In this document: positions 1 to 64,000 of the stretch, one piece after another
How the letters are laid out: the number at the start of each line of letters is the position of its first letter
Position numbering within the stretch: the first letter of the stretch is position 1
Virus record (IMG/VR): IMGVR_UViG_3300022555_000017
Coordinates: 1-64,000 of that record
DNA from: a virus
Taxonomy: Duplodnaviria; Heunggongvirae; Uroviricota; Caudoviricetes
Length of the DNA stretch: 64,000 bases
Direction: 5' to 3' (one strand)
Program-made: the position numbers and the translations under genes
Notes under the pieces: generated by a model
The model's input: the letters and a program-made list of their open reading frames with translations, nothing else
What the model was told of the DNA's origin: nothing
The model's database searches: none

Positions 1-66
1 TTGGATGAATAACCCCATGACCATTAATGGTTCGGGGCAAACAATCCATCGGGTTTTTCTCTGCGT

Positions 67-88
67 CCGATAACCGAGCGTAAGTACC
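67..88 (-). repeat. Inverted copy of a ~20-bp motif (GGTASTTACGCTCRGTTAA) that recurs directly at 428-447 and 509-530
   Basis: The reverse complement of 67-88 is ggtacttacgctcggttatcgg, which matches 509-530 at about 20 of 22 positions. Confidence 0.5.
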
Positions 89-103
89 TGTAATCATTGA
101 GCT

Positions 104-145
104 TCTTTGGTAATGAAATTTGCTTCGTTACCAAAGACCTTTTCC
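104..145 (+). terminator. Hairpin with a 10-bp perfect stem (tctttggtaa / ttaccaaaga) followed by a T-rich tract; possible intrinsic terminator
   Basis: The stem and T-rich tail can be read directly from the sequence. Confidence 0.35.
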
Positions 146-273
146 TTTAGCCATCAGAAAATCTCGTAAAAGTTTATATCACTTACAAATGTGTAGTGTA
201 CAATCATACAATCATATGGTATAATCATACAAATATTATAAATAAGAATAAACAATATCAGGAGTTTACAAGA

Positions 274-429
274 ATGGCAAAGAAACCAAAAGTAGTAGAA
301 CAAAAAGACTCGCCCTTGTGTTATACATTGAAGGACACTATAGACCCCACCTTATTATCTAAACTAACACTTGAAGTATCATCTCGACCTAAAAAAATAG
401 TACCCAAAAAAGTTAAAGGATTACAATAG
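274..429 (+). CDS. Small lysine-rich hypothetical protein (51 aa, internal ATG of ORF 196-429)
   Basis: A caggag RBS lies about 8 nt upstream of the ATG at 274, and a tggtataat extended -10-like element sits at 216-224. Confidence 0.3.
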   Translation: MAKKPKVVEQKDSPLCYTLKDTIDPTLLSKLTLEVSSRPKKIVPKKVKGLQ

Positions 430-605
430 GTTACGCTCAGTTAATAGTCATCTTATTATACCACATTTTCAGGATTTTTGTCAAGGATTATTTTCTTCAA
501 TCATATCAGGTAGTTACGCTCGGTTAATGATGATACTCATTCCTATTATATCACATACTTACGAAAAAGTCAAGGATTTTCTTTTTTATTAATCATATCA
601 AGGAT
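428..605 (+). repeat. Two imperfect ~85-bp direct repeats, each starting with GTTACGCTCRGTTAAT and containing TCAAGGATT motifs
   Basis: Copies at 430-445 and 514-529, with tcaaggatt at 481, 570 and 599; no ORF covers the region. Confidence 0.5.
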
Positions 606-672
606 TTACGAAAAATAGGAAAAAACAGAGTGTGTTTTGGCGCTAGCCAAGCTAAACCTTCTATCTAAAATC

Positions 673-699
673 GAACAGTTGTCTTTTTAACAACAGTTC
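673..699 (+). other. Perfect 10-bp stem hairpin (gaacagttgt ... acaacagttc) with a 7-nt loop in a non-coding region
   Basis: Read directly from the sequence. Confidence 0.4.
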
Positions 700-847
700 A
701 TTTGTAAGACAGACAAAGGAAACAATAAAAAGTAAAATAAAAAGACAGCTTTTGGCCCCCTAGCGAGATCAACTTCATATATCGTCAAAATACTCTAAAA
801 TCGTAAGTATCTGATATAATAAGGAAAATCAATAAAAATCTTTCTAC

Positions 848-876
848 TTGACAAATCTTATAAATAATGATATACT
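848..876 (+). promoter_or_regulatory. Sigma70-type promoter, TTGACA-17-TATACT
   Basis: ttgaca at 848-853, a 17-nt spacer, tatact at 871-876; the spacer also contains a tataaata late-promoter-like box. Confidence 0.5.
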
Positions 877-888
877 TATAATAATCAA

Positions 889-976
889 GTGGAGGGAAAG
901 GGTCAAAAGCTACAGCGTAAAATGGGGGCTAAGTGGAGGGAAAGGGTCAAAAGCTACAGCGTAAAATGGGGGCTAA
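889..976 (+). repeat. Perfect 44-bp tandem duplication (2 copies plus 9 bp of a third) spanning the start region of ORF 933-1313
   Basis: gtggagggaaagggtcaaaagctacagcgtaaaatgggggctaa occurs at 889-932 and again at 933-976. Confidence 0.9.
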
Positions 977-1313
977 GTGGAGGGATACCGAAAAGGAAGT
1001 AGTTGATTTAATAGAACAAATAAACAGATATATAAAGATTAAAAAGTATCTTAAAACTGGTTGGCAATGGATAGCCACAGATAAGGTAGGTAATAAACAG
1101 ACATTCCACAATCTAAGTAAGTTCTGTGAAAACAATAACTTACAAATGACTAATCTTATAAGAACACAAGAAGGTATGGAGAGAAAATGGCATAAGGGAT
1201 ATAGAGTGTCAAAGAGAGTATTAGAACAGGATAGTATTGATAAAATGGTTAAAATGTTAGAGAATATGGAAAAGAGATTTAATGAAATAGGCTTAAACTA
1301 CAAGGAGTTATAA
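933..1313 (+). CDS. Hypothetical protein (126 aa from the GTG at 933; alternative ATG start at 966)
   Basis: Long ORF downstream of the promoter at 848; the start codon is ambiguous because of the 44-bp duplication. Confidence 0.45.
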   Translation: MEGKGQKLQRKMGAKWRDTEKEVVDLIEQINRYIKIKKYLKTGWQWIATDKVGNKQTFHNLSKFCENNNLQMTNLIRTQEGMERKWHKGYRVSKRVLEQDSIDKMVKMLENMEKRFNEIGLNYKEL

Positions 1314-1314
1314 T

Positions 1315-1506
1315 ATGACAAAGACGATAGAAGAGATGATAAAAGAGAAGATAGATAAGGCTGTAGATAGTAAGATAGAAAAAATGATTGAAAAGATAGT
1401 GGATAGGATGATAAAAGAGAAGATAGCTAAGTTAATAAATGATGATAAAAATACATTGACTAAAAAGGATGAAGATGATATAATGAAAATGTTGGATGAA
1501 ATATAA
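1315..1506 (+). CDS. Small K/E/I-rich hypothetical protein with a reiterated (KEKI/EKMI) heptad-like pattern
   Basis: ORF tightly coupled to the upstream gene (TAATATGA). Confidence 0.35.
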   Translation: MTKTIEEMIKEKIDKAVDSKIEKMIEKIVDRMIKEKIAKLINDDKNTLTKKDEDDIMKMLDEI

Positions 1507-1519
1507 AGTGATAATGTGC

Positions 1520-1660
1520 GAGTTATCACCTATACAACGAGAGTGATAAGTCGGTATATATCACCCTATTCATGGGGGTTCACAAGGTATATACCTCTGG
1601 GCGCTTACAAGTGTTAAATACATGCATAGAAAATCCCTGCCATCCCCCATGAATAAAGGA
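1520..1660. other. ORF-free stretch with nested inverted repeats; candidate structured RNA or regulatory element
   Basis: attcatggggg (1569-1579) is the perfect complement of cccccatgaat (1644-1654); gttatcac / gtgataa at 1522-1549; palindrome ggtatatacc at 1586-1595. No ORF on either strand between 1507 and 1710. Confidence 0.35.
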
Positions 1661-1710
1661 TAGCAGAGGTCATATTAATAATAATCTAAAATCTATACTC
1701 TGGCATCCTG

Positions 1711-1989
1711 TTATTCATAAGGGATTGCTAGAGTTATCTGTATTAAACACGATTCATCCAGTTCTCGTAAGTCTTGTTTAGTGTCAGGCCCCATAGGTTT
1801 AATATATAACCAACGCACAGGAACATCACCTTTAGAATATACATTATAATACTGACATACTACAAAAGGCCCTTGGCCATGTTCTTTAATAAAGGCAATC
1901 AGGTCTTTATCTTTTACAATCTTTTTTAGAACTTGTACATCCCACGCAAGTATATCACCTGGCTTGTAACTATCTGTTTTAATTAGCAT
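1711..1989 (-). CDS. Hypothetical protein (92 aa)
   Basis: ORF in the minus-strand block, overlapping the next gene by a few codons. Confidence 0.4.
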   Translation of the reverse strand: MLIKTDSYKPGDILAWDVQVLKKIVKDKDLIAFIKEHGQGPFVVCQYYNVYSKGDVPVRWLYIKPMGPDTKQDLRELDESCLIQITLAIPYE

Positions 1990-2266
1990 ATCTTTCTTCT
2001 TCCGCCTTTTCTATTTGTTTTCTTAATAGTTCTATTGCTTCAACTCGACTTACTGGTTTACCTGTCCATTCAGCACTATATTCATCTATTAATTGCCTGT
2101 GATCTCTTTCCTTTTTCTCTTTCTCTTGTAGACCTAACTTAATGATTTCATTCATTATTTCCTCTGCAACCATTTCGTAAGTTGCATCAGTATTTTTTGT
2201 AAGTATCTCATAATCATAATCTTTTAGTTTTTGTGCAATTATTGAAATTAGTTGCTCTTTTTTCAT
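1979..2266 (-). CDS. Hypothetical protein (95 aa)
   Basis: ORF in the minus-strand gene block. Confidence 0.4.
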   Translation of the reverse strand: MKKEQLISIIAQKLKDYDYEILTKNTDATYEMVAEEIMNEIIKLGLQEKEKKERDHRQLIDEYSAEWTGKPVSRVEAIELLRKQIEKAEEERYAN

Positions 2267-2317
2267 GTCTTTACCCCATATTTTATATTATAACACTATT
2301 TTACCACATTTTATTTT

Positions 2318-2578
2318 TTAAATCAAGTGAAAACATAATTTATTTTTGGCCTTGATAAATCTGCGAGCGTTGGCTATGTGGTTTGTGTCGGGTGGTGGAG
2401 ATTTACTCTGCAATCCTGGTTCTGGTGTGGGAAGATATAATTCCACATTCATTTTCACATTCATTTTCACATTCATTTTCACATTCATTTTCACATTCAT
2501 TTTCACATTCATTTTCACATTCATTTTCACATTCATTTTCACATTCATTTTCACATTCATTTTCACATTCATTTTCAC
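2318..2578 (-). CDS. Hypothetical protein with N-terminal (MNVK)x11 encoded by a 12-bp tandem repeat; could equally be non-coding
   Basis: ORF in the same orientation as its neighbours; every repeat unit carries an in-frame ATG. Confidence 0.25.
   Translation of the reverse strand: MKMNVKMNVKMNVKMNVKMNVKMNVKMNVKMNVKMNVKMNVKMNVELYLPTPEPGLQSKSPPPDTNHIANARRFIKAKNKLCFHLI
2445..2578. repeat. 12-bp tandem repeat (cattttcacatt) in about 11 near-perfect copies
   Basis: Read directly from the sequence. Confidence 0.9.
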
Positions 2579-2597
2579 TTATTTTTGCGTCTGCATC

Positions 2598-2822
2598 CTA
2601 TATTCTATCTATGTGTGAGCACCAACCAGGATCATATGATCCTGTGCTTACATAGTAATGATAACATGGTCTTTTCACGTTCCAGTCACAGTTATGTGCA
2701 TTACATGGGCGTTTTATTATCCAATCTTTAAATATATTACTGTGAACATCTTGTAGGCTAAAACCATATTCAGCGTTTTGTATGTTTGTAAGTTTTTCTA
2801 AAAAGTTTGTATCGTCTATCAT
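2598..2822 (-). CDS. Cys-rich small paralog family, member 1 (short, 74 aa)
   Basis: Shares the RPCYHYY...GWC...DR motif with 2819-3112, 3815-4108 and 4105-4398. Confidence 0.5.
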   Translation of the reverse strand: MIDDTNFLEKLTNIQNAEYGFSLQDVHSNIFKDWIIKRPCNAHNCDWNVKRPCYHYYVSTGSYDPGWCSHIDRI

Positions 2823-3112
2823 AATGGTTTCTCAAATTCCTCTAAGATGTTTATTATACATATATTTTTAGGCTTAAATCTTTCTTTAAATCCGCACCAG
2901 CCCTTTGTACTATTAACAGAAAGTCTTATATAATGTTGAAAACATGGTCTACCATTTGCAAATGAGCAATAAGATTTTTCAGGATTTCCACATTCAGATT
3001 TTATAAACCATTCATCATACTCACCTTCATTATTTGTAAATGTATACCCTTCTTTTATCATCTGTTCTAAAGTTTTATAGTTGTCACCCATTTGTTCTTG
3101 TTGGCTTATCAT
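2819..3112 (-). CDS. Cys-rich small paralog family, member 2 (97 aa)
   Basis: GYTF...C...C...RPCFQHYI...KGWCGFKERFKPK; ATGA overlap with both neighbours. Confidence 0.55.
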   Translation of the reverse strand: MISQQEQMGDNYKTLEQMIKEGYTFTNNEGEYDEWFIKSECGNPEKSYCSFANGRPCFQHYIRLSVNSTKGWCGFKERFKPKNICIINILEEFEKPL

Positions 3113-3387
3113 ATTATGCTAAATTCCTTTAAAATAGAATATACATTTATTTCTGGTTTCTTAAATCTATCACTTATTCCACAATAACATGCTGGTTCGC
3201 GTTTTCCATCGACTAATATTTTCCAACCCATGCAATCTGTTTGGTGATGCTGAAGAAAACATCGTGCACTACATGGGCTTTCTATATCTATAGACCAGTT
3301 ATCTTTATCACAATAAGTATATCCGGCATTAATATATTGCGTTAATAATTTAAAGTTATCTTCATATTGCTTTTGAATCATATGCAA
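3109..3387 (-). CDS. Cys-rich small paralog family, member 3 (92 aa, divergent)
   Basis: GYTY...C..C...CMGW...CYCGISDRFKKPE. Confidence 0.5.
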   Translation of the reverse strand: MHMIQKQYEDNFKLLTQYINAGYTYCDKDNWSIDIESPCSARCFLQHHQTDCMGWKILVDGKREPACYCGISDRFKKPEINVYSILKEFSII

Positions 3388-3418
3388 ATTCTTCTATAAC
3401 TATATATTTTTTATTTTT

Positions 3419-3643
3419 TTACACTTTTCCATATTCATACCTTTTAACTTCAGTCCATTTAGCTTTAACTGGTGGATGTAACAAAGTATATATAGCATCT
3501 TCTGCTTCTTTTAGAGTTTCAAAAATATATACATCACCTGATAGTTTTTCATAATTTCGCCAGTCCTCAAAAGTTATTGAATTATCGGAATACTTATATT
3601 GTATCATATATTTTCCTTCTTTTTCTAATATTCTATATGTCAT
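3419..3643 (-). CDS. Small protein, family B; paralog of 4909-5139
   Basis: Shares the RILE..Y.IQ...W......TLKEA.DA....P.K.KWT.V pattern with 4909-5139. Confidence 0.45.
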   Translation of the reverse strand: MTYRILEKEGKYMIQYKYSDNSITFEDWRNYEKLSGDVYIFETLKEAEDAIYTLLHPPVKAKWTEVKRYEYGKV

Positions 3644-3818
3644 TATGGTTTCTAAATGCCTCCAATAGTCTTATTACAAATTGATTTTTATATTCATCTG
3701 TGCCTGTTATAACTACCTGTATTTCTATAACTTTTACTAGTTCATGTGTTGTATTCCATCCATTGCCTATTAGTTTATCATTAATCTCACATTTTAGTTC
3801 TTTTATTGTATTACTCAT
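3633..3818 (-). CDS. Hypothetical protein (61 aa)
   Basis: ORF within the operon-like array, overlapping its neighbours. Confidence 0.35.
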   Translation of the reverse strand: MSNTIKELKCEINDKLIGNGWNTTHELVKVIEIQVVITGTDEYKNQFVIRLLEAFRNHNDI

Positions 3819-4108
3819 AGCTTATTAAACTCTCCTTGTATATCTAAGTCTATTTTAGATTCAGGCTTTTTGAATCTGTCTACATATGCACACCAGCCCA
3901 TATCTCTTTGTACATCATTTATACAGTTATAGTAACATGGTCTGATTCTATTCCAACTACATTCTCTGCCTTTTAAATCACATGAGGCTTTTATAGTCCA
4001 TTCATCTATTTTATAATCATCACAATAATCATCAAGTCTAAATTCATATCCTTCATTGTGTAGTTTTAGAAGTTTTATGTAGTTTGCGTCTTTTATTATT
4101 TCATTCAT
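3815..4108 (-). CDS. Cys-rich small paralog family, member 4 (97 aa)
   Basis: GYEF...C...C...RPCYYNCI...MGWCAYVDRFKKPE. Confidence 0.55.
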   Translation of the reverse strand: MNEIIKDANYIKLLKLHNEGYEFRLDDYCDDYKIDEWTIKASCDLKGRECSWNRIRPCYYNCINDVQRDMGWCAYVDRFKKPESKIDLDIQGEFNKL

Positions 4109-4398
4109 AGTTCTACATTAAACTCCTTTAGTATATTAAAGTCTACATATCCTTTTGGCCTTATAAATCTGTCTTTAAATCCGCACCAACCTTTTACATC
4201 ATCTGTAGGTACAAATATGTAATATTTATAGCATGATCTGCCGTTTGCGAAGGCACATATAGATCCATCATCATTATCACACTCATATTTTATAGACCAT
4301 GATTCTAATATATCTTTATCAGCTGTATTATATTTGAATCCATTAGCCATCATTTGCTTTAATATGTCTAAGTTTTTTATTTGCTCTGGGCTTTTCAT
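4105..4398 (-). CDS. Cys-rich small paralog family, member 5 (97 aa)
   Basis: GFKY...C...C...RSCYKYYI...KGWCGFKDRFIRPK. Confidence 0.55.
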   Translation of the reverse strand: MKSPEQIKNLDILKQMMANGFKYNTADKDILESWSIKYECDNDDGSICAFANGRSCYKYYIFVPTDDVKGWCGFKDRFIRPKGYVDFNILKEFNVEL

Positions 4399-4640
4399 AT
4401 TGTTCTAAACAGTTCCCTTTCTATATTTGAAAATCTTATACAATCGTTAGGCTTGAATCTGTCTGTGAATGAGCACTTGCGATCATCTGTAAATATTTTA
4501 GACATAATCTTATAGTGATAACATTGATCATTGCTTGAGCAATAGCATATTGATTGTCTATCTGTCACATACCATGTCGAATCATCATTAAATGTATAGC
4601 CATCTTTCATCATTTGTTGTAACTTTTCTATGTATGTCAT
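4395..4640 (-). CDS. Cys-rich small paralog family, member 6 (81 aa, divergent)
   Basis: GYTF...CYC...CYHYKI...CSFTDRFKPND. Confidence 0.45.
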   Translation of the reverse strand: MTYIEKLQQMMKDGYTFNDDSTWYVTDRQSICYCSSNDQCYHYKIMSKIFTDDRKCSFTDRFKPNDCIRFSNIERELFRTI

Positions 4641-4642
4641 TT

Positions 4643-4909
4643 CTATAATGTAAACAGTTCCTTATCCAATACTAATGTCTTTATACATTTAGGTTCTTTG
4701 AATGAACTGTGATATGAACATTGTGCTTCACCCCTAGATTCTGGAATGATTGAGTGTCTATAACATTGTGATTCATTACAATGACTAGTTAAACAATATT
4801 TTATTGTTGCTTCTTCATCAATATGCCATGAATCATCACCCATAAACGTATAGCCATCTTTTTTACGTCCATCTAAAATTCTTCTATTAAAATCTTCAGA
4901 TGTTACCAT
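4643..4909 (-). CDS. Cys-rich small paralog family, member 7 (88 aa, divergent)
   Basis: GYTF...C..HC...CYRHSI...CSYHSSFKEPK. Confidence 0.45.
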   Translation of the reverse strand: MVTSEDFNRRILDGRKKDGYTFMGDDSWHIDEEATIKYCLTSHCNESQCYRHSIIPESRGEAQCSYHSSFKEPKCIKTLVLDKELFTL

Positions 4910-5139
4910 TATCTTTCCTCAACAACTGTCCATTTGATGGGTTTATTTCTTTTTATTATCAAGTCTAGTGCGTCTTGTGCTTCTTTAAGATATGCATAAT
5001 ATGTTATATAATATGTTATATAATATGTCGGCTCACCATACATTGCTTTATATGCACCTTCATCAGTCCAGAAAAATAACAAAAATCTTCTTTGTATTTT
5101 ATATCGGTTATCATATTCTAATATACGCCATTTCTTCAT
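4909..5139 (-). CDS. Small protein, family B; paralog of 3419-3643; contains a YYITYYITYY stretch from a 12-bp micro-repeat
   Basis: Protein similarity to 3419-3643; ataatatgttat occurs about 2.7 times at 4997-5029. Confidence 0.45.
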   Translation of the reverse strand: MKKWRILEYDNRYKIQRRFLLFFWTDEGAYKAMYGEPTYYITYYITYYAYLKEAQDALDLIIKRNKPIKWTVVEER

Positions 5140-5214
5140 ATTAAAAATAGTCCTTTCTTATTTTATTAGATATGATTATAACAGAAATGTAGATAAAAGT
5201 CAAGAAGAATATTT

Positions 5215-5595
5215 TTAGTTTAAGATGGTGAATTGATCTAGTATGTCGATATGAAATGATTCAGCTTTTATAACATTTTCATTATATTCATCTAAGAACA
5301 TAGTACATTCTGAAATAAATATATCAGCTTGTTCTTCAGTATCAAAGTTTAGAATGTTTAGTTTGTGTATGTCTAGTTCTATTACATATCTATTATCAGG
5401 TCTGTAAAATCTATGGTCATCTGGCATCACAACATCACATGGTTGAAAAGTTATAGTATTATCTTTGTAGGCCCAACTCCAACTATGTTCTAAGTATGTT
5501 AGGTGTGGGTCAACATCTGTAACTCTAACTTCTACTTGCCACATTTTAAACATGTCCAGATATTCTTTAATGAACTCTATTTGTAATGGTATCAT
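5215..5595 (-). CDS. Hypothetical protein (126 aa)
   Basis: ORF overlapping the upstream gene (ATGA). Confidence 0.45.
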   Translation of the reverse strand: MIPLQIEFIKEYLDMFKMWQVEVRVTDVDPHLTYLEHSWSWAYKDNTITFQPCDVVMPDDHRFYRPDNRYVIELDIHKLNILNFDTEEQADIFISECTMFLDEYNENVIKAESFHIDILDQFTILN

Positions 5596-6227
5596 ATATC
5601 ATCCTTTGTGAATTCATCTAAGATATATAGCATTTTCTCAAGTTCATTAGTTTCTTTAAGTTTACCTAATATACTTTCAAAATCAAAGTTAGACCATTTA
5701 TGATGTTCGATTCTTTCACTTTCTGGAAAGTATCTAGGTGCAAAAAAGCTTGGTATAATATATGGCTCGTTACTTGGATAGTTATTAGTAGGTAAATATT
5801 GTCTTTGCCAGTTTGATATAGGCATTTGGTATTGCATTGCACTTGATGGTGTAGTATAAGTTGCTGCTGCTGTTGATGTAGTTGCATAACTACTCCAGTT
5901 ATATCCTGATGGTATTGTAGTTGATGTATAATTTAATGTGCTCATATTTCTTTCATAATGTAATGCAAGTTCATTTAACCGTTCTTGTAGTATAGTAGAA
6001 TTATCTCTAGTCATATTATGCGATAGTGCAACAAATTTATATGTCAGTTTTTTTGTTAGTTCAAGCATTATTTCATTAGTTAAAGATTTTGTTATATAAT
6101 ATCTGTGCAATATACCTTCATACATTTCAGTAAGGTCATATTCATCATGGCATTTAAGCTTTAACATAGAACTAAATTCATTTATAAATCCAAGTTCATA
6201 TACTGATAAGTTAGACATTTTTAGCAT
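5592..6227 (-). CDS. Hypothetical protein (211 aa) with an S/T/Y-rich low-complexity centre
   Basis: Long ORF in the minus-strand block. Confidence 0.45.
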   Translation of the reverse strand: MLKMSNLSVYELGFINEFSSMLKLKCHDEYDLTEMYEGILHRYYITKSLTNEIMLELTKKLTYKFVALSHNMTRDNSTILQERLNELALHYERNMSTLNYTSTTIPSGYNWSSYATTSTAAATYTTPSSAMQYQMPISNWQRQYLPTNNYPSNEPYIIPSFFAPRYFPESERIEHHKWSNFDFESILGKLKETNELEKMLYILDEFTKDDI

Positions 6228-6418
6228 TTATAAGTATTTATTTCCCCGTTAATCTCTGCAATGTCACGCTCTAAATCTCTCTGAACAAATCTATAAGTTA
6301 CATTAGATATATCTGTAGTTGGTTTAGTTGAGTTAGCTAAAAAGTTAGATATGTTTGTATGTTCAGCAGTTGTATGTTCTAACATTTCATATAACACTTC
6401 AAGTTTAATACATTTCAT
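6221..6418 (-). CDS. Hypothetical protein (65 aa), first gene of the minus-strand block
   Basis: ORF adjacent to the divergent intergenic region 6419-6691. Confidence 0.3.
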   Translation of the reverse strand: MKCIKLEVLYEMLEHTTAEHTNISNFLANSTKPTTDISNVTYRFVQRDLERDIAEINGEINTYKC

Positions 6419-6691
6419 TTACTTATCTCCTATACTTTTTATTTCATTATAACACACACATTTCAAAATGTAAACATAAACACATAGAAGGATTTTATAT
6501 ATGTTAGGGGTGAAAGATAAGTCAATCAAACCATAGTCTAAAGTTCTGTGTCTGTAAGGTAAAATAGTAGTCATTTTATCATATAGAATAAGAGAAATAC
6601 AACAGTTTTTATTAGAAATGTATAGAATCAAAATATACAATTCATATGAAATAGTATAAATAATAATATATAATTTTAAGGAGTATATTAG

Positions 6692-8098
6692 ATGTCACGA
6701 TTGGATAACTATTTGATTGAAAAGATTTCTAAAATAGAGTATAATGATATTCTGAATGATAAGTCTGTTGTAATAGGAGCGGAATTTGAGTTCTATCAGA
6801 CTAGTCATAAAGATATGATTGGTTCTGGCAATAATGATGAAGATTGGGCTGATTTCTATTATTTTACAGAGCAAATGACAAAGTATGAAGCTGATATGGA
6901 AGATTATGAAGAAGCTGAAATGGCGTATGGAAATTATCAAAGTGAATATGATGATTGGGTAGAAGCAGGTAAAACATATGAAGAGCCAGAAGAACCAGAT
7001 GCGCCGAATAAGCCAGAGCCACCCGAAATACCAGAATATGTATTAAATGTTGAGAATACAAGAGAAATAAATAATATGATAGCGAGAGGTTATATACCTG
7101 ATCCTACTTATTATACAAATATGGAAAATGATAACCAAGAAGTAATAAACAGAATTGAATCTGAAGTAGGTGATTTGATAAGTGATACTGATAACTGGGA
7201 GTTTAAAGGCGATTCATCATTAGAAACAGAAGGTATATCAAGTCTTGGTATAGAGATTGCTACATCACCAATGACATTAGCTGAGTTTCTTGATGTAGTA
7301 CCTAAAGTATTTGATTATATAGATTATACTGATGATACTTGTGGATTTCATGTGTCTATTAGTTTTGAAGGCATGAACTTAAAGGATGATTTTGATTCAT
7401 TTAAGATAGCCTTATTCATGGAAGAAGAATATGTATATAAGTATTTTAAGTCCAGAAAGGGCAATCAGTATGCTAAATCAGCATTTAGTGATGTTATTAA
7501 AAAGGGAAACTTCAAGCCTGATATACTAAAAAATCTTATAGATAAGAAGAAGGCTAACAGATCAATAACAAGTAGTCACTACATGGGTATAAACATAGAA
7601 AATATAAGTGAATATGACACAGACAGTAGAGTAGAGTTTAGATACTTAGGCAATAAGGACTATCATAAGAAATGGCCTGAGATTAAGAATATCATTGTAA
7701 GATATGTATACTTTATGAAGTTAGCTTGTGATCCTAACTATAAAAAGAAAGAATACTTAACAAAGATACAGAGAATGATAAACAAGATAGAGTTTGTAAG
7801 ATTAGGCTCATTTATGGATGGTATTAAATCAATAATAGATGGCGGTAAATTTATAGATTGGAAGATAGATCAAATCAATAGTATGCTTGAAGGAGAGGGT
7901 GTAGCAAAAGATTTAGCTGAGAAGTATTTTAGTGATTTTGAATATGATACACTTCAAGATTATAATAGTGAAATGCTAAACGCATATCTTACAAAGGCGT
8001 ATAGAAAAATGCAACAAGATTATAAAATGATTGGTTCATCAATTAAACTAACAAGTCGTGAAAAAACTTTAATAGATGCATATGTACTAGGAGTGTAA
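6692..8098 (+). CDS. Large hypothetical protein, paralog A; possible glutamine-synthetase-like amidoligase fold (inference)
   Basis: taaggag RBS. Motifs VVIGAEFEF, EIATSP, CGFHVSIS and VEFRYLG..KKWPEI are shared with 8103-9377; acidic low-complexity insert. Confidence 0.5.
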   Translation: MSRLDNYLIEKISKIEYNDILNDKSVVIGAEFEFYQTSHKDMIGSGNNDEDWADFYYFTEQMTKYEADMEDYEEAEMAYGNYQSEYDDWVEAGKTYEEPEEPDAPNKPEPPEIPEYVLNVENTREINNMIARGYIPDPTYYTNMENDNQEVINRIESEVGDLISDTDNWEFKGDSSLETEGISSLGIEIATSPMTLAEFLDVVPKVFDYIDYTDDTCGFHVSISFEGMNLKDDFDSFKIALFMEEEYVYKYFKSRKGNQYAKSAFSDVIKKGNFKPDILKNLIDKKKANRSITSSHYMGINIENISEYDTDSRVEFRYLGNKDYHKKWPEIKNIIVRYVYFMKLACDPNYKKKEYLTKIQRMINKIEFVRLGSFMDGIKSIIDGGKFIDWKIDQINSMLEGEGVAKDLAEKYFSDFEYDTLQDYNSEMLNAYLTKAYRKMQQDYKMIGSSIKLTSREKTLIDAYVLGV

Positions 8099-8102
8099 GA
8101 TA

Positions 8103-9377
8103 ATGATACTATTAGAAAAGATAAGTAAGCAAGAGTTTGATGACGCACTTAAAAATCCAAGAATACGCATCGGAACGGAGTTTGAATTCATGGTGCCGTC
8201 ATTTATAGAAGCAAATGATGAAAAAATCAAATCAACTGAGAGTAGACAAGAACTTGAAGGTGAACTATCACAATATGATGAGGACTTAAATGTATGGGCT
8301 GAAGCTGGAGAAGTAGGGCCACCGCCAAAAATACCGCAAATGATTAAAGACCTTGATCCAACCCTGCAAGATGGTGATGAAATAGATGCTGAAGATTTTG
8401 AAGAGTTCTTTGCAGGTGCTAAACAAGACAAGGATGCATTATTTAAATCTCTAGTTAAAAACAATCTTAAAATGGATGAGTTCATGCCATCCAGCCAGTA
8501 TTGGGTTACAACAAACGAAAAGGGTAAGAAGGCAGATAAATGGGTGGTAAAGCCTGATGGTAGCCTTGGTATAGGTGGAGTTGAAGTTGTTACACCAGTA
8601 ATGCCATTGGCTGATTTCATGGATATAGTACCTAAGTTCTTTAGTCACATTGATAAGTATGGTGATACAAATGATTATTGTGGATTTCATATTGGCCTAA
8701 GTATAGATGGTATTGGTGATTTGTCTAAAGTGTTGGATGTTATCAAGTTAGCCCTATTTACTGATGAGGGATATATCTATAAGGCATTTAAGGAAAGAGA
8801 ATATAATAAGTATGCCAAGTCTGTACATTCAGCAATCAAATCAGGTGAAATAGTTGGTGGTGCATTAGAGCAGGTAATAGACATTGGTAAAGTGCAGAAA
8901 GAATACTCAAATGATCACATGATGGCCATTAATATAGAGCACTTAACAAACTATGGTAAGAATAAGAATAAATATATAGAGTTCAGATACTTAGGAGCAG
9001 GTAAGTATCATCAGAAATGGCCAGAGATAAGACGAATACTTGCAATGTATTCATACGCCTTGAGTATGGCTTGTGACCCTGAGTATAGAAAGAAAGAATA
9101 CTTGTTGAGATTGAATAGAGTTATAAACAAAGTTGAGTTATTTACAAATCTATATAACTATGTTATAATGAACAATGATGTAGGAAGGTCAGAGAAGGAA
9201 ATTGCTGATTTATTACGAATAGATATAAATAAAGATGAGTACTTAAAAAAGGCTAAGACACTAGCCAAATTTGTGAATCTATCTCCTATGGACATTGCTG
9301 ATATGTTAGAGAATAATGCCAATATGAATAAACAAACAGGTGAAGAGATAATGAATCTATACAAGGAGATAAGATAA
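8103..9377 (+). CDS. Large hypothetical protein, paralog B of 6692-8098; same amidoligase-like motifs
   Basis: IRIGTEFEF, EVVTPV, CGFHIGLS, IEFRYLG..QKWPEI, MACDPEYRKKEYL. Confidence 0.5.
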   Translation: MILLEKISKQEFDDALKNPRIRIGTEFEFMVPSFIEANDEKIKSTESRQELEGELSQYDEDLNVWAEAGEVGPPPKIPQMIKDLDPTLQDGDEIDAEDFEEFFAGAKQDKDALFKSLVKNNLKMDEFMPSSQYWVTTNEKGKKADKWVVKPDGSLGIGGVEVVTPVMPLADFMDIVPKFFSHIDKYGDTNDYCGFHIGLSIDGIGDLSKVLDVIKLALFTDEGYIYKAFKEREYNKYAKSVHSAIKSGEIVGGALEQVIDIGKVQKEYSNDHMMAINIEHLTNYGKNKNKYIEFRYLGAGKYHQKWPEIRRILAMYSYALSMACDPEYRKKEYLLRLNRVINKVELFTNLYNYVIMNNDVGRSEKEIADLLRIDINKDEYLKKAKTLAKFVNLSPMDIADMLENNANMNKQTGEEIMNLYKEIR

Positions 9378-9571
9378 TGTCAAGACTAAATAAATATATA
9401 AATGAAGAAAAGGAAAAAATATCTAAAGATGTTTCTGATGATGATAAGAAGATTGTTATAAAGATACAGAATGAAGTAGAGAATGAGAATGAAGATGAGA
9501 AATCTGGTTCAGGTGATACTGGATCATTAGAAAAGAAGATAGACAAAATACTAAAAATATTGGAGAAATAA
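9377..9571 (+). CDS. Small acidic/lysine-rich hypothetical protein
   Basis: ATGTCA overlap with the upstream stop. Confidence 0.35.
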   Translation: MSRLNKYINEEKEKISKDVSDDDKKIVIKIQNEVENENEDEKSGSGDTGSLEKKIDKILKILEK

Positions 9572-9718
9572 GATTATGCCATTATGTGCTAGATGTAGAG
9601 ATTTCTATTAAAACATAGGAAAGAAATAACATCTGATGATATAGAGAAGATGTTAGCTAAACAACAACACGGTAAGTTTCTAGCAGCAATATGGAAACTA
9701 GCAAAACTATAGGAGTAT

Positions 9719-10600
9719 ATGATAGAACTTAAATATAGTTTAAATGATATTAAGGAATATGTTGAAAGTTTTAGATATAAACTTTTATCTACTGAATATA
9801 TCGGTATTATGTCAAAATTAAAATTAAAATGCCCTGAAGGCCACATATTTGAAACAAGATATAATAATTTTAAAAACATTAATAGTAGATGCCCTGAATG
9901 TAAGGGTAATAGAAAACATACATTAGAAAAAGTTAAAGAACATATTGAAAGTTTTGATTATAAACTATTATCAACAGAATATAGAAATGCCGATACAAAA
10001 CTTGAATTAAAATGTCCTTCTGGCCATATTTTTGATATAAAGTATCGTAGCTTTCAACAAGGGCAAAGATGTATGGAATGCTCAGGTAAAAGAAAACATA
10101 CATTAGATGAAGTTAAAGAATATATTGGGGTGTATGATTATAAAGTTTTATCTACTGAATATATTAATTCATATACAAAATTAAAGTTGCAATGCCCTGA
10201 AGGTCATATATTTAATATGATGTATCGTAATTTTCAACAAGGAGTTAGATGTCCTGAATGTTGTAATAAAAAAGGATGGTCTAAACCAGAAAAGGAAATA
10301 GCAAAATATGTTAAAACAATATATTCCGACAAAGTTATAGAAAATGATAGAACACAAATTAAAAACTATTGGACAAGTGCAGGTTTAGAATTAGATATAT
10401 GGCTACCTGAAGTAAAAAAAGCAATAGAGTTTAATGGTTCTTATTGGCATTCAAATAACAAAACAAAATGGTATGATGAAATGAAGAAAAGGCAGTGTAT
10501 GAAAAATGAAATTGATTTATTAGTTATAAATGAACAAGATTGGTATGATGATAAAATGTGCCAACTAAATAAAATAAATGTTTTTATAGGAGAAATGTAA
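9719..10600 (+). CDS. Zn-ribbon-repeat (x3) plus Vsr/DUF559-like nuclease family protein; putative homing endonuclease
   Basis: Three ~45-aa repeats (Y(I/V)ESF.YKLLSTEY...L.CP.GH.F...FQQG.RC.EC) and a C-terminal PEKEIA...ENDRTQ...LELDIWLPE...AIEFNGSYWH...QDWYDDK domain. Confidence 0.7.
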   Translation: MIELKYSLNDIKEYVESFRYKLLSTEYIGIMSKLKLKCPEGHIFETRYNNFKNINSRCPECKGNRKHTLEKVKEHIESFDYKLLSTEYRNADTKLELKCPSGHIFDIKYRSFQQGQRCMECSGKRKHTLDEVKEYIGVYDYKVLSTEYINSYTKLKLQCPEGHIFNMMYRNFQQGVRCPECCNKKGWSKPEKEIAKYVKTIYSDKVIENDRTQIKNYWTSAGLELDIWLPEVKKAIEFNGSYWHSNNKTKWYDEMKKRQCMKNEIDLLVINEQDWYDDKMCQLNKINVFIGEM

Positions 10601-10601
10601 A

Positions 10602-10859
10602 ATGAGTAGATGCGTGAAATGCCATGAACTAATGCCACCAGAATTAACTATGGAAATAGAAAATGATAAAAAAATGTGTATTTTTTGTAAGAGAGATACC
10701 AATGAGATTATAAATAATGGCATAAAGATTACAAGGACAGAAACGATTAAAGAATATAAAATGTTTTTAGATGAATTAAGAGGGCGTGCTGATTTACTGC
10801 GTGACTATGAATCAGGTAAGATAGACTTAAAGAACATATCAAGGATCATAAAACCATAA
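10602..10859 (+). CDS. Small zinc-ribbon protein (CVKCH...CIFCKRD)
   Basis: Two Cys pairs; TAAAATG coupling to the upstream gene. Confidence 0.4.
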   Translation: MSRCVKCHELMPPELTMEIENDKKMCIFCKRDTNEIINNGIKITRTETIKEYKMFLDELRGRADLLRDYESGKIDLKNISRIIKP

Positions 10860-11009
10860 AGGAGAAGAATAATGATAGCTAACGAAGATAACATTAAAAT
10901 GATTGAGTTTTTACAAGCCGGTATATGTGATCTTGTGGAAACTAGTAAAGACCTAACTGATAAGATAGCACGATTACAAAATATCCTACTTGACCTTATA
11001 AAATATAAC

Positions 11010-11038
11010 TTGACAAATAGGTAAAAATGTAGTATCAT
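11010..11038 (+). promoter_or_regulatory. Sigma70-type promoter, TTGACA-17-TATCAT
   Basis: ttgaca at 11010-11015, 17-nt spacer, tatcat at 11033-11038; aaaggag RBS follows. Confidence 0.45.
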
Positions 11039-11065
11039 TAAAATAAAAAGGAGTGTATTTATATT

Positions 11066-11251
11066 ATGATGATATGTGTTGATGATTTTGAGATTATTCG
11101 TTTAAAGGTTATAAGTCTTAGACATGAGCTAGAAACACTGGAAGAAAGATTAAATGAGTTGAAGATGGAGCATTTAGAATCATATAATGATCTGATTGAT
11201 GATGATAATATATATGATATTGCAGTCGAGGATTGGGAAGGAAGGTATTAA
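11066..11251 (+). CDS. Hypothetical protein (61 aa)
   Basis: Promoter plus RBS immediately upstream. Confidence 0.4.
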   Translation: MMICVDDFEIIRLKVISLRHELETLEERLNELKMEHLESYNDLIDDDNIYDIAVEDWEGRY

Positions 11252-11254
11252 GCA

Positions 11255-11767
11255 ATGGAAAATGTTATTTTATTAAATGGTGACTTTACAATTTTGGGTT
11301 TCATAGGTTGGAAGAAAGCCATTAAGTTGATTGTAAAGAAGAGAGTTGAAGTCATTAGTTATTCTGAGCGTATTATTCATAATTTTGAAAATACTATTAG
11401 AATGGCGATTCCTGCGGTTTTGCGATTACTTAAAGTAGTTCGTAAGCTATTTGGTGTTAGAGTGCCATTAAGCAAAAGAAATGTTCTGATACGCGATGGC
11501 CATAAGTGTGCATACTGCGGTAAGGTAAATAAGAAAGGTATGACCATTGATCATGTATTGCCAAAATCAAAGGGTGGCAAAACATCATTTGATAACTTGG
11601 TAACTGCTTGTGTGCATTGTAACAACAAGAAGGACAACAAAACTTGCAAAGAAGCAGGAATATATCCAAAATTTAAGCCTTTCACACCAACTATAAATCA
11701 ATTCCTACAAATTCAATTAGAAGGTAATGGAATAGTTAAAACATTAAAAAATTTAGGTATTTTATAA
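11255..11767 (+). CDS. HNH endonuclease (free-standing)
   Basis: CAYCGK...DHVLPKSKGG...NLVTACVHCNNKK HNH motif. Confidence 0.75.
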   Translation: MENVILLNGDFTILGFIGWKKAIKLIVKKRVEVISYSERIIHNFENTIRMAIPAVLRLLKVVRKLFGVRVPLSKRNVLIRDGHKCAYCGKVNKKGMTIDHVLPKSKGGKTSFDNLVTACVHCNNKKDNKTCKEAGIYPKFKPFTPTINQFLQIQLEGNGIVKTLKNLGIL

Positions 11768-11769
11768 TA

Positions 11770-12285
11770 ATGCCTAAAAGGCTAGATTATATAGATGCTA
11801 AAGAATATATTGAGAATTTTAGTTATAAATTATTATCTACTGAATATATTAATGCTCTTTCTAAATTAAAATTACAATGCCCTGAAGGCCATACATTTAA
11901 AATGCATTATAGTCACTTTAAAAGAGGTATACGATGCCCTGAATGTGCATCAGCATTAAAATGGTCTAAGCCAGAAAAGGAAATAGCTGAATATATTAAA
12001 AAACATTATATAGGTGAAGTAATTGAAAATGATAGAACACAAATAACAAACCATAAAACTGGTAAGAACCTTGAACTTGATGTATGGCTACCAGAGTTGT
12101 CTAAAGCCATTGAATATAACGGACTTCATTGGCATAATAATGATAAAGTAAAGTGTCGTGATAATATAAAAAGAAAGCAATGTGTTGAAAAGAAAATAGA
12201 GTTACTTATAATAGAAGATAAAGATTGGTATGATGATAAAGTATGTTGTCTAAATAAAATAAATGAACTAATAGGTATTTTATAG
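11770..12285 (+). CDS. Zn-ribbon-repeat (x1) plus Vsr/DUF559-like nuclease family protein
   Basis: A single N-terminal repeat plus the conserved C-terminal nuclease domain. Confidence 0.7.
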   Translation: MPKRLDYIDAKEYIENFSYKLLSTEYINALSKLKLQCPEGHTFKMHYSHFKRGIRCPECASALKWSKPEKEIAEYIKKHYIGEVIENDRTQITNHKTGKNLELDVWLPELSKAIEYNGLHWHNNDKVKCRDNIKRKQCVEKKIELLIIEDKDWYDDKVCCLNKINELIGIL

Positions 12286-12699
12286 ATGAAAAAGATAAGC
12301 AGCATAACTGACAAGTTTTTTACATGGATTGCCGATAACTTAGGTACAGATATTGTTATAGTTTTATTTACACTAATAGCTATTGTACCACTATTTTATC
12401 AAACACCTAGAAATATTCTTGAATGGCAACAGTGGACTTCACAAACTGCTATACAATTAATAGCATTAGCTATTCTAGCCAAAGTATCTAAAATAGAAGG
12501 TGGTAAACAGAGTAAACTAATACAAGAAACACATGATATAACTATGAATGAAATTGGTGTAATGAAAGAAACACATGATACCGAATTAAAAGAAATAGTT
12601 ATGCTAAAGGATATGCATAAAACTTTAATAGAAGAAATGAAATTGTTAAAAGATGAACATAAAGTTATGAATAAGATTTTGAAGGCTGTTTGTAAATAA
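12286..12699 (+). CDS. Membrane protein (2 predicted TM helices) with a repeated ETHD(T/I)...E(I/M)...K C-terminal motif
   Basis: Hydrophobic stretches IVIVLFTLIAIVPLF and AIQLIALAILAKV. Confidence 0.45.
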   Translation: MKKISSITDKFFTWIADNLGTDIVIVLFTLIAIVPLFYQTPRNILEWQQWTSQTAIQLIALAILAKVSKIEGGKQSKLIQETHDITMNEIGVMKETHDTELKEIVMLKDMHKTLIEEMKLLKDEHKVMNKILKAVCK

Positions 12700-12774
12700 A
12701 ATATAATAAAAATATAGAAAAATAAGAGGATAGTTATTAATTTAACTATCCTTTTTGTTTACAAGTAACTGGTT

Positions 12775-13668
12775 ATGTGGTATAAATATAGGATGAGTAA
12801 AAAATATACAATAGAAGAAATAAAACTATACATTGAAAGTTTTGGATATACATTATTATCTACTGAATATAATAAAGCACTTTCTAAATTAGACCTTCAA
12901 TGTCCTGAAGGTCATTTATTTAAAATGAGATATAATAATTTTAAGAATCAAAGTCAACGATGCTCTATTTGTTTTGGTACACCTAAGAAAACAATAGAAG
13001 AAGTTAGAAATTATATTGAAAGTTTTAATTATAACCTTCTTTCTACTGTGTATATAAATAATAAAGAAAAATTAGTATTGCAATGCCCTGAAGGTCATAT
13101 AATAAAAATACGATTGGATAGTTTTAGTCATGGAACTAGATGTTCAATATGTTCTGGTAATGATAAAAATTCTATTGAAAAAATTAAAAAGCATATAGAA
13201 AGTTTTGATTATAAACTATTATCAACAGAGTATATAAATAATAAATCAAAAATAAAATTACAATGTAGTAAAAATCATACATATCAAGCTTCTTATCATA
13301 GATTTCAACAAGGTGATAGATGCCCTTTATGTGCAAATAGTGAAGGTAAATCAAAACCCGAAAAAGAAATTGTTGAACATATTAAAATAAATTACTATAA
13401 AGATATAATAGAAAATGATAGAACACAAGTTAAAAACTTTTGGTCTAATCGTAATTTGGAGCTGGATATATTTTTACCTGATATATCTAAAGCAATAGAA
13501 TTTAATGGTATATATTGGCATAAAAATAATAATGTAAAATGGAAAGATGAAATGAAAAGAAAACAATGTATTCAAAAAGGTATTGAGTTATTAGTTATAC
13601 AAGAGCAAGATTGGTATAATGATAAGTTATGTTGTTTAAATAAAATAAATGAGTTAATAGGTGCTTAA
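12775..13668 (+). CDS. Zn-ribbon-repeat (x3) plus Vsr/DUF559-like nuclease family protein (probable start ATG 12793)
   Basis: Family motifs; stop overlaps the next gene start (TAATGAATGA). Confidence 0.7.
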   Translation: MWYKYRMSKKYTIEEIKLYIESFGYTLLSTEYNKALSKLDLQCPEGHLFKMRYNNFKNQSQRCSICFGTPKKTIEEVRNYIESFNYNLLSTVYINNKEKLVLQCPEGHIIKIRLDSFSHGTRCSICSGNDKNSIEKIKKHIESFDYKLLSTEYINNKSKIKLQCSKNHTYQASYHRFQQGDRCPLCANSEGKSKPEKEIVEHIKINYYKDIIENDRTQVKNFWSNRNLELDIFLPDISKAIEFNGIYWHKNNNVKWKDEMKRKQCIQKGIELLVIQEQDWYNDKLCCLNKINELIGA

Positions 13669-14801
13669 TGAATGAATTACAAGTTGTTGAAAGAGGTATT
13701 TTTAATTTATTTTCGTTTTTAGGTGATAATAGTGGATGCGGACATATAAGAGTTATATTTCCTTACTTATATATACCACATTTGAGAGCTGAAGGATATA
13801 AGTTTGGTGCACAGTACTCTAGTTATTTTATTGATGATCTTAATTTTTACAAACAATTCACACTAGTACAGTTTCAAAGGTCAGCAACAAAAGATCAGTT
13901 GAACATGATTAAGCATTTCAAAAATCAGGTTCAGAAGTTTCATAAAATTGCTATAGTTTATGAAATAGATGATTTACTTACGGAAATTCCAGAATGGAAT
14001 TTTGCTTGTGCCTATTACAAAGAAAATCTTAAACACATTGAAGAAATGATGCAGATAGTTGATGGCATAACAGTATCAACAGAATATCTTAAAAATATAT
14101 ATACAAAATATAATTCAAAGATTGCCGTTGTTCCTAATCGTTTATGTAAGATGCTATGGGGTGAGATTGAGCCAGCACATGAACGAAGAGAGCCTAATAA
14201 GAAAATTCGTATTGGGTATCACGGTTCCGGTAATCATTTCTGTGATAGTAGGAGTAAAGAGTATAAAGATGGTATTCGCGGTGGTGATTTCAATGATAAA
14301 CTATTAAACTATATAAGAAAAACAGTCGATGATGTGCAGTGGGTATTTTCTGGTGCTATACCACCTGAGTTAAATGATGTTAGAGATAAGATAGAGTATC
14401 ATAACTGGGTAAATGTTTTAGAGTTTCCAAGTAAGGTTAAGTCACATAAACTTGATATATGCTTAGCACCATTAATAGATAACATATTCAATAGGAGCAA
14501 AAGCAATATAAAGTTATTAGAATCAGTAGCACTAGGTATACCAATAGTTTGTTCTGATCTTGAGTCATATAAGGAATCGTATCTTAAAACAAATGACGAT
14601 GATGAGTTTATAGGATATATTGAGAAATTGGTTGCTGATCAGGATTTTAGAAGGTTGACATTTGAGAAAAACTATGATACAATAGGTTTACAAGATAAGT
14701 TATGGTGGGAAGGTAGAGACAGAAATTATAGTAATGTCTATAAGTATGTTGATTCTTATCTATCATTATTTGGCAAGAGGTTAAAAGATGGCATTTATTG
14801 A
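13668..14801 (+). CDS. Putative GT-B fold glycosyltransferase (GT4-like)
   Basis: C-terminal LESVALGIPIVCSD resembles the E..G.PVV.S signature of GT-B glycosyltransferases; otherwise unassigned. Confidence 0.4.
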   Translation: MNELQVVERGIFNLFSFLGDNSGCGHIRVIFPYLYIPHLRAEGYKFGAQYSSYFIDDLNFYKQFTLVQFQRSATKDQLNMIKHFKNQVQKFHKIAIVYEIDDLLTEIPEWNFACAYYKENLKHIEEMMQIVDGITVSTEYLKNIYTKYNSKIAVVPNRLCKMLWGEIEPAHERREPNKKIRIGYHGSGNHFCDSRSKEYKDGIRGGDFNDKLLNYIRKTVDDVQWVFSGAIPPELNDVRDKIEYHNWVNVLEFPSKVKSHKLDICLAPLIDNIFNRSKSNIKLLESVALGIPIVCSDLESYKESYLKTNDDDEFIGYIEKLVADQDFRRLTFEKNYDTIGLQDKLWWEGRDRNYSNVYKYVDSYLSLFGKRLKDGIY

Positions 14802-15006
14802 AATAGTAAAAGGTAAAAAGTATATAGGAAGATTTAAGGCCTCTAGCATACTAACACAGTTTAGTGTTGTTGGTATATCAAAGACAAAGAAATATGTTCA
14901 ACTAAGAGGTATAAATAATTCTGGTGATTCTTATTTTAAGTGGGAAGATGTGGACAATTTAACTATATTAGATGAAATTGATGAATGTGAGGAAATGGAT
15001 GATTAG
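14788..15006 (+). CDS. Hypothetical protein (72 aa)
   Basis: ORF overlapping its neighbours. Confidence 0.35.
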   Translation: MAFIEIVKGKKYIGRFKASSILTQFSVVGISKTKKYVQLRGINNSGDSYFKWEDVDNLTILDEIDECEEMDD

Positions 15007-15604
15007 TATAGAAGATATATACGTTAAGTTTAGAAAGGCGCAGAGTGTTTATAGTAATAGACCATATAAGATACCAAAAGATATATCAGCATTCCTTGAG
15101 AAGAGATTGACCGAAGTAAATCTGAAGAATATGCAGAAACTAGCAGATGCATTGAATACAAACTATAGAAATGTAGATGTTGATAGGTATTTAGAATATG
15201 GTTTTGAATTGTTTGGTAAGAATTTTTCATATATAAAATTCCTTGATCCTAGATTGATAAACTTTTACATTATGAAGGATAAGAACTTTAAGAGAGATAT
15301 GGAGTTGACCATCGCTAACATAGATAAATCTATTGCATTTGTAAAAGATTTTATGTCAGTAGGTGCAGCATCTATTTACCTGAGATATGGACAGTTGAGG
15401 GATGGCTATGATAGCATTGCTATTCATCATTTCATTAAAGGTAAGATTGATAGATATTTTCTAACATGGCTTATCTTTAAGAACTATCTGGTACTTTTAG
15501 ATGGCGATAGAGAACTTATACCATTAATAACTGAGCAGTATCGAAACTACATTTTTGAACTGAAAAAGATGGGCCTACTTGATGATATAGACAGGAGAAC
15601 ATAA
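14972..15604 (+). CDS. Hypothetical protein (210 aa)
   Basis: ORF. Confidence 0.45.
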   Translation: MKLMNVRKWMISIEDIYVKFRKAQSVYSNRPYKIPKDISAFLEKRLTEVNLKNMQKLADALNTNYRNVDVDRYLEYGFELFGKNFSYIKFLDPRLINFYIMKDKNFKRDMELTIANIDKSIAFVKDFMSVGAASIYLRYGQLRDGYDSIAIHHFIKGKIDRYFLTWLIFKNYLVLLDGDRELIPLITEQYRNYIFELKKMGLLDDIDRRT

Positions 15605-15960
15605 TGATATATACATCGCATTATAGATCGCCTAAACTTAGAAAGGATATGAATCTGATTGCTATATCATATCTTCAACCACCTGACATCATGGCTAAGT
15701 TTGATATTGGTATATATAAACCTTTATGCCCAACTAAAAAACTAGTTATGGACTATAAACATGGATTACTTACTGTACCTGAATATACAACATTATACTA
15801 TGAACAAGTATTAGAAAAGTTAGACCCTTATATTGTATGCCTAGCATTAAATGGCAATGCTGTATTGTTGTGTTGGGAAAAACCTTTTGAGTTTTGTCAT
15901 AGACATCTTGTGGCTGAGTGGTTAAATAATAATCTGAATTGTGGAGTGAGAGAACTATGA
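15604..15960 (+). CDS. Hypothetical protein (118 aa)
   Basis: ATAATGA coupling to the upstream gene. Confidence 0.45.
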   Translation: MIYTSHYRSPKLRKDMNLIAISYLQPPDIMAKFDIGIYKPLCPTKKLVMDYKHGLLTVPEYTTLYYEQVLEKLDPYIVCLALNGNAVLLCWEKPFEFCHRHLVAEWLNNNLNCGVREL

Positions 15961-16098
15961 AATATAATAGGCGAAATGACAAATTGTGGAAAAACCCTGA
16001 ATTGGCTAAACAAATCCTTTATGGACTTGAAACAGAGGAAGAAAAGAAAAAGCGTAAGAAGAAGTATGAAGAAGAAAACTTGAATGAGGTAAAAAACG

Positions 16099-16362
16099 AT
16101 GGTTGAATGGTATATGAAGAAACCTGTTAAAATACAAGCAATACAATATGATGGTGAAAACTACCACGAATGTTCATTATTTTGTGATAAATTTATTTCC
16201 CTTGATTATGATACAAAAGAAATAAGGATTAAAACATTGGAAGGTGAGCATATTTGTAGTTTAGGTGATTTTATCATTAAGGGTATAAAGGATGAATTTT
16301 ATCCCTGTAAACCAGATATATTTCACTTGACTTATTCATTAGTTAGTGATATAATAGAATAA
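16099..16362 (+). CDS. Hypothetical protein (87 aa)
   Basis: ORF. Confidence 0.4.
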   Translation: MVEWYMKKPVKIQAIQYDGENYHECSLFCDKFISLDYDTKEIRIKTLEGEHICSLGDFIIKGIKDEFYPCKPDIFHLTYSLVSDIIE

Positions 16363-16382
16363 AAATAGAAAGGATGATATAA

Positions 16383-17255
16383 ATGATTGCATTATATTGC
16401 CATAATGATATGGACGGCAAATGCTCTGGTGCTATTGCATATAGAGAACTTAGTAAGCAATACGGTATAAATGAAATACTAATGTATGTTGTTGATTATG
16501 GAGATAAATTACCTACATTTAAGGCTGAAGATAGCTTAAAGGCTGTATACATAATGGATTTTAGTTTTGAACCTGAATATATGGATTATCTGATTTCATT
16601 AGTAGGTAGAGATAATGTTATATGGATTGATCATCATATTTCAGCTATTAAAAAGTTAAATGATTATAGAGATTTGAATGGACTTAGAAGTATTATTATG
16701 TCTGGTTGTATGTTGACATTTAGATATTTTTATCCAGATAAGTTTGCTCCTATGGTTATAGAGCTGGTTGAAGATTTTGATCTGTACATTTATAGATACG
16801 GTGATTTAACTAAAGGGTTTCAAGAATGGTCTAACTATAATGATACTGAGCCAACTAATATTATTTGGGATCGGTTGCTTACATCTAACTTTGACCAACT
16901 AGAAGAACTATCACAAGAAGGTCTAAGATTTAGAGAAATTAGATTATGGAAGTTAGAGAAGGACATTGAAAGATTAGCATATATTGATGAGATTGATGGC
17001 CATAAGTGTTTGAAGATGAACCTTACACAACTGGATAGTATTTCAGATGCAGGTGATTTTGTTATAAATATATTAGGGTATGATTTATTTTGGGCATATT
17101 CTGATTTTGTAATCAATGGTAAGTTACGAAGGACAAATCAGTTACGAAGTCATGTAATTGATGTATCTAAACTTGCAGATAAATTTGGCGGGGGTGGGCA
17201 CGCTCGTGCAGCAGGGTTTCTGTCTGATATAGGAGAAAGGAAAGGTGAATGTTGA
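16383..17255 (+). CDS. DHH/DHHA1 family phosphoesterase (NrnA/RecJ-like)
   Basis: CHNDMDGKCSGA (H.D.DG..S), IWIDHH (DHH) and GGGGHARAAGF (DHHA1 GGGH motif). Confidence 0.65.
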   Translation: MIALYCHNDMDGKCSGAIAYRELSKQYGINEILMYVVDYGDKLPTFKAEDSLKAVYIMDFSFEPEYMDYLISLVGRDNVIWIDHHISAIKKLNDYRDLNGLRSIIMSGCMLTFRYFYPDKFAPMVIELVEDFDLYIYRYGDLTKGFQEWSNYNDTEPTNIIWDRLLTSNFDQLEELSQEGLRFREIRLWKLEKDIERLAYIDEIDGHKCLKMNLTQLDSISDAGDFVINILGYDLFWAYSDFVINGKLRRTNQLRSHVIDVSKLADKFGGGGHARAAGFLSDIGERKGEC

Positions 17256-17823
17256 GGATAAAATAGACAAAATATTAGTTGAAGCATCACTATCAAGGAT
17301 ATGGCAGCACATTGAGAAAGGCAATTCTTTAGGTGTTATTACTGCTTTTCGGTCGAATGATCCAGACAATCTTAAAAAAAATAAAAAACTACAATCTGAA
17401 ATAAATGTAGCTGGATTTGGGTATTTTCCAATGAATGGTGTATACATAGAAGATTTTGGTAGTGATGAGCCAAAAAAGGTTGAAGAGAGTTCATTCTTTG
17501 TTATTAGTACACATCCAGAAAAATTAAGAGATTTTCTTATTAAAATGGGTAAGAAATATGAACAGGACAGCGTATTGTTTATGGATAATTCGGTAGAAGA
17601 TAAAGTTGCTGTTCTGATAGGTACAAAAGCTGATGCATGGCCTGGTTTGGGTGTTGTTCATACATTAGGCAAATGGCATCCTAATAAGATAAGAGATTTT
17701 TATTCCAAGTTAAAGGGAAGTAAATCATTTGTATTTGAAGATATAGATATAAATATGGATTTACCTACTGGTTTAATGGCTAGATCAGTAAAAAATAAAA
17801 TTGATTCTCAAGGTTTACAATAG
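17245..17823 (+). CDS. Hypothetical protein (192 aa), translationally coupled to the DHH phosphoesterase
   Basis: ORF overlapping the upstream stop. Confidence 0.45.
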   Translation: MNVEDKIDKILVEASLSRIWQHIEKGNSLGVITAFRSNDPDNLKKNKKLQSEINVAGFGYFPMNGVYIEDFGSDEPKKVEESSFFVISTHPEKLRDFLIKMGKKYEQDSVLFMDNSVEDKVAVLIGTKADAWPGLGVVHTLGKWHPNKIRDFYSKLKGSKSFVFEDIDINMDLPTGLMARSVKNKIDSQGLQ

Positions 17824-17847
17824 ATATAGAGTGTAGTATAATAAAGT

Positions 17848-18735
17848 ATGAAAAAATTAAATTATATTGATGTTAAAAATAATATAGAAAATTTTGGATA
17901 TAAGTTATTATCTGAAAAATATATAAATGCTTTGACTAAACTAGAAATGCAATGTCCTGAAGGTCACGATTTTGAGATAAAATATAATAATTTTCAACAA
18001 GGTCAAAGATGCTCTATTTGTTTTGGTACGCCTAAGAAAATATTAAATGAAATTAAAGAGTATATAGAAAGTTTTAATTATAAATTACTTTCTACTGAAT
18101 ATAAAGATAATAGAACTAAACTAGAATTACAATGTTCTGAAGGCCATATATTTAAAATGGCATATGGTAGTTTTAAAAATCAAAATTATAGATGCCCGGA
18201 ATGTGCTGGTAATAGAAAATTTATAATAGAAGATATTAAAGAATATATTGAAAGTTTTGACTATAAACTTTTATCAACTGAATATGTAAATATATTTTCC
18301 AAGTTAAAAATACAATGTTTAAAAGGTCATATATACGCTGTAACGTATAATAATTTTAAGAATCATAATAGAAGATGCCCAGAATGTTCAAATAGTAAAA
18401 TGTTTTCTAAACCAGAAAAGGAAATTGCTGAATATGTTAAAGAGAATTATACTGGTGATGTTGTAGAAAATGACAGAACACAAATAGTAAATTATTGGAC
18501 AGGTGTTGGATTAGAACTTGATGTTTGGATGCCAGAAGCAAGAAAAGCAATAGAATTTAATGGTTCTTATTGGCATAATAATGAAAATGCTAAATGGCAT
18601 GATGAAATAAAAAAGAAACAATGCATACAAAAGAAAATAGATTTATTAGTTATACAAGAGCAGGATTGGTATAATGATAAGGTATGTTGTTTAAATAAAA
18701 TAAATAATTTAGTTTACAATACGGTTGGAATATAG
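17848..18735 (+). CDS. Zn-ribbon-repeat (x3) plus Vsr/DUF559-like nuclease family protein
   Basis: Family motifs. Confidence 0.7.
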   Translation: MKKLNYIDVKNNIENFGYKLLSEKYINALTKLEMQCPEGHDFEIKYNNFQQGQRCSICFGTPKKILNEIKEYIESFNYKLLSTEYKDNRTKLELQCSEGHIFKMAYGSFKNQNYRCPECAGNRKFIIEDIKEYIESFDYKLLSTEYVNIFSKLKIQCLKGHIYAVTYNNFKNHNRRCPECSNSKMFSKPEKEIAEYVKENYTGDVVENDRTQIVNYWTGVGLELDVWMPEARKAIEFNGSYWHNNENAKWHDEIKKKQCIQKKIDLLVIQEQDWYNDKVCCLNKINNLVYNTVGI

Positions 18736-18785
18736 TATAATAAATTAAAAGATAAAAAATAAAATTATGTAGAAGGAGATTAAAT

Positions 18786-19703
18786 ATGTGCGCTTCAAAA
18801 TGGGTAGACAAGAATTTATTTGAGAATTTTGCAACAGAAAAGGAACAAGAAAAAGATAGGAGTGCTAATAAGCGATCAGATGTCGTGTGGCAAACTCCTG
18901 AAGCCGGAACTGAAGATAAACCCAAAATCTACGAAGGTCGTTTCCTACCAGATTTGAGAGGTAAATTCACTAAATCATATTTCTATCATATGTTTCAGAT
19001 GGGAGATAAGTGGCAGTTTGTCCTTTGTCCCAAGACATATGATTTTGATAACTTCTGCCCTTTCTGTTCATTGGTAAATAAACTATACATGGGTAGTAAA
19101 GCTGACAAAGACATTGCTCCCAAATATAAAAGAAAGGCAAGGAATGTATCTAATTGGTTTGTTGTTGATGATCCGAGAGATGCTGCAATTCAAGATGAAA
19201 CAAAGAAATCTACTGGTAAAGTAAAGTTGTATGAATACCCTGATAAGGTAGATGCTAAACTTAAAACTGAAATCCTTGATAAGAAAGAAGGATTGAGAGA
19301 GGCTATCTTTGATCCGTCCTCAGAAGGTCATAACTTTATTTTGAGAATAAAGCAGACAAAGAAAGATGCAAAAGGCAAGGCATATCCAGATTATGCAGAA
19401 TCAGCATTTTCTCGTAAGTCCTCAGCATTAGGTACTGATGCTGAAATTAAGAAAATTATGGAAAGCCGTTTTTCCATTGAGGATTACATTAAGACTCTTG
19501 AAATCAAACAGGAAGATATGATTAGGATTTTGAAGTCTGAAATGTTATGGGAACTGGTCAATGATGATGCTAACAAGTATTGGTCGGTAGATAGAGAAAA
19601 AGTGCCTGAATCAGTTGAAGAATCTGATGTACCTGATTTTAATGATGACATTGGTGAAGAAGAAACTGATGCTGATATTATGGCAAAGTTAGAAACAATA
19701 TAA
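18786..19703 (+). CDS. T4 gp32-like single-stranded DNA-binding protein
   Basis: RFLPDLRGKF, GDKWQFVLCPKT...DNFCPFC align to T4 gp32 (IRFLPS..NGKWYIETCSST..DSPVQVC); acidic C-terminal tail. Confidence 0.7.
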   Translation: MCASKWVDKNLFENFATEKEQEKDRSANKRSDVVWQTPEAGTEDKPKIYEGRFLPDLRGKFTKSYFYHMFQMGDKWQFVLCPKTYDFDNFCPFCSLVNKLYMGSKADKDIAPKYKRKARNVSNWFVVDDPRDAAIQDETKKSTGKVKLYEYPDKVDAKLKTEILDKKEGLREAIFDPSSEGHNFILRIKQTKKDAKGKAYPDYAESAFSRKSSALGTDAEIKKIMESRFSIEDYIKTLEIKQEDMIRILKSEMLWELVNDDANKYWSVDREKVPESVEESDVPDFNDDIGEEETDADIMAKLETI

Positions 19704-19730
19704 AAAAAGTAGAAAAGGAGAAAGAAAGTA

Positions 19731-20664
19731 ATGGCAAGTGGTAAAGTAAAGTGGTTTAATGACAGTAAGGGTTAATAAAGAATAAGATAAATAATCAAAG
19801 CATGAAATGGCAAAATAAATATAATATTGATATTGAAGAAGTACATACTAAAAACATGGAAGGATATAGTTTAACAGACTTATCTTCCATGTTTAATGTA
19901 CCTAAAACAACATTGAATAGATATTTAAAGAAAGCAGGATATAGAATACTAATGAATAGGAAGATTTTACCATATTCATATTATATCACAGTAACTGAAA
20001 AGGAAATTGATTACAATTATAAGAGAAATAATACTGGACGGTGGAAAAGAAATTTGATATTTCATTACGGCCATAAATGTATTATTTGTGAATATGATAA
20101 AATTGTTGAAGCACATCATATTAAACCTCTTTCAGATGGTGGTAAAACAAGTGTTGAAAATGGTATTTTATTATGCCCGAATTGTCATGCAGAAGTTCAT
20201 GCTGGATTATTAAACTTAACCGAGGCCCTTATAAAATTGGGTGAATTGCTGGAACATTCTTTAGAGAACAATCAGCAGCCAAGTCATGAAAGTAGGTATA
20301 TACCGAGAGTCATGGAAGGTTCAACGACTAATTCCCGAGCGAAAGCAGTAATGGAAACAAGAGCGCCCAAATCTCGTAGTAATAGAATAGGAAAAGATAT
20401 GTATATTTTAAATAATCCTTCCTTACGAGATATGATATAGTCTGATCTGCATATAAAAAATAAGTTGCAGAGTTATGGGATAAAGAGCCCATAAGATAAC
20501 AAATGTTCGGCTTCATTGAGAAGGCAGATGGTGGTGATGTGTTTGTTCATTTCAGTTCAATTCAAGGTGATGGATTCAAGTCACTTCAAGAAGGTGCGAG
20601 TGTAAGTTTTGATATTGAACAGGGTGCTAAAGGCCCATCAGCAGTTAATGTAAGAACTATCTAA
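19731..20664 (+). CDS. cspA: Cold-shock protein CspA-like, interrupted: exon 1 19731-19772 ([14 protein letters not shown]), exon 2 20506-20664 ([16 protein letters not shown]...); spliced product 66 aa
   Basis: Both halves are canonical CSD sequence (KWFN..KGFGFI, VFVHFS). aaaaggag RBS before 19731. Exon 1 ends in T and the intervening sequence ends in G, as in group I introns. Confidence 0.6.
19773..20505 (+). mobile_element. Putative group I intron (~733 nt) within cspA carrying an HNH homing endonuclease ORF
   Basis: In-frame stop immediately after exon 1, U at the 5' splice site, G at the 3' end, internal HNH ORF. Intron core structure (P3-P9) not verified. Confidence 0.5.
19802..20440 (+). 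CDS. HNH endonuclease (intron-encoded)
   Basis: CIICEY...[34 protein letters not shown] motif. Confidence 0.75.
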   Translation: MKWQNKYNIDIEEVHTKNMEGYSLTDLSSMFNVPKTTLNRYLKKAGYRILMNRKILPYSYYITVTEKEIDYNYKRNNTGRWKRNLIFHYGHKCIICEYDKIVEAHHIKPLSDGGKTSVENGILLCPNCHAEVHAGLLNLTEALIKLGELLEHSLENNQQPSHESRYIPRVMEGSTTNSRAKAVMETRAPKSRSNRIGKDMYILNNPSLRDMI

Positions 20665-20679
20665 GAAAGGAAGAAAGAT

Positions 20680-20898
20680 ATGAAAAAGATTTTTGAAAGA
20701 TTCCGTAACTGGTTAAACAAGTATATTAATCTTAAATTCATAACTATTACAGCTAAAATTATTATCGTTGGTTTATTATTGAGTACGGGATATTCATTAC
20801 TAAACACCGATAGTAATTTAGGTGTAGGAGTAGGAATAAGTATATTGGTTTTGGTATTGGCATGGATCGTTGCTAAAATATCTAACATCGTATTTTAA
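20680..20898 (+). CDS. Small membrane protein (2 TM helices)
   Basis: Hydrophobic segments; RBS gaaaggaag. Confidence 0.45.
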   Translation: MKKIFERFRNWLNKYINLKFITITAKIIIVGLLLSTGYSLLNTDSNLGVGVGISILVLVLAWIVAKISNIVF

Positions 20899-20913
20899 GA
20901 AAAGGAGAATAAA

Positions 20914-21777
20914 ATGTTTAAGAAACTGTTAGGTGGTATTGTTGGTGGTTTGTTACTTTTTAGTTTAGTTGGCTGTGGTTGTCAAAAAATTGAGCCAGGT
21001 CATGTTGGTATTCAAGTTAATAATCTTGGTTCAGATCGTGGTGTTCAAAGTTATACAATGAAAACAGGTCTTGTATTTTATATGCCTATTATGTCTACTA
21101 TTTTTGAATACCCAACATATATGCAAACTGCTAGTTGGACACACGACAAAAATGAAGGTAGTGAAAATAATGAAGAAATTACTTTCAATACTAAAGAAGG
21201 GTTGGTTGTAAGTGGTGATGTTTCTTTGGGTTATCAACTTATTGCATCAAAGGTTCCTAATTTTTATGTAACATTCAGGTCTGATGATCTTAATGGTTTT
21301 ACACATGGATTTTTGAGAAATATTGCAAGAGATGCCTTCAATGAAGTTGGTGCTAAATATTCTGTAGAAGATGTATATGGTGCCAAAAAAGAAGATTTCC
21401 TAAAAGAAGTAAAGGCATATGTAAATAGTCAAGTAGTTAAATTCGGTGTACAAATTGAACAGTTTGGTTTCATTGGGGCATTGAGGATTCCTGCTGGTGT
21501 AAAAGGTGCATTAGATGCTAAGATTCAGGCAACACAGGATGCTATCAGAGCAGAGAATCAGGTAAGACAGGCAAAAGCTGAAGCTGAAAAGAGAATTGCT
21601 GAAGCTGTAGGTATTTCAAAGGCAAATGAATTGATTACAACTTCCATTACAGATAAGTTAATTGAATGGAGAAGGTTGGAAGTTACTCAGCAAGCTGTCG
21701 CAAAATGGAATGGTGCAAGACCAATGGTTGAAGGTAATGGTTCTGGTCTATTATTAAATATTAATCCTAACAAGTAA
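20914..21777 (+). CDS. SPFH/band-7 (prohibitin/stomatin-like) domain lipoprotein
   Basis: Signal peptide with lipobox LVGC; SPFH-like core followed by a coiled-coil AENQVRQAKAEAEKRIAEA tail. Confidence 0.55.
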   Translation: MFKKLLGGIVGGLLLFSLVGCGCQKIEPGHVGIQVNNLGSDRGVQSYTMKTGLVFYMPIMSTIFEYPTYMQTASWTHDKNEGSENNEEITFNTKEGLVVSGDVSLGYQLIASKVPNFYVTFRSDDLNGFTHGFLRNIARDAFNEVGAKYSVEDVYGAKKEDFLKEVKAYVNSQVVKFGVQIEQFGFIGALRIPAGVKGALDAKIQATQDAIRAENQVRQAKAEAEKRIAEAVGISKANELITTSITDKLIEWRRLEVTQQAVAKWNGARPMVEGNGSGLLLNINPNK

Positions 21778-21804
21778 TTTAACGAAATATTATAGACAGA
21801 CTAA

Positions 21805-21832
21805 AGGGATACAAATCGTGTCCCTTTTTTCT
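21805..21832 (+). terminator. Rho-independent terminator
   Basis: agggatac-aaatc-gtgtccc stem-loop followed by tttttt. Confidence 0.6.
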
Positions 21833-22017
21833 TGCGCCTTATAGTGACAAAATGTTAAACTCATTGAATGGGTCATTAAATCTACATTACACAAATGAAC
21901 TTTATTTGATGTAAATATATTATAGTTCCTTATTATATATGATAAAACTTTTATTTTTGATTTTTAGTCTTTTGGTATGATAATCGTATATACAATGGTA
22001 AGAGATTAAAAAACTAA

Positions 22018-22311
22018 ATGAGTGGAGGATTTACAATGAAAAAGACATTAGGAACAATCGTAACAGGTTTAGCAATCGTAGGTATGACAGCTGGGGCGGC
22101 AATAGCAGGTTCAGTACTAACAGATAATTCGGTATTTCCGTATTTTCAGTTTGGTTGTTTAGTGCTAGGTGGATTGATTATAACAAGTTTAAAGGCAAAG
22201 TATTCAAAGATTTATATGGGTGAAGCAATTGGTAGTTTCGCAATGTATGCAGTATTAGTTGCATTGTTTACTAACCCTGTCATTGATGCAGTTAAAACTC
22301 TTTTGAGTTAG
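22018..22311 (+). CDS. Small membrane protein (3 TM helices)
   Basis: Hydrophobic profile. Confidence 0.45.
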   Translation: MSGGFTMKKTLGTIVTGLAIVGMTAGAAIAGSVLTDNSVFPYFQFGCLVLGGLIITSLKAKYSKIYMGEAIGSFAMYAVLVALFTNPVIDAVKTLLS

Positions 22312-22320
22312 GAGGTTGTT

Positions 22321-22530
22321 ATGTTAAACTATACTAAACTATTGTCTATGTGTGAATGGAGTGCATGGGGATTTACCATACCAGTATCTAGTATATTATT
22401 CGCATATACAGGATATAAAATAGATACATTTTTTAGTATAGAACCAACTTTTATGTTAGGATTTCTTTTTCTTGCAATATGTTTATGTTTAGGTAAATTG
22501 TTTAAAAATGTACAATTACAAATAAAATAA
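22321..22530 (+). CDS. Small membrane protein (2 TM helices)
   Basis: Hydrophobic profile; RBS ggagg. Confidence 0.45.
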   Translation: MLNYTKLLSMCEWSAWGFTIPVSSILFAYTGYKIDTFFSIEPTFMLGFLFLAICLCLGKLFKNVQLQIK

Positions 22531-22554
22531 ATGACTTCATATAATCTGTAAGAT

Positions 22555-22592
22555 ACCCTATAAAGTGTATTATACCTTTATAGGGTATTTTC
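22555..22592 (+). terminator. Rho-independent terminator
   Basis: taccctataaag ... ctttatagggta 12-bp perfect stem followed by tttt. Confidence 0.65.
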
Positions 22593-22657
22593 CTGCTTAA
22601 AATATAAATGATATAAATATAATGTATGAGTATTAAATATATTTTAAGAGGTGCGAT

Positions 22658-22924
22658 ATGAGATTAGAACAATATATAAAAGAGGCTGAAGGTAAAGAGG
22701 AACTTAAAAAATGGGGTCAGACTTTCGGCAAGCATCATGGTGTTGGCCCTACAGAGCATGGCTTTTTTGATATATGTGTAGAACATATGAAGGGAAAAAT
22801 TGATAACCCTGAAGCCTTTTGTGCGAGGGTAAAAGATTCTGCTTACGGGAGTACGATGTGGAGGGGCAAAGATAAATCCAAAAAGGAAATAGAAAAAGAT
22901 GTAAAGGAGCATCCCTTAAAATAA
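22658..22924 (+). CDS. Hypothetical protein (88 aa)
   Basis: RBS agaggtg. Confidence 0.4.
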   Translation: MRLEQYIKEAEGKEELKKWGQTFGKHHGVGPTEHGFFDICVEHMKGKIDNPEAFCARVKDSAYGSTMWRGKDKSKKEIEKDVKEHPLK

Positions 22925-22926
22925 TA

Positions 22927-23805
22927 ATGAATAAAAAATATACTATAGAAAATATTAAAAAAATAATGTTAGATTTTAGTTATGAACTATTATCTAATGA
23001 ATATAAAAATAATACATCAAAACTTAAAATAAAATGTGATAACAACCATATTTTTATTACTGATATGAAGCATTTTAAAAGAGGTCATAAATGCCCTGAA
23101 TGTTCTAAAAATAAAAAACACACTATTGAAAATATTAAAGAATATATAGAAAGTCTTAACTATAAACTTTTATCATCAGAATACATTAATACTCTTACAA
23201 AATTAACATTACAATGCCCTGAAGGCCATATTTATTTATCCACATATAGTAATTTTCAACAAGGAAAAAGATGTCCTGTTTGTTTTGGAACACCTAAGAA
23301 AACATTAGAAAATGTTAGTAAATATATTGAAATGTTTGGATATAAAGTTCTATCAACTGAATATATAACTAATAATACAAAATTAAAATTATCATGCCCC
23401 AATAATCATACTTTTAAGATGAGTTATAGTAGTTTTCATACAGGACAAAGATGCCCATTATGCTCTTATATAAATAGTGGTTCAATACCTGAAAAGGAAA
23501 TAGCTGAGTATACTAAAGCAATATATTCTGGTGAAGTTATAGAAAATGATAGAACACAAGTTAAAAACTATTTTACAAACTATCCATTGGAACTAGACAT
23601 ATATATACCAAAATCATCTAAAGCAATTGAATTTAACGGAAAATATTGGCATAATAATGACTATATAAAGTGGAAAGATGAAATGAAACGAAAACAATGT
23701 ATGAAAAGAGGAATTGATTTATTAGTGATAGATGAAAAGGAATGGTGTAAAAATAAGGATCAGATTTTTAAAAATATTAAGATATTTTTAAAGGAGATTA
23801 GATAA
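22927..23805 (+). CDS. Zn-ribbon-repeat (x3) plus Vsr/DUF559-like nuclease family protein
   Basis: Family motifs. Confidence 0.7.
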   Translation: MNKKYTIENIKKIMLDFSYELLSNEYKNNTSKLKIKCDNNHIFITDMKHFKRGHKCPECSKNKKHTIENIKEYIESLNYKLLSSEYINTLTKLTLQCPEGHIYLSTYSNFQQGKRCPVCFGTPKKTLENVSKYIEMFGYKVLSTEYITNNTKLKLSCPNNHTFKMSYSSFHTGQRCPLCSYINSGSIPEKEIAEYTKAIYSGEVIENDRTQVKNYFTNYPLELDIYIPKSSKAIEFNGKYWHNNDYIKWKDEMKRKQCMKRGIDLLVIDEKEWCKNKDQIFKNIKIFLKEIR

Positions 23806-23961
23806 ATGAAACTTAAAGACTACTTAGAAGCATCCAAAGCCGTGGATGAGAATGCTAAGAAATATATCTTTTCATGTAAGGCTTGTGAGTATGTTAAAAA
23901 ATGTAAGTTCAAAGTAATGACAGATACAATACCAGAAGATTGTCCAATGAAAAGAGGATAA

Positions 23962-24933
23962 ATGAGATTAGATAACTTTGTAAATGAAAGAGCACCTGTT
24001 ACTGATAGCATATTTGATGAAGAAATCAAAAATAATGATGAAGCATTAAAGATGCGCTTTGAAATGATTATACTGAAACTAAGAAGAGAGTGTTCTGAAA
24101 TCATAAGAGAATATAAAAAAAATAAGGCATATTTATATAGAGGTTACAACTCAAATCAGTTATATCTTACTAAAACACCAAGAATTGATAGGCGACCAAT
24201 GGATATGCCTAAAGAGGTACATGATTTATTTGATAATGCATTTAAAAAAGAATTTGGTTGGAAGGTTAGAAGCGAAGGTGCATTTGTAACTACACAGCAT
24301 CGTAAAGCTAATGGATATGGCGATGTTTATTTATTTTTTCCTGTGAATAGTTATAAGTATGTTTATAGTCCAACTGTTCATGATTTATTTGTAGATTATA
24401 TGCAAAATGGCATACTTAGAATGACAAATGACGATTATAGAAATGGGAAAATCGGTGAAGAATACTATGATAAATACAGGGAACATTATAATAAAAATGG
24501 TTACTGGACTACAAAAAATATAGAATTTAATACAAAGTTTTTTGAAGATTTTCATGGTAGTGGCGCAGACTTTAAGGCTATAGTAGATCATATGAAAGAG
24601 TTATATGGTAAGAAGATTGTATATAATATAGTAAACCAGATACTTTTCATGACTTATATAGATGGCGATAGTAAAAAGAAAATAAATTTTGATTGGACAC
24701 CTAATGTTAAAGAAGATGATTATTTCAATATGAGGGTAGAGGAAATAGATAAGCAAATTGATGGCGAAATAGATAAATATATGAATGGATATAAAGATTA
24801 TGGCTTATTTAATAACATACATAGTTTAGATAATCAAGAGATAAGCTTTAAGTGTGATAAGTTTTATATAGTTAGATTAGAAGAAATCATAGAACAATAT
24901 AAAGATTTGGATAATTTTATCAAGGAACTATAG
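23962..24933 (+). CDS. Hypothetical protein (323 aa)
   Basis: Long ORF. Confidence 0.5.
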   Translation: MRLDNFVNERAPVTDSIFDEEIKNNDEALKMRFEMIILKLRRECSEIIREYKKNKAYLYRGYNSNQLYLTKTPRIDRRPMDMPKEVHDLFDNAFKKEFGWKVRSEGAFVTTQHRKANGYGDVYLFFPVNSYKYVYSPTVHDLFVDYMQNGILRMTNDDYRNGKIGEEYYDKYREHYNKNGYWTTKNIEFNTKFFEDFHGSGADFKAIVDHMKELYGKKIVYNIVNQILFMTYIDGDSKKKINFDWTPNVKEDDYFNMRVEEIDKQIDGEIDKYMNGYKDYGLFNNIHSLDNQEISFKCDKFYIVRLEEIIEQYKDLDNFIKEL

Positions 24934-24935
24934 AC

Positions 24936-24964
24936 TTGACAAATCAGTATGTTTGTGGTATAAT
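24936..24964 (+). promoter_or_regulatory. Sigma70 consensus promoter, TTGACA-17-TGgTATAAT
   Basis: ttgaca at 24936-24941, 17-nt spacer ending in tgg, tataat at 24959-24964; aaaggag RBS follows. Confidence 0.6.
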
Positions 24965-24987
24965 AACATATTAAAGGAGTAGTGATT

Positions 24988-25224
24988 ATGAAAATTGAAG
25001 AAAAAATAGATAGGTATTTAAAGATGCTTGATGAAGAAGTAGGTGACGATCCTAGTGATAAAGAAATAGAAGCTATACAAAAACAAATAGAAATTTTAAC
25101 TAAAAGTAAAGAAAATATAGATGATCCTAAACGAAAAGCTGATGTGAATAAAAAAATAGCTAATTTGAAATATAAAATAGCAGATATAAAAGATAGAAAA
25201 GTCGAAGATAAAGAAGAAAAATAG
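24988..25224 (+). CDS. Small K/E-rich hypothetical protein
   Basis: Consensus promoter plus RBS upstream. Confidence 0.45.
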   Translation: MKIEEKIDRYLKMLDEEVGDDPSDKEIEAIQKQIEILTKSKENIDDPKRKADVNKKIANLKYKIADIKDRKVEDKEEK

Positions 25225-25472
25225 AGAGGATGCATCAATGACAAAACTACAAGAGTATTTAATTGAAATGCCTAGCATTGGTAGTAAATCTTCAGGTGAC
25301 GGATTGCAAAAAGAAGATAAAAGTAAGCTAGATAAAGTTGGAAAACAAATTGCAAAAGAATTAGAAGTAATGTTCAAAAAAAGAAATTAATAAGATAGAA
25401 GATGATATAGAAGATACAAAATATCATTATTTATTTTCCGCCACTATAAAACAGGCAGATATAAGTTATAAA

Positions 25473-25709
25473 ATGATAGAAGATAAAATTAATGAATATC
25501 TAACTGAAATGCCTAGTGTTGGTAGTAAATCTAGTGCATCAATAAAAAAAGAAACTAGAGATGCATTAGATAAAGTTGGAATGTTAAAAGGTAAAGAGTT
25601 AGAAAAAACTATTAAAAAAGAAATCTCTAAAATAGATGGGTATACTGAAAGACAAAAATATAGTTATTTATTTTCGGTAATCTTTGATAATACTTCGCAA
25701 TGGCTATAA
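25473..25709 (+). CDS. Small hypothetical protein; N-terminus paralogous to a ~50-aa ORF at 25238-25390
   Basis: INEYLTEMPSVGSKSSAS... versus LQEYLIEMPSIGSKSSGD... Confidence 0.4.
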   Translation: MIEDKINEYLTEMPSVGSKSSASIKKETRDALDKVGMLKGKELEKTIKKEISKIDGYTERQKYSYLFSVIFDNTSQWL

Positions 25710-25894
25710 TAGATGAATATAACTTTTATATAACAGAATACCCTGATATAGCTGAACTAGTAAATGAATTAGAAGATGCTTTAAAGTCTAATATAATAGA
25801 AACAGAAACTTCAGCTGTATTATATAGTGAATATAAAAAACTAAAAGAGATTGTTATAAAAATAAAAGAACTAGAGGAACTAATTTGTTTATGA
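25700..25894 (+). CDS. Hypothetical protein (64 aa)
   Basis: ORF overlapping its neighbours. Confidence 0.35.
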   Translation: MAIIDEYNFYITEYPDIAELVNELEDALKSNIIETETSAVLYSEYKKLKEIVIKIKELEELICL

Positions 25895-26703
25895 AAAGGT
25901 TATACATACAACACAGAACTACATTTGAATCAGAACATAAAATTATACACCCATATCCATTTAGAGAACTGAAAATAAAATTGGATATAAACTCACCTTC
26001 TCAACAGTATATGTATCGTTCATATTTATTAGATGAGCCATATGAAAAAGAAACTATAGATATTTTAACAAAGTATTTAACTAAAGAAGATATATTCATT
26101 GATATTGGTGCCCATATAGGTTATTTTACTATTCTAGGTGCATATTTAGCTGATAAAGTATATTCATTTGAACCTGATACGGATAATTATACACATCTTA
26201 TAGAAAATTGTGTATTAAATAAATTGCCAAATGTTAAAATTAATCAGTCAGTTGTAAGTGATCGCAATGGAAAGGCAACTTTTTATACAAATATAGATAA
26301 TGATGGTGGCCATGCTTTATGGAATCCAGGCTTACATGAATTTAATTATCTATGTAGAGAAAAGCAACTGGTAAAAACTATTACACAAGGAACATTAGAT
26401 ACATTTATATCTTTTCTAAATATAGTTAAGAATAAAGTTAAAGTTATAAAGATGGATACTGAAGGTGCTGAAGTTTTAATATTGAGAGGTATGAAAGATA
26501 TACTACAAAGTGAGTATCTAAAATTAGTTGTATGTGAATATAATTTATTTGGTATGCACAGACTAAGAACAGATGGCGATGAAATGTTTAATATAATGAC
26601 ATTTAATGGATTTAAACCGTATGATGAAAATATGAAACTTATAACACCAGAAAATAGTAAAGATAGAGAAAGAACAGAGAATATATTTTTTATAAGGGGA
26701 TAA
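25885..26703 (+). CDS. FkbM-family SAM-dependent methyltransferase
   Basis: IDIGAHIGYFT motif I-like segment and overall FkbM-like arrangement. Confidence 0.55.
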   Translation: MFMKRLYIQHRTTFESEHKIIHPYPFRELKIKLDINSPSQQYMYRSYLLDEPYEKETIDILTKYLTKEDIFIDIGAHIGYFTILGAYLADKVYSFEPDTDNYTHLIENCVLNKLPNVKINQSVVSDRNGKATFYTNIDNDGGHALWNPGLHEFNYLCREKQLVKTITQGTLDTFISFLNIVKNKVKVIKMDTEGAEVLILRGMKDILQSEYLKLVVCEYNLFGMHRLRTDGDEMFNIMTFNGFKPYDENMKLITPENSKDRERTENIFFIRG

Positions 26704-26712
26704 AGATAGGGT

Positions 26713-27768
26713 GTGGATAAAATAAAAGTGTTATTTATTTGTAAAAAAAGAGTGTCTAACTATGGTGTTAGTTATGGGCTTCTTAATTCTGCAACATTTG
26801 TTACTGAAATGCTAAATCATAAAGGAATAGATGCCAAAATAGTCGTGGTTGATGATAATAATGATATAGACAGAGAGGTTTATCAATATAAACCAACTCA
26901 TGTAATAGTTGAGGCATTATGGGTTATACCAGAAAAATTTGAAATCTTAAAAGCATTACATCCTAATGTTAAATGGATTGTTAGAATACATAGTAAGACA
27001 GCATTTTTAGCAGGAGAATCTATTGCGATTGATTGGATAAAAAAATACCTTGATTATAATGTAGAAGTTTCTTTTAATAATGAAGGAACTTGCAAAACAT
27101 TTAATCATTTATTTAAAAGAAACTTTGTATATTTACCTAATGTTTATCCTATTTGTGATGAAAATGAGTATAAAAACTATCCAAGTTCTGATTATATACA
27201 TATTGGCTGTTTTGGAGCATTGAGACTTCTAAAGAATCAATTACAACAAGCTCAAGCAGCTATTCTATTTGCTAGAAGAATTAAGAAAACACTTATTTTT
27301 CATATAAATGCAAGTGATATAGAGGATGCACAAAGCTCCATATTAAAAAATATTGAAGCGTTATTCTTGCATACTGGTAATATTTTAATTAAACATAAGT
27401 GGATGAAGCATGATGAGTTTGTAACTTTAATAAGACAAATGGATATAGGTCTTCAGGTTAGTTTATCAGAATCTTTTAACATTGTTTCAGCAGACTTTAT
27501 TTCTAATAGTATACCGATTGTAGTTTCAGAAAATATAGATTGGCTTCCTAAACAATTTCAAGCTGAACTAAATGTTGAGTCAATTGTAGAAAGGCTAGAA
27601 TATGTATGGAATTGGCGATATAATCCTTCGTTAATCAAATTTGCAGAAAGATGCTTAAATAGGTATTCAGAAAAATCAAGTAATGTATGGATTGAATATT
27701 TTTATAATGATATTAAACTAAGTTGGTGGCAAAAATTAATAAAAATAATAAAAAACTTATTTAGATAG
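26713..27768 (+). CDS. Hypothetical protein (351 aa), possibly a glycosyltransferase-like enzyme
   Basis: Long ORF; no firm motif. Confidence 0.45.
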   Translation: MDKIKVLFICKKRVSNYGVSYGLLNSATFVTEMLNHKGIDAKIVVVDDNNDIDREVYQYKPTHVIVEALWVIPEKFEILKALHPNVKWIVRIHSKTAFLAGESIAIDWIKKYLDYNVEVSFNNEGTCKTFNHLFKRNFVYLPNVYPICDENEYKNYPSSDYIHIGCFGALRLLKNQLQQAQAAILFARRIKKTLIFHINASDIEDAQSSILKNIEALFLHTGNILIKHKWMKHDEFVTLIRQMDIGLQVSLSESFNIVSADFISNSIPIVVSENIDWLPKQFQAELNVESIVERLEYVWNWRYNPSLIKFAERCLNRYSEKSSNVWIEYFYNDIKLSWWQKLIKIIKNLFR

Positions 27769-27785
27769 AAAGGAAATAATTTGTT

Positions 27786-28064
27786 ATGAGAGATTGTCCA
27801 AAATGCCAAGGTAGAGGGTGGTATCAATTCAATGGTGATGATCCAATGCTACTTACTTTATGCGAAATATGTCATCATGTAGGAAAATATAACGATTTTA
27901 TGTATGGAATATGCGGTAAATGTCATGGACAAGGTGAAATGGTTACTATAAATCAAAAAGGTATGAGGCAACAACAGAAATTAGTTAAATGTGGTAGTTG
28001 TAATGGTAAAGGACTAATTGAACTTCCTAAAAAATTGGAGACTAATGAAAATATCTTATGGTAA
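27786..28064 (+). CDS. DnaJ-type zinc-finger (CxxCxGxG x4) small protein
   Basis: CPKCQGRG, CEICHHVG, CGKCHGQG, CGSCNGKG. Confidence 0.55.
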   Translation: MRDCPKCQGRGWYQFNGDDPMLLTLCEICHHVGKYNDFMYGICGKCHGQGEMVTINQKGMRQQQKLVKCGSCNGKGLIELPKKLETNENILW

Positions 28065-28573
28065 ATGGAAAAAGTAAAGGTTCATCCTTTGAGAGAGATA
28101 CCTGCAAGTTTTTGACAAAATATTTTACAGGGAACGATAAGCCTTACGTCTTTTGGCGCAGTCCGTCAAGTGGTGCAATAGGAATAAGTAGTCCAAATGC
28201 TTCAGGTGATATAATAGCATTAGATGAAAAATATATGTGGTTCACAGACAAGTTTAATTTAGAGTTGAAAACTGGATATGCTGATGCTGATTTCCATAAA
28301 CATTTCAAAGATAACAAGAATAACACAATAGAAGATTTTTGGATACAATGTCAGAAGGATGCCAAATTAAAGAATAAGTATGGTATTCTTATCTTTAGAA
28401 AGAAAGGGTATCAAACCATCATAGGTATACAAGAAGATATATTTTTACAGTTAAAAACTTTTCCAACTAAATATATGTTAGTGAGTTTCTTGGAAATGCC
28501 TAAAATTGTATTTTTTGATTTTAATAAGTTTTTTGAAATTGTTAAACCTGAGCATTTACAAGCAATAAAATAA
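28058..28573 (+). CDS. Hjc-like Holliday junction resolvase (PD-(D/E)XK)
   Basis: KGSSFERDTCKFL...WRSPSSG...GDIIALDEK...LELKTG parallels archaeal Hjc (KGSAVER...RAPASGS...DIIAL...IEMK). Confidence 0.5.
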   Translation: MVNGKSKGSSFERDTCKFLTKYFTGNDKPYVFWRSPSSGAIGISSPNASGDIIALDEKYMWFTDKFNLELKTGYADADFHKHFKDNKNNTIEDFWIQCQKDAKLKNKYGILIFRKKGYQTIIGIQEDIFLQLKTFPTKYMLVSFLEMPKIVFFDFNKFFEIVKPEHLQAIK

Positions 28574-28588
28574 TGGAATGAGAATTAG

Positions 28589-28816
28589 ATGTCTAAAAAA
28601 TTAGAATGTAATGATGTTTGGCTACCAGAACTAAATAAAGCAATTGAGTTTAACGGCAGATATTGGCATAATAATGACATTTCAAGGTGGTACGATGAAA
28701 TGAAGGGAAGGCAATGTATTAAAAAAGGTATTGACTTATTAGTTATACAAGAACAAGATTGGTATAATGATAAACCACACTGCCTTAACAAAATAAATAA
28801 ACTTATAGGTGCATAA
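28589..28816 (+). pseudogene. Truncated remnant (75 aa) of the Zn-ribbon/Vsr-like nuclease family: C-terminal domain only
   Basis: Retains ...WLPELNKAIEFNGRYWHNND...IDLLVIQEQDWYNDK but lacks the Zn-ribbon repeats and the PEKEIA/ENDRTQ N-terminal part of the nuclease domain. Confidence 0.55.
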
Positions 28817-29253
28817 TGACTATAAATGAAAAGATTGATAAACTTATAGAAAAGTATTTAGGGTTATATCATTCTGGTGTTGAGGTTTTTACAAATCCTA
28901 CTATATTAGATATAAAAGAAATGAAAAAATGGTCTGAAATTAGATTTCTTATTAATGTAGATACAGATACTTGTTATGTATGGGACTCTCAAAGAGCTAT
29001 ACACCAAGAAATATTTAACAGTTTATTAAGTAAGCATGAGTTTACAGGTGATAGGGCTAATAGTTTTGCAGAGGTATATAATAGACCTGATATTATAGCA
29101 GGTTATGCTAAGTTAGAAGGTAATAAAATGGCTGTTAGATTTGCTTATGGTAATGATGTTGATCCTGATAGTGTAAAGTCTGATGTTAAAAAGTTATTTA
29201 AAAATCCTAATGAACTGTTTGCAAATGCAGCAACACCTGATGAATATAGGTAA
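28816..29253 (+). CDS. Hypothetical protein (145 aa)
   Basis: ATAATGA coupling to the upstream gene. Confidence 0.45.
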   Translation: MTINEKIDKLIEKYLGLYHSGVEVFTNPTILDIKEMKKWSEIRFLINVDTDTCYVWDSQRAIHQEIFNSLLSKHEFTGDRANSFAEVYNRPDIIAGYAKLEGNKMAVRFAYGNDVDPDSVKSDVKKLFKNPNELFANAATPDEYR

Positions 29254-29346
29254 AGGAGGATATTATGAAAAAACTGAAAAAGTTATGGGAGAAGTTTGTA
29301 ACAAAAATAAAAGCATTGATAGGAAAAATCAAAGGAGTGTAATATA

Positions 29347-29661
29347 ATGGGTGAGTTTACGAATGGTGAGAGTCCAACAACCGAGTTGGAACTACAAAGG
29401 ATTGATGTAGGTAATGATGTACCAGATGGTTTTGAAACTGATGTTGAAGGGTTGAAAGCAAACGGGCAGAAGGATGGCACACCTATTTTTGATGTGCCTA
29501 AAGATCAGTTCTATAATAACATGAAGGCTGATAGAAAAAGATTGAGGTTTGATAGTGATGCACCAGTTTCTCAATATCTAAGAGGAACTAAATATAGAAA
29601 ACCATTTTATATTAGTACAACAGATAGTGATGGACAAAAATTCTTGCGTAAAGTAAAATAA
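29347..29661 (+). CDS. Hypothetical protein (104 aa)
   Basis: ORF. Confidence 0.4.
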   Translation: MGEFTNGESPTTELELQRIDVGNDVPDGFETDVEGLKANGQKDGTPIFDVPKDQFYNNMKADRKRLRFDSDAPVSQYLRGTKYRKPFYISTTDSDGQKFLRKVK

Positions 29662-29663
29662 AA

Positions 29664-30542
29664 ATGATTGGTAAAAAATTAAATTATATAGAAGTTAAAC
29701 AATATATTGAAAGTTTTGATTATAAACTTTTATCAACAAATTATATAAATGCTTTAACAAAATTAGAATTACAATGTCCGAAAGATCATATATATTTTGG
29801 TGTATATGGTAATTTTCAACAAGGTATTAGATGCCCGGAATGCTCAGGTCTAAAAAGGAAAACTTTAAGAGGCGTAAAAGAATATATTGAAAGTTTTGGG
29901 TATGAATTATTATCCACTGAATATAAAAATAGTAAAGAAAAATTAGAATTACAATGTCCTAAAAAACATATATTTAAAATGAGTTATGTTTGTTTTCAAA
30001 GAGGGCAAAGATGCCCCGAATGCGATAAATCTAAAAAACTTACATTAAATAAAGTTAAACAATATATAGAAAATTTTGAATATAAACTTTTATCAACAGA
30101 GTATGTAAATAGTAAAACTAAATTAGAACTACAATGCCCTGAAAGTCATATTTATAATGTAATATACAATTCATTTCAGCAAGGTCAAAGATGCCCTAGT
30201 TGTGCTTCAGTTAAAGGATGGTCTAAACCTGAAAAGGAAATTGCTGAATATATTAAACAAAACTATATTGGTGAAGTTATGGAAAATGATAGAACACAAG
30301 TAAAGAACTATTGGTCGGGTAAAAATTTAGAATTAGACATATTTTTACCTGAATTAAATAAAGCTGTTGAATATAATGGTGAGTACTGGCATAATAATGA
30401 TAAATCAAGATGGTATGATGAAATGAAAAAGAAGCAATGTAAACAAAAAAATATAAATTTATTGGTTATACAAGAACAAGATTGGTATGATAATAAACCA
30501 TACTGTCTTAACAAAATAAATAACTTCATTGTAAATTTATGA
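29664..30542 (+). CDS. Zn-ribbon-repeat (x3) plus Vsr/DUF559-like nuclease family protein
   Basis: Family motifs; directly followed by another member. Confidence 0.7.
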   Translation: MIGKKLNYIEVKQYIESFDYKLLSTNYINALTKLELQCPKDHIYFGVYGNFQQGIRCPECSGLKRKTLRGVKEYIESFGYELLSTEYKNSKEKLELQCPKKHIFKMSYVCFQRGQRCPECDKSKKLTLNKVKQYIENFEYKLLSTEYVNSKTKLELQCPESHIYNVIYNSFQQGQRCPSCASVKGWSKPEKEIAEYIKQNYIGEVMENDRTQVKNYWSGKNLELDIFLPELNKAVEYNGEYWHNNDKSRWYDEMKKKQCKQKNINLLVIQEQDWYDNKPYCLNKINNFIVNL

Positions 30543-30597
30543 GATTGACTTTTCATCATGGTTGTGGTATAATAAATTAAAAAGTAAGAAAAGGAAT

Positions 30598-31479
30598 ATG
30601 CAAAAATTATCATATAATGAAATTAGAAAATATATAGAAAGTTTTAATTATAAATGGCTATCTGGTGAATATAAAGATAATAAATCCAAATTAAATATTC
30701 AATGCCCAGAAGAGCATATTTACAAGGCATCATATAATAGTTTTCATAGAGGACGCAGATGCCCTAAATGTTTTGGAACTCATAAAAAATCTAATGAAGA
30801 AGTCAAAAGTTATATAGAAAGTTTCAACTATAAACTTCTATCTACTGAATACAAAAATAGTAAAGAAAAATTAGAACTACAATGCCCAAAAGGTCATATT
30901 TATTTTGCAAGTTATGATGATTTTCAACAAGAACATAGATGCCCTGAATGTGCAAATAAAATGAAGGGAGATAGTCAACGATTAGAAATTAATAATGTGA
31001 AAGAATATATAGAGGGTTTTGGATATAAACTTTTATCAACAGAATATAAAAATGTTTTATCTAATTTGAGATTGGAATGTTTAAATGGTCATAAATTTTT
31101 AATGAGATATAATAGTTTTCAACAGGGACAACGATGCCCTAAATGTTCGTATATTGACAAAAGTTCAAAACCTGAAAAAGAAATTGCTAAATATGTTAAA
31201 ACTATTTATTCTGGTAAAATGATTGAAAACGACAGGACACAAGTAAAAAACTATTGGTCTAGTCGTAATTTAGAACTTGATATATTTTTACCTGAATTAT
31301 CTAAAGCAATTGAATTTAATGGTATATATTGGCATTCAAATGATAAAACGATGTGGTGTGATGAAATGAAGAAAAAACAATGCATACAAAAGGGTATTGA
31401 TTTATTTGTAATAGATGAAAAACATTGGCGTGATGATAAGGTATGTTGTTTAAGTAATATAACGAAATTTATAATGTAG
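30598..31479 (+). CDS. Zn-ribbon-repeat (x3) plus Vsr/DUF559-like nuclease family protein (ORF opens at 30562)
   Basis: Family motifs; tandem with 29664-30542. Confidence 0.7.
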   Translation: MQKLSYNEIRKYIESFNYKWLSGEYKDNKSKLNIQCPEEHIYKASYNSFHRGRRCPKCFGTHKKSNEEVKSYIESFNYKLLSTEYKNSKEKLELQCPKGHIYFASYDDFQQEHRCPECANKMKGDSQRLEINNVKEYIEGFGYKLLSTEYKNVLSNLRLECLNGHKFLMRYNSFQQGQRCPKCSYIDKSSKPEKEIAKYVKTIYSGKMIENDRTQVKNYWSSRNLELDIFLPELSKAIEFNGIYWHSNDKTMWCDEMKKKQCIQKGIDLFVIDEKHWRDDKVCCLSNITKFIM

Positions 31480-31495
31480 AAAGGAAATGTGTGTA

Positions 31496-32365
31496 ATGAC
31501 AAAATGCAATCTATTTGATATGAACAATCTGGCGGTTCGCTGTTTCTTTAGCAAGGACATAGAGGCAGATTCTCCCCACCCAAATATCCAACTATGGAAG
31601 TATTTCGTAATAGATTCAGTATACAACTCACTATTTAAGGATAAAACTACTGAAATTGTGCTTGCTGTTGATGATAGAAGGTCATGGAGAAAGAATGTAT
31701 TTCCAAGATATAAAGAAGGGAGAAAGGGTAAAAGAGAAGTAAGTAAAGTAGATTGGAATATTTTTTATACAGAATATGATAGTCTATTAGAAGAGATTAG
31801 AAATAACCTACCATTCAAAGTGATCCATGTAACTGAAGCAGAAGCCGATGATATTATTGGTGTTATTGCTCTATATGGAACAAAAGATAAGTATACTGTT
31901 GTGAGTAATGATGAAGATTACTTACAACTTTCATCTAGCAAAGTAAAAATCTATAATCCAATGAAAATGACATATGTTGAATGCCAAGACACTGAGAAAT
32001 TTATCATAGAAAAGAGCCTATTGGGCCAAAAGAAAGATGATATATTTAATATTAAAACTCCTGTTGATTGGCCTATAGACAAGAGAAAGCCAGGCTTTGG
32101 TGATGCAGCACTAGCTAAAGTTATGGAATACGGTTGGGAAAAGTGGTTAAAAGATAACAAACTTGAAGATAGATATGAACTGAATAGAACTCTTATTGAT
32201 TTTAAGAGAATACCAGTATATCTAAGAACAGGTATCTTAAATTGTTATGATAGTTATGTTTTACCTGATCCCAGTAATTGTTATGGATTTTTCAAGTCTA
32301 ATAATTTTAGAGGATACCTTGAAAATTTTCATAATGTAGAAAATAATCTTTTAAAAATGTATTAG
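31496..32365 (+). CDS. rnh: T4-type RNase H / FEN 5'-3' exonuclease
   Basis: AVDDRRSWRKNVFPRYKEGRKGKRE...VTEAEADDIIGVIA...VSNDEDYLQL aligns to T4 RNase H (CIDNAKSGYWRRDF..YKKNRGKARE..KYEADDHIAVL..SSDGDFTQL). Confidence 0.8.
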   Translation: MTKCNLFDMNNLAVRCFFSKDIEADSPHPNIQLWKYFVIDSVYNSLFKDKTTEIVLAVDDRRSWRKNVFPRYKEGRKGKREVSKVDWNIFYTEYDSLLEEIRNNLPFKVIHVTEAEADDIIGVIALYGTKDKYTVVSNDEDYLQLSSSKVKIYNPMKMTYVECQDTEKFIIEKSLLGQKKDDIFNIKTPVDWPIDKRKPGFGDAALAKVMEYGWEKWLKDNKLEDRYELNRTLIDFKRIPVYLRTGILNCYDSYVLPDPSNCYGFFKSNNFRGYLENFHNVENNLLKMY

Positions 32366-32373
32366 GAGGATAT

Positions 32374-32577
32374 ATGCGTACATTTTTTGTTGTAAATGCA
32401 ATGAACAAGGAGGCATTTGAAAAGGCATTTCAAGCACCTTACGGATTCTCATCATCCACACCATTTACTAGCTATGATCAGGCTGTAGAATATTGTTCTT
32501 GCAAGCCTAAGCAATTCATTGTAGTAAAGGTAGAAAGTGGCGAAGAAGAAGTAGTTTACGAAAATAAGGAAGGATAA
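32374..32577 (+). CDS. Hypothetical protein (67 aa)
   Basis: RBS aggagg. Confidence 0.4.
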   Translation: MRTFFVVNAMNKEAFEKAFQAPYGFSSSTPFTSYDQAVEYCSCKPKQFIVVKVESGEEEVVYENKEG

Positions 32578-32604
32578 GACTAAAATTTATTTTTGGGTCA
32601 AAAG

Positions 32605-32640
32605 TGGCTGTGATCAAAAATCACAGCCATTTCTGTCTTT
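32605..32640 (+). terminator. Rho-independent terminator
   Basis: tggctgtgat-caaaa-atcacagcca perfect 10-bp stem followed by tttctgtcttt. Confidence 0.65.
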
Positions 32641-32675
32641 ATTGATCAAAATAGATTTTAATAAAAATAAAAAAT

Positions 32676-33182
32676 ATGATAAATAAACTTACCAATAAGC
32701 TACCTCTCGCAGGATATGAAATTAGTTTTAATGATGATCCTACGATGAAAACAACGTGCTTGGTTTTATTTGCATCAGGCTGTGTTAGACATTGTAATGG
32801 ATGCCAAAATCCAGAACTGCAAATTATGGATGAAACAAAAATCATATCCATAAATCAAGTTAAAAAAATAATAAAAAGTAAACAAGTACTAATAGATAGC
32901 GTTGCCTTTAGTGGCGGAGATTTTATACCGTTATATAGTGAGCAATTAAAAGAATTAATTTGTTTCTGTAAAAATAATACATTGAAAACCATTATATATA
33001 CTGGTGAAACATACGATAAAATAAACGAATGGTTTAGAGAAAATTCTGATATTATTGTATCAGAGCCTTATGATAGTGACATGAAACAAGGTGGATTTCC
33101 AGCCTCTACAAATCAAAGAGTGTATATAAATGGAAAAGAAGTAGATGTGAAGAAATTACAGATTAATAATATGGGAGTATAG
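32676..33182 (+). CDS. nrdG: Anaerobic ribonucleotide reductase activating protein NrdG (radical SAM)
   Basis: TTCLVLFASGCVRHCNGCQNPEL (CxxxCxxC) matches E. coli NrdG TRCTLFVSGCVHECPGCYNKSTW, plus the FSGGD motif. Confidence 0.8.
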   Translation: MINKLTNKLPLAGYEISFNDDPTMKTTCLVLFASGCVRHCNGCQNPELQIMDETKIISINQVKKIIKSKQVLIDSVAFSGGDFIPLYSEQLKELICFCKNNTLKTIIYTGETYDKINEWFRENSDIIVSEPYDSDMKQGGFPASTNQRVYINGKEVDVKKLQINNMGV

Positions 33183-33878
33183 ATGCCTGCAAAATTAATT
33201 TATACAAATATTAAAAACTATATTGAAGATTTTAATTATAAACTTTTATCAACTGAATATGTAAATAATAAAGAAATATTAAAATTAAAATGCCCTCAGA
33301 ACCATTTATTTAATATGTCTTTTCATACTTTTAAAGATAATGGAAATAGATGCTTTGAATGTAGTGGGAAAAAAAGAAATATATTAAATGTGGTTAAAAA
33401 CTATATTGAAGATTTTAATTATAAACTTTTATCTACCAGTTATATAAAAGCTTTAGATAAATTGAAATTACAATGCCCTAAAGGCCATATATTTGAAATG
33501 CGATATAATGATTTTCAACAAGGCCATAGATGTCCAGAGTGTTCATTGGTATTAGGATGGTCTAAAGCTGAAAAGGAAATTGTTGAATATGTTAAAAGTA
33601 TATATTCTGGTAATATAATAGAAAATGATAGAACGGTATGTAAAAACTATTGGTCTGGAAAAAATCTCGAACTTGATATATATTTACCAGAAATACAAAA
33701 AGCTATTGAATACAATGGGCGACATTGGCATTCATTTGAACAAAAACAATGGTATGATGAAATGAAGAAAAAGCAATGTATTAAAAAAGGTATTAATTTA
33801 TTAGTCATACAAGAGCAAGATTGGTTAGATAATAAGATGTATCAATTAAATAAAATAAATAAACTAGTAGGAGTATAG
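33183..33878 (+). CDS. Zn-ribbon-repeat (x2) plus Vsr/DUF559-like nuclease family protein, inserted exactly between nrdG and nrdD
   Basis: Starts at the nucleotide after the nrdG stop and ends 5 nt before the nrdD start. Confidence 0.7.
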   Translation: MPAKLIYTNIKNYIEDFNYKLLSTEYVNNKEILKLKCPQNHLFNMSFHTFKDNGNRCFECSGKKRNILNVVKNYIEDFNYKLLSTSYIKALDKLKLQCPKGHIFEMRYNDFQQGHRCPECSLVLGWSKAEKEIVEYVKSIYSGNIIENDRTVCKNYWSGKNLELDIYLPEIQKAIEYNGRHWHSFEQKQWYDEMKKKQCIKKGINLLVIQEQDWLDNKMYQLNKINKLVGV

Positions 33879-33883
33879 AACAA

Positions 33884-35818
33884 ATGTTAAATCTTTCAAT
33901 GGATTATGACGAAGGGTTTTCAAACCTATATAACAAGTGGAACAGTAGTGAAAGAGGAAAAAAGTTTCTTGAGTTTATTGGTATATCAAGGGATAAGTTA
34001 GATATAGTATCAATGAGTAAGTTGTATTTCAGTAAGAGTGAAGAAGATAGGACAATAGATGTAAATGCTAATGTTGGAAGGATAACAAGTCCTAACAATT
34101 ATCAAGCAGAAGTATTCAAGGGTGTAACAAAGTTAAATGGTCTTTTTCTTTTGTGGCAACATATGTCAAAAAAGAGAGGGGAAGAAACAGCTAGCAGAGT
34201 AGTATCAGGTATTATATCAGGCGATTATTATTTCCATGATTTAACATCTTCAGGTGTTTTAGTTCCCTATTGTTTTGCTTGGGCATCTAACAATGTTTTA
34301 AGTGAAGGTCGTAAGTATGGACAGTTACAATCTAAGTCACCGAAGAGAAGTGATTCATTCATTGCCGTCTGTATTGAATCTATTTTTGATATGGCACAAG
34401 AACAAATGGGGGCATTAGCTATACCAGATTTTATTGTTAATCTAGCATATTTTTATAAGAAAGAAGGTATTGATCCAGAATCAGAAGAAGGTAAGTATAA
34501 GATAGAGAACGATTTCCAAAGAATAATCCATTCATTAAATCAACAGTATAGAACAAGTAATCAATCAGCATTTACAAACTTTTCATTATTTGATAGAGAA
34601 ATCTTTAGAACAACATTTGCTGATTATTCATATCCAGATGGTACAAGTTGTCTAGACCTAACAGAATATATACAATCAGTTCAAAAGGTTTATATTGAGT
34701 TTGTTGCTAAGAAAGACCCATCAACAAAACTGCCATATAGATTTCCCGTTAATACACTAAACATCTATACAACAGAAGATCGTGAAATAGTTGATCAAAA
34801 GTTCTTTGACGTTGTGTGTAAGAATAATACAGAAGGACTATTTAATATATTCATTAGTAGAGGAAAAGCTAAGTTAGCATCCTGCTGCAGATTATTAAGT
34901 GATCCTATTAAGTTGAGAGAGTTTGCGAGATTTGATTCGTTCGCTAATGCAGGTCTATCACTTGGTAGTGCTAGAGTAGTAACGGTTAATTTTGCTAGAA
35001 TAGGTAAGTTAGCTAAGAATGATAAAGATAAATATTTCTTTCTGTTAAGTGAAAGATTAAATGATGTTAGAATGTTACTGAAATGTCAGAGGCATTTACT
35101 TAAACAGAAGATTGATGAAGGATTTCTAAAGTTCTTTAAGATGGATTGGATGAATATGAAGATGTTCTTTTCAACATTCGGCATGACAGGACTCAATGAA
35201 AGTATGTTGTTCATGGGTATTGACATAAAGACAGATGAAGGTATTGAGTTTGCTAAGGAACTATTCTTCTTCATTGAAAAGAAACTTGATGAGTTCAGTA
35301 GAGAAGATAGTATTGCTTACAACCTTGAGCAAGTTCCAGCAGAAGGTGCGGCATCCATGTTGGCAAGAATGGATAAGTTGTATTTCAATGATGAAGATTA
35401 TCCTTATGAGATATATGCAAATCAGTTTATACCTCTATGGGAGAAGTCAGACATTGTTGAACGAGCTACATTAGATGGCAAGTTAGGTAGTTATATGAGT
35501 GGTGGTAGTATTTGTCACTTGAATATTGGTACTAAAGTAACTGAGAAACAAATGGGTAAGCTAATCAATCTAGCAATCAAGTCAGGTCTTGAGCATTTTG
35601 CGTTGAATCCTAACTATTTGAAATGTGAAAATGATTGTATAACTATTGGAAGTAATAATGTCGAAACTTGTCCTAAATGTGGTGGTGATATTGTTGAAGC
35701 CTATAGTCGTGTCGTTGGCTACTTTACACCTGTAACACAATGGGATAAAACCAGAAGGGCAAAGGATTATGCTAATAGAACATTTAATGATATTGATATA
35801 ATAGAAGGTTTGTGTTAA
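33884..35818 (+). CDS. nrdD: Anaerobic ribonucleoside-triphosphate reductase NrdD (class III RNR), uninterrupted
   Basis: C-terminal CPKCGG...RVVGYFTPV zinc ribbon and glycyl-radical motif; size and overall pattern match T4/E. coli NrdD. Confidence 0.85.
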   Translation: MLNLSMDYDEGFSNLYNKWNSSERGKKFLEFIGISRDKLDIVSMSKLYFSKSEEDRTIDVNANVGRITSPNNYQAEVFKGVTKLNGLFLLWQHMSKKRGEETASRVVSGIISGDYYFHDLTSSGVLVPYCFAWASNNVLSEGRKYGQLQSKSPKRSDSFIAVCIESIFDMAQEQMGALAIPDFIVNLAYFYKKEGIDPESEEGKYKIENDFQRIIHSLNQQYRTSNQSAFTNFSLFDREIFRTTFADYSYPDGTSCLDLTEYIQSVQKVYIEFVAKKDPSTKLPYRFPVNTLNIYTTEDREIVDQKFFDVVCKNNTEGLFNIFISRGKAKLASCCRLLSDPIKLREFARFDSFANAGLSLGSARVVTVNFARIGKLAKNDKDKYFFLLSERLNDVRMLLKCQRHLLKQKIDEGFLKFFKMDWMNMKMFFSTFGMTGLNESMLFMGIDIKTDEGIEFAKELFFFIEKKLDEFSREDSIAYNLEQVPAEGAASMLARMDKLYFNDEDYPYEIYANQFIPLWEKSDIVERATLDGKLGSYMSGGSICHLNIGTKVTEKQMGKLINLAIKSGLEHFALNPNYLKCENDCITIGSNNVETCPKCGGDIVEAYSRVVGYFTPVTQWDKTRRAKDYANRTFNDIDIIEGLC

Positions 35819-35938
35819 AAAAATTAGTATTAAAAGAAGTTAAACAATATATAGAAAAATTTGATTGTGAATTAATTTTAAATGAGAGTGTTTATAAACA
35901 ATTACGAAAAATACATACTTTCATTGAAAACATTTAAC

Positions 35939-35967
35939 TTGATCTTTTACTAAAAATGTAGTATAAT
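35939..35967 (+). promoter_or_regulatory. Sigma70 consensus promoter, TTGATC-17-TATAAT
   Basis: ttgatc at 35939-35944, 17-nt spacer, tataat at 35962-35967; aggag RBS then ATG at 35984. Confidence 0.55.
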
Positions 35968-35983
35968 GTACAAATAGGAGAAT

Positions 35984-36280
35984 ATGTGTATGTATCAAAA
36001 ACAACTATCGGGAACTGAAATCGCAAAGGAATTAGGCATAACAAGACAAGCTGTTTCAAATACATTAAAAAGGGCAATGAAAAAAGTATACATAGGTGTT
36101 CAAGATTTTGAAGAAACCTGGACGCCTTTCCAAGTTGCCTCAGCAATGATTGAGGCATTTGGTATCTCATCACAAGAGGAAGTGAACAAATTTTTTAGAT
36201 TATTTCCTCCTGAAATTAAGGAGCTTATAGAATTAGATGCCGAACACCGAAAAGGAAAAAAAGATAAGGATTTGTATTAA
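35984..36280 (+). CDS. Small sigma-70 region-4-like HTH protein (98 aa)
   Basis: LSGTEIAKELGITRQAVSNTLKRAMKKV resembles the sigma region 4 consensus LSY.EIA..LGIS.GTVKSRLHRARKKL. Confidence 0.5.
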   Translation: MCMYQKQLSGTEIAKELGITRQAVSNTLKRAMKKVYIGVQDFEETWTPFQVASAMIEAFGISSQEEVNKFFRLFPPEIKELIELDAEHRKGKKDKDLY

Positions 36281-36429
36281 TTGTTTTAACTGTAAACAAA
36301 AGGATAAGTTTCTCTATTGTAAAGAAGAATACTTTAATCCAACTATTTATAAGATAGCACAGTTATACACACCACAAGACCATGATTGTATAGACTACAT
36401 ATCTATGGACGATTAGAAAGGATTTAAAA

Positions 36430-37482
36430 ATGTTAAGTTTAGATGTTGTGAATGATTTTATGTATGAGCACTTCTCTAAGGTGACTACATCAAAGAATGG
36501 GTCACATTTTCATGCTCGCTGCATACTTTGTGGCGATTCCAAAACCAATCCAAACAAGAAGAGATTTCACCTAGAATATAATTCTGGGCAATCTGTATAT
36601 CATTGTTTCAATTGTAATGCTTCTGGCTCATTTCTTGAACTATATTCTATACTTAAAAATATTTCAATCAATGAAGCAAAGAAAGAACTATATCAATATA
36701 ATCCAGAAAATTTAATTCAAATCTTATCAACAAGAAAAAAAGAAAAATTTATAAAAGAAATTGAGCATGAAGTATTTAACTATATCTTAGATGATTGTGT
36801 TGGCTTAGATTATAATAATGGTGGCTATATTCAAATGCAGTATAAAAGCAAGTTAAAACAATTTAAAAATGATAGAAAAATTCCTGATAATTTTAAGCTT
36901 TTTATTGCTTATAGAGGCGAATATCAAGGTAGGGTTCTTCTTCCAATTTATGATGGTAATGATATTGTTTATTTTCAAGGTAGACTGCTTGAGAATGATG
37001 ATGATAGTGTAAAGTATAAAAATCCTACTTTACAAAAAGAAAGTATCATTCTAAATAAAGGTAAGTTTGATAGAAATAAATATATTGTGATTACTGAAGG
37101 TATCATTGATGCTCTTCAAATTGGAGATCAAGGGACAAGTTGTTTAGGTGCGACAATTAGTAATGAATTTATTGAGGAACTATTAACTTTTACTGATATG
37201 GGTGTCATTATTGCACTTGACAATGATGAACGAGGTAAAAAGGAAATGGTTAAGTTTATAAAGACTAATAAATACGCCTCCAATGTGAGATATTTTTTAT
37301 TTCCTAATAAATATAACTGTAAAGATTTTGGGGAGCTTGTAAATAAATATTCTGTAGATTCTCTATATGAGATGATTATTGAAAATTCACTTTCAAACTT
37401 TGAAGCTCTCATGAAATTGAAAATGGAGGATAGTGATAATGAAATTAACACAAAAAGGAACGGATTATATAGAAATAAATGA
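36430..37482 (+). CDS. DNA primase (T4 gp61-like: Zn-ribbon plus TOPRIM)
   Basis: HARCILCGDSKTNPNKKRFHL...YHCFNCNASGSF zinc-binding region; ITEGIIDALQ and DNDERG TOPRIM-like motifs. Confidence 0.7.
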   Translation: MLSLDVVNDFMYEHFSKVTTSKNGSHFHARCILCGDSKTNPNKKRFHLEYNSGQSVYHCFNCNASGSFLELYSILKNISINEAKKELYQYNPENLIQILSTRKKEKFIKEIEHEVFNYILDDCVGLDYNNGGYIQMQYKSKLKQFKNDRKIPDNFKLFIAYRGEYQGRVLLPIYDGNDIVYFQGRLLENDDDSVKYKNPTLQKESIILNKGKFDRNKYIVITEGIIDALQIGDQGTSCLGATISNEFIEELLTFTDMGVIIALDNDERGKKEMVKFIKTNKYASNVRYFLFPNKYNCKDFGELVNKYSVDSLYEMIIENSLSNFEALMKLKMEDSDNEINTKRNGLYRNK

Positions 37483-37891
37483 AGAATCATTAGATGATGA
37501 TATAATATTAAAAATACCTAAAATACATTTAATTAAGTTAAACTTTAGAGAACCCACCAAAGAAAAAATAGAAGATGCCATACAGTTATTTTATAATACC
37601 AATAGATTTGTAATAGCTAATAACACGAAAATATATAACGATACATTTAAGAATACGATTAAAAAATATTATGTTGAAAACCAACCAGACCAGAAATTGG
37701 TATCATTCTTTCGCAAAAATAATAAGGTTCTTTTAAACTTCAGTAATGTAAATGAAATTGAATTTAAATTTTTAATTTATTCACTTCTTGATGTATTAAA
37801 AAATGTTGAAGTGGTTCAAATGCCTAAAAAAGTATATCTGCAAAATATCCAATACTTTGAAAATTGGAATGGGAATGTGATAATAAATTAA
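37433..37891 (+). CDS. Hypothetical protein (152 aa)
   Basis: ORF overlapping the end of the primase gene. Confidence 0.4.
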   Translation: MIMKLTQKGTDYIEINEESLDDDIILKIPKIHLIKLNFREPTKEKIEDAIQLFYNTNRFVIANNTKIYNDTFKNTIKKYYVENQPDQKLVSFFRKNNKVLLNFSNVNEIEFKFLIYSLLDVLKNVEVVQMPKKVYLQNIQYFENWNGNVIIN

Positions 37892-38728
37892 ATGAAAATT
37901 CTTGCATTAGGCCCATATATGGGAAATTGGGAAAATGAAATTTGTAATTTTTATCCATACGCTAAATGGTTATGTGAAATTGTAAAATATGATGATGTTT
38001 TTATAGCTACACATTCTAACAGAGTATTTTTATATGATTGGATTAAAAAGAATAATCACTTAAATGTTTTTGAGAATCTAAGTCGTGACGAATTTTCACA
38101 GGTTGGTGCGACGCATAAGAATATATCACAGGAAGATTATACACTTATTTATAAGAAGTTTAAAAATGATGTATCAAGGTATTCAGTAAGTGGCAAGAAA
38201 AATATAGAGGTGTATAACATTCAATATACACCTCAAAATGTATTTTATCCATATCATAATAAGATATATGCTAAAATACAAATTGATTATGAAGAAAATA
38301 AAGAAAATATTGTTTATATACCAGACATTAAAGAAGATAAGAAAATTATAAACGAAATATATAATCAATTAATAAAGAAGTATAAAAATGTTGTTGTAGT
38401 AGGTGATATGAAAACGCATTTAAGCGACCATAATATTATATTAAAACATAGTGATTATTTTCAAAATGGCTATAAGTATATATTAAAAGAAATGATGAAT
38501 GCTAAGGCTGTAATATGCCCATTGGGCCATTGGTCTTTATTATGTAATATTCAAAAGATACCAGTATTTTCTTGGGGTATTCCTTCTGGCTTATATGGTG
38601 GATCAATGTATAACTTAGAGAATAGAAACTGTAAAAACTATAGATATGATATAAGTATGACGCCAGAAAAATTAGTTAGAATGTTTGATTTTTTCTTGGA
38701 AAATATAAAAATTAGGAAGGAGAAGTAA
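37892..38728 (+). CDS. Hypothetical protein (278 aa)
   Basis: ORF. Confidence 0.45.
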   Translation: MKILALGPYMGNWENEICNFYPYAKWLCEIVKYDDVFIATHSNRVFLYDWIKKNNHLNVFENLSRDEFSQVGATHKNISQEDYTLIYKKFKNDVSRYSVSGKKNIEVYNIQYTPQNVFYPYHNKIYAKIQIDYEENKENIVYIPDIKEDKKIINEIYNQLIKKYKNVVVVGDMKTHLSDHNIILKHSDYFQNGYKYILKEMMNAKAVICPLGHWSLLCNIQKIPVFSWGIPSGLYGGSMYNLENRNCKNYRYDISMTPEKLVRMFDFFLENIKIRKEK

Positions 38729-38729
38729 G

Positions 38730-38990
38730 ATGCCTTTATTTGATTACGAATGCCCAAAATGTGGTAATAAGTGTGAACTGTTTATTAATTTAAGTGAAAT
38801 AAATGATGTTGTTCTATGTGCTGAATGTGATGTTGAAATGACACAAAAATTTCCTGATACGATGTCGTTTGAACTTAAATATAATCCTAAGAAAGATAAA
38901 GTTGGTTGGTCTTACGATGGTTATAGTACAACACAAAGATATAGAGAAACTGATAAAATGGCAAAACATAATATATTTCCTATGAGTTAA
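38730..38990 (+). CDS. FmdB-type zinc-ribbon protein
   Basis: MPLFDYECPKCGN...CAECD. Confidence 0.5.
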   Translation: MPLFDYECPKCGNKCELFINLSEINDVVLCAECDVEMTQKFPDTMSFELKYNPKKDKVGWSYDGYSTTQRYRETDKMAKHNIFPMS

Positions 38991-39000
38991 AGAGGTAACA

Positions 39001-39972
39001 ATGAAAAAAATATTTGAAAGTGCCACATTTTCAACTGGAATGGAAGGTGCTATAACTTTAGCTTGGAATGGTGAAGATTTAGGTAAGTATGAAAAGCAGA
39101 AAGAACTTGCCATAAAAACTGTAGAATACTTAAAAGATAAGGGCTTAAAGGGGAAAGCTGAACATTTAACTAGTTATTACCCAACAACAGATTATTGGAA
39201 AGATATATTGAAAGGCTCTAAAACATCATCATCAAAAACAGATATAAAAATAGGAGATGCTAGAATTTCATTAAAAGTCGGCTCAGCTCAACTTATGTCT
39301 GGTGGTAAACAAGAATCAAACGCAACATTATATGCTGTAGCAAGTAAATTAAAACACAAAGAAGCTGTAGATAAAATATCAAATATTATCAATAATTTTG
39401 TTAAAGGTATAGCTGAAGATACAATAGGAAAAGCTAGAAAATATGATGACCTAATTAAAAAAGGTGATGACATACATAAACAGTTAAACGAAGCATTGAC
39501 AAATTTATTTAATAGTGATAATAGTTTTAAGATTGCTTTTTTAAAAGAATCTGTAAGTGGTCAAATAAAATTTGGTGAAGATAATATTGCTTGTGCTAAT
39601 TATATATTATCACTTAAAGATAAACAACCATATTTAAAGTATATTAATGATTCAACTATAAAAAGTATAGCTAGTCGTGTTAGAATAAATACATCCTATA
39701 AAACTGATAGTATGAGAGGAAAAAATATAGGTAAATATAGTTATAGATCAGTTTTAGGAATTTTAGTGGATAAAATTACTGAAGAACTTGAACATACAGA
39801 CCTTAACACATTAAATGAAAGTATGTTAAGTGATTTCTGGCAGAAGATAAAAGACTTTGTTAGTGACCTAATGGGTAAAATAAAAGAATACCTTTCAACA
39901 AGTATAGAAAATGTTTTTAGTTTTTTAGAAATAGAGCCTGTTGTTGAAATGGAGGGAGAGATTGAACTATGA
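39001..39972 (+). CDS. Hypothetical protein (323 aa)
   Basis: ORF. Confidence 0.45.
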   Translation: MKKIFESATFSTGMEGAITLAWNGEDLGKYEKQKELAIKTVEYLKDKGLKGKAEHLTSYYPTTDYWKDILKGSKTSSSKTDIKIGDARISLKVGSAQLMSGGKQESNATLYAVASKLKHKEAVDKISNIINNFVKGIAEDTIGKARKYDDLIKKGDDIHKQLNEALTNLFNSDNSFKIAFLKESVSGQIKFGEDNIACANYILSLKDKQPYLKYINDSTIKSIASRVRINTSYKTDSMRGKNIGKYSYRSVLGILVDKITEELEHTDLNTLNESMLSDFWQKIKDFVSDLMGKIKEYLSTSIENVFSFLEIEPVVEMEGEIEL

Positions 39973-40613
39973 GTATAAATGTTTTAGTACCGATGGACAA
40001 TGAAAAAATTATAGCAAAAATAGAAAGTCAGTTAGAAACGGATGATACTTTAACAGTATTTAATTTACCTGCATATCCTGCTAGAATTATAGATTCCCTT
40101 TTCTCAAAAACAAAAAATGATAGAATATTATTTATTAGCCCATTTACTTTTGTTATTGCTGATAATTTTATAGAAATGTTTAGAAAAAATGATTTACCTT
40201 TTAATATGTATTTAAGAACATGGGGTGAAGAAATAAATGATTTTGTAAAAGGATCAAAAGGAGATTTCAAATTTAGTGATTCCATATGCTTTTATAAAAA
40301 TAAATATCTGAGAAATTTAACCGATTATTCTAATACTTTATGTTTTGATGATATAATGAAATTATTTATCAAAACATCACATCTAAATATTTATGTACCT
40401 GATACAAGAATAGAAACTTGTAAGGTGATTGAAAAACTTGAAGAGCTTGATGCGATTGATGAAACTAAAGAAATAGTACCTGAAGTGGTAGTTGATGAAC
40501 CTGTACTTAAAAAATCTACGGCTAAAGCTAAAAAGGCATCTGTTAAAACAACTGAAAAGAAAACTGAAGAAGTTAATGTAAAGGAGTGCAATTCTAATAG
40601 CTGGATGGACTAA
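39969..40613 (+). CDS. Hypothetical protein (214 aa) with a K/T/E-rich C-terminal tail
   Basis: ORF; ATGA coupling to the upstream gene. Confidence 0.45.
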   Translation: MSINVLVPMDNEKIIAKIESQLETDDTLTVFNLPAYPARIIDSLFSKTKNDRILFISPFTFVIADNFIEMFRKNDLPFNMYLRTWGEEINDFVKGSKGDFKFSDSICFYKNKYLRNLTDYSNTLCFDDIMKLFIKTSHLNIYVPDTRIETCKVIEKLEELDAIDETKEIVPEVVVDEPVLKKSTAKAKKASVKTTEKKTEEVNVKECNSNSWMD

Positions 40614-41341
40614 TGAAAATTGTTATTTTTTCTTGTGGTTATAACTGTTCTAAATATGTTAAAAATCATTTAGATTCTGTAAAAAATCAGACATTTAAAG
40701 ATTATGTACACATTCTCGTAGATGATTGCTCTGTTGATGGGACATTGGATATAATTTGTCAAAATAGAGACAATAATATGTTTATTCATCGTACAGGTAA
40801 AAATCAAAAATGGATTCAAAATGCAATAAATTTTCTTTCAGTATCAGATGATGATATTGTTATTATATTAGACATGGATGATTGGCTTGCTGATATTCAT
40901 GTCTTTGAAGATATTATAAAAGCATATGAAGAAACAAATTGCTGGATGACATACAGTAAATTCTATTATACATCCAAAAAATCAACATCAGATTGGATAC
41001 CACCATATTCAGAACAAACGCTAAAAGATTCATCATTTAGAAAAAGTATATGGTCATTCACGCATCTCAGAACCTTTAAAGGATTTCTCTGGAATAAACT
41101 CAACAAAGAAGATTTAAAAGATAAAAATGGTAAATATTTCAAGTATGCTTATGACCAAGCTATATTCTTTCCTATGCTTGAAATGTCATCACCAGATAAA
41201 ATCCAAAGAATAGATAAAGTTCAGTATATATACAATGATAACAATCCTTTACAAGTAGAAAAGTTGAATCGTAAAGAGCAAGAAGAAATAGCAAAATGTG
41301 TAAGATCAAAAAAACCATATCAAAGGCTTATAAATGGATAG
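40613..41341 (+). CDS. GT2-family glycosyltransferase
   Basis: IVIFSCGYNCSKYVKNHLDSVKNQTFKDYVHILVDDCSVDGT is a canonical GT-A/GT2 N-terminus. Confidence 0.7.
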   Translation: MKIVIFSCGYNCSKYVKNHLDSVKNQTFKDYVHILVDDCSVDGTLDIICQNRDNNMFIHRTGKNQKWIQNAINFLSVSDDDIVIILDMDDWLADIHVFEDIIKAYEETNCWMTYSKFYYTSKKSTSDWIPPYSEQTLKDSSFRKSIWSFTHLRTFKGFLWNKLNKEDLKDKNGKYFKYAYDQAIFFPMLEMSSPDKIQRIDKVQYIYNDNNPLQVEKLNRKEQEEIAKCVRSKKPYQRLING

Positions 41342-42830
41342 AAGAATATTAATAATAAGTAATCTTTATAACTGTGAAAAGTATGTAGAAAAGCATATAA
41401 AAAGTATATTAAAACAATCATATAGTAACTGGAATCTAATTTTAATAAATGATGGCTGTACTGATAATACTGATAGAGCTGTAAGAAACTATATGCCAAA
41501 ACTTCCTAAAATAGAATATGTTGTTAATGAATCTCAAAAGGGAATGGCATTAAATGTCTATAAAAATGTACTTAAATATACATCTGATGAAAATACTGAT
41601 GATATAATTTATATAATGAATGGTGCTGATTGGCTACCGCATGAGAATGTTTTCAAGCAACTAAATGAACTATATGAAAAGGGTTGTTTAGCAACTTGTG
41701 GCGGATCAATGCTAAGCAATAAAAAAAGATATTTCTATAACTATTTCTATGACGATATTATTAATAAAATGTATAGAAAAGATGGAGAATTTTATAGTCC
41801 TGTAACATTTAACGCAATGTTATTTTATAAATTAAAAACTTATGACTTATTTAAAAATGATTATTCATCAATAGGTTGTTACAAAGAAGCTATTGAATAT
41901 TCCATAATTGATATGGTGCCTAAGGAATCAATATCATTTATTAAAAATGAACCAATATATGTTTTTAATGTTGAATATAATAAAAGAGAAAAATGCGATA
42001 AAGTTGCAAGAGAATATTATAAATCTCTATCATTTAATGAAATAAATGTAGAACATGATAATATAGATGAAGAAGAAATACCTGAAGGTGATAATGTGCA
42101 TTTTATAGTATTCGCATCAGGGTATAATTGTGAAAAATGGATTAATAAACATATTGATAGTATATTGAGCCAGACATATAAAAATTTTACATATATTATT
42201 GTTGATGATCAAACAACAGATGGTACATATAAGAAGATTTGCGAATATAAAGATGAAAGAATAAAAGTATATAGACCACTAGTAAATCAAAAATGGTGTA
42301 AAAATGCGTGGGATTATTTAAGGCCAAATATAGTAAATGATGAAGATGTTGTTGTCGTTGTCGATTTAGATGACTGGCTTTCGCATGATACGGTACTAGA
42401 AAAATTAAATAAAATATACAAAAAAGAACATTGTTGGGTAACTTATGGTAGCCATACAAGAGTTAGTACTGAAAGAGCTAGAACTAATCCTGTATCACAA
42501 ATAATTTTAGATAACAAATTATACAGAAACACAGATTGGGAATACTCACATTTAAAAACATTTAAGGCATTTTTATATTTAAATATAGAAGAAAAAGATT
42601 TTAAATCATCTGATGGTGAATGGTTATTACACACATATGATAAAGCATTAATGTTTCCTATACTTGAAATGTCACCAGCGGATAAGATAAAGCATATAAA
42701 AGAGATATTGTATGTTTATAATAATGAAAATCCGCTAAATGTAGGTAAAGTAAACAGAAAAGATGGTAAAAAAACATATGGTGTATGGTTAAGAGAGCAG
42801 CCAGTATATCCAGAACTAGTGAGGGAATAA
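41334..42830 (+). CDS. Tandem double GT2-family glycosyltransferase (two GT-A domains, 498 aa)
   Basis: ILIISNLYNCEKYVEKHIKSILKQSYSNWNLILINDGCTDNT and HFIVFASGYNCEKWINKHIDSILSQTYKNFTYIIVDDQTTDGT. Confidence 0.7.
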   Translation: MDRRILIISNLYNCEKYVEKHIKSILKQSYSNWNLILINDGCTDNTDRAVRNYMPKLPKIEYVVNESQKGMALNVYKNVLKYTSDENTDDIIYIMNGADWLPHENVFKQLNELYEKGCLATCGGSMLSNKKRYFYNYFYDDIINKMYRKDGEFYSPVTFNAMLFYKLKTYDLFKNDYSSIGCYKEAIEYSIIDMVPKESISFIKNEPIYVFNVEYNKREKCDKVAREYYKSLSFNEINVEHDNIDEEEIPEGDNVHFIVFASGYNCEKWINKHIDSILSQTYKNFTYIIVDDQTTDGTYKKICEYKDERIKVYRPLVNQKWCKNAWDYLRPNIVNDEDVVVVVDLDDWLSHDTVLEKLNKIYKKEHCWVTYGSHTRVSTERARTNPVSQIILDNKLYRNTDWEYSHLKTFKAFLYLNIEEKDFKSSDGEWLLHTYDKALMFPILEMSPADKIKHIKEILYVYNNENPLNVGKVNRKDGKKTYGVWLREQPVYPELVRE

Positions 42831-43768
42831 TGAATATACTTGTTGATGGTGGCGAAGGTCATGTTTTAACTCAAAGAATAACGCCATATTTAAATAAAAT
42901 TGGGCATTCTATTGTTAAATATCCCTCTAACTATGATATACATTTAGCTTTCGTTAGATTTTCATACAATTCTAATGTGCCTAGAATAGTTAGGATTGAT
43001 GGTATATATTACGATACAGATATAAATTATAATAATAGAAATTCTGGTATAAGTATGTCGCATTCATCAGCAAAAGGTATTATTTATCAAAGTGACTTTT
43101 CAAGAATGATGTGCGAAAGATATTTGAGCCCTCGTAAAAAAGATACTATATATTCTATAATTCATAATGGTATTGATCCAATGTGGTGCGGGGAATCAGT
43201 AGAACATAAAGCATTTAATATAGTTGTATCTGCAAAATGGAGGCGTCATAAAAGATTATTAGAAACAATTAATATATTTTTAAAATTTAATAAAATCATA
43301 CCAAATTCTAATCTTCTTATATTGGGTAAATTACATGACAATAAAGAAATTAAACATTCCAACATAAAATACTTTGGTCATTTAGATTATATTCAAATGA
43401 AAGATGTATTCAAATATTCTGATGTATCTATGCACTTATCTAAAAAAGATTCATGCCCAAATACCGTTGTTGAAACAATTGGCGCTGGAATACCAACAAT
43501 AACAACAAATTCATGTGGCGGTGCAGTTGAAATGTGTAAACTAACTGAAGGTTGTATTATTGTAGATGGCGATGGTTCATATTTAGATACTGATCCATGT
43601 AGACCATATAGTGATGAATATAATAAACTATCAAAGGAGGTAGAAGATAATTTAATTGAGGCATTATTAAAAATAGAAAAGGATAAACGACGAGTTATAG
43701 TACCAGAACAATTAACAGCTGAATACACAGCAAATAAATATGTCGAGCTTATAAAAAGTTGTATGTAA
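42830..43768 (+). CDS. GT-B fold (GT4-like) glycosyltransferase (ORF opens at 42785)
   Basis: SCPNTVVETIGAGIPTITTNS resembles the GT4 E..(A)G.P(V/T)I signature. Confidence 0.5.
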   Translation: MNILVDGGEGHVLTQRITPYLNKIGHSIVKYPSNYDIHLAFVRFSYNSNVPRIVRIDGIYYDTDINYNNRNSGISMSHSSAKGIIYQSDFSRMMCERYLSPRKKDTIYSIIHNGIDPMWCGESVEHKAFNIVVSAKWRRHKRLLETINIFLKFNKIIPNSNLLILGKLHDNKEIKHSNIKYFGHLDYIQMKDVFKYSDVSMHLSKKDSCPNTVVETIGAGIPTITTNSCGGAVEMCKLTEGCIIVDGDGSYLDTDPCRPYSDEYNKLSKEVEDNLIEALLKIEKDKRRVIVPEQLTAEYTANKYVELIKSCM

Positions 43769-43827
43769 AAAACATATTGACAATTAACCTCAGATATGTT
43801 AGAATAATACATTAAAGGAGGTACTTA

Positions 43828-44334
43828 TTGATCTACTTCGCATCAGATTACCATTTCAATCACTCGCAAATTATAGATTATTGTAAAAGACCATTTAAAG
43901 ATGTAGAAGAAATGAACAATACAATAATAGAAAATCATAATAGAATCGTTAAAGATGATGATATAGTAGTCTTTTTAGGAGATTTTTGTTTTAAAGATGG
44001 TATTGAATACCTAAGTAAAATGAAAGGTCATTTTCAACTAATAAAAGGAAATCACGATAGAAGAAATGGTTTACCTTGTTTGTTTAAAAAAGCAATATTC
44101 ACACAGTACAATTATAAAATAATGGTAGCACATGATCCAGACACAGTATTTCCTGGCTTTGATTTATATTTTGTAGGCCATGTTCACGACCATTGGAAGT
44201 TTAAAAGAGTTATAAGAGATAAAAAGAAAATGGATATGATAAATGTATCAGTAGATGTATGGGATTTTAAGCCAGTATCTATTGATCAACTTGTTAATTT
44301 TTATAGAGAATGTAAAACGAATGGGAGAAAATAA
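43828..44334 (+). CDS. Calcineurin-like metallophosphoesterase (TTG start)
   Basis: DYHFNH, GDFCF, GNHD and GHVHDHW metal-binding motifs; aaaggagg RBS. Confidence 0.65.
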   Translation: MIYFASDYHFNHSQIIDYCKRPFKDVEEMNNTIIENHNRIVKDDDIVVFLGDFCFKDGIEYLSKMKGHFQLIKGNHDRRNGLPCLFKKAIFTQYNYKIMVAHDPDTVFPGFDLYFVGHVHDHWKFKRVIRDKKKMDMINVSVDVWDFKPVSIDQLVNFYRECKTNGRK

Positions 44335-44335
44335 T

Positions 44336-44710
44336 ATGATAGAAGAAATTGTTGATGATGTAGAAATTGTTTTGGGCACTGTAATTGATTTAAAAGGATT
44401 TTCTTTGGGATTTATAAAGAACATTCAAGAGGCATTAAAAGTCAATTCATCCTTTCAGGATTTCCAAGACGATTTTGATAAGGGAATGTATACGGATGAA
44501 ATGGAAGCATACCTTAATGACAATACTAGTGAGTTTAAAGTATGTTATGATGATATAAATGAATCGTTTATATTTTACATTCCCATGAACTCAGAAGATA
44601 TTGAAGATAAAACTATCAGAGAACTAAAAGAAAAATTGATTGGTGATATGGAAATATTTACTTTATTTATATCATATGATGATGTAGATATTTTTGCACT
44701 AGAGGATTAA
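44336..44710 (+). CDS. Hypothetical acidic protein (124 aa)
   Basis: gggag RBS before the ATG at 44336. Confidence 0.4.
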   Translation: MIEEIVDDVEIVLGTVIDLKGFSLGFIKNIQEALKVNSSFQDFQDDFDKGMYTDEMEAYLNDNTSEFKVCYDDINESFIFYIPMNSEDIEDKTIRELKEKLIGDMEIFTLFISYDDVDIFALED

Positions 44711-44711
44711 C

Positions 44712-45677
44712 ATGGATAGATTTATATGGAAAAATGGTGAGATTCTACCTGAATATGAAGCAACAGTGAGTATATATGATTCTGCAATGATGCTTGGCGA
44801 TACAATTTTTACTATGCTCAGAACATTCAATAAAGAATTATACCTCATTGATGAACACCTTGAAAGATTATTTGATAACTTAAAATACGTTAGAATGTCT
44901 ATACCATATGATAAATATGAAATAAAAAATGCACTATATGATGTAATGGATGCCAATAAGTTCAATGATGATGATGAACACAGACTGATGATAAACTGCA
45001 CGCGGGGTTTATTATCACTATATCAAGATGTTGAACACTCTAAAGGCCCTAATGTTATAATTGCCGATTTTCCCTTAAAATGGACGGTAGCAGGAATGGG
45101 AAAGCTATTCGATGAAGGTATCAATATGATAACCCCAAATCAAAGGTCTATCCCTTCTCGTTTGCTTGATGCTAAAGTAAAATGTAGATCAAGATTACAT
45201 TACCTAATGGCTAATATTGAAGTATCACAATATGCAGGTGAAAATAACTGGGCATTATTGTTAGACGAAGATGGATTTGTAGCAGAAGGAACCGGTGATA
45301 ACTTCTTTATTGTTAAAGATAAGATTATATATACACCTGAACCTCGTAATATACTTAGAGGTATTACAAGAAAAAGAATAATGAAAATGGCTCATGTAGT
45401 CGAAAAAAATATTGATATATATGATGTAATGACTGCTGATGAAGCGTTTATTTCAGGTACGCCTTTTGTTGTTCTACCAGTAGTATCATTAAATGGTGTT
45501 AAAATAGGAACAGGTAAAACAAAAGACTATACAGAGTTTTGGTATTTATTATCAAAATGGTGCTGCGAATATGGTGTTAATATTAAAGAGCAAATACAAG
45601 AATGGGATAAAAAATATGTAGAACTACAATCAAGAAAAGGTGCTTCACCATATAAATTTAAGGAGAATAAAATATGA
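44712..45677 (+). CDS. Class IV (BCAT/DAAT-type) PLP aminotransferase
   Basis: FIWKNGEI...EHLERL and LLDEDGFVAEGTGDNFFIVKDKIIYTP align to IlvE (IWFNGE...EHMQRL, MLDVNGYISEGAGENLFEVKDGVLFTP). Confidence 0.75.
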   Translation: MDRFIWKNGEILPEYEATVSIYDSAMMLGDTIFTMLRTFNKELYLIDEHLERLFDNLKYVRMSIPYDKYEIKNALYDVMDANKFNDDDEHRLMINCTRGLLSLYQDVEHSKGPNVIIADFPLKWTVAGMGKLFDEGINMITPNQRSIPSRLLDAKVKCRSRLHYLMANIEVSQYAGENNWALLLDEDGFVAEGTGDNFFIVKDKIIYTPEPRNILRGITRKRIMKMAHVVEKNIDIYDVMTADEAFISGTPFVVLPVVSLNGVKIGTGKTKDYTEFWYLLSKWCCEYGVNIKEQIQEWDKKYVELQSRKGASPYKFKENKI

Positions 45678-46333
45678 AAAATATCTCAGTTGTAATACCC
45701 GCAAGAGGCGGAAGTGTAGGAATACCAAATAAGAATATGATGCTGATAAATAATAGACCATTATTAACATATACTATAGAAAAAGCATTAAATCTAAATG
45801 CTGACAATATTTATGTAAGTACAAATGATGAAGATATAAAAAACTATGTCAATAATAATTATAGAAATATTATTATTGATGATAGACCAGATGAACTAGC
45901 AACAAGTGCATCGACAATGGAAGAACTTATATCGTATATGTTAGGAAAATATAACATGGATATATTAATTCTATTACAACCCACATCACCGCAAATTGAT
46001 GCCGAATATATACATAAAGGTGTTCTTGATGTTTTAAGAGGTTATGATTCAGCACTTAGTATCTATAGAACGGATGAAAATGATGTTTTAATGTGGGATT
46101 TGGATACAAAAATACCTTTAAACTATGATCTAAAAAATCGTGGAAATAGACAGGAAAGAAAAGATAAATATGCTGTTGAAACTGGTGGCTTTTATATTAC
46201 TACTAAAGAACAATTTATAACAAGTAATTGTAGAATAGGTGGTAATATTTCATTCATTGAAATCCCATTTTGGCAATCGTTTGAGATAGATGAAATGATA
46301 GATGCTCTAATGATAGCAAAACTAATGAGGTAA
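45674..46333 (+). CDS. Acylneuraminate cytidylyltransferase family (NeuA/PseF-like CMP-nonulosonic acid synthetase)
   Basis: N-terminal ISVVIPARGGSVGIPNKN is the CTP_transf_3 P-loop-like motif. Confidence 0.6.
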   Translation: MKNISVVIPARGGSVGIPNKNMMLINNRPLLTYTIEKALNLNADNIYVSTNDEDIKNYVNNNYRNIIIDDRPDELATSASTMEELISYMLGKYNMDILILLQPTSPQIDAEYIHKGVLDVLRGYDSALSIYRTDENDVLMWDLDTKIPLNYDLKNRGNRQERKDKYAVETGGFYITTKEQFITSNCRIGGNISFIEIPFWQSFEIDEMIDALMIAKLMR

Positions 46334-46336
46334 AAT

Positions 46337-47134
46337 ATGCTAAATGGTCTTGGATATACGAATGTAGAATTAAGCTCAGTATGTAATAAAAGTTGCTGGA
46401 TGTGTGGAAGGCGTAAAAGAGATAAAGAACAACGTGGCGATGAATATGGATTTATGGAATATGAAACTGCTATAAAAATTGCAAATGAAATACCAGCTGG
46501 AACCATGATTCAGTTGCATAATAATGGTGAAGGTCTTATGCATCCAGAATTTGGTAAGATGTTAAAATTATTTAAACATTGTATAACTAATATTGTATCT
46601 AATGGAAAACTTATACTTAAAAAAGCCGATGAAATAATTGATCATCTTGATATACTTACAATTTCTATCATACAAGGTGATGATGGTGAAGAACAAATAG
46701 ATCAATATACTATATTAAAAAAGTTTTTACTATTAAAAGGTGATAAAAAACCTAATGTTATTTTAAGATTTCTTGGTGATTGTGATGAGAGAACTTATAA
46801 TGATTTTAACTTACTTCATGTAAATAGAGTTTTACATATACCTGATGGAAGTAGAAATTATACTAAAACACCTACCATACCAGAACATGGAGTCTGCACA
46901 GACCTCTTAAATCATCTTGCTATTGATCGTCACGGTGATGTGAGTTGCTGTGTTAGATTTGATCCTAATAGAATGCTTGTATTAGGCAATATAATGTATT
47001 CTTCTTTAGATGAATTATGGAATTGCGAAAAAAGATTAAGTATGATTAAAAAACACATAGAGGGCAAACGATCAGAAGTGCCGTATTGCGGTAATCAATG
47101 CGAGTTCTGGGGCATTGCAACTTCGGGAAAATAA
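46337..47134 (+). CDS. Radical SAM protein with a Cys-rich (SPASM-like) C-terminus
   Basis: CNKSCWMC (CxxxCxxC); C-terminal CC...C...C..C cluster. Confidence 0.55.
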   Translation: MLNGLGYTNVELSSVCNKSCWMCGRRKRDKEQRGDEYGFMEYETAIKIANEIPAGTMIQLHNNGEGLMHPEFGKMLKLFKHCITNIVSNGKLILKKADEIIDHLDILTISIIQGDDGEEQIDQYTILKKFLLLKGDKKPNVILRFLGDCDERTYNDFNLLHVNRVLHIPDGSRNYTKTPTIPEHGVCTDLLNHLAIDRHGDVSCCVRFDPNRMLVLGNIMYSSLDELWNCEKRLSMIKKHIEGKRSEVPYCGNQCEFWGIATSGK

Positions 47135-47887
47135 ATGCATTATAAAATGGCAGATTTTGTAAAATTAAAACAAACTGATACAGTATTTTTAATTGGAAGT
47201 GGATCATCACTAAATGAAATAACAGAGGATCAATGGTCTATAATAAATAGTTATGATAATATGGGTGTAAATAATATATTTTATCACCCATTTTTTATAC
47301 CTAAATCACTTCATTTAGAACTTAAAAAATATGATTGGGGTATTGCAAAAGAAAGACTTGAAGAAAAATGGGAATTGGGTTGGAAAAATGTAAATTATAT
47401 TTTCCCAATCGAAAGATATGCATATATATCAGGTGCTATAGGGCATGAAAAAAAGGCTAAAATTTTTACTTATAGATATGAAAGAAGAGGATTTCATCCT
47501 AAAAAACATCCAGATACAAAAATAGATGCAAATTTTAATCCCGATAAAATTTTATATAAATCATATGATACTAGTGTTTCAACTATTATACAAATGTTAT
47601 ATTTAATGGGGTATAAAAATATAATACTTTGGGGTTTAGATATGAGAGATAGTAAATATTTTTGGACTGATATGGAACCTGAAGTTAGAGGATTAGTTCA
47701 TGATTTATGGAACAAACAAAGAGAAGGAAAAGATAAAAATACACCACATAATGCATCTCATTTACAAGATTATATAACAGATTTTAATGATAAATTTATG
47801 AAGCCAAAAAGAAGAGAGATTTTTGTTGGTCATAAATCAACATTATTATATCCAAAACTACAATATATTGATATAGATAAATTATAA
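47135..47887 (+). CDS. DUF115/MptE-like (Maf-like) domain protein, paralog 1
   Basis: VFLIGSGSSL near the N-terminus resembles the GSGPS motif of DUF115/Maf proteins; paralogous to the next gene. Confidence 0.4.
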   Translation: MHYKMADFVKLKQTDTVFLIGSGSSLNEITEDQWSIINSYDNMGVNNIFYHPFFIPKSLHLELKKYDWGIAKERLEEKWELGWKNVNYIFPIERYAYISGAIGHEKKAKIFTYRYERRGFHPKKHPDTKIDANFNPDKILYKSYDTSVSTIIQMLYLMGYKNIILWGLDMRDSKYFWTDMEPEVRGLVHDLWNKQREGKDKNTPHNASHLQDYITDFNDKFMKPKRREIFVGHKSTLLYPKLQYIDIDKL

Positions 47888-48621
47888 TGCATAATATTAC
47901 AGAACTTCTTAACTATAAAAAAAGTAATATAGCTGTAATTTTAGGCAGTGGATCGTCAATAAATGACATAACAGAACAAGAATGGGAAAAATTAAAAACC
48001 TTTGATCTTTGGGCATTAAATAACTGGGTTTACCATCCTTCAGTAATACCCAATTTTTATCATATAGAAGTTAAACATTATGATGCAGAAATTGTTAAAA
48101 GAAGATTGGAAGAAAAATGGGATAAGTATAAAGATGTTATATATTTAGTGCCTTCTATAAGACAAGATGTAGTAGATGTTATAGGGCATGAAAATGAAGC
48201 TAAAATATTTTATTATGAATATATTAAAAGAAATATATATAAAAATAAAATAAATGCTAATTATAATATAAAAATAAAAGGTATTTTTGTAAGATCATAT
48301 AATACATCATTATCATTATTAATAGATATGTTATATAAATTAAAATATAGATATATTATTTTAGCAGGCGTAGATTTATTGGATTCAAGATATTTTTGGA
48401 CTAATGGCGATCCTAATATATATGGTGAAGTACATCAACAATGGAATAAAGAAATTAGTGGAGGTAAAATTGATGCCCCTCATAAAACTCACCATATTTC
48501 AAATTTCATAATTGATTTTAATAATCAGCATATGAAATCTAAAAAAAGAGAAATATTTTTAATAACTAAAAAATCAAAACTTTATCCAGATTTAAATTGT
48601 ATTAAAATAGAGAATATATGA
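47887..48621 (+). CDS. DUF115/MptE-like (Maf-like) domain protein, paralog 2
   Basis: IAVILGSGSSI...; clearly paralogous to 47135-47887 (EEKW, GHE.EAKIF.Y, YFWT, PKRREIF). Confidence 0.4.
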   Translation: MHNITELLNYKKSNIAVILGSGSSINDITEQEWEKLKTFDLWALNNWVYHPSVIPNFYHIEVKHYDAEIVKRRLEEKWDKYKDVIYLVPSIRQDVVDVIGHENEAKIFYYEYIKRNIYKNKINANYNIKIKGIFVRSYNTSLSLLIDMLYKLKYRYIILAGVDLLDSRYFWTNGDPNIYGEVHQQWNKEISGGKIDAPHKTHHISNFIIDFNNQHMKSKKREIFLITKKSKLYPDLNCIKIENI

Positions 48622-49358
48622 TAGAAAAAAATATAACTATATGCCCCTTATGCCATAGTAAAAGTAATAGAGTAGTGTATAATATAAATTTCACAACATT
48701 ACAATGTAATGATTGTCAATTATATTTTCATAAAAATTATTATACAAAAGAAGAATTATTTAGGTTTTATTCTACAAATTATGGTGTTAGTAGAGGAAAA
48801 AGAGCAAATATAAAAAATCCTGAAAGAATTTTATTTAATGAAAGTAAATATGAATTTTTAAAGGAGAGAAATTGTAGATTAAGATTTATGCCTGTTATAG
48901 ATTCATTTACAGAAAAAAGGAATATACTAGAAATCGGTGCTGATGCAGGTGGCGCTACAAGATATATGATAAAAAGGGGTCATAATGTAGAAGCTGTAGA
49001 ATTATTTAAAGATTATGCTGATAAGCTTACAAAAGAAGGCATTAAAGTTTATAATGATCTATTTGAAAATATTAATTTTAATAAAAAATATGATTTAATT
49101 GTTGCATTAGAAGTGATTGAACACTTTTCAGACCCGTTAAAATGTATAAATAAAATATATAATTTATTAAATACGGATGGTTATTTTATATTTGAAACAC
49201 CTGTAGCAAAAGATGGTTTAGTTGATTCTGCATCATATAGTATAAGACCTTCGCATTATTGTGTATTTAATTCAACTTCTCTAAGTATATTATTAAAAGA
49301 TTTTAAAAATTTACCAAAATTTAATGAAGGCAATGAGGTATATAAAATTAAAAAATGA
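48618..49358 (+). CDS. Class I SAM-dependent methyltransferase with N-terminal Cys4 zinc ribbon
   Basis: CPLCHS...CNDC; LEIGADAGGATRYM (motif I). Confidence 0.55.
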   Translation: MIEKNITICPLCHSKSNRVVYNINFTTLQCNDCQLYFHKNYYTKEELFRFYSTNYGVSRGKRANIKNPERILFNESKYEFLKERNCRLRFMPVIDSFTEKRNILEIGADAGGATRYMIKRGHNVEAVELFKDYADKLTKEGIKVYNDLFENINFNKKYDLIVALEVIEHFSDPLKCINKIYNLLNTDGYFIFETPVAKDGLVDSASYSIRPSHYCVFNSTSLSILLKDFKNLPKFNEGNEVYKIKK

Positions 49359-49663
49359 GTAGATATGAAGATAAAACGATAGAAAAATTATTAGAAGAAC
49401 TTGAAATTGAAGGTGAATTTTTAGATAAAGAGTTAGCAAATATAACAGGAAAAGATAAAATATCACCGGCGGGTGTAGTAAGATCAGTAACAGATGAAGA
49501 AAGAAATACGAAAAAAAGATGGATATGCTCAATTTTAAGAGATATTTATAATCATTCAGATAATGATGATGTAAAAAAATATACAATAGAAGCAGCAATT
49601 CAAGCTAAAAAAATGACAAGAAAATTAGCAGAATATAAAGCAAAGGAATTAAAAAATGAATAA
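49355..49663 (+). CDS. Hypothetical protein (102 aa)
   Basis: ORF, translationally coupled. Confidence 0.4.
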   Translation: MSRYEDKTIEKLLEELEIEGEFLDKELANITGKDKISPAGVVRSVTDEERNTKKRWICSILRDIYNHSDNDDVKKYTIEAAIQAKKMTRKLAEYKAKELKNE

Positions 49664-50228
49664 TATATGTATGTATGGTAGTTATACTGATTATATACCA
49701 TTGCTGAAAGAATATAAAGGTGGTTCTTTTTTAGATGTAGGTGGTAATAATGGTAAAGCAGAAGCATATGCAGAAGGATTTAAATATTTTGTTTTAGAAC
49801 TTTCGCAACCAAAGCATCCACATGAAAATACGATTATAGGGGATATATGTAATTGCCAAGAAATTAAAGATGATTCCTATGATGTAGTATATTCCAATGA
49901 TGTATTTGAGCATCTTTTAGAACCTTGGTCAGCGGCTGAGCACATTATTAGAATATGTAAACCTGGCGGACTAATCATAACAAGTACTGTTTTTTCTTGG
50001 AGATTTCATCCTGTTCCTGTAGATACATTTAGATATACGCATCAAGGACTTGAATATCTTTTTACAAGAACTGGTAAGGTACAAAGTTTAATAAGTAAAT
50101 ATGATATAAGAAAGAGAAGGAAAGATTCAAGAGGTAAAGGTGAATTTGATTTGCCTCCTATTGATGAATTAGGTGGCTGGCGAGAAAATTGGAAAGTACT
50201 ATATGTTTGTAAGAAAAATAAACAATAG
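49656..50228 (+). CDS. Class I SAM-dependent methyltransferase
   Basis: FLDVGGNNGK (motif I), VVYSNDVFEHL, CKPGGLI. Confidence 0.55.
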   Translation: MNNICMYGSYTDYIPLLKEYKGGSFLDVGGNNGKAEAYAEGFKYFVLELSQPKHPHENTIIGDICNCQEIKDDSYDVVYSNDVFEHLLEPWSAAEHIIRICKPGGLIITSTVFSWRFHPVPVDTFRYTHQGLEYLFTRTGKVQSLISKYDIRKRRKDSRGKGEFDLPPIDELGGWRENWKVLYVCKKNKQ

Positions 50229-50237
50229 GAGTAATAT

Positions 50238-51089
50238 ATGAATAATGTGTTATTAGTTGGCGAAATTGGCTTGAATGGAAATGGGGATTTAGAAATAACC
50301 AAAAAACTAATTAATATCTGTCATGCGTTCGGCGTTGACTATGTTAAATTTCAAAAAAGAACATTAGATAAATGTTATACACAAGAAGAACTTAATAAAC
50401 CAAGAGAAAGTCCGTGGGGTACAACAACAAGAGAGCAAAAACAAGGTTTAGAATATAGTAAGGAAGAGTATAATGAAATAGATAAATATTGTAAAATGGT
50501 TGGTATAAAATGGTTTGCATCCGTTTGGGATATAGAATCTGTAAATTTTATTGAAAGTTATGATGTTCCATTTATAAAGATACCATCAGCATTGATCTCA
50601 CACATTGAACTACTGAACTCCGTCAAAAGGTCAGGAATACCTGTTATCATATCAACTGGTATGAGTGAGTGGGAAGAAATTAAAACAGCTATTTCCATTT
50701 TAGGTGATAATCTTAAATATGTTCTACACACAACTTCAAGTTATCCTACCCCTGTTGATGAAATGAATTTAAATAAGATAACAACATTAAAAGATTCAGC
50801 TCCTATTAGTGGTAGCTATAAGATAGGATTTTCAAATCATCACCAAGGAACATTCTTTTGCACAGTTGCAGCAGTTTTGGGTGCTGAGATGATAGAATTT
50901 CATGTAACTTTAGATAGGGCAATGTATGGGTCTGATCAGGCGGCCAGTATTGAGCCAAATGGTATAAGACTTATTGTAGATCACATAAGAGATTTAGATG
51001 TTGCAATGGGTGATGGATATTGGAAAAGGAAAATAGAACCATCAGAAATACCAGTAATAAAAAAATTAAAAAGAAATCTTGACTTTTAA
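50238..51089 (+). CDS. NeuB/PseI-family nonulosonic acid (sialic/pseudaminic/legionaminic) synthase, short form (no obvious SAF domain)
   Basis: N-terminal VGEIGLNGNGDLEITKKLINICHAFGVDYVKFQKR matches the NeuB TIM-barrel N-terminus (IAEIG.NH.G.L..A..LI..A...GADAVKFQ). Confidence 0.6.
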   Translation: MNNVLLVGEIGLNGNGDLEITKKLINICHAFGVDYVKFQKRTLDKCYTQEELNKPRESPWGTTTREQKQGLEYSKEEYNEIDKYCKMVGIKWFASVWDIESVNFIESYDVPFIKIPSALISHIELLNSVKRSGIPVIISTGMSEWEEIKTAISILGDNLKYVLHTTSSYPTPVDEMNLNKITTLKDSAPISGSYKIGFSNHHQGTFFCTVAAVLGAEMIEFHVTLDRAMYGSDQAASIEPNGIRLIVDHIRDLDVAMGDGYWKRKIEPSEIPVIKKLKRNLDF

Positions 51090-51125
51090 ATAAAAATAGA
51101 GTATACTGAGGTTAAATAATAAAGA

Positions 51126-52037
51126 ATGTTAAATAAAAAATATAATTTAAATACAGTTAGAGAGTATATAGAAAGTTTTAGTTATAAACTTTTATCAACT
51201 GAATATAAAGATAACAAATCTAAATTATTATTACAATGTCCTAAAAATCATATAATAAAATTATCACTTCATAATTTTAAAGAAAATAGATGTTCTATAT
51301 GTTCAAATAAAAAACCTGATTTATATGAAATTAGTAACTATGTTGAAAGTTTCAATTATAAAGTTATATCTACAGAATATACAAATAAAAAAAATAAATT
51401 AAAAATACAATGTTCTGAAGGGCATATTTATGAAAGTAGTTATAACAGTTTTAAAAATGGTATTAGATGCCACTTATGTAAAGATAAAAAACTAAAAAAG
51501 GAAAAATTACACACTAATATTTTATATAATAAAAAGAAAACTTTAAAAGAAGTTAAAGAATATATTGAAAGTTTTGGTTATAATCTTTTATTTACAGAAT
51601 ATATAAATGCTAGGTCTAAATTAAAGTTAAAATGCCCTTCTGAGCATATATATAATGTAAAATGGCCAGATTTTAAAAACAATCATAGATGTCCTGAATG
51701 TGCATCGGTTAAGGGATGGTCTAAGCCAGAAAAAGAAATAGCTGAATATGTTAAAACAATATATTTAAATAATATTATAGAAAATGATAGAACACAAATA
51801 AAGAACTATTGGACAAATAAAAATTTAGAACTGGATATTTGGCTACCAGAAATAAGAAAAGCAATAGAGTTTAATGGTTCTTATTGGCATAATAATGATA
51901 AGTCAAGATGGTATGATGAAATAAAAAAGAAACAATGCATACAAAAAGGTATTGATTTATTAGTTATAAATGAACAAGATTGGTATGATGATAAAAAACT
52001 TCAATTGAATAATATTGGAGGATTTATCAATGTTTGA
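51126..52037 (+). CDS. Zn-ribbon-repeat (x3) plus Vsr/DUF559-like nuclease family protein
   Basis: Family motifs; located at the 3' end of the glycan cluster. Confidence 0.7.
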   Translation: MLNKKYNLNTVREYIESFSYKLLSTEYKDNKSKLLLQCPKNHIIKLSLHNFKENRCSICSNKKPDLYEISNYVESFNYKVISTEYTNKKNKLKIQCSEGHIYESSYNSFKNGIRCHLCKDKKLKKEKLHTNILYNKKKTLKEVKEYIESFGYNLLFTEYINARSKLKLKCPSEHIYNVKWPDFKNNHRCPECASVKGWSKPEKEIAEYVKTIYLNNIIENDRTQIKNYWTNKNLELDIWLPEIRKAIEFNGSYWHNNDKSRWYDEIKKKQCIQKGIDLLVINEQDWYDDKKLQLNNIGGFINV

Positions 52038-52260
52038 TGATATTATTATAGACAAAAAGAAAGTATATAAAGAAAGATTAAATGAAAAAATACAAAATAT
52101 TTTAGATAGTTTTAAATTGGAGCCTGATGATTCTAAAACTAGAAGTATTTTATATAATACACTACAACTTTTTTTAGAAGAGGAAAAAAAGAACAAACGA
52201 ATACAAAATTATTTATTAAAAATAACTGAAAAAAATATAAAAATTGAGGTTAATGTCTAA
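52030..52260 (+). CDS. Hypothetical protein (76 aa)
   Basis: ggagg RBS before the ATG at 52030. Confidence 0.4.
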   Translation: MFDDIIIDKKKVYKERLNEKIQNILDSFKLEPDDSKTRSILYNTLQLFLEEEKKNKRIQNYLLKITEKNIKIEVNV

Positions 52261-52496
52261 TGTATGATGATCTGATAATGACTAAAAGACCTCTTGTTGG
52301 CGAAGAATACAATAGAGTATCAAAGGAATTACACCAAGGATGCTATGAATTATTGATAGAGCATTTAGGCGAAGATAAAAAGATTATACAAAATTTATTA
52401 GAAGGGTATATCAATTCAATATTAGAAGATTATGATACAAAATTTATTATTGAATTTGATATAGAAAAGTATAAAATAAACATAATTTTTAAGTAG
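52260..52496 (+). CDS. Hypothetical protein (78 aa)
   Basis: ORF, translationally coupled. Confidence 0.4.
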   Translation: MYDDLIMTKRPLVGEEYNRVSKELHQGCYELLIEHLGEDKKIIQNLLEGYINSILEDYDTKFIIEFDIEKYKINIIFK

Positions 52497-52510
52497 AAAG
52501 GAGAGGTAAA

Positions 52511-52696
52511 ATGTTTGAAGATATTTTTGGGGATTTTGACAGACAAGTAGAAAGAATAACTAACATTGATGATGGCGCTGGGCAGGTTCAAGCAGTTGAT
52601 GATGTTTGGAAAACTGATGTTTGGTCTACTGCTGATGAAGTTAATCCAGATTATGTTTGGGGTAGAGTTAATCCAGATTATGTCTGGCGAAGTTGA
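52511..52696 (+). CDS. Hypothetical protein (61 aa) with a duplicated NPDYVWGRV / NPDYVWRS C-terminus from a 27-bp tandem duplication
   Basis: ggagagg RBS; last plus-strand gene before the convergent junction; overlaps the 3' end of the minus-strand gene. Confidence 0.35.
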   Translation: MFEDIFGDFDRQVERITNIDDGAGQVQAVDDVWKTDVWSTADEVNPDYVWGRVNPDYVWRS

Positions 52697-53343
52697 TCTA
52701 AAATAGGTTCAATAAAATCACGATGTATCAGCTTTTTAGTTGAATAAAATTCTTCATTACTACCAGCTGATATATCGTTTTTTGTGCTCATTGCAATAAA
52801 AGAAGTACTAAAGCATAAACCGCCAATATAACCATGCTTATACAGTTTCAAAACCATTGCCCAGTCCGACATTCGATGTATAGTTTCATCAGTTACAAAT
52901 CCACCAACTTCTTCTACTATTTTAGAATCATACATACTGTTGGATGATATATAATTACCTTTTAATAGTTTCTTTATATCATATTCCATTGGAGGAAATT
53001 TTATATTTACATGGCCAGAATATTCAAATGGGCAATACGAAAATGCTAGATGTGATTTTTTGATTACAGAATGGAGTTTATCAAGCATATTTCTACCCAA
53101 AATTATATCCCTATCAATGATCTGAATATAGTTGGGTAGAAAATTGAATTGTTTTTTAAATTGATCTAAACCTGCTTGAACATTGGTTGCGTGTTTACCT
53201 GAACCTTCATATGAAATCCAAGTGAAATCTATATCGTTCTTCTTTATAGATGTTTTGGTTTCACTACTAATCTTATGCCCTGTAAGTAAAGGCGTAAGCA
53301 CCAGAAGTTCTTTTGATTTACTTTCCTTTAAAACATTTAACAT
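52678..53343 (-). CDS. Hypothetical protein (221 aa), possible glycosyltransferase-like
   Basis: ORF. Confidence 0.45.
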   Translation of the reverse strand: MLNVLKESKSKELLVLTPLLTGHKISSETKTSIKKNDIDFTWISYEGSGKHATNVQAGLDQFKKQFNFLPNYIQIIDRDIILGRNMLDKLHSVIKKSHLAFSYCPFEYSGHVNIKFPPMEYDIKKLLKGNYISSNSMYDSKIVEEVGGFVTDETIHRMSDWAMVLKLYKHGYIGGLCFSTSFIAMSTKNDISAGSNEEFYSTKKLIHRDFIEPILDQLRQT

Positions 53344-53636
53344 TAAAGTAGTGTCGTAACAGGATTTTCAACCTTTACAAGTTCTTCGGATTCTTTCTGA
53401 ACATACCCTGTAAATCTGGCTGAAAATCTCTTCTTATCATCTATCAAATAACTTACATTATACTTCTTCTCATCATGTATAAGCAAATCGCCATAAGAAG
53501 GTAAAAGGCCATTCAAAGATTCAGCAGTAAATGAATACTCACCCGGCTTCAAATACATTACCTTATATTGCCCTTCAACTACATCATTTAACTGAGGTAA
53601 AAATATACTTTCAACAAATCCTTTTTTATTAGACAT
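53343..53636 (-). CDS. Hypothetical protein (97 aa)
   Basis: ORF overlapping its neighbours. Confidence 0.4.
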   Translation of the reverse strand: MSNKKGFVESIFLPQLNDVVEGQYKVMYLKPGEYSFTAESLNGLLPSYGDLLIHDEKKYNVSYLIDDKKRFSARFTGYVQKESEELVKVENPVTTLL

Positions 53637-53937
53637 TATTATCTCCAGACATTCCTTTTACTAATGTATCTAATAGACTATTCATATTAGATGTATTCTT
53701 TTCAATTGATTTACTATACTTCTTATAGCCCATCTCATCAATGGTTTCAGCTTCATCGGATAATCGTACAATTTCAAAGGCCATCAAAACATCTACAATA
53801 CTTGACAATCTTTCATACTCATCTTTCAAATCTTCTTCTTCTTTAATACCATCCCTTGTAATCTCTATTTGTGGCTTGATATTATTAAAATTACCTGTAT
53901 TGATTGTCATACTCCTAGACACAGTTATTTTTAACAT
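53629..53937 (-). CDS. Hypothetical protein (102 aa)
   Basis: ORF. Confidence 0.4.
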   Translation of the reverse strand: MLKITVSRSMTINTGNFNNIKPQIEITRDGIKEEEDLKDEYERLSSIVDVLMAFEIVRLSDEAETIDEMGYKKYSKSIEKNTSNMNSLLDTLVKGMSGDNNV

Positions 53938-53951
53938 ATTATACTCCTTTT

Positions 53952-54365
53952 TTAATAAAATATTTCAGCTAAAATCATTTCAGCCATTTTTAATCTATCC
54001 ATTTGATTTTGAACATTTAATCCTTGTGTATTAACAGCAAACTCTATCATATCAGCAATTTTAATCAGATAGATTTTCTCTAATGCACTATTTTTCAAAA
54101 AACAATCCAACATATACATTTTAGCCAAATCAAAATCTAATACAACTGCTGATGGTACTACTTGTGTAGGAACTGATGGTTGTATTTGCTGGCCAACAGT
54201 ACCTGAAATCGTATGGATTTTTTTTATTGACGGGGATGAAGGCACCGCTTGTGTTTTACTACCATTATAAGGTTTAACAGTAGCGTCTTGCCCTTCACAC
54301 TCACATTCAACTTTATCTATATCACTACATTTGTTTTCTTCATTCATTACCAGATCATCAAACAT
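53952..54365 (-). CDS. Hypothetical protein (137 aa)
   Basis: ORF. Confidence 0.4.
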   Translation of the reverse strand: MFDDLVMNEENKCSDIDKVECECEGQDATVKPYNGSKTQAVPSSPSIKKIHTISGTVGQQIQPSVPTQVVPSAVVLDFDLAKMYMLDCFLKNSALEKIYLIKIADMIEFAVNTQGLNVQNQMDRLKMAEMILAEIFY

Positions 54366-54376
54366 AATTATTCTCC

Positions 54377-55243
54377 TTACATATCACTTAAATAGTTTTT
54401 TATTAGATTAGCTGTATATACAACATCCATTTCAGGGTAATAGTTCTTTATATCCACATAAATCTGATGTATAATACCAACATAACAAAGATCATAACTC
54501 TTTACATTATACCAAACACTAAAATCATTCTCAACAATACTTTCAAATGCGTTATAGTATCTATTCTCTATCGGGATTAAAGGAATACAATTATTCTCTA
54601 ATGCTTTTACAAAATCTGAATGGAGATAACCGCACATATTTTGATTGAATGTATTGATTAAAATAGTAGCTTTCAGATCGCAAAACTCTATAGGTTTCTT
54701 TTTAACACTAAAATCTACATAGTTATTTTCATGCCTTATATCAGCATCATAGTTTACTTCTAATCCGCCATACATTTCAGATACATAATACTTATCAAAG
54801 GCTTGTATTCTATCACTTATAGAACCCTTATAACCCAATGGTGTTCGTTTCCAGTTGCAAAATTGAATGCCATTTAATGTTTTAATCTTCAACCAAAAAG
54901 GTAGATAACGAAATCCTCGCCTATGATTTAAATATGGCTCAAAAAATACAACATTAAACTTCTTCAGCCAGCTATATTCTTTCTCAGTCATTGATGCTTG
55001 ACTATCAAAAATAATTATAGGCTTTTTCGTCCTTGTAAATTCTTCAACAAGTTCCGTTTGTTTTAAGATCAACTTTCCTTTATTAGAGTTCTTTTTATCA
55101 TGCTCTGTTTTAATCCAGTTTAGAAAAATAGCATCACACTCTTCATTTGAATCTGATGCTAATTCCTTCACCTTCATTACTGGGTCTTTATTCAACTCAC
55201 AAATTAAACTACCATCATTAACATTAAAAATCCCAAGTATCAT
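54377..55243 (-). CDS. Hypothetical protein (288 aa)
   Basis: ORF. Confidence 0.45.
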   Translation of the reverse strand: MILGIFNVNDGSLICELNKDPVMKVKELASDSNEECDAIFLNWIKTEHDKKNSNKGKLILKQTELVEEFTRTKKPIIIFDSQASMTEKEYSWLKKFNVVFFEPYLNHRRGFRYLPFWLKIKTLNGIQFCNWKRTPLGYKGSISDRIQAFDKYYVSEMYGGLEVNYDADIRHENNYVDFSVKKKPIEFCDLKATILINTFNQNMCGYLHSDFVKALENNCIPLIPIENRYYNAFESIVENDFSVWYNVKSYDLCYVGIIHQIYVDIKNYYPEMDVVYTANLIKNYLSDM

Positions 55244-55264
55244 TATTTATTAAACCATTTCCTA

Positions 55265-56761
55265 TTATATTCTGGCCCATTTAACAATCAAATCGTTGAC
55301 TTCTGTAAACCAACCATTCTTTTCCTCATGCTCATATTCATAAATAAAATCTATAACATGATCCGAAAAGCCATTTATTAATGTCCAGTTTTTATCATAT
55401 GTTAGACCTGAATCATATGTTGCAATGTTCATAATATAACCCTTACTATTATTAGAAGGTAATGCTCTACCATCTGTTGATTGCTCATCTGTTATAACAA
55501 TCACTCTATCATACTCTTCTTTACTCTTTAAATCGTTCAAAGAAGTTCTTAAAGCTGTTCCCATGTTAGGCTGATTATTAATAATAGAATCAGCTAATTC
55601 AAAACCATGATAGTTATTTCCTACAAGGGCTAATCTATCAGAAAAGGTATATACAACACATTCATCGCACACTTCTCTTAAAAGAATAGCAAGTGCTGTT
55701 GCGGTATCAATCCTTTTTGTTTCAGACTTCCTTGCAGTAGCCCAAGTCATTGAACCAGATACATCAACAAGTAATGCAGTTTTACCAGATAACTTGTTAA
55801 ATGTTCTAACACACTTTAACATCATATCTTCAAGTTCTTTCTTAATATCTACATCTGAAATATTCTTATATGCAGTATAGAATCTGAAAGGGAAAAGTTT
55901 TTCAACATTAGCCTTATGTAAAGCATCTATAATCGTATACTTATCAAGACCAGCTTCTATCATACCTCTTATATTTTTGATCAAAGCCATAGCACCTAAC
56001 TTATTATTCTTAATCAAATCCTCAAAAACATCTTTCTTATTTTCACCGGAAGATAAACGCACTTCCCAAGTATCAGGGATTTCTAATTTAGAATATTCAC
56101 CATAAAATGCCTTGATTGGAAATCCTGCTTTTGTTACTGTTGGAAAGAAATCTTTATTTACCAACTGAGCAAACATCTTTCCTTTTGTCATATTTTCAGG
56201 TTTAGCGTGGCACAAAAATGCCGCATCCCTCAACTGAACAGAGCCAGGGCCACTATCATTCTTATTCCATTTAGCTATCTGATACTCATTGAACTTATTG
56301 AAAGCCTTTGAAATACCTTTCTTTACCTGAGCAGACAAAGAAGAATCTTTATCACTACCAGACCAATATAGTTTTAAGAACTCAATTATTTCATCAGGTC
56401 TTTGAATAATCTGATTTAAAGTATTACTTAAAATAGAAGGGGTATATGTCTTAGTATTACGAGCAAGCTCACGAATTAAAAGCAATGGTATTTTTCTTAA
56501 ATGGAACTTATCTCTAGCTTCTATCGCAAGAGAGGCAACCATATAAGGATCGCATTGTTTAACCAATTCTTTTATTCTATTTGTACAAGATGCGCCTGAT
56601 TCATAAAATGAATTTTCATTTAATAGGCAAGATAATACTGAACGTCTTAACTGAGCTTCTGAACTTAAATTTTCAAACATAACATATTCTCCTTGAGTAA
56701 AGATTTGAGGAACAAATTGCATTGAGTGTTTTTTCATTTTGTAGTTGAAGTAACTCAACAC
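55265..56761 (-). CDS. von Willebrand factor A (vWA) domain protein, possibly CobT-like
   Basis: MIDAS motif LLVDVSGSMTW with downstream T and D residues; large N-terminal extension. Confidence 0.5.
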   Translation of the reverse strand: MLSYFNYKMKKHSMQFVPQIFTQGEYVMFENLSSEAQLRRSVLSCLLNENSFYESGASCTNRIKELVKQCDPYMVASLAIEARDKFHLRKIPLLLIRELARNTKTYTPSILSNTLNQIIQRPDEIIEFLKLYWSGSDKDSSLSAQVKKGISKAFNKFNEYQIAKWNKNDSGPGSVQLRDAAFLCHAKPENMTKGKMFAQLVNKDFFPTVTKAGFPIKAFYGEYSKLEIPDTWEVRLSSGENKKDVFEDLIKNNKLGAMALIKNIRGMIEAGLDKYTIIDALHKANVEKLFPFRFYTAYKNISDVDIKKELEDMMLKCVRTFNKLSGKTALLVDVSGSMTWATARKSETKRIDTATALAILLREVCDECVVYTFSDRLALVGNNYHGFELADSIINNQPNMGTALRTSLNDLKSKEEYDRVIVITDEQSTDGRALPSNNSKGYIMNIATYDSGLTYDKNWTLINGFSDHVIDFIYEYEHEEKNGWFTEVNDLIVKWARI

Positions 56762-56811
56762 TCCGCCATCAAATTATATTAAAATAGGGAACAAACAGAA
56801 TGAGCGTCTTT

Positions 56812-56958
56812 TCATTTCAAGTGAAGTATCTCATTCTAACACCACTATAATCTTTTTTATTAAAGAGGAACAATTAAAAAAGAGATTATCAGGAGTTTCA
56901 CCCGAATCCTTTTATTGTTACATTTTTGATTATTAGTCAAATTTCAAGTGAAGTAACT
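56812..56958. repeat. Direct repeat of atttcaagtgaagtaWctc (two copies about 130 bp apart) in the intergenic region upstream of the vWA gene
   Basis: Copies at 56812-56830 and 56940-56958; candidate regulatory sites. Confidence 0.4.
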
Positions 56959-57007
56959 CTTCTTATACACCATCTTTAACTTTGAATATATTATAACATA
57001 TTACTTT

Positions 57008-57274
57008 TTATTTGTCAATCTTTTCTTTTACTTTTTCTTCTTTTATTTTTTTCTTTCCAAGAGCATTTTCAATAATAAAATCTCTTACTGGAAATGACAA
57101 AGCATCTAAACGGCAGTGTAACCCCTGAGCTATAATATTTATAGGGCCAACTACTGTTGCAATATGCCTTACCGCTTCTGCCAAATCAAATGCAGCAATA
57201 AATGCTGTAAAGCTGTTGAAATTTGGAATCTTTTCGTATTCAATTCTATACACATTAACTGTTTTTCCTGCCAT
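57008..57274 (-). CDS. Hypothetical protein (88 aa)
   Basis: ORF. Confidence 0.4.
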   Translation of the reverse strand: MAGKTVNVYRIEYEKIPNFNSFTAFIAAFDLAEAVRHIATVVGPINIIAQGLHCRLDALSFPVRDFIIENALGKKKIKEEKVKEKIDK

Positions 57275-57343
57275 CTTAAACTCCTATTAAACCTTTTATT
57301 TTATTCAAACAACATAACTTATCATTATACCAATCTTTGTCAT

Positions 57344-57547
57344 TTAGCCTTCTATTATATCTTCATAACAAGGTTCATAAACATATGAATTTTTTTCTTT
57401 ATCAATTTTAGTAATCTTATAATACGATATAAAACCACTAGTTATTGATTCTTCTATTTTATCTAACATACTTTCTGATATAAAAATTTCGCCAATCTCA
57501 ACTTTTTTCGGCTCTGTTTTTAACATTCTAACTTCAGATGATTTCAT
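57344..57547 (-). CDS. Hypothetical protein (67 aa)
   Basis: ORF. Confidence 0.35.
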   Translation of the reverse strand: MKSSEVRMLKTEPKKVEIGEIFISESMLDKIEESITSGFISYYKITKIDKEKNSYVYEPCYEDIIEG

Positions 57548-57681
57548 TATTTCTTTTTTCCTTTTTTCTTTTTACTTTTAGGTGCTACTTGTTGCTCTTT
57601 ATCTTGTTTCTTTTTATTTCCCATAATAGATTTCCTCCTGTAAATATGTTTAATCTATTTATGAGAAAATTAAAATAAATA

Positions 57682-58815
57682 TTATTTCTTTGTTTTTTTC
57701 TTTGTCGTTACAGGATTTTCAGCTAAAGCGACATCTAACTCTTCTGAAGTTTTAACATCAACATTTTCAAGTAACTTCTCTGCTGCTTCCACCATTTCAT
57801 TATGCGTAGAATAACCAGTATTTTTCAACCACTCATCAACTTCTTCTAATAATTCAGGATGATTGGCTAAATTAGCTGTTGCATTATCAAATCCTTGTCC
57901 TAAAACTTCCCCAGTTTTTGTAATCTTAAACCATGCGCCACCTTGAGTTACAATGCCAGCTTCTATCAATAGATCAACAATGCCAGCATATATATCAATA
58001 CCCTTATTATAATCTATTTTAATAATTGCATCCTGATATGGTGGATACATACGATTCTTTATTGTCGTAGCCTTGATAATACTCTCACCTTCATTACTCT
58101 TTTCCTTTTTAAGTGATAAAAGAATACTTGGAAACATTCTCATTGCCTTACCACCGCCAATCTGATCCGGTAATGGAACCTGCCCTGGCCTACTATACAT
58201 ATGACCAGTTATAATACCGATAGAACCAGTTTCGATAATAACATTCAGCATCATTTTTAGCATTGAACGAATTTTCTTCTGTAGCTGACCTTGATCTGCT
58301 TTAGGTTCACCCTTCAAAGCATCAGCCATAACTTTATCTTGATCTAAACCACCAACAGAATCTAATCCTATTATTCCCTTTTGACCTGTTGCTAAAAGCT
58401 TTTCTTTAATCTGTGCCAAAGTTATTTTTACATTATCAACATATGGTGTATAAAAATACTGAGATTTCTTTGTATTTAATCCCCATCTTTTAGCAAAATC
58501 ATTACCACAGCCTAGTTCTGAATCCATAATAAATGGAATATAGCCTTGCTTTTGCCCTTCTAACATACATAAAACCATAAAAGATGATTTCATTGTATGT
58601 TCAGGCCCTACAATACCAACGAGATTTTTATGCGGAATACCCTTATGTAATGAGCCAGATATAATCCTATTCAAATCCAATGCAGGTGTTTTAACCCATT
58701 CAGTGACATTACCAATAGTAGATTCTGATAATGTTGAAATGTGAATACTTGGTAATGCTTTTTGCAATCCGGCTAATATATTATCAAATACTTCCTGATC
58801 TATTTCTTCTGTCAT
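57682..58815 (-). CDS. uvsX: UvsX/RecA-like recombinase
   Basis: SGSLHKGIPHKNLVGIVGPEHTMKSSF...IMDSELG parallels T4 UvsX SGEITGGMQSGLLILAGPSKSFKSNF...FYDSEFG. Confidence 0.65.
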   Translation of the reverse strand: MTEEIDQEVFDNILAGLQKALPSIHISTLSESTIGNVTEWVKTPALDLNRIISGSLHKGIPHKNLVGIVGPEHTMKSSFMVLCMLEGQKQGYIPFIMDSELGCGNDFAKRWGLNTKKSQYFYTPYVDNVKITLAQIKEKLLATGQKGIIGLDSVGGLDQDKVMADALKGEPKADQGQLQKKIRSMLKMMLNVIIETGSIGIITGHMYSRPGQVPLPDQIGGGKAMRMFPSILLSLKKEKSNEGESIIKATTIKNRMYPPYQDAIIKIDYNKGIDIYAGIVDLLIEAGIVTQGGAWFKITKTGEVLGQGFDNATANLANHPELLEEVDEWLKNTGYSTHNEMVEAAEKLLENVDVKTSEELDVALAENPVTTKKKTKK

Positions 58816-58830
58816 TTATATAACCTCTTT

Positions 58831-61020
58831 TTATATTTTAGATAAAACTGAAAATCCCTGCGACTTATTTACCATATAAGCGTTATTAAATTCCAGATCA
58901 TCTATTTCTTGTCTATGTGTTACTATATAAATTTTACTACTATCATCTCTCTGTTTACCTTTAATAATCCTTAGCATTTGTTTCAAACCAGATGAATCTA
59001 TTGATGAATCCAATATTTCATCTAAAACCAATATATCAGGCCATATACCAGCCTGTAAACGAGAAATATCTAAAAAAGCTAACTGCATTGATAAATCTAT
59101 GCTTCTAGCCTCACCACCACTTAAATTACCATAAGAGCAATTAAATATTCCTGGCCCTTCTATCGTTTCATTTAACCAAGCATCTAATATAAGATAAAAG
59201 TTTACACCACTTTCAGCCAGATAATAATTTACCTGTTTATTCAAATAGGGAAGAAATGATGATATAGCATATTGTTTTATATTTTCATCTTTACATATTA
59301 ATTTTAAATAATTTAAATGATCGACTATAAGATTTAAACTTACATTATCCTTCTCTAACTTTTTTATTTCTTTATTATTTTTACTTCTATTATCTTCAAT
59401 ATCAGATAATAATTTTAGTAAATCTCTTTTTCTCTTTGTTTCTTGATCTACTTTCTCTAAAAGGATTCTCTTTTCTATCTCTAAATTATTAATGATTTTT
59501 AAAGATTCTTCAAATGATTCTATATCTATTCTAGTTTCAGTAATCGTAATCTTTATTTCTTGTAATTCCATATCAACTTTTAATCTTTCTTCTTCAACTT
59601 TTAATAGAAAAAATTGTATCTTTTCTACTTCTCTTTCAAGTCTTTCTAAATCATATGATAAGGCATCCTCTGAATAATTCTTTAACTCTAGTTCCAGCTC
59701 AATCTTTTTTATTTTAATTCTATTTAACTCTTTACTTTCAATATTTATCTTCTCTAAGCTTTCTTTATTTTCTTTCAGTAATAATTCTAACACATCTAAT
59801 TTAATTTGTAAATCACTACTACATACCATTCTAATATTGATTTTATTAAATAGTTTATCCTTACAATCATCGGTTATTGCTGTGTTACATAACGGACATT
59901 GATCAGATGCTTCTATTATACTCAAATCACTTCTAAGATTCAGTAAAACGCCTTCATTAACATTAATAGTATCTTTCAAAATAGAATATTCATCCATCAC
60001 ACCTTTAATCTCTGTATCTTTTAACGATATAGTATTACTCAACTCTAAAATTAACTTGTCTATATCTGGATAAGTAGATTCGTAGGAATCATATTCTTTT
60101 TTTAAGGTAGTATACTTTTCATTGATTTTTATTCCCTCCTTGATTAAACTTATCTCTTCCTTCTTATTAGTAATCATATTTTTATATTCTTCTATTTGAC
60201 TATCATATATAGAAATACTCTTACTACATTCAAATTCTTTGTCTAAATATGAAGTTCTTTCAAGTATAGCTTCTTCATATTCTCTTCTCAGTGACACCTT
60301 ATCATATGTCTTTAATTTATTTTCAATCTCTTTTAATGTATCTTCTGATGAACTAATTTTATTAATCATTTCAAGAAGTTCATTACCTTTAATACCTAAA
60401 CTTACATCAACGGATTTATATTGACCCATAGATAAATTATTCATACTTATCTTATCCAAATTTATCTGCAAATACTTATTGCCTTTCTCTACAAGTTTAG
60501 AATACATTTCAAGAGAAAATATCCGTTCAAGAAACTGCCTCTTCTTTCCCGTATCTAACTTTAGTATAGGTGTTAAATTGTTAAGATTAGTATGGATTAG
60601 ATTAATAAAAGATAGAAAATCAAATCCCAATATTTCTTTTTCAAAGAACTTTTGATAATCTCTCGCATCAGACAATAATGGTATTAAAGAACCATTTTCA
60701 TATATTTCTAATTTATCTGGTTTTATTGCTCTTAATATGGAATAATTTTTAGTATCTTTTATAAAATTTAATATGACTTCACAGTTCTTTTTATTTTTCC
60801 AGTTTATTATCTGTTCTTTTTTAACTGGCTTATTTGTTCTACCAAATAAAGCAAATGGTATTGTCTCCATAACAGAACTTTTACCTGAAGCGTTTGATCG
60901 TTTTTTATCATGGTCAAAACCAAATATGGCATTAATACCAGGCTCAAAAATTAAATGTTGAGGCGAATTACCATAACTGAAAAAATTCTTAAAAGTAGTA
61001 TCTTGAAAATCTAATATCAT
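58831..61020 (-). CDS. T4 gp46-like SbcC/Rad50 recombination ATPase
   Basis: N-terminal Walker A FGFDHDKKRSNASGKSS; long coiled-coil with a CPLC zinc hook; C-terminal LSGGEARSIDLSMQLAF...LVLDEILD signature and Walker B. Confidence 0.75.
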   Translation of the reverse strand: MILDFQDTTFKNFFSYGNSPQHLIFEPGINAIFGFDHDKKRSNASGKSSVMETIPFALFGRTNKPVKKEQIINWKNKKNCEVILNFIKDTKNYSILRAIKPDKLEIYENGSLIPLLSDARDYQKFFEKEILGFDFLSFINLIHTNLNNLTPILKLDTGKKRQFLERIFSLEMYSKLVEKGNKYLQINLDKISMNNLSMGQYKSVDVSLGIKGNELLEMINKISSSEDTLKEIENKLKTYDKVSLRREYEEAILERTSYLDKEFECSKSISIYDSQIEEYKNMITNKKEEISLIKEGIKINEKYTTLKKEYDSYESTYPDIDKLILELSNTISLKDTEIKGVMDEYSILKDTINVNEGVLLNLRSDLSIIEASDQCPLCNTAITDDCKDKLFNKINIRMVCSSDLQIKLDVLELLLKENKESLEKINIESKELNRIKIKKIELELELKNYSEDALSYDLERLEREVEKIQFFLLKVEEERLKVDMELQEIKITITETRIDIESFEESLKIINNLEIEKRILLEKVDQETKRKRDLLKLLSDIEDNRSKNNKEIKKLEKDNVSLNLIVDHLNYLKLICKDENIKQYAISSFLPYLNKQVNYYLAESGVNFYLILDAWLNETIEGPGIFNCSYGNLSGGEARSIDLSMQLAFLDISRLQAGIWPDILVLDEILDSSIDSSGLKQMLRIIKGKQRDDSSKIYIVTHRQEIDDLEFNNAYMVNKSQGFSVLSKI

Positions 61021-61253
61021 TAGATAAAATCATCATTATCTATGTCATTATCAATATCATAGCCGAATGATTCATATGCCTCATCAAAGGCTTCATCAAG
61101 TCCGATACATTCCTGAAGAGTATCGCAATCATACTCTTCAAATCCTGTTATAAGAACCTTATACACCTTAACCCTTGTATCAAAATCCTCTATCTCAATT
61201 TTAATACCATATATCACATCTTCCATTAAATTAGAACCAGTAGCCCATCCCAT
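61020..61253 (-). CDS. Small acidic hypothetical protein (77 aa)
   Basis: ORF. Confidence 0.35.
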   Translation of the reverse strand: MGWATGSNLMEDVIYGIKIEIEDFDTRVKVYKVLITGFEEYDCDTLQECIGLDEAFDEAYESFGYDIDNDIDNDDFI

Positions 61254-61256
61254 AGT

Positions 61257-61772
61257 TTATTCCTCCTGATCTCTTATTTGTTCATATATACTTGAAGCTA
61301 AATCAGCTACACGACTTGCCCAGCTAGGATCATCTGTATTCAATGATACTTCCTCATGGAAATCTGAAAAATCATGTGGAATTAATTTATAAGGGTTTTT
61401 AGCATCTAAATCTACATAACAATGTCTTAATTCATGCCTAAGTATTCTAACTCTATCATCCCTTGTAATATTATCCCATGCAATTTTATCAACAGTTAAA
61501 ATATAATCAAAACCTTCTTCTATTCTATCATCAGCAGTTAGTGTTCTTAAAAGATCATTTGTTTTTCTTATCTGAGCTAAAATTACCAGACCTTCTTTTG
61601 TTCTCTTCTTTAAATCAAAAAGGCAACAAATCTGTGCGCTTCTAAGTTCAGGAAAAAAATCTGCTCTCACATCTGTTAATAATGCCTTTAATAAATCCGA
61701 TGCATCTTCAAATCTACTCATTAGTCTGTACCTCACATTCACAATTTTCACCGCAAGTTTCACCACAATCAC
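61257..61772 (-). CDS. Hypothetical protein with an HExxH motif (RHELRH); possible SprT-like metallopeptidase
   Basis: The HELRH motif is the only handle. Confidence 0.35.
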   Translation of the reverse strand: MIVVKLAVKIVNVRYRLMSRFEDASDLLKALLTDVRADFFPELRSAQICCLFDLKKRTKEGLVILAQIRKTNDLLRTLTADDRIEEGFDYILTVDKIAWDNITRDDRVRILRHELRHCYVDLDAKNPYKLIPHDFSDFHEEVSLNTDDPSWASRVADLASSIYEQIRDQEE

Positions 61773-62010
61773 ATTCTTTTTCTGTAAGTTCTTTATTTAA
61801 CTGAATAGGATATACCCAATCAATTCTATTTGGTTTAAATGGCTCATCTACTACAATTTGAATATAAAAATAATTTTCAGATATACAAGCAGCCATAGCC
61901 TTATCTACTGTACTATAAAGACCAACTACAGCCCAAGTTACATTACCGTCTGGCGTAGAACCATATTCACCAACCAAATAAGCCTTCAACTTAAACAAAT
62001 TCTTAAACAT
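61714..62010 (-). CDS. Hypothetical protein (98 aa) with a C-terminal CDCGETCGENCECE cysteine cluster
   Basis: ORF. Confidence 0.35.
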   Translation of the reverse strand: MFKNLFKLKAYLVGEYGSTPDGNVTWAVVGLYSTVDKAMAACISENYFYIQIVVDEPFKPNRIDWVYPIQLNKELTEKECDCGETCGENCECEVQTNE

Positions 62011-62021
62011 TTTTATCTCCT

Positions 62022-62990
62022 TTATTTAATTTTGCTATATACCTTATACCAATCTACAAATTCCTTTATACCATCTTCTATAGAGAACTTAGGTTCATAC
62101 CCTAACTCTCTTTTAACCATTGTTAAATCTGATAATGATTCAACTATCTCACCTTTAGGTAGATCAACATATTCTCTTTTTGCTTCAATACCAGTAGTTT
62201 TTTCTATTATATCAAGTAGTTCTTTTAGCTGAACCATTTCACCACGACCCAAGTTATATAGTTTATAATCTATTGGCCTTTCAAATGCTAACATGAAACC
62301 ATTAATAATGTCATCTATATAAGTAAAGTCCCTATACATATTTCCATTATTATTTATTACCACTTTAGTACCATTATACACTGCTTTAACCCATTTGTAA
62401 ACTACCATATCTGGACGGCCCCAAGGCCCATAAACTGTAAAAAACCTTAGCCCTGTTGTTTTTATACCGAAATTTTTATTAAAAGCGTATGCTTCCATTT
62501 CATTAAATTTCTTTGTTGCGGCGTATGTATTCAATGGGCGTTCCGTACTATCTGTTTCCTTATAAGGCGGCACTAAATCACCATAAACACTACTACTTGA
62601 CGCATATACAAAGTTCTTTACATTATAATTTTTAGCAGCATTGATTATATTTGTAAACCCATAGCAGTTAGTTAAGATATATGGTTCAGGATTTGTTAAA
62701 GAATACTGAACCCCGGCATATGCTGCTAAGTTGCATACATAGTTGGGCTTTTCTTTCTTAAAAATCCAATCTACATTATCTCTTGATGCTATATCCATTT
62801 CATAGTTCTTAAATGATGGATTTTTTACAATCTGTTTAATCCTTTCTCTCTTTAGCATTGCATCATAATATGTATTAAAGTTATCAACACCAACAACTTT
62901 TACACCTAACTTTAATAGTTTCCTACATAAATGAAACCCTATAAAACCAGCTGAACCTGTTACTAAAACTTTATCATCCTTTTCAAACAT
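62022..62990 (-). CDS. NAD-dependent epimerase/dehydratase (SDR family, nucleotide-sugar 4-epimerase-like)
   Basis: VLVTGSAGFIGFHLCRKLL Rossmann motif and YAASKKFNE-type Y..K catalytic dyad (YAATKKFNE). Confidence 0.7.
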   Translation of the reverse strand: MFEKDDKVLVTGSAGFIGFHLCRKLLKLGVKVVGVDNFNTYYDAMLKRERIKQIVKNPSFKNYEMDIASRDNVDWIFKKEKPNYVCNLAAYAGVQYSLTNPEPYILTNCYGFTNIINAAKNYNVKNFVYASSSSVYGDLVPPYKETDSTERPLNTYAATKKFNEMEAYAFNKNFGIKTTGLRFFTVYGPWGRPDMVVYKWVKAVYNGTKVVINNNGNMYRDFTYIDDIINGFMLAFERPIDYKLYNLGRGEMVQLKELLDIIEKTTGIEAKREYVDLPKGEIVESLSDLTMVKRELGYEPKFSIEDGIKEFVDWYKVYSKIK

Positions 62991-62991
62991 A

Positions 62992-63984
62992 TTATTCTCC
63001 TATAATCAACTTATCTATTAGTTTATTCATTACATTCCTTTTTAAGTTCTCAGGAAAGTCTAACTTATCTATGTACTCCAATAAAATCTCTTTATTATCT
63101 TTAACTTGTATATCTTCTAACTTTAAATCTGATGCTATAACATTTATATTACTAAAATCTACTGTCAGTTCCATTGGATTGTGCATCTGTATCTCATCAA
63201 TAAGTTTTTCATTCTCTAACTTGCCATAATCCCTATCAAAAATTAACTTAACAACATTACCAGTTATAGTTGATGGGACTATTTTATTATCTGTAAACAA
63301 CTTAACATACTTAGGTGCGTCATCATATAGTACAAACTCTAACTTATCATTTATTAAAGTATAATAGCCTCTTACAGAACCAACATCATTAAAAGTTAAA
63401 TGATATGGCGCCCCCATATATATTATATTTCCTTTTGTTGAAGGCGTATGAAAATGACCTGTCAATACAAGGTCATAATTTTCTAAATCAGTATACTCTA
63501 AATTAGCTCCCTTAAATGGTGTGCTACCAGCTATGTTAAAACCATTTATTTCAAGATGCCCAAACAGATATTTATACTCACTACTTTTTATATATGCTGG
63601 ATTGTATAACCAAGGAGCTAATAGAGAATCATCCAGTTCTGTTGTTGAATCTATTATTTTAACATTATCAAACAGTTCAAAGAACATTAAACTATGAATC
63701 TTAGAACTATCTTTATAATATATATCATGATTTCCTAATACAATAATCAGCTCTAGTCCGGCATCTTCAATCATATCAAGTATTTCATATGATATAGCTA
63801 AAGTTAAAATGTTTATCTGCTTTCTTGTATCGTGCCAATCGCCTAAATGTAGGATTGTTTTTACATTCTTTCGTACACAAGTATCAATAACATTCTTAAA
63901 AAAGTTGAAGGTAACATTATGCCATATATCAGAAAACTTATGTGACCCTAAATGAGTATCTGTGATTATTACACAATCCCTCAT
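62992..63984 (-). CDS. T4 gp47-like SbcD/Mre11 nuclease
   Basis: Calcineurin-like motifs DTHLG, GDWHD and GNHD; located upstream of gp46 as in T4. Confidence 0.75.
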   Translation of the reverse strand: MRDCVIITDTHLGSHKFSDIWHNVTFNFFKNVIDTCVRKNVKTILHLGDWHDTRKQINILTLAISYEILDMIEDAGLELIIVLGNHDIYYKDSSKIHSLMFFELFDNVKIIDSTTELDDSLLAPWLYNPAYIKSSEYKYLFGHLEINGFNIAGSTPFKGANLEYTDLENYDLVLTGHFHTPSTKGNIIYMGAPYHLTFNDVGSVRGYYTLINDKLEFVLYDDAPKYVKLFTDNKIVPSTITGNVVKLIFDRDYGKLENEKLIDEIQMHNPMELTVDFSNINVIASDLKLEDIQVKDNKEILLEYIDKLDFPENLKRNVMNKLIDKLIIGE

Positions 63985-64000
63985 TTTTTATAATCATCCT

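Follow-up and report, generated by a model that had tools for sequence, protein, structure and literature searches.

What a radical SAM enzyme and two small Maf-like proteins are doing side by side in the sugar island of a phage is the question raised by three consecutive plus-strand ORFs (46337-47134, 265 aa; paralog A, 47135-47887, 250 aa; and paralog B, 47887-48621, 244 aa) in the 64-kb stretch of viral DNA analyzed here, referred to below as the window. Nonulosonic acids, among them sialic, pseudaminic and legionaminic acid, play a key part as surface determinants, and to our knowledge all routes to them employ nucleotide-sugar dehydratases and DegT-type aminotransferases ahead of the NeuB step. 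The replicon is a T4-like phage, as indicated by UvsX, gp46/47-like proteins, NrdD, a primase, gp32 and RNase H. A nucleotide search against GenBank phages returned no relative, only a 57-nt match. No tRNA genes were found in the 64-kb window, and a scan for promoters and terminators in this DNA of 29% GC was uninformative (119 sites versus 114 expected).

The three ORFs make up the center of a translationally coupled phage operon, located at about 40.6-51.1 kb of the window. From the aminotransferase gene through the second methyltransferase gene the junctions lie between -8 and +3 nt, a sign of coupling in an operon. Together with the numbers of homologs and the recurrence of the A+B arrangement, repeated on at least 23 independent contigs, these junctions show that the ORFs are real conserved genes and not chance ORFs. 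All genes of the island described here are on the plus strand. The upstream part of the cassette includes a GT2-family glycosyltransferase of 242 aa (40613..41341; Pfam Glycos_transf_2, E 1.9e-16), homologs of which were seen in related viral loci. It is followed by a double GT2 glycosyltransferase of 498 aa (41334..42830) with two GT2 domains (Glycos_transf_2 in two stretches, E 8.9e-33, and an additional Glyco_tranf_2_2 match at residues 267-362) and by a GT4 glycosyltransferase (42830..43768; Glycos_transf_1, E 6.1e-10), conserved in 10 out of 15 viral loci. The start of the latter is likely at 42830 (312 aa), following the gene call on the identical contig L102. A calcineurin-like metallophosphoesterase-like protein of 168 aa (43828..44334; Metallophos_2, E 8.5e-5, below cut-off) may conceivably be a sugar-phosphate phosphatase, and its gene was absent from the cellular and other viral loci compared. 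Next are a class IV (fold type IV) PLP aminotransferase of 321 aa (44712..45677; Aminotran_4, E 2.5e-42) and a CMP-ulosonic acid synthetase of 219 aa (45674..46333; CTP_transf_3, E 8.7e-17), for which the nearest NCBIfam model, PseF (cut-off 205.7 bits), gave a far lower score of 62 bits. Downstream of the three central genes are a SAM-dependent methyltransferase of 246 aa with an N-terminal CxxC...CxxC zinc ribbon (48618..49358; Methyltransf_23, E 9.7e-18), a small conserved protein of 102 aa (49355..49663), a second SAM-dependent methyltransferase of 190 aa (49656..50228; Methyltransf_23, E 5.1e-12) and a short NeuB-family PEP-condensing ulosonic acid synthase of 283 aa (50238..51089; Pfam NeuB, E 1.5e-65). 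The 102-aa protein had no match in Pfam, NCBIfam or PHROGs; a homolog of it is found directly upstream of the B-type gene in locus L092.

The gene at 46337..47134 codes for a small radical SAM enzyme predicted to hold a single auxiliary cluster ligated by four Cys (Twitch); among solved structures, BtrN is its closest relative in both sequence and fold. Homologs at about 50-70% identity number more than 1,400, and in 18 members of the family C16, C20, C23, C187, C205, C251 and C255 were invariant. The first three constitute the motif CNKSCWMC (C16-x3-C20-x2-C23), i.e. the CxxxCxxC of the radical SAM superfamily, situated in a partial TIM-barrel core and with a spacing canonical for a 4Fe-4S radical SAM enzyme. 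A preliminary description of the locus, made from the sequence, had pointed out both this motif and a C-terminal Cys cluster, and was correct in doing so. The Pfam Radical_SAM score is sub-threshold (19.3 bits, cut-off 29.5), while most homologs carry the annotation. Pfam SPASM, on the other hand, was matched at 33.1 bits (cut-off 21.5), since this model also spans the first half-motif that the two domain types share. Comparison with SPASM and anSME enzymes, as suggested in the same description, led elsewhere: two-cluster SPASM domains of the anSME/PqqE type have 7-8 Cys in the arrangement CX9-15GX4C...CX2CX5CX3C...C, whereas here only four C-terminal Cys are invariant and the CX2CX5CX3C block is missing, so that there is no second auxiliary cluster. 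The pattern C187-x12-G-x4-C205, then C251-x3-C255, is instead the one predicted for a Twitch domain of the BtrN/MoaA/SpeY type. Twitch domains are truncated SPASM domains binding one auxiliary cluster (PMC9012708); BtrN is a radical SAM dehydrogenase of this kind, all four ligands of its auxiliary cluster being Cys (PMC9012708, PMC10337720).

When the family profile was compared with the PDB, BtrN was matched over both core and C-terminal domain with an E-value of 3.3e-15, the next match being at 1e-4, and C205, C251 and C255 aligned with BtrN C187, C232 and C235. BtrN was the best match in structure as well. Identity to BtrN (2-deoxy-scyllo-inosamine dehydrogenase of the butirosin pathway; PDB 4M7S/4M7T) is only about 20%, and the second Cys pair is C-x2-C in BtrN but C-x3-C in the phage enzyme. 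BtrN moreover operates in 2-deoxystreptamine (2-DOS) biosynthesis, whereas the phage gene belongs to a NeuB/CMP-transferase ulosonic acid module, and its substrate must therefore differ. BtrN orthologs would be expected in 2-deoxystreptamine aminoglycoside clusters; with no 2-DOS genes present, and with NeuB, a CMP-transferase and a methyltransferase as neighbors, the phage enzyme at most works like BtrN and is not its ortholog. We consider a role in a NeuB pathway, as a Twitch enzyme resembling BtrN, very likely.

The association with NeuB is no phage oddity. Out of 80 cellular loci anchored on the radical SAM gene in species-representative genomes, 70 had a NeuB gene, which was on the same strand in 67 of these and directly adjacent in 25. 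Among the 40 loci with at least 7 kb on each side (full-flank loci), NeuB and the CMP-transferase were each found in 39 and the Zn-ribbon methyltransferase in 30; a homologous cluster of the latter occurred in 50 of all 80 loci. Viral loci with a gene of the paralog family gave a similar picture, with NeuB in 15 out of 15 and the radical SAM gene in 14. The module is spread over Omnitrophota, Lentisphaerota, Planctomycetota, Desulfobacterota, CPR, methanogens and Asgard-binned contigs, and in cells it occurs in surface-glycan contexts, e.g. with AglB/STT3 and Wzx. The same cassette is present in a contig binned as 'Candidatus Borrarchaeum' (L010), which may be a misbinned phage, but no T4 core genes lie within the 20 kb compared. 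The radical SAM family is a near-obligate neighbor of short NeuB and the CMP-transferase in anaerobic bacteria and archaea, and not an add-on. In the literature, a search for NeuB or nonulosonic acid clusters that include a radical SAM gene gave nothing relevant, name coincidences aside; one paper on a cyanomyovirus (PMC12801897) concerns an unrelated radical SAM 'maturase' beside AHBA-synthase-like genes and does not discuss NeuB.

These neighborhoods also bear on whether the enzyme could be a peptide or protein maturase, of anSME or RiPP type, that acts on an acceptor peptide or protein and not on a sugar. Partners in 39 of the 40 full-flank loci, across many phyla, are NeuB and the CMP-transferase, and the loci yielded no small precursor ORF of a recurring kind. 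In addition, the protein of 265 aa has neither an RRE nor a peptide-binding domain, its conserved C-terminal Cys number only four, and every NCBIfam maturase match was far below its cut-off. A maturase is on these grounds very improbable, and the full SPASM/anSME-type peptide maturase was rejected on Cys count and context.

As for the reaction, the most informative neighbors are a class III aminotransferase (AT3), a class IV aminotransferase (AT4) and an adh_short reductase, found in 27, 17 and 20 of the 80 loci, respectively, the reductase at a median gap of about 20 nt from the radical SAM gene. AT3 and AT4 never occurred together, and only one locus out of 80 had more than one of the three (an aminotransferase and the reductase), while at least one was found in 63 of the 80 loci and in 32 of the 40 with full flanks. 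All three enzymes use a carbonyl substrate, from which we infer that the radical SAM enzyme gives a ketone, as an intermediate on the way to an undescribed ulosonic acid. This reading is a tentative one that we regard as nearly evenly balanced; counting against it, none of the three was found in 8 of the 40 full-flank cellular loci, and 5 of the 40 had no aminotransferase or reductase at all within 7 kb. The enzyme might instead act on the sugar by some other radical reaction, such as epimerization, 1,2-diol dehydration or deamination, decarboxylation (BlsE-like) or C-C bond formation, and a DesII- or AprD4-like dehydration or deamination would likewise give a ketone. Such a reaction is possible though rather unlikely, given that BtrN is the best match both in structure and in sequence, there by 11 orders of magnitude over the next, and that the fully Cys4-ligated pattern agrees with the two-electron oxidizers BtrN, anSME and SpeY (PMC9012708). 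Methylation is unlikely because the enzyme has no B12 domain and separate B12-radical SAM genes occur in 34 of the 80 loci; a B12-type methylase was rejected on the former ground. The evidence favors a BtrN-like oxidation of alcohol to ketone over methylation. Of the earlier suggestion that the enzyme epimerizes, methylates or dehydrates the sugar or an acceptor peptide, the connection to a sugar pathway stands, while methylation is disfavored, a peptide substrate very unlikely and oxidation the preferred chemistry.

With the canonical NeuB, PseI and LegI pathways the operon shares a core, namely the NeuB-family PEP-condensing synthase and the CTP_transf_3 CMP-transferase. Those pathways, however, rely on NeuC or on the PseB/C/H/G or LegB/C/H/G sets, none of which is found in the phage operon; in their place are a radical SAM enzyme, an aminotransferase of class IV and a methyltransferase with a zinc ribbon. 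The radical SAM enzyme accordingly falls outside the standard Neu, Pse and Leg pathways, as had been claimed. The synthase (50238-51089) is distinct too. PF03102 is its only domain, with no C-terminal SAF domain, and its scores of 210.6 bits against NeuB_NnaB (cut-off 399.65) and 149.1 bits against PseI (cut-off 340.25) do not make it an equivalog of either. A parallel is seen in the Kdo8N pathway of Shewanella, where the dehydrogenase KdnB and the aminotransferase KdnA act on Kdo: as in the scheme proposed for the phage, a hydroxyl of a ulosonic acid is turned into a carbonyl and then transaminated to yield an amino-ulosonic acid. KdnB is a metal-dependent alcohol dehydrogenase and not a radical SAM enzyme, the oxidizing enzymes of the two systems show no homology, and the synthase is of KdsA type there but of NeuB type in the phage.

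Paralogs A (47135..47887) and B (47887..48621) share 42% identity (E 2e-67) and are true paralogs. Both have the sequence GSGSS(L/I)N near the N-terminus, in agreement with the two tandem GSGSS(L/I) proteins initially described. Their family, with 1,255 cluster representatives at E<=1e-3, was found almost only in phages, and B is included in all 25 family-invariant columns of A. The tandem arrangement had been taken as a duplication giving rise to two acceptor or donor specificities. Different specificities are reasonable, but a recent tandem duplication was rejected, as the tree gives two old lineages. B clades with the single-copy genes of L092 and L093 (56% identity), a B-type gene follows an A-type gene in L101, other phages have just one gene, from either lineage, and three copies are found in a close relative. 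The phage pair is a pairing of two anciently diverged lineages.

Profile searches with A and B themselves fail to place them in the DUF115 family, an outcome that the preliminary description had named as refuting its assignment. Against Pfam PF01973 (MptE-like/DUF115, Maf_flag10; cut-off 34.6 bits), A scored 15.7 (E 0.014) and B 14.5 bits (E 0.031), with a match to the C-terminal end of the model only, and neither protein had any match in NCBIfam or PHROGs or to Pfam CST-I. A Foldseek search found nothing, and the phage-only profile detected no solved structure by sequence. The assignment is rescued only by structure and intermediate sequences, and holds at the level of fold and superfamily: 36 out of 86 wider relatives match PF01973, the sole recurring Pfam family among them, and the AF2 model (pLDDT 95.4) is one compact domain. 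A and B are single-domain cores with a Maf/MptE/sialyltransferase fold and, at about 245 aa, the smallest members of the Maf/GT42 fold in this analysis.

Two characteristics of GT42, an N-terminal CMP-binding loop (GxGPS) and an overall fold of the GT-A-variant type, were both recognized in the paralogs. A broad paralog profile matched Cst-I (E 1e-4) and Cst-II (E 0.006-0.02), and hhalign aligned it to GT42 with 91% probability on the motif GxGxS...D..N, while the phage-only profile against a Cst-I fragment reached 7%, which is not significant. A and B themselves have no significant direct sequence match to Cst-I or Cst-II of Campylobacter jejuni (GT42, fold relatives of GT29), and their donor is presumably not Neu5Ac. 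In GT42 a His acts as catalytic base (CstII His188, CstI His202) and Tyr residues bind phosphate (PMC4202792). His205 is conserved to at least 90% in the broad family and aligns 3-4 residues away from the catalytic His, in a loop region; Y175 does not vary in the phage family, is conserved to at least 90% in the wider one and aligns with Cst-II Y162. Family-invariant D41, E62, S143 and D169 are candidate equivalents of the Maf catalytic residues, which in MmMaf are the acidic E324 and D415 and a conserved Ser (bioRxiv 10.1101/2020.06.03.131540). A and B are probably CMP-ulosonic-acid transferases. The second-best fold match, MptE, goes against this, being a pyrophosphokinase and not a glycosyltransferase, and A and B might by analogy be pyrophosphokinases or other nucleotide-binding enzymes acting on a pathway intermediate. 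Yet MptE is equaled or outranked by Maf and five sialyltransferases, the broad profile matches GT42 and not kinases by sequence, the viral loci of the family invariably have NeuB, and no pterin or thiamin genes are found nearby. Members of the family are also fused to a GT-A domain (one case), to a second core or to TPR repeats, and a cellular relative sits between a Wzx flippase and GT4/Wzy/GT1 genes. Together these points make a kinase-like role highly unlikely.

A transferase with this fold could still be a true Maf, re-glycosylating flagellin or pilin of the host and e.g. blocking flagellotropic superinfection. Maf proteins (PF01973 core; PDB 5MU5) have flagellin-binding N- and C-terminal domains, both of which A and B lack, and for flagellin binding Maf proteins depend on flanking domains, TPR or others, or on GlfM as a partner (bioRxiv 10.1101/2023.12.03.569772). 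At 244-250 aa, compared to 632 aa in the solved Maf of M. magneticum, the paralogs comprise the catalytic core only. Neither flagellar genes nor a GlfM-like four-helix protein were found among the scanned ORFs of the window, and the genes lie in a T4-like phage operon, not in a flagellar or flagellin glycosylation locus. The Wzx/Wzy context of the cellular relative is that of a polysaccharide locus, and the presence of four glycosyltransferase domains in the same operon suggests an oligosaccharide and not a single sugar on Ser/Thr. We therefore abandon the functional part of the Maf comparison made in the preliminary description, and consider a flagellin glycosyltransferase distinctly unlikely.

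The genomic position of the cassette brings up yet another target, the phage DNA itself, in which a modified base could be glycosylated with the ulosonic acid or an oligosaccharide. The alpha- and beta-glucosyltransferase genes of T4 adjoin uvsX and gene 47, and here the cassette abuts the UvsX/gp46/gp47 block, with a nucleotide-sugar epimerase between the gp46-like and gp47-like genes. Among the ORFs scanned in the 64-kb window there was no gene for a hydroxymethylase, a thymidylate-synthase-like protein or any other base-modifying enzyme, which leaves DNA hypermodification a very low probability. The surface-glycan contexts of the module in cells, and the lack of a detected DNA-binding domain in A and B, point the same way. 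No acceptor candidate was identified in the analysis; a glycan or protein, belonging either to the phage or to its host, is a fairly probable acceptor, more so than flagellin or DNA.

On the whole, we slightly favor a scheme in which a non-canonical, sialic-acid-like sugar (a 3-deoxy-2-ulosonic acid) is synthesized by the operon, activated with CMP and passed on to an acceptor; the absence of canonical early-step genes from the operon counts against it. The short NeuB would condense PEP with an aldose, and the radical SAM enzyme, in a reaction that needs no O2, would convert a secondary hydroxyl of the sugar into a keto group, its auxiliary cluster removing the second electron as proposed for BtrN. 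The order of the later steps is tentative, and gene order is no guide to whether the radical SAM enzyme acts before or after NeuB. The class IV aminotransferase would then turn the ketone into an amine; in other genomes this step may fall to a class III aminotransferase accompanied by a VOC protein, or to a short-chain reductase, which would give an epimer. The two methyltransferases would decorate the sugar and the CTP_transf_3 enzyme would yield the CMP-sugar. A and B would be metal-independent, inverting, sialyltransferase-like enzymes, with the near-invariant His205 probably as base, each adding the sugar at a position, or to an acceptor, of its own. The likeliest acceptor would be a glycan made by the adjacent GT2 and GT4 enzymes on a cytoplasmic target, e.g. 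a virion protein.

Lastly, a further-reaching reading, possible though rather unlikely, is that this is an undescribed oxygen-independent route to a novel class of ulosonic acids, captured by one lineage of T4-like phages and linked there to a phage-specific family of minimal sialyltransferase-fold enzymes, one to three diverged copies of which would cap a virion or host-surface glycan with the sugar. Its core would consist of the radical SAM enzyme, short NeuB, the CMP-transferase and the Zn-ribbon methyltransferase, with the aminotransferases or reductase giving amino or epimeric variants, and a BtrN-like dehydrogenase would replace the nucleotide-sugar dehydratase and aminotransferase logic of the Pse and Leg pathways. 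Found near-constantly beside a distinct short NeuB in many uncultured anaerobes, the radical SAM enzyme would define a new branch of nonulosonic acid chemistry, with a core of four or five small genes and with near-exclusive AT3, AT4 and reductase variants that predict different products. The transferases of about 245 aa could serve as minimal scaffolds for glyco-engineering with unusual CMP-sugars. For the phage, the combination of a complete donor pathway with two sialyltransferase-like enzymes and four glycosyltransferase domains in one T4-like genome points to glycan synthesis under phage control, directed at the virion or at remodeling of the host surface, with a bearing on receptor masking, immune recognition and host range.

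The three ORFs named in the preliminary description, a radical SAM gene (46337-47134 (+), 265 aa) followed by the paralogs A (47135-47887 (+), 250 aa) and B (47887-48621 (+), 244 aa), are present at exactly these positions in a window of about 29% GC. T4-like core functions are also encoded there, namely a UvsX-like recombinase, gp46/gp47-like SbcCD, NrdD, primase, gp32 and RNase H, and no close relative was found among GenBank phages. The plus-strand genes around the three ORFs form a translationally coupled operon, with junctions of -8 to +3 nt from the aminotransferase gene (starting at 44712) through the second methyltransferase gene (ending at 50228), e.g. TAAATG, TAATG and ATGA overlaps. 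Its 5' part encodes a GT2, a double GT2, a GT4, a weak metallophosphatase-like ORF, a small ORF, a class IV aminotransferase (44712-45677 (+)) and a CMP-transferase of the CTP_transf_3 type, while the radical SAM gene, A and B are followed by a Zn-ribbon methyltransferase (48618-49358 (+)), a 102-aa ORF, the second methyltransferase and a short NeuB-family synthase (50238-51089 (+)). At least 23 contigs of other samples show this arrangement as well. The NeuB of the radical SAM module is short (about 280 aa), lacks the SAF domain and scores far under the NeuB and PseI equivalog cut-offs.

Several other genes were noted in and around the operon. Just beyond the cassette end, on the opposite strand, lies a 221-aa ORF without a Pfam match (52678-53343 (-)); its conservation among related phages is strong (E ~1e-85 in the viral loci L001 and L092), and it always separates the cassette from the UvsX block. 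A nucleotide-sugar epimerase/dehydratase (62022-62990 (-); Pfam Epimerase, E 1.5e-54), located between the gp46-like and gp47-like nuclease genes and about 11 kb from the cassette, may supply a precursor for it; on the T4 map, the alpha-glucosyltransferase gene adjoins gene 47. In a related T4-like phage (L001/L002, 2513-4364), a serine-resolvase and OrfB_IS605/Cas12f-like TnpB element interrupts the homologous cassette and separates its CMP-transferase gene from those for the methyltransferases. A family of eight paralogs, about 230-305 aa long and all encoded on the plus strand (9719-10600, 12775-13668, 17848-18735, 22927-23805, 29664-30542, 30562-31479, 33183-33878 and 51126-52037), is scattered between the T4-like core genes of the window; each carries CapR/DUF4379 treble-clef zinc-finger repeats. 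A sub-threshold C-terminal MTES_1575 REase-like domain was found in five of them, including 12775-13668, 22927-23805, 29664-30542 and 51126-52037. The last of these, directly 3' of NeuB at the 3' end of the operon and the sole copy scanned against PHROGs, matched PHROG 559 'HNH endonuclease', and the set looks like an unusually large homing-endonuclease expansion. Other accessory genes outside the cassette are an amidoligase-like tandem pair (6692-8098 (+) and 8103-9377 (+); PHROG 33777/7469), an extra, weakly matched GT1-like glycosyltransferase (13668-14801 (+)), an FkbM-family methyltransferase (25885-26703 (+)) and an SPFH/Band-7 protein (20914-21777 (+)).

The class of the radical SAM protein was assessed from an alignment of 18 members, taken from more than 1,400 homologs. 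The motif C16-x3-C20-x2-C23 is invariant and has the canonical spacing, and only four further cysteines are invariant, in C187-x12-G-x4-C205 and C251-x3-C255. A full SPASM domain, with two clusters, requires seven or eight cysteines, while its truncated form, the Twitch domain, binds one auxiliary cluster through four (PMC9012708). The protein had been labeled radical SAM/SPASM; the auxiliary domain is confirmed, but its four cysteines are the Twitch arrangement and not a full SPASM domain.

By anchoring on this family in species-representative bacterial and archaeal genomes, we obtained 80 cellular loci, from Omnitrophota, Lentisphaerota, Planctomycetota, Desulfobacterota, Patescibacteria, Methanoperedens, Woesearchaeota and others, whose proteins are 46-57% identical to that of the phage. 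A NeuB homolog lies within 10 kb of the radical SAM gene in 70 of the 80 loci, on the same strand in 67 of these 70 and as its immediate neighbor in 25; of the ten loci without NeuB, eight are contigs shorter than 9 kb. Where at least 7 kb was available on both flanks (n=40), NeuB and a CMP-transferase were each found in 39 loci, and a Zn-ribbon methyltransferase like that of the window in 30. B12-binding radical SAM genes, often in one or two copies, occur within 7 kb of the Twitch radical SAM/NeuB module in 34 of the 80 loci (e.g. L013, L014, L046, L058 and L067, among cellular loci L010-L089), and their products could perform C-methylation or extension of the sugar. In Methanolobus the module adjoins an AglB/STT3 oligosaccharyltransferase gene, and split transketolase genes, a transaldolase/FSA gene and a GmhA-type SIS isomerase gene lie upstream of the radical SAM gene (L006/L007, Methanolobus sp.). 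Together with the recurrence of SIS isomerases (18/80 cellular loci), this hints that the aldose for the short NeuB comes from a pentose-phosphate-type sugar phosphate and that the product enters N-glycans.

Most informatively, the radical SAM gene is accompanied by one of three enzymes for all of which a carbonyl is the substrate. A class III aminotransferase was found in 27 of the 80 loci, always with a VOC/glyoxalase protein (27/27); a class IV aminotransferase, as in the phage, in 17, never alongside the class III enzyme or VOC; and an adh_short reductase in 20, at a median gap of about 20 nt from the radical SAM gene. Combined, the three account for 63 of the 80 loci (32 of the 40 with full flanks), and only one of the 80 has more than one of them. 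Because the partners exclude one another, they seem to represent alternative ends for a single keto intermediate and not steps that follow in series, a pattern that would be expected if the radical SAM enzyme makes a ketone that is then aminated or reduced with stereo-inversion. [quoted passage not shown]

A and B share 42% identity (E 2e-67) and the motif GSGSS(L/I)N. Neither matched Pfam, NCBIfam or PHROGs at E<=0.01, and with a relaxed threshold the sole Pfam match of each was MptE-like/PF01973 (E 0.014 for A and 0.031 for B). A phage-only profile of the family matched no solved structure by sequence, and no fold relatives were recovered with Foldseek. An exhaustive profile search yielded 1,255 cluster representatives at E<=1e-3, and PF01973, the only recurring family, was matched by 36 of 86 sampled wider relatives. 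The broadened profile reaches Cst-I (E 1e-4) and Cst-II (E 0.006-0.02), and hhalign gave 91% probability at the N-terminal motif, with GSGSS(L/I)N...D..N aligned to GNGPSLKN...D..N. The invariant Y175 aligns with Tyr162 of Cst-II, and the near-invariant H205 falls 3-4 residues off the GT42 catalytic His188/His202 (PMC4202792), which is suggestive of Y175 and H205 as candidate catalytic residues. Within the Maf/sialyltransferase fold, the paralogs represent a minimal branch associated with phages. The DUF115/Maf assignment made earlier accordingly holds for the fold, via structure and intermediate sequences only, while the direct Pfam scores stay below the cut-off (about 15 versus 34.6 bits).

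In Maf proteins, catalytic activity resides in the PF01973 core, and flagellin is recognized by flanking domains such as TPR or by the partner protein GlfM (bioRxiv 10.1101/2020.06.03.131540; 10.1101/2023.12.03.569772); the phage proteins, at 244-250 aa, consist of the bare core alone. In viral loci anchored on the paralog family (n=15), NeuB was present in every case and the radical SAM gene in 14. One typical cellular member (about 300 aa) has a Wzx flippase gene on one side and GT4, Wzy and GT1 genes on the other, and fusions to a GT-A domain, a second core or TPR repeats occur among other members. These contexts fit a CMP-ulosonic-acid transferase acting on glycan or protein; a Maf-like transfer onto flagellin is not what they specifically point to. 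Among the 80 cellular radical SAM loci the paralog family occurs in one only, L010, a 179-kb contig (JAHQJS010000001.1) of an Asgard MAG binned as Candidatus Borrarchaeum weybense. It carries a phage-type cassette of GT2, B-like Maf core (E 1e-64), GT4, GT2, CMP-transferase, radical SAM gene and NeuB, with no T4 core genes within the 20 kb examined, and could reflect either a transfer or the misbinning of a virus.

In a neighbor-joining tree, A groups with P0002-P0004 (72-77% identity), and B belongs to another clade, which also holds the genes present singly in the viral loci L092 and L093; these share 56% identity with B and 48% with A. A single copy is usual in related phages, the viral loci L096 and L099 have two, and the closest relative of the window (L101) has three in tandem, one each of the A type, the B type and a third type. 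All family-invariant residues are kept in B. Given the clades, the copy pattern and these residues, the pair is an old, maintained combination of distinct lineages. The "duplication" of the preliminary description therefore stands as two paralogs but not as a recent tandem copy, and the distinct specificities suggested for A and B would fit. As precedents for this, Maf-1 and Maf-2 target different serines, and Cst-II makes two linkages.

Gene identities are established at fold or family level, as are the operon structure and the linkage across genomes, and a set of pathway steps, not necessarily in this order, can be proposed. NeuB would perform the condensation, the radical SAM enzyme would carry out an oxidation to a ketone, the class IV aminotransferase would transaminate this ketone, the methyltransferases would methylate the sugar, the CMP-transferase would activate it, and A and B would transfer it to a glycan that the GT2/GT4 enzymes assemble. 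Wzx, Wzy and an initiating transferase are absent from the phage cassette, which tentatively favors an acceptor in the cytoplasm, for example a virion protein. DNA as the acceptor is suggested only by position, the cassette adjoining uvsX/46/47, and finds no support in the gene content. The original observation is upheld; its interpretation gains partial support and could be sharpened.

The radical SAM gene marks a widespread and apparently undescribed variant of NeuB-dependent ulosonic acid biosynthesis; the literature searched yielded no description of radical SAM enzymes within NeuB or nonulosonic acid clusters. Its proposed radical step, in which a ketone would be formed and passed to one of three alternative enzymes, is directly testable with a few small genes.
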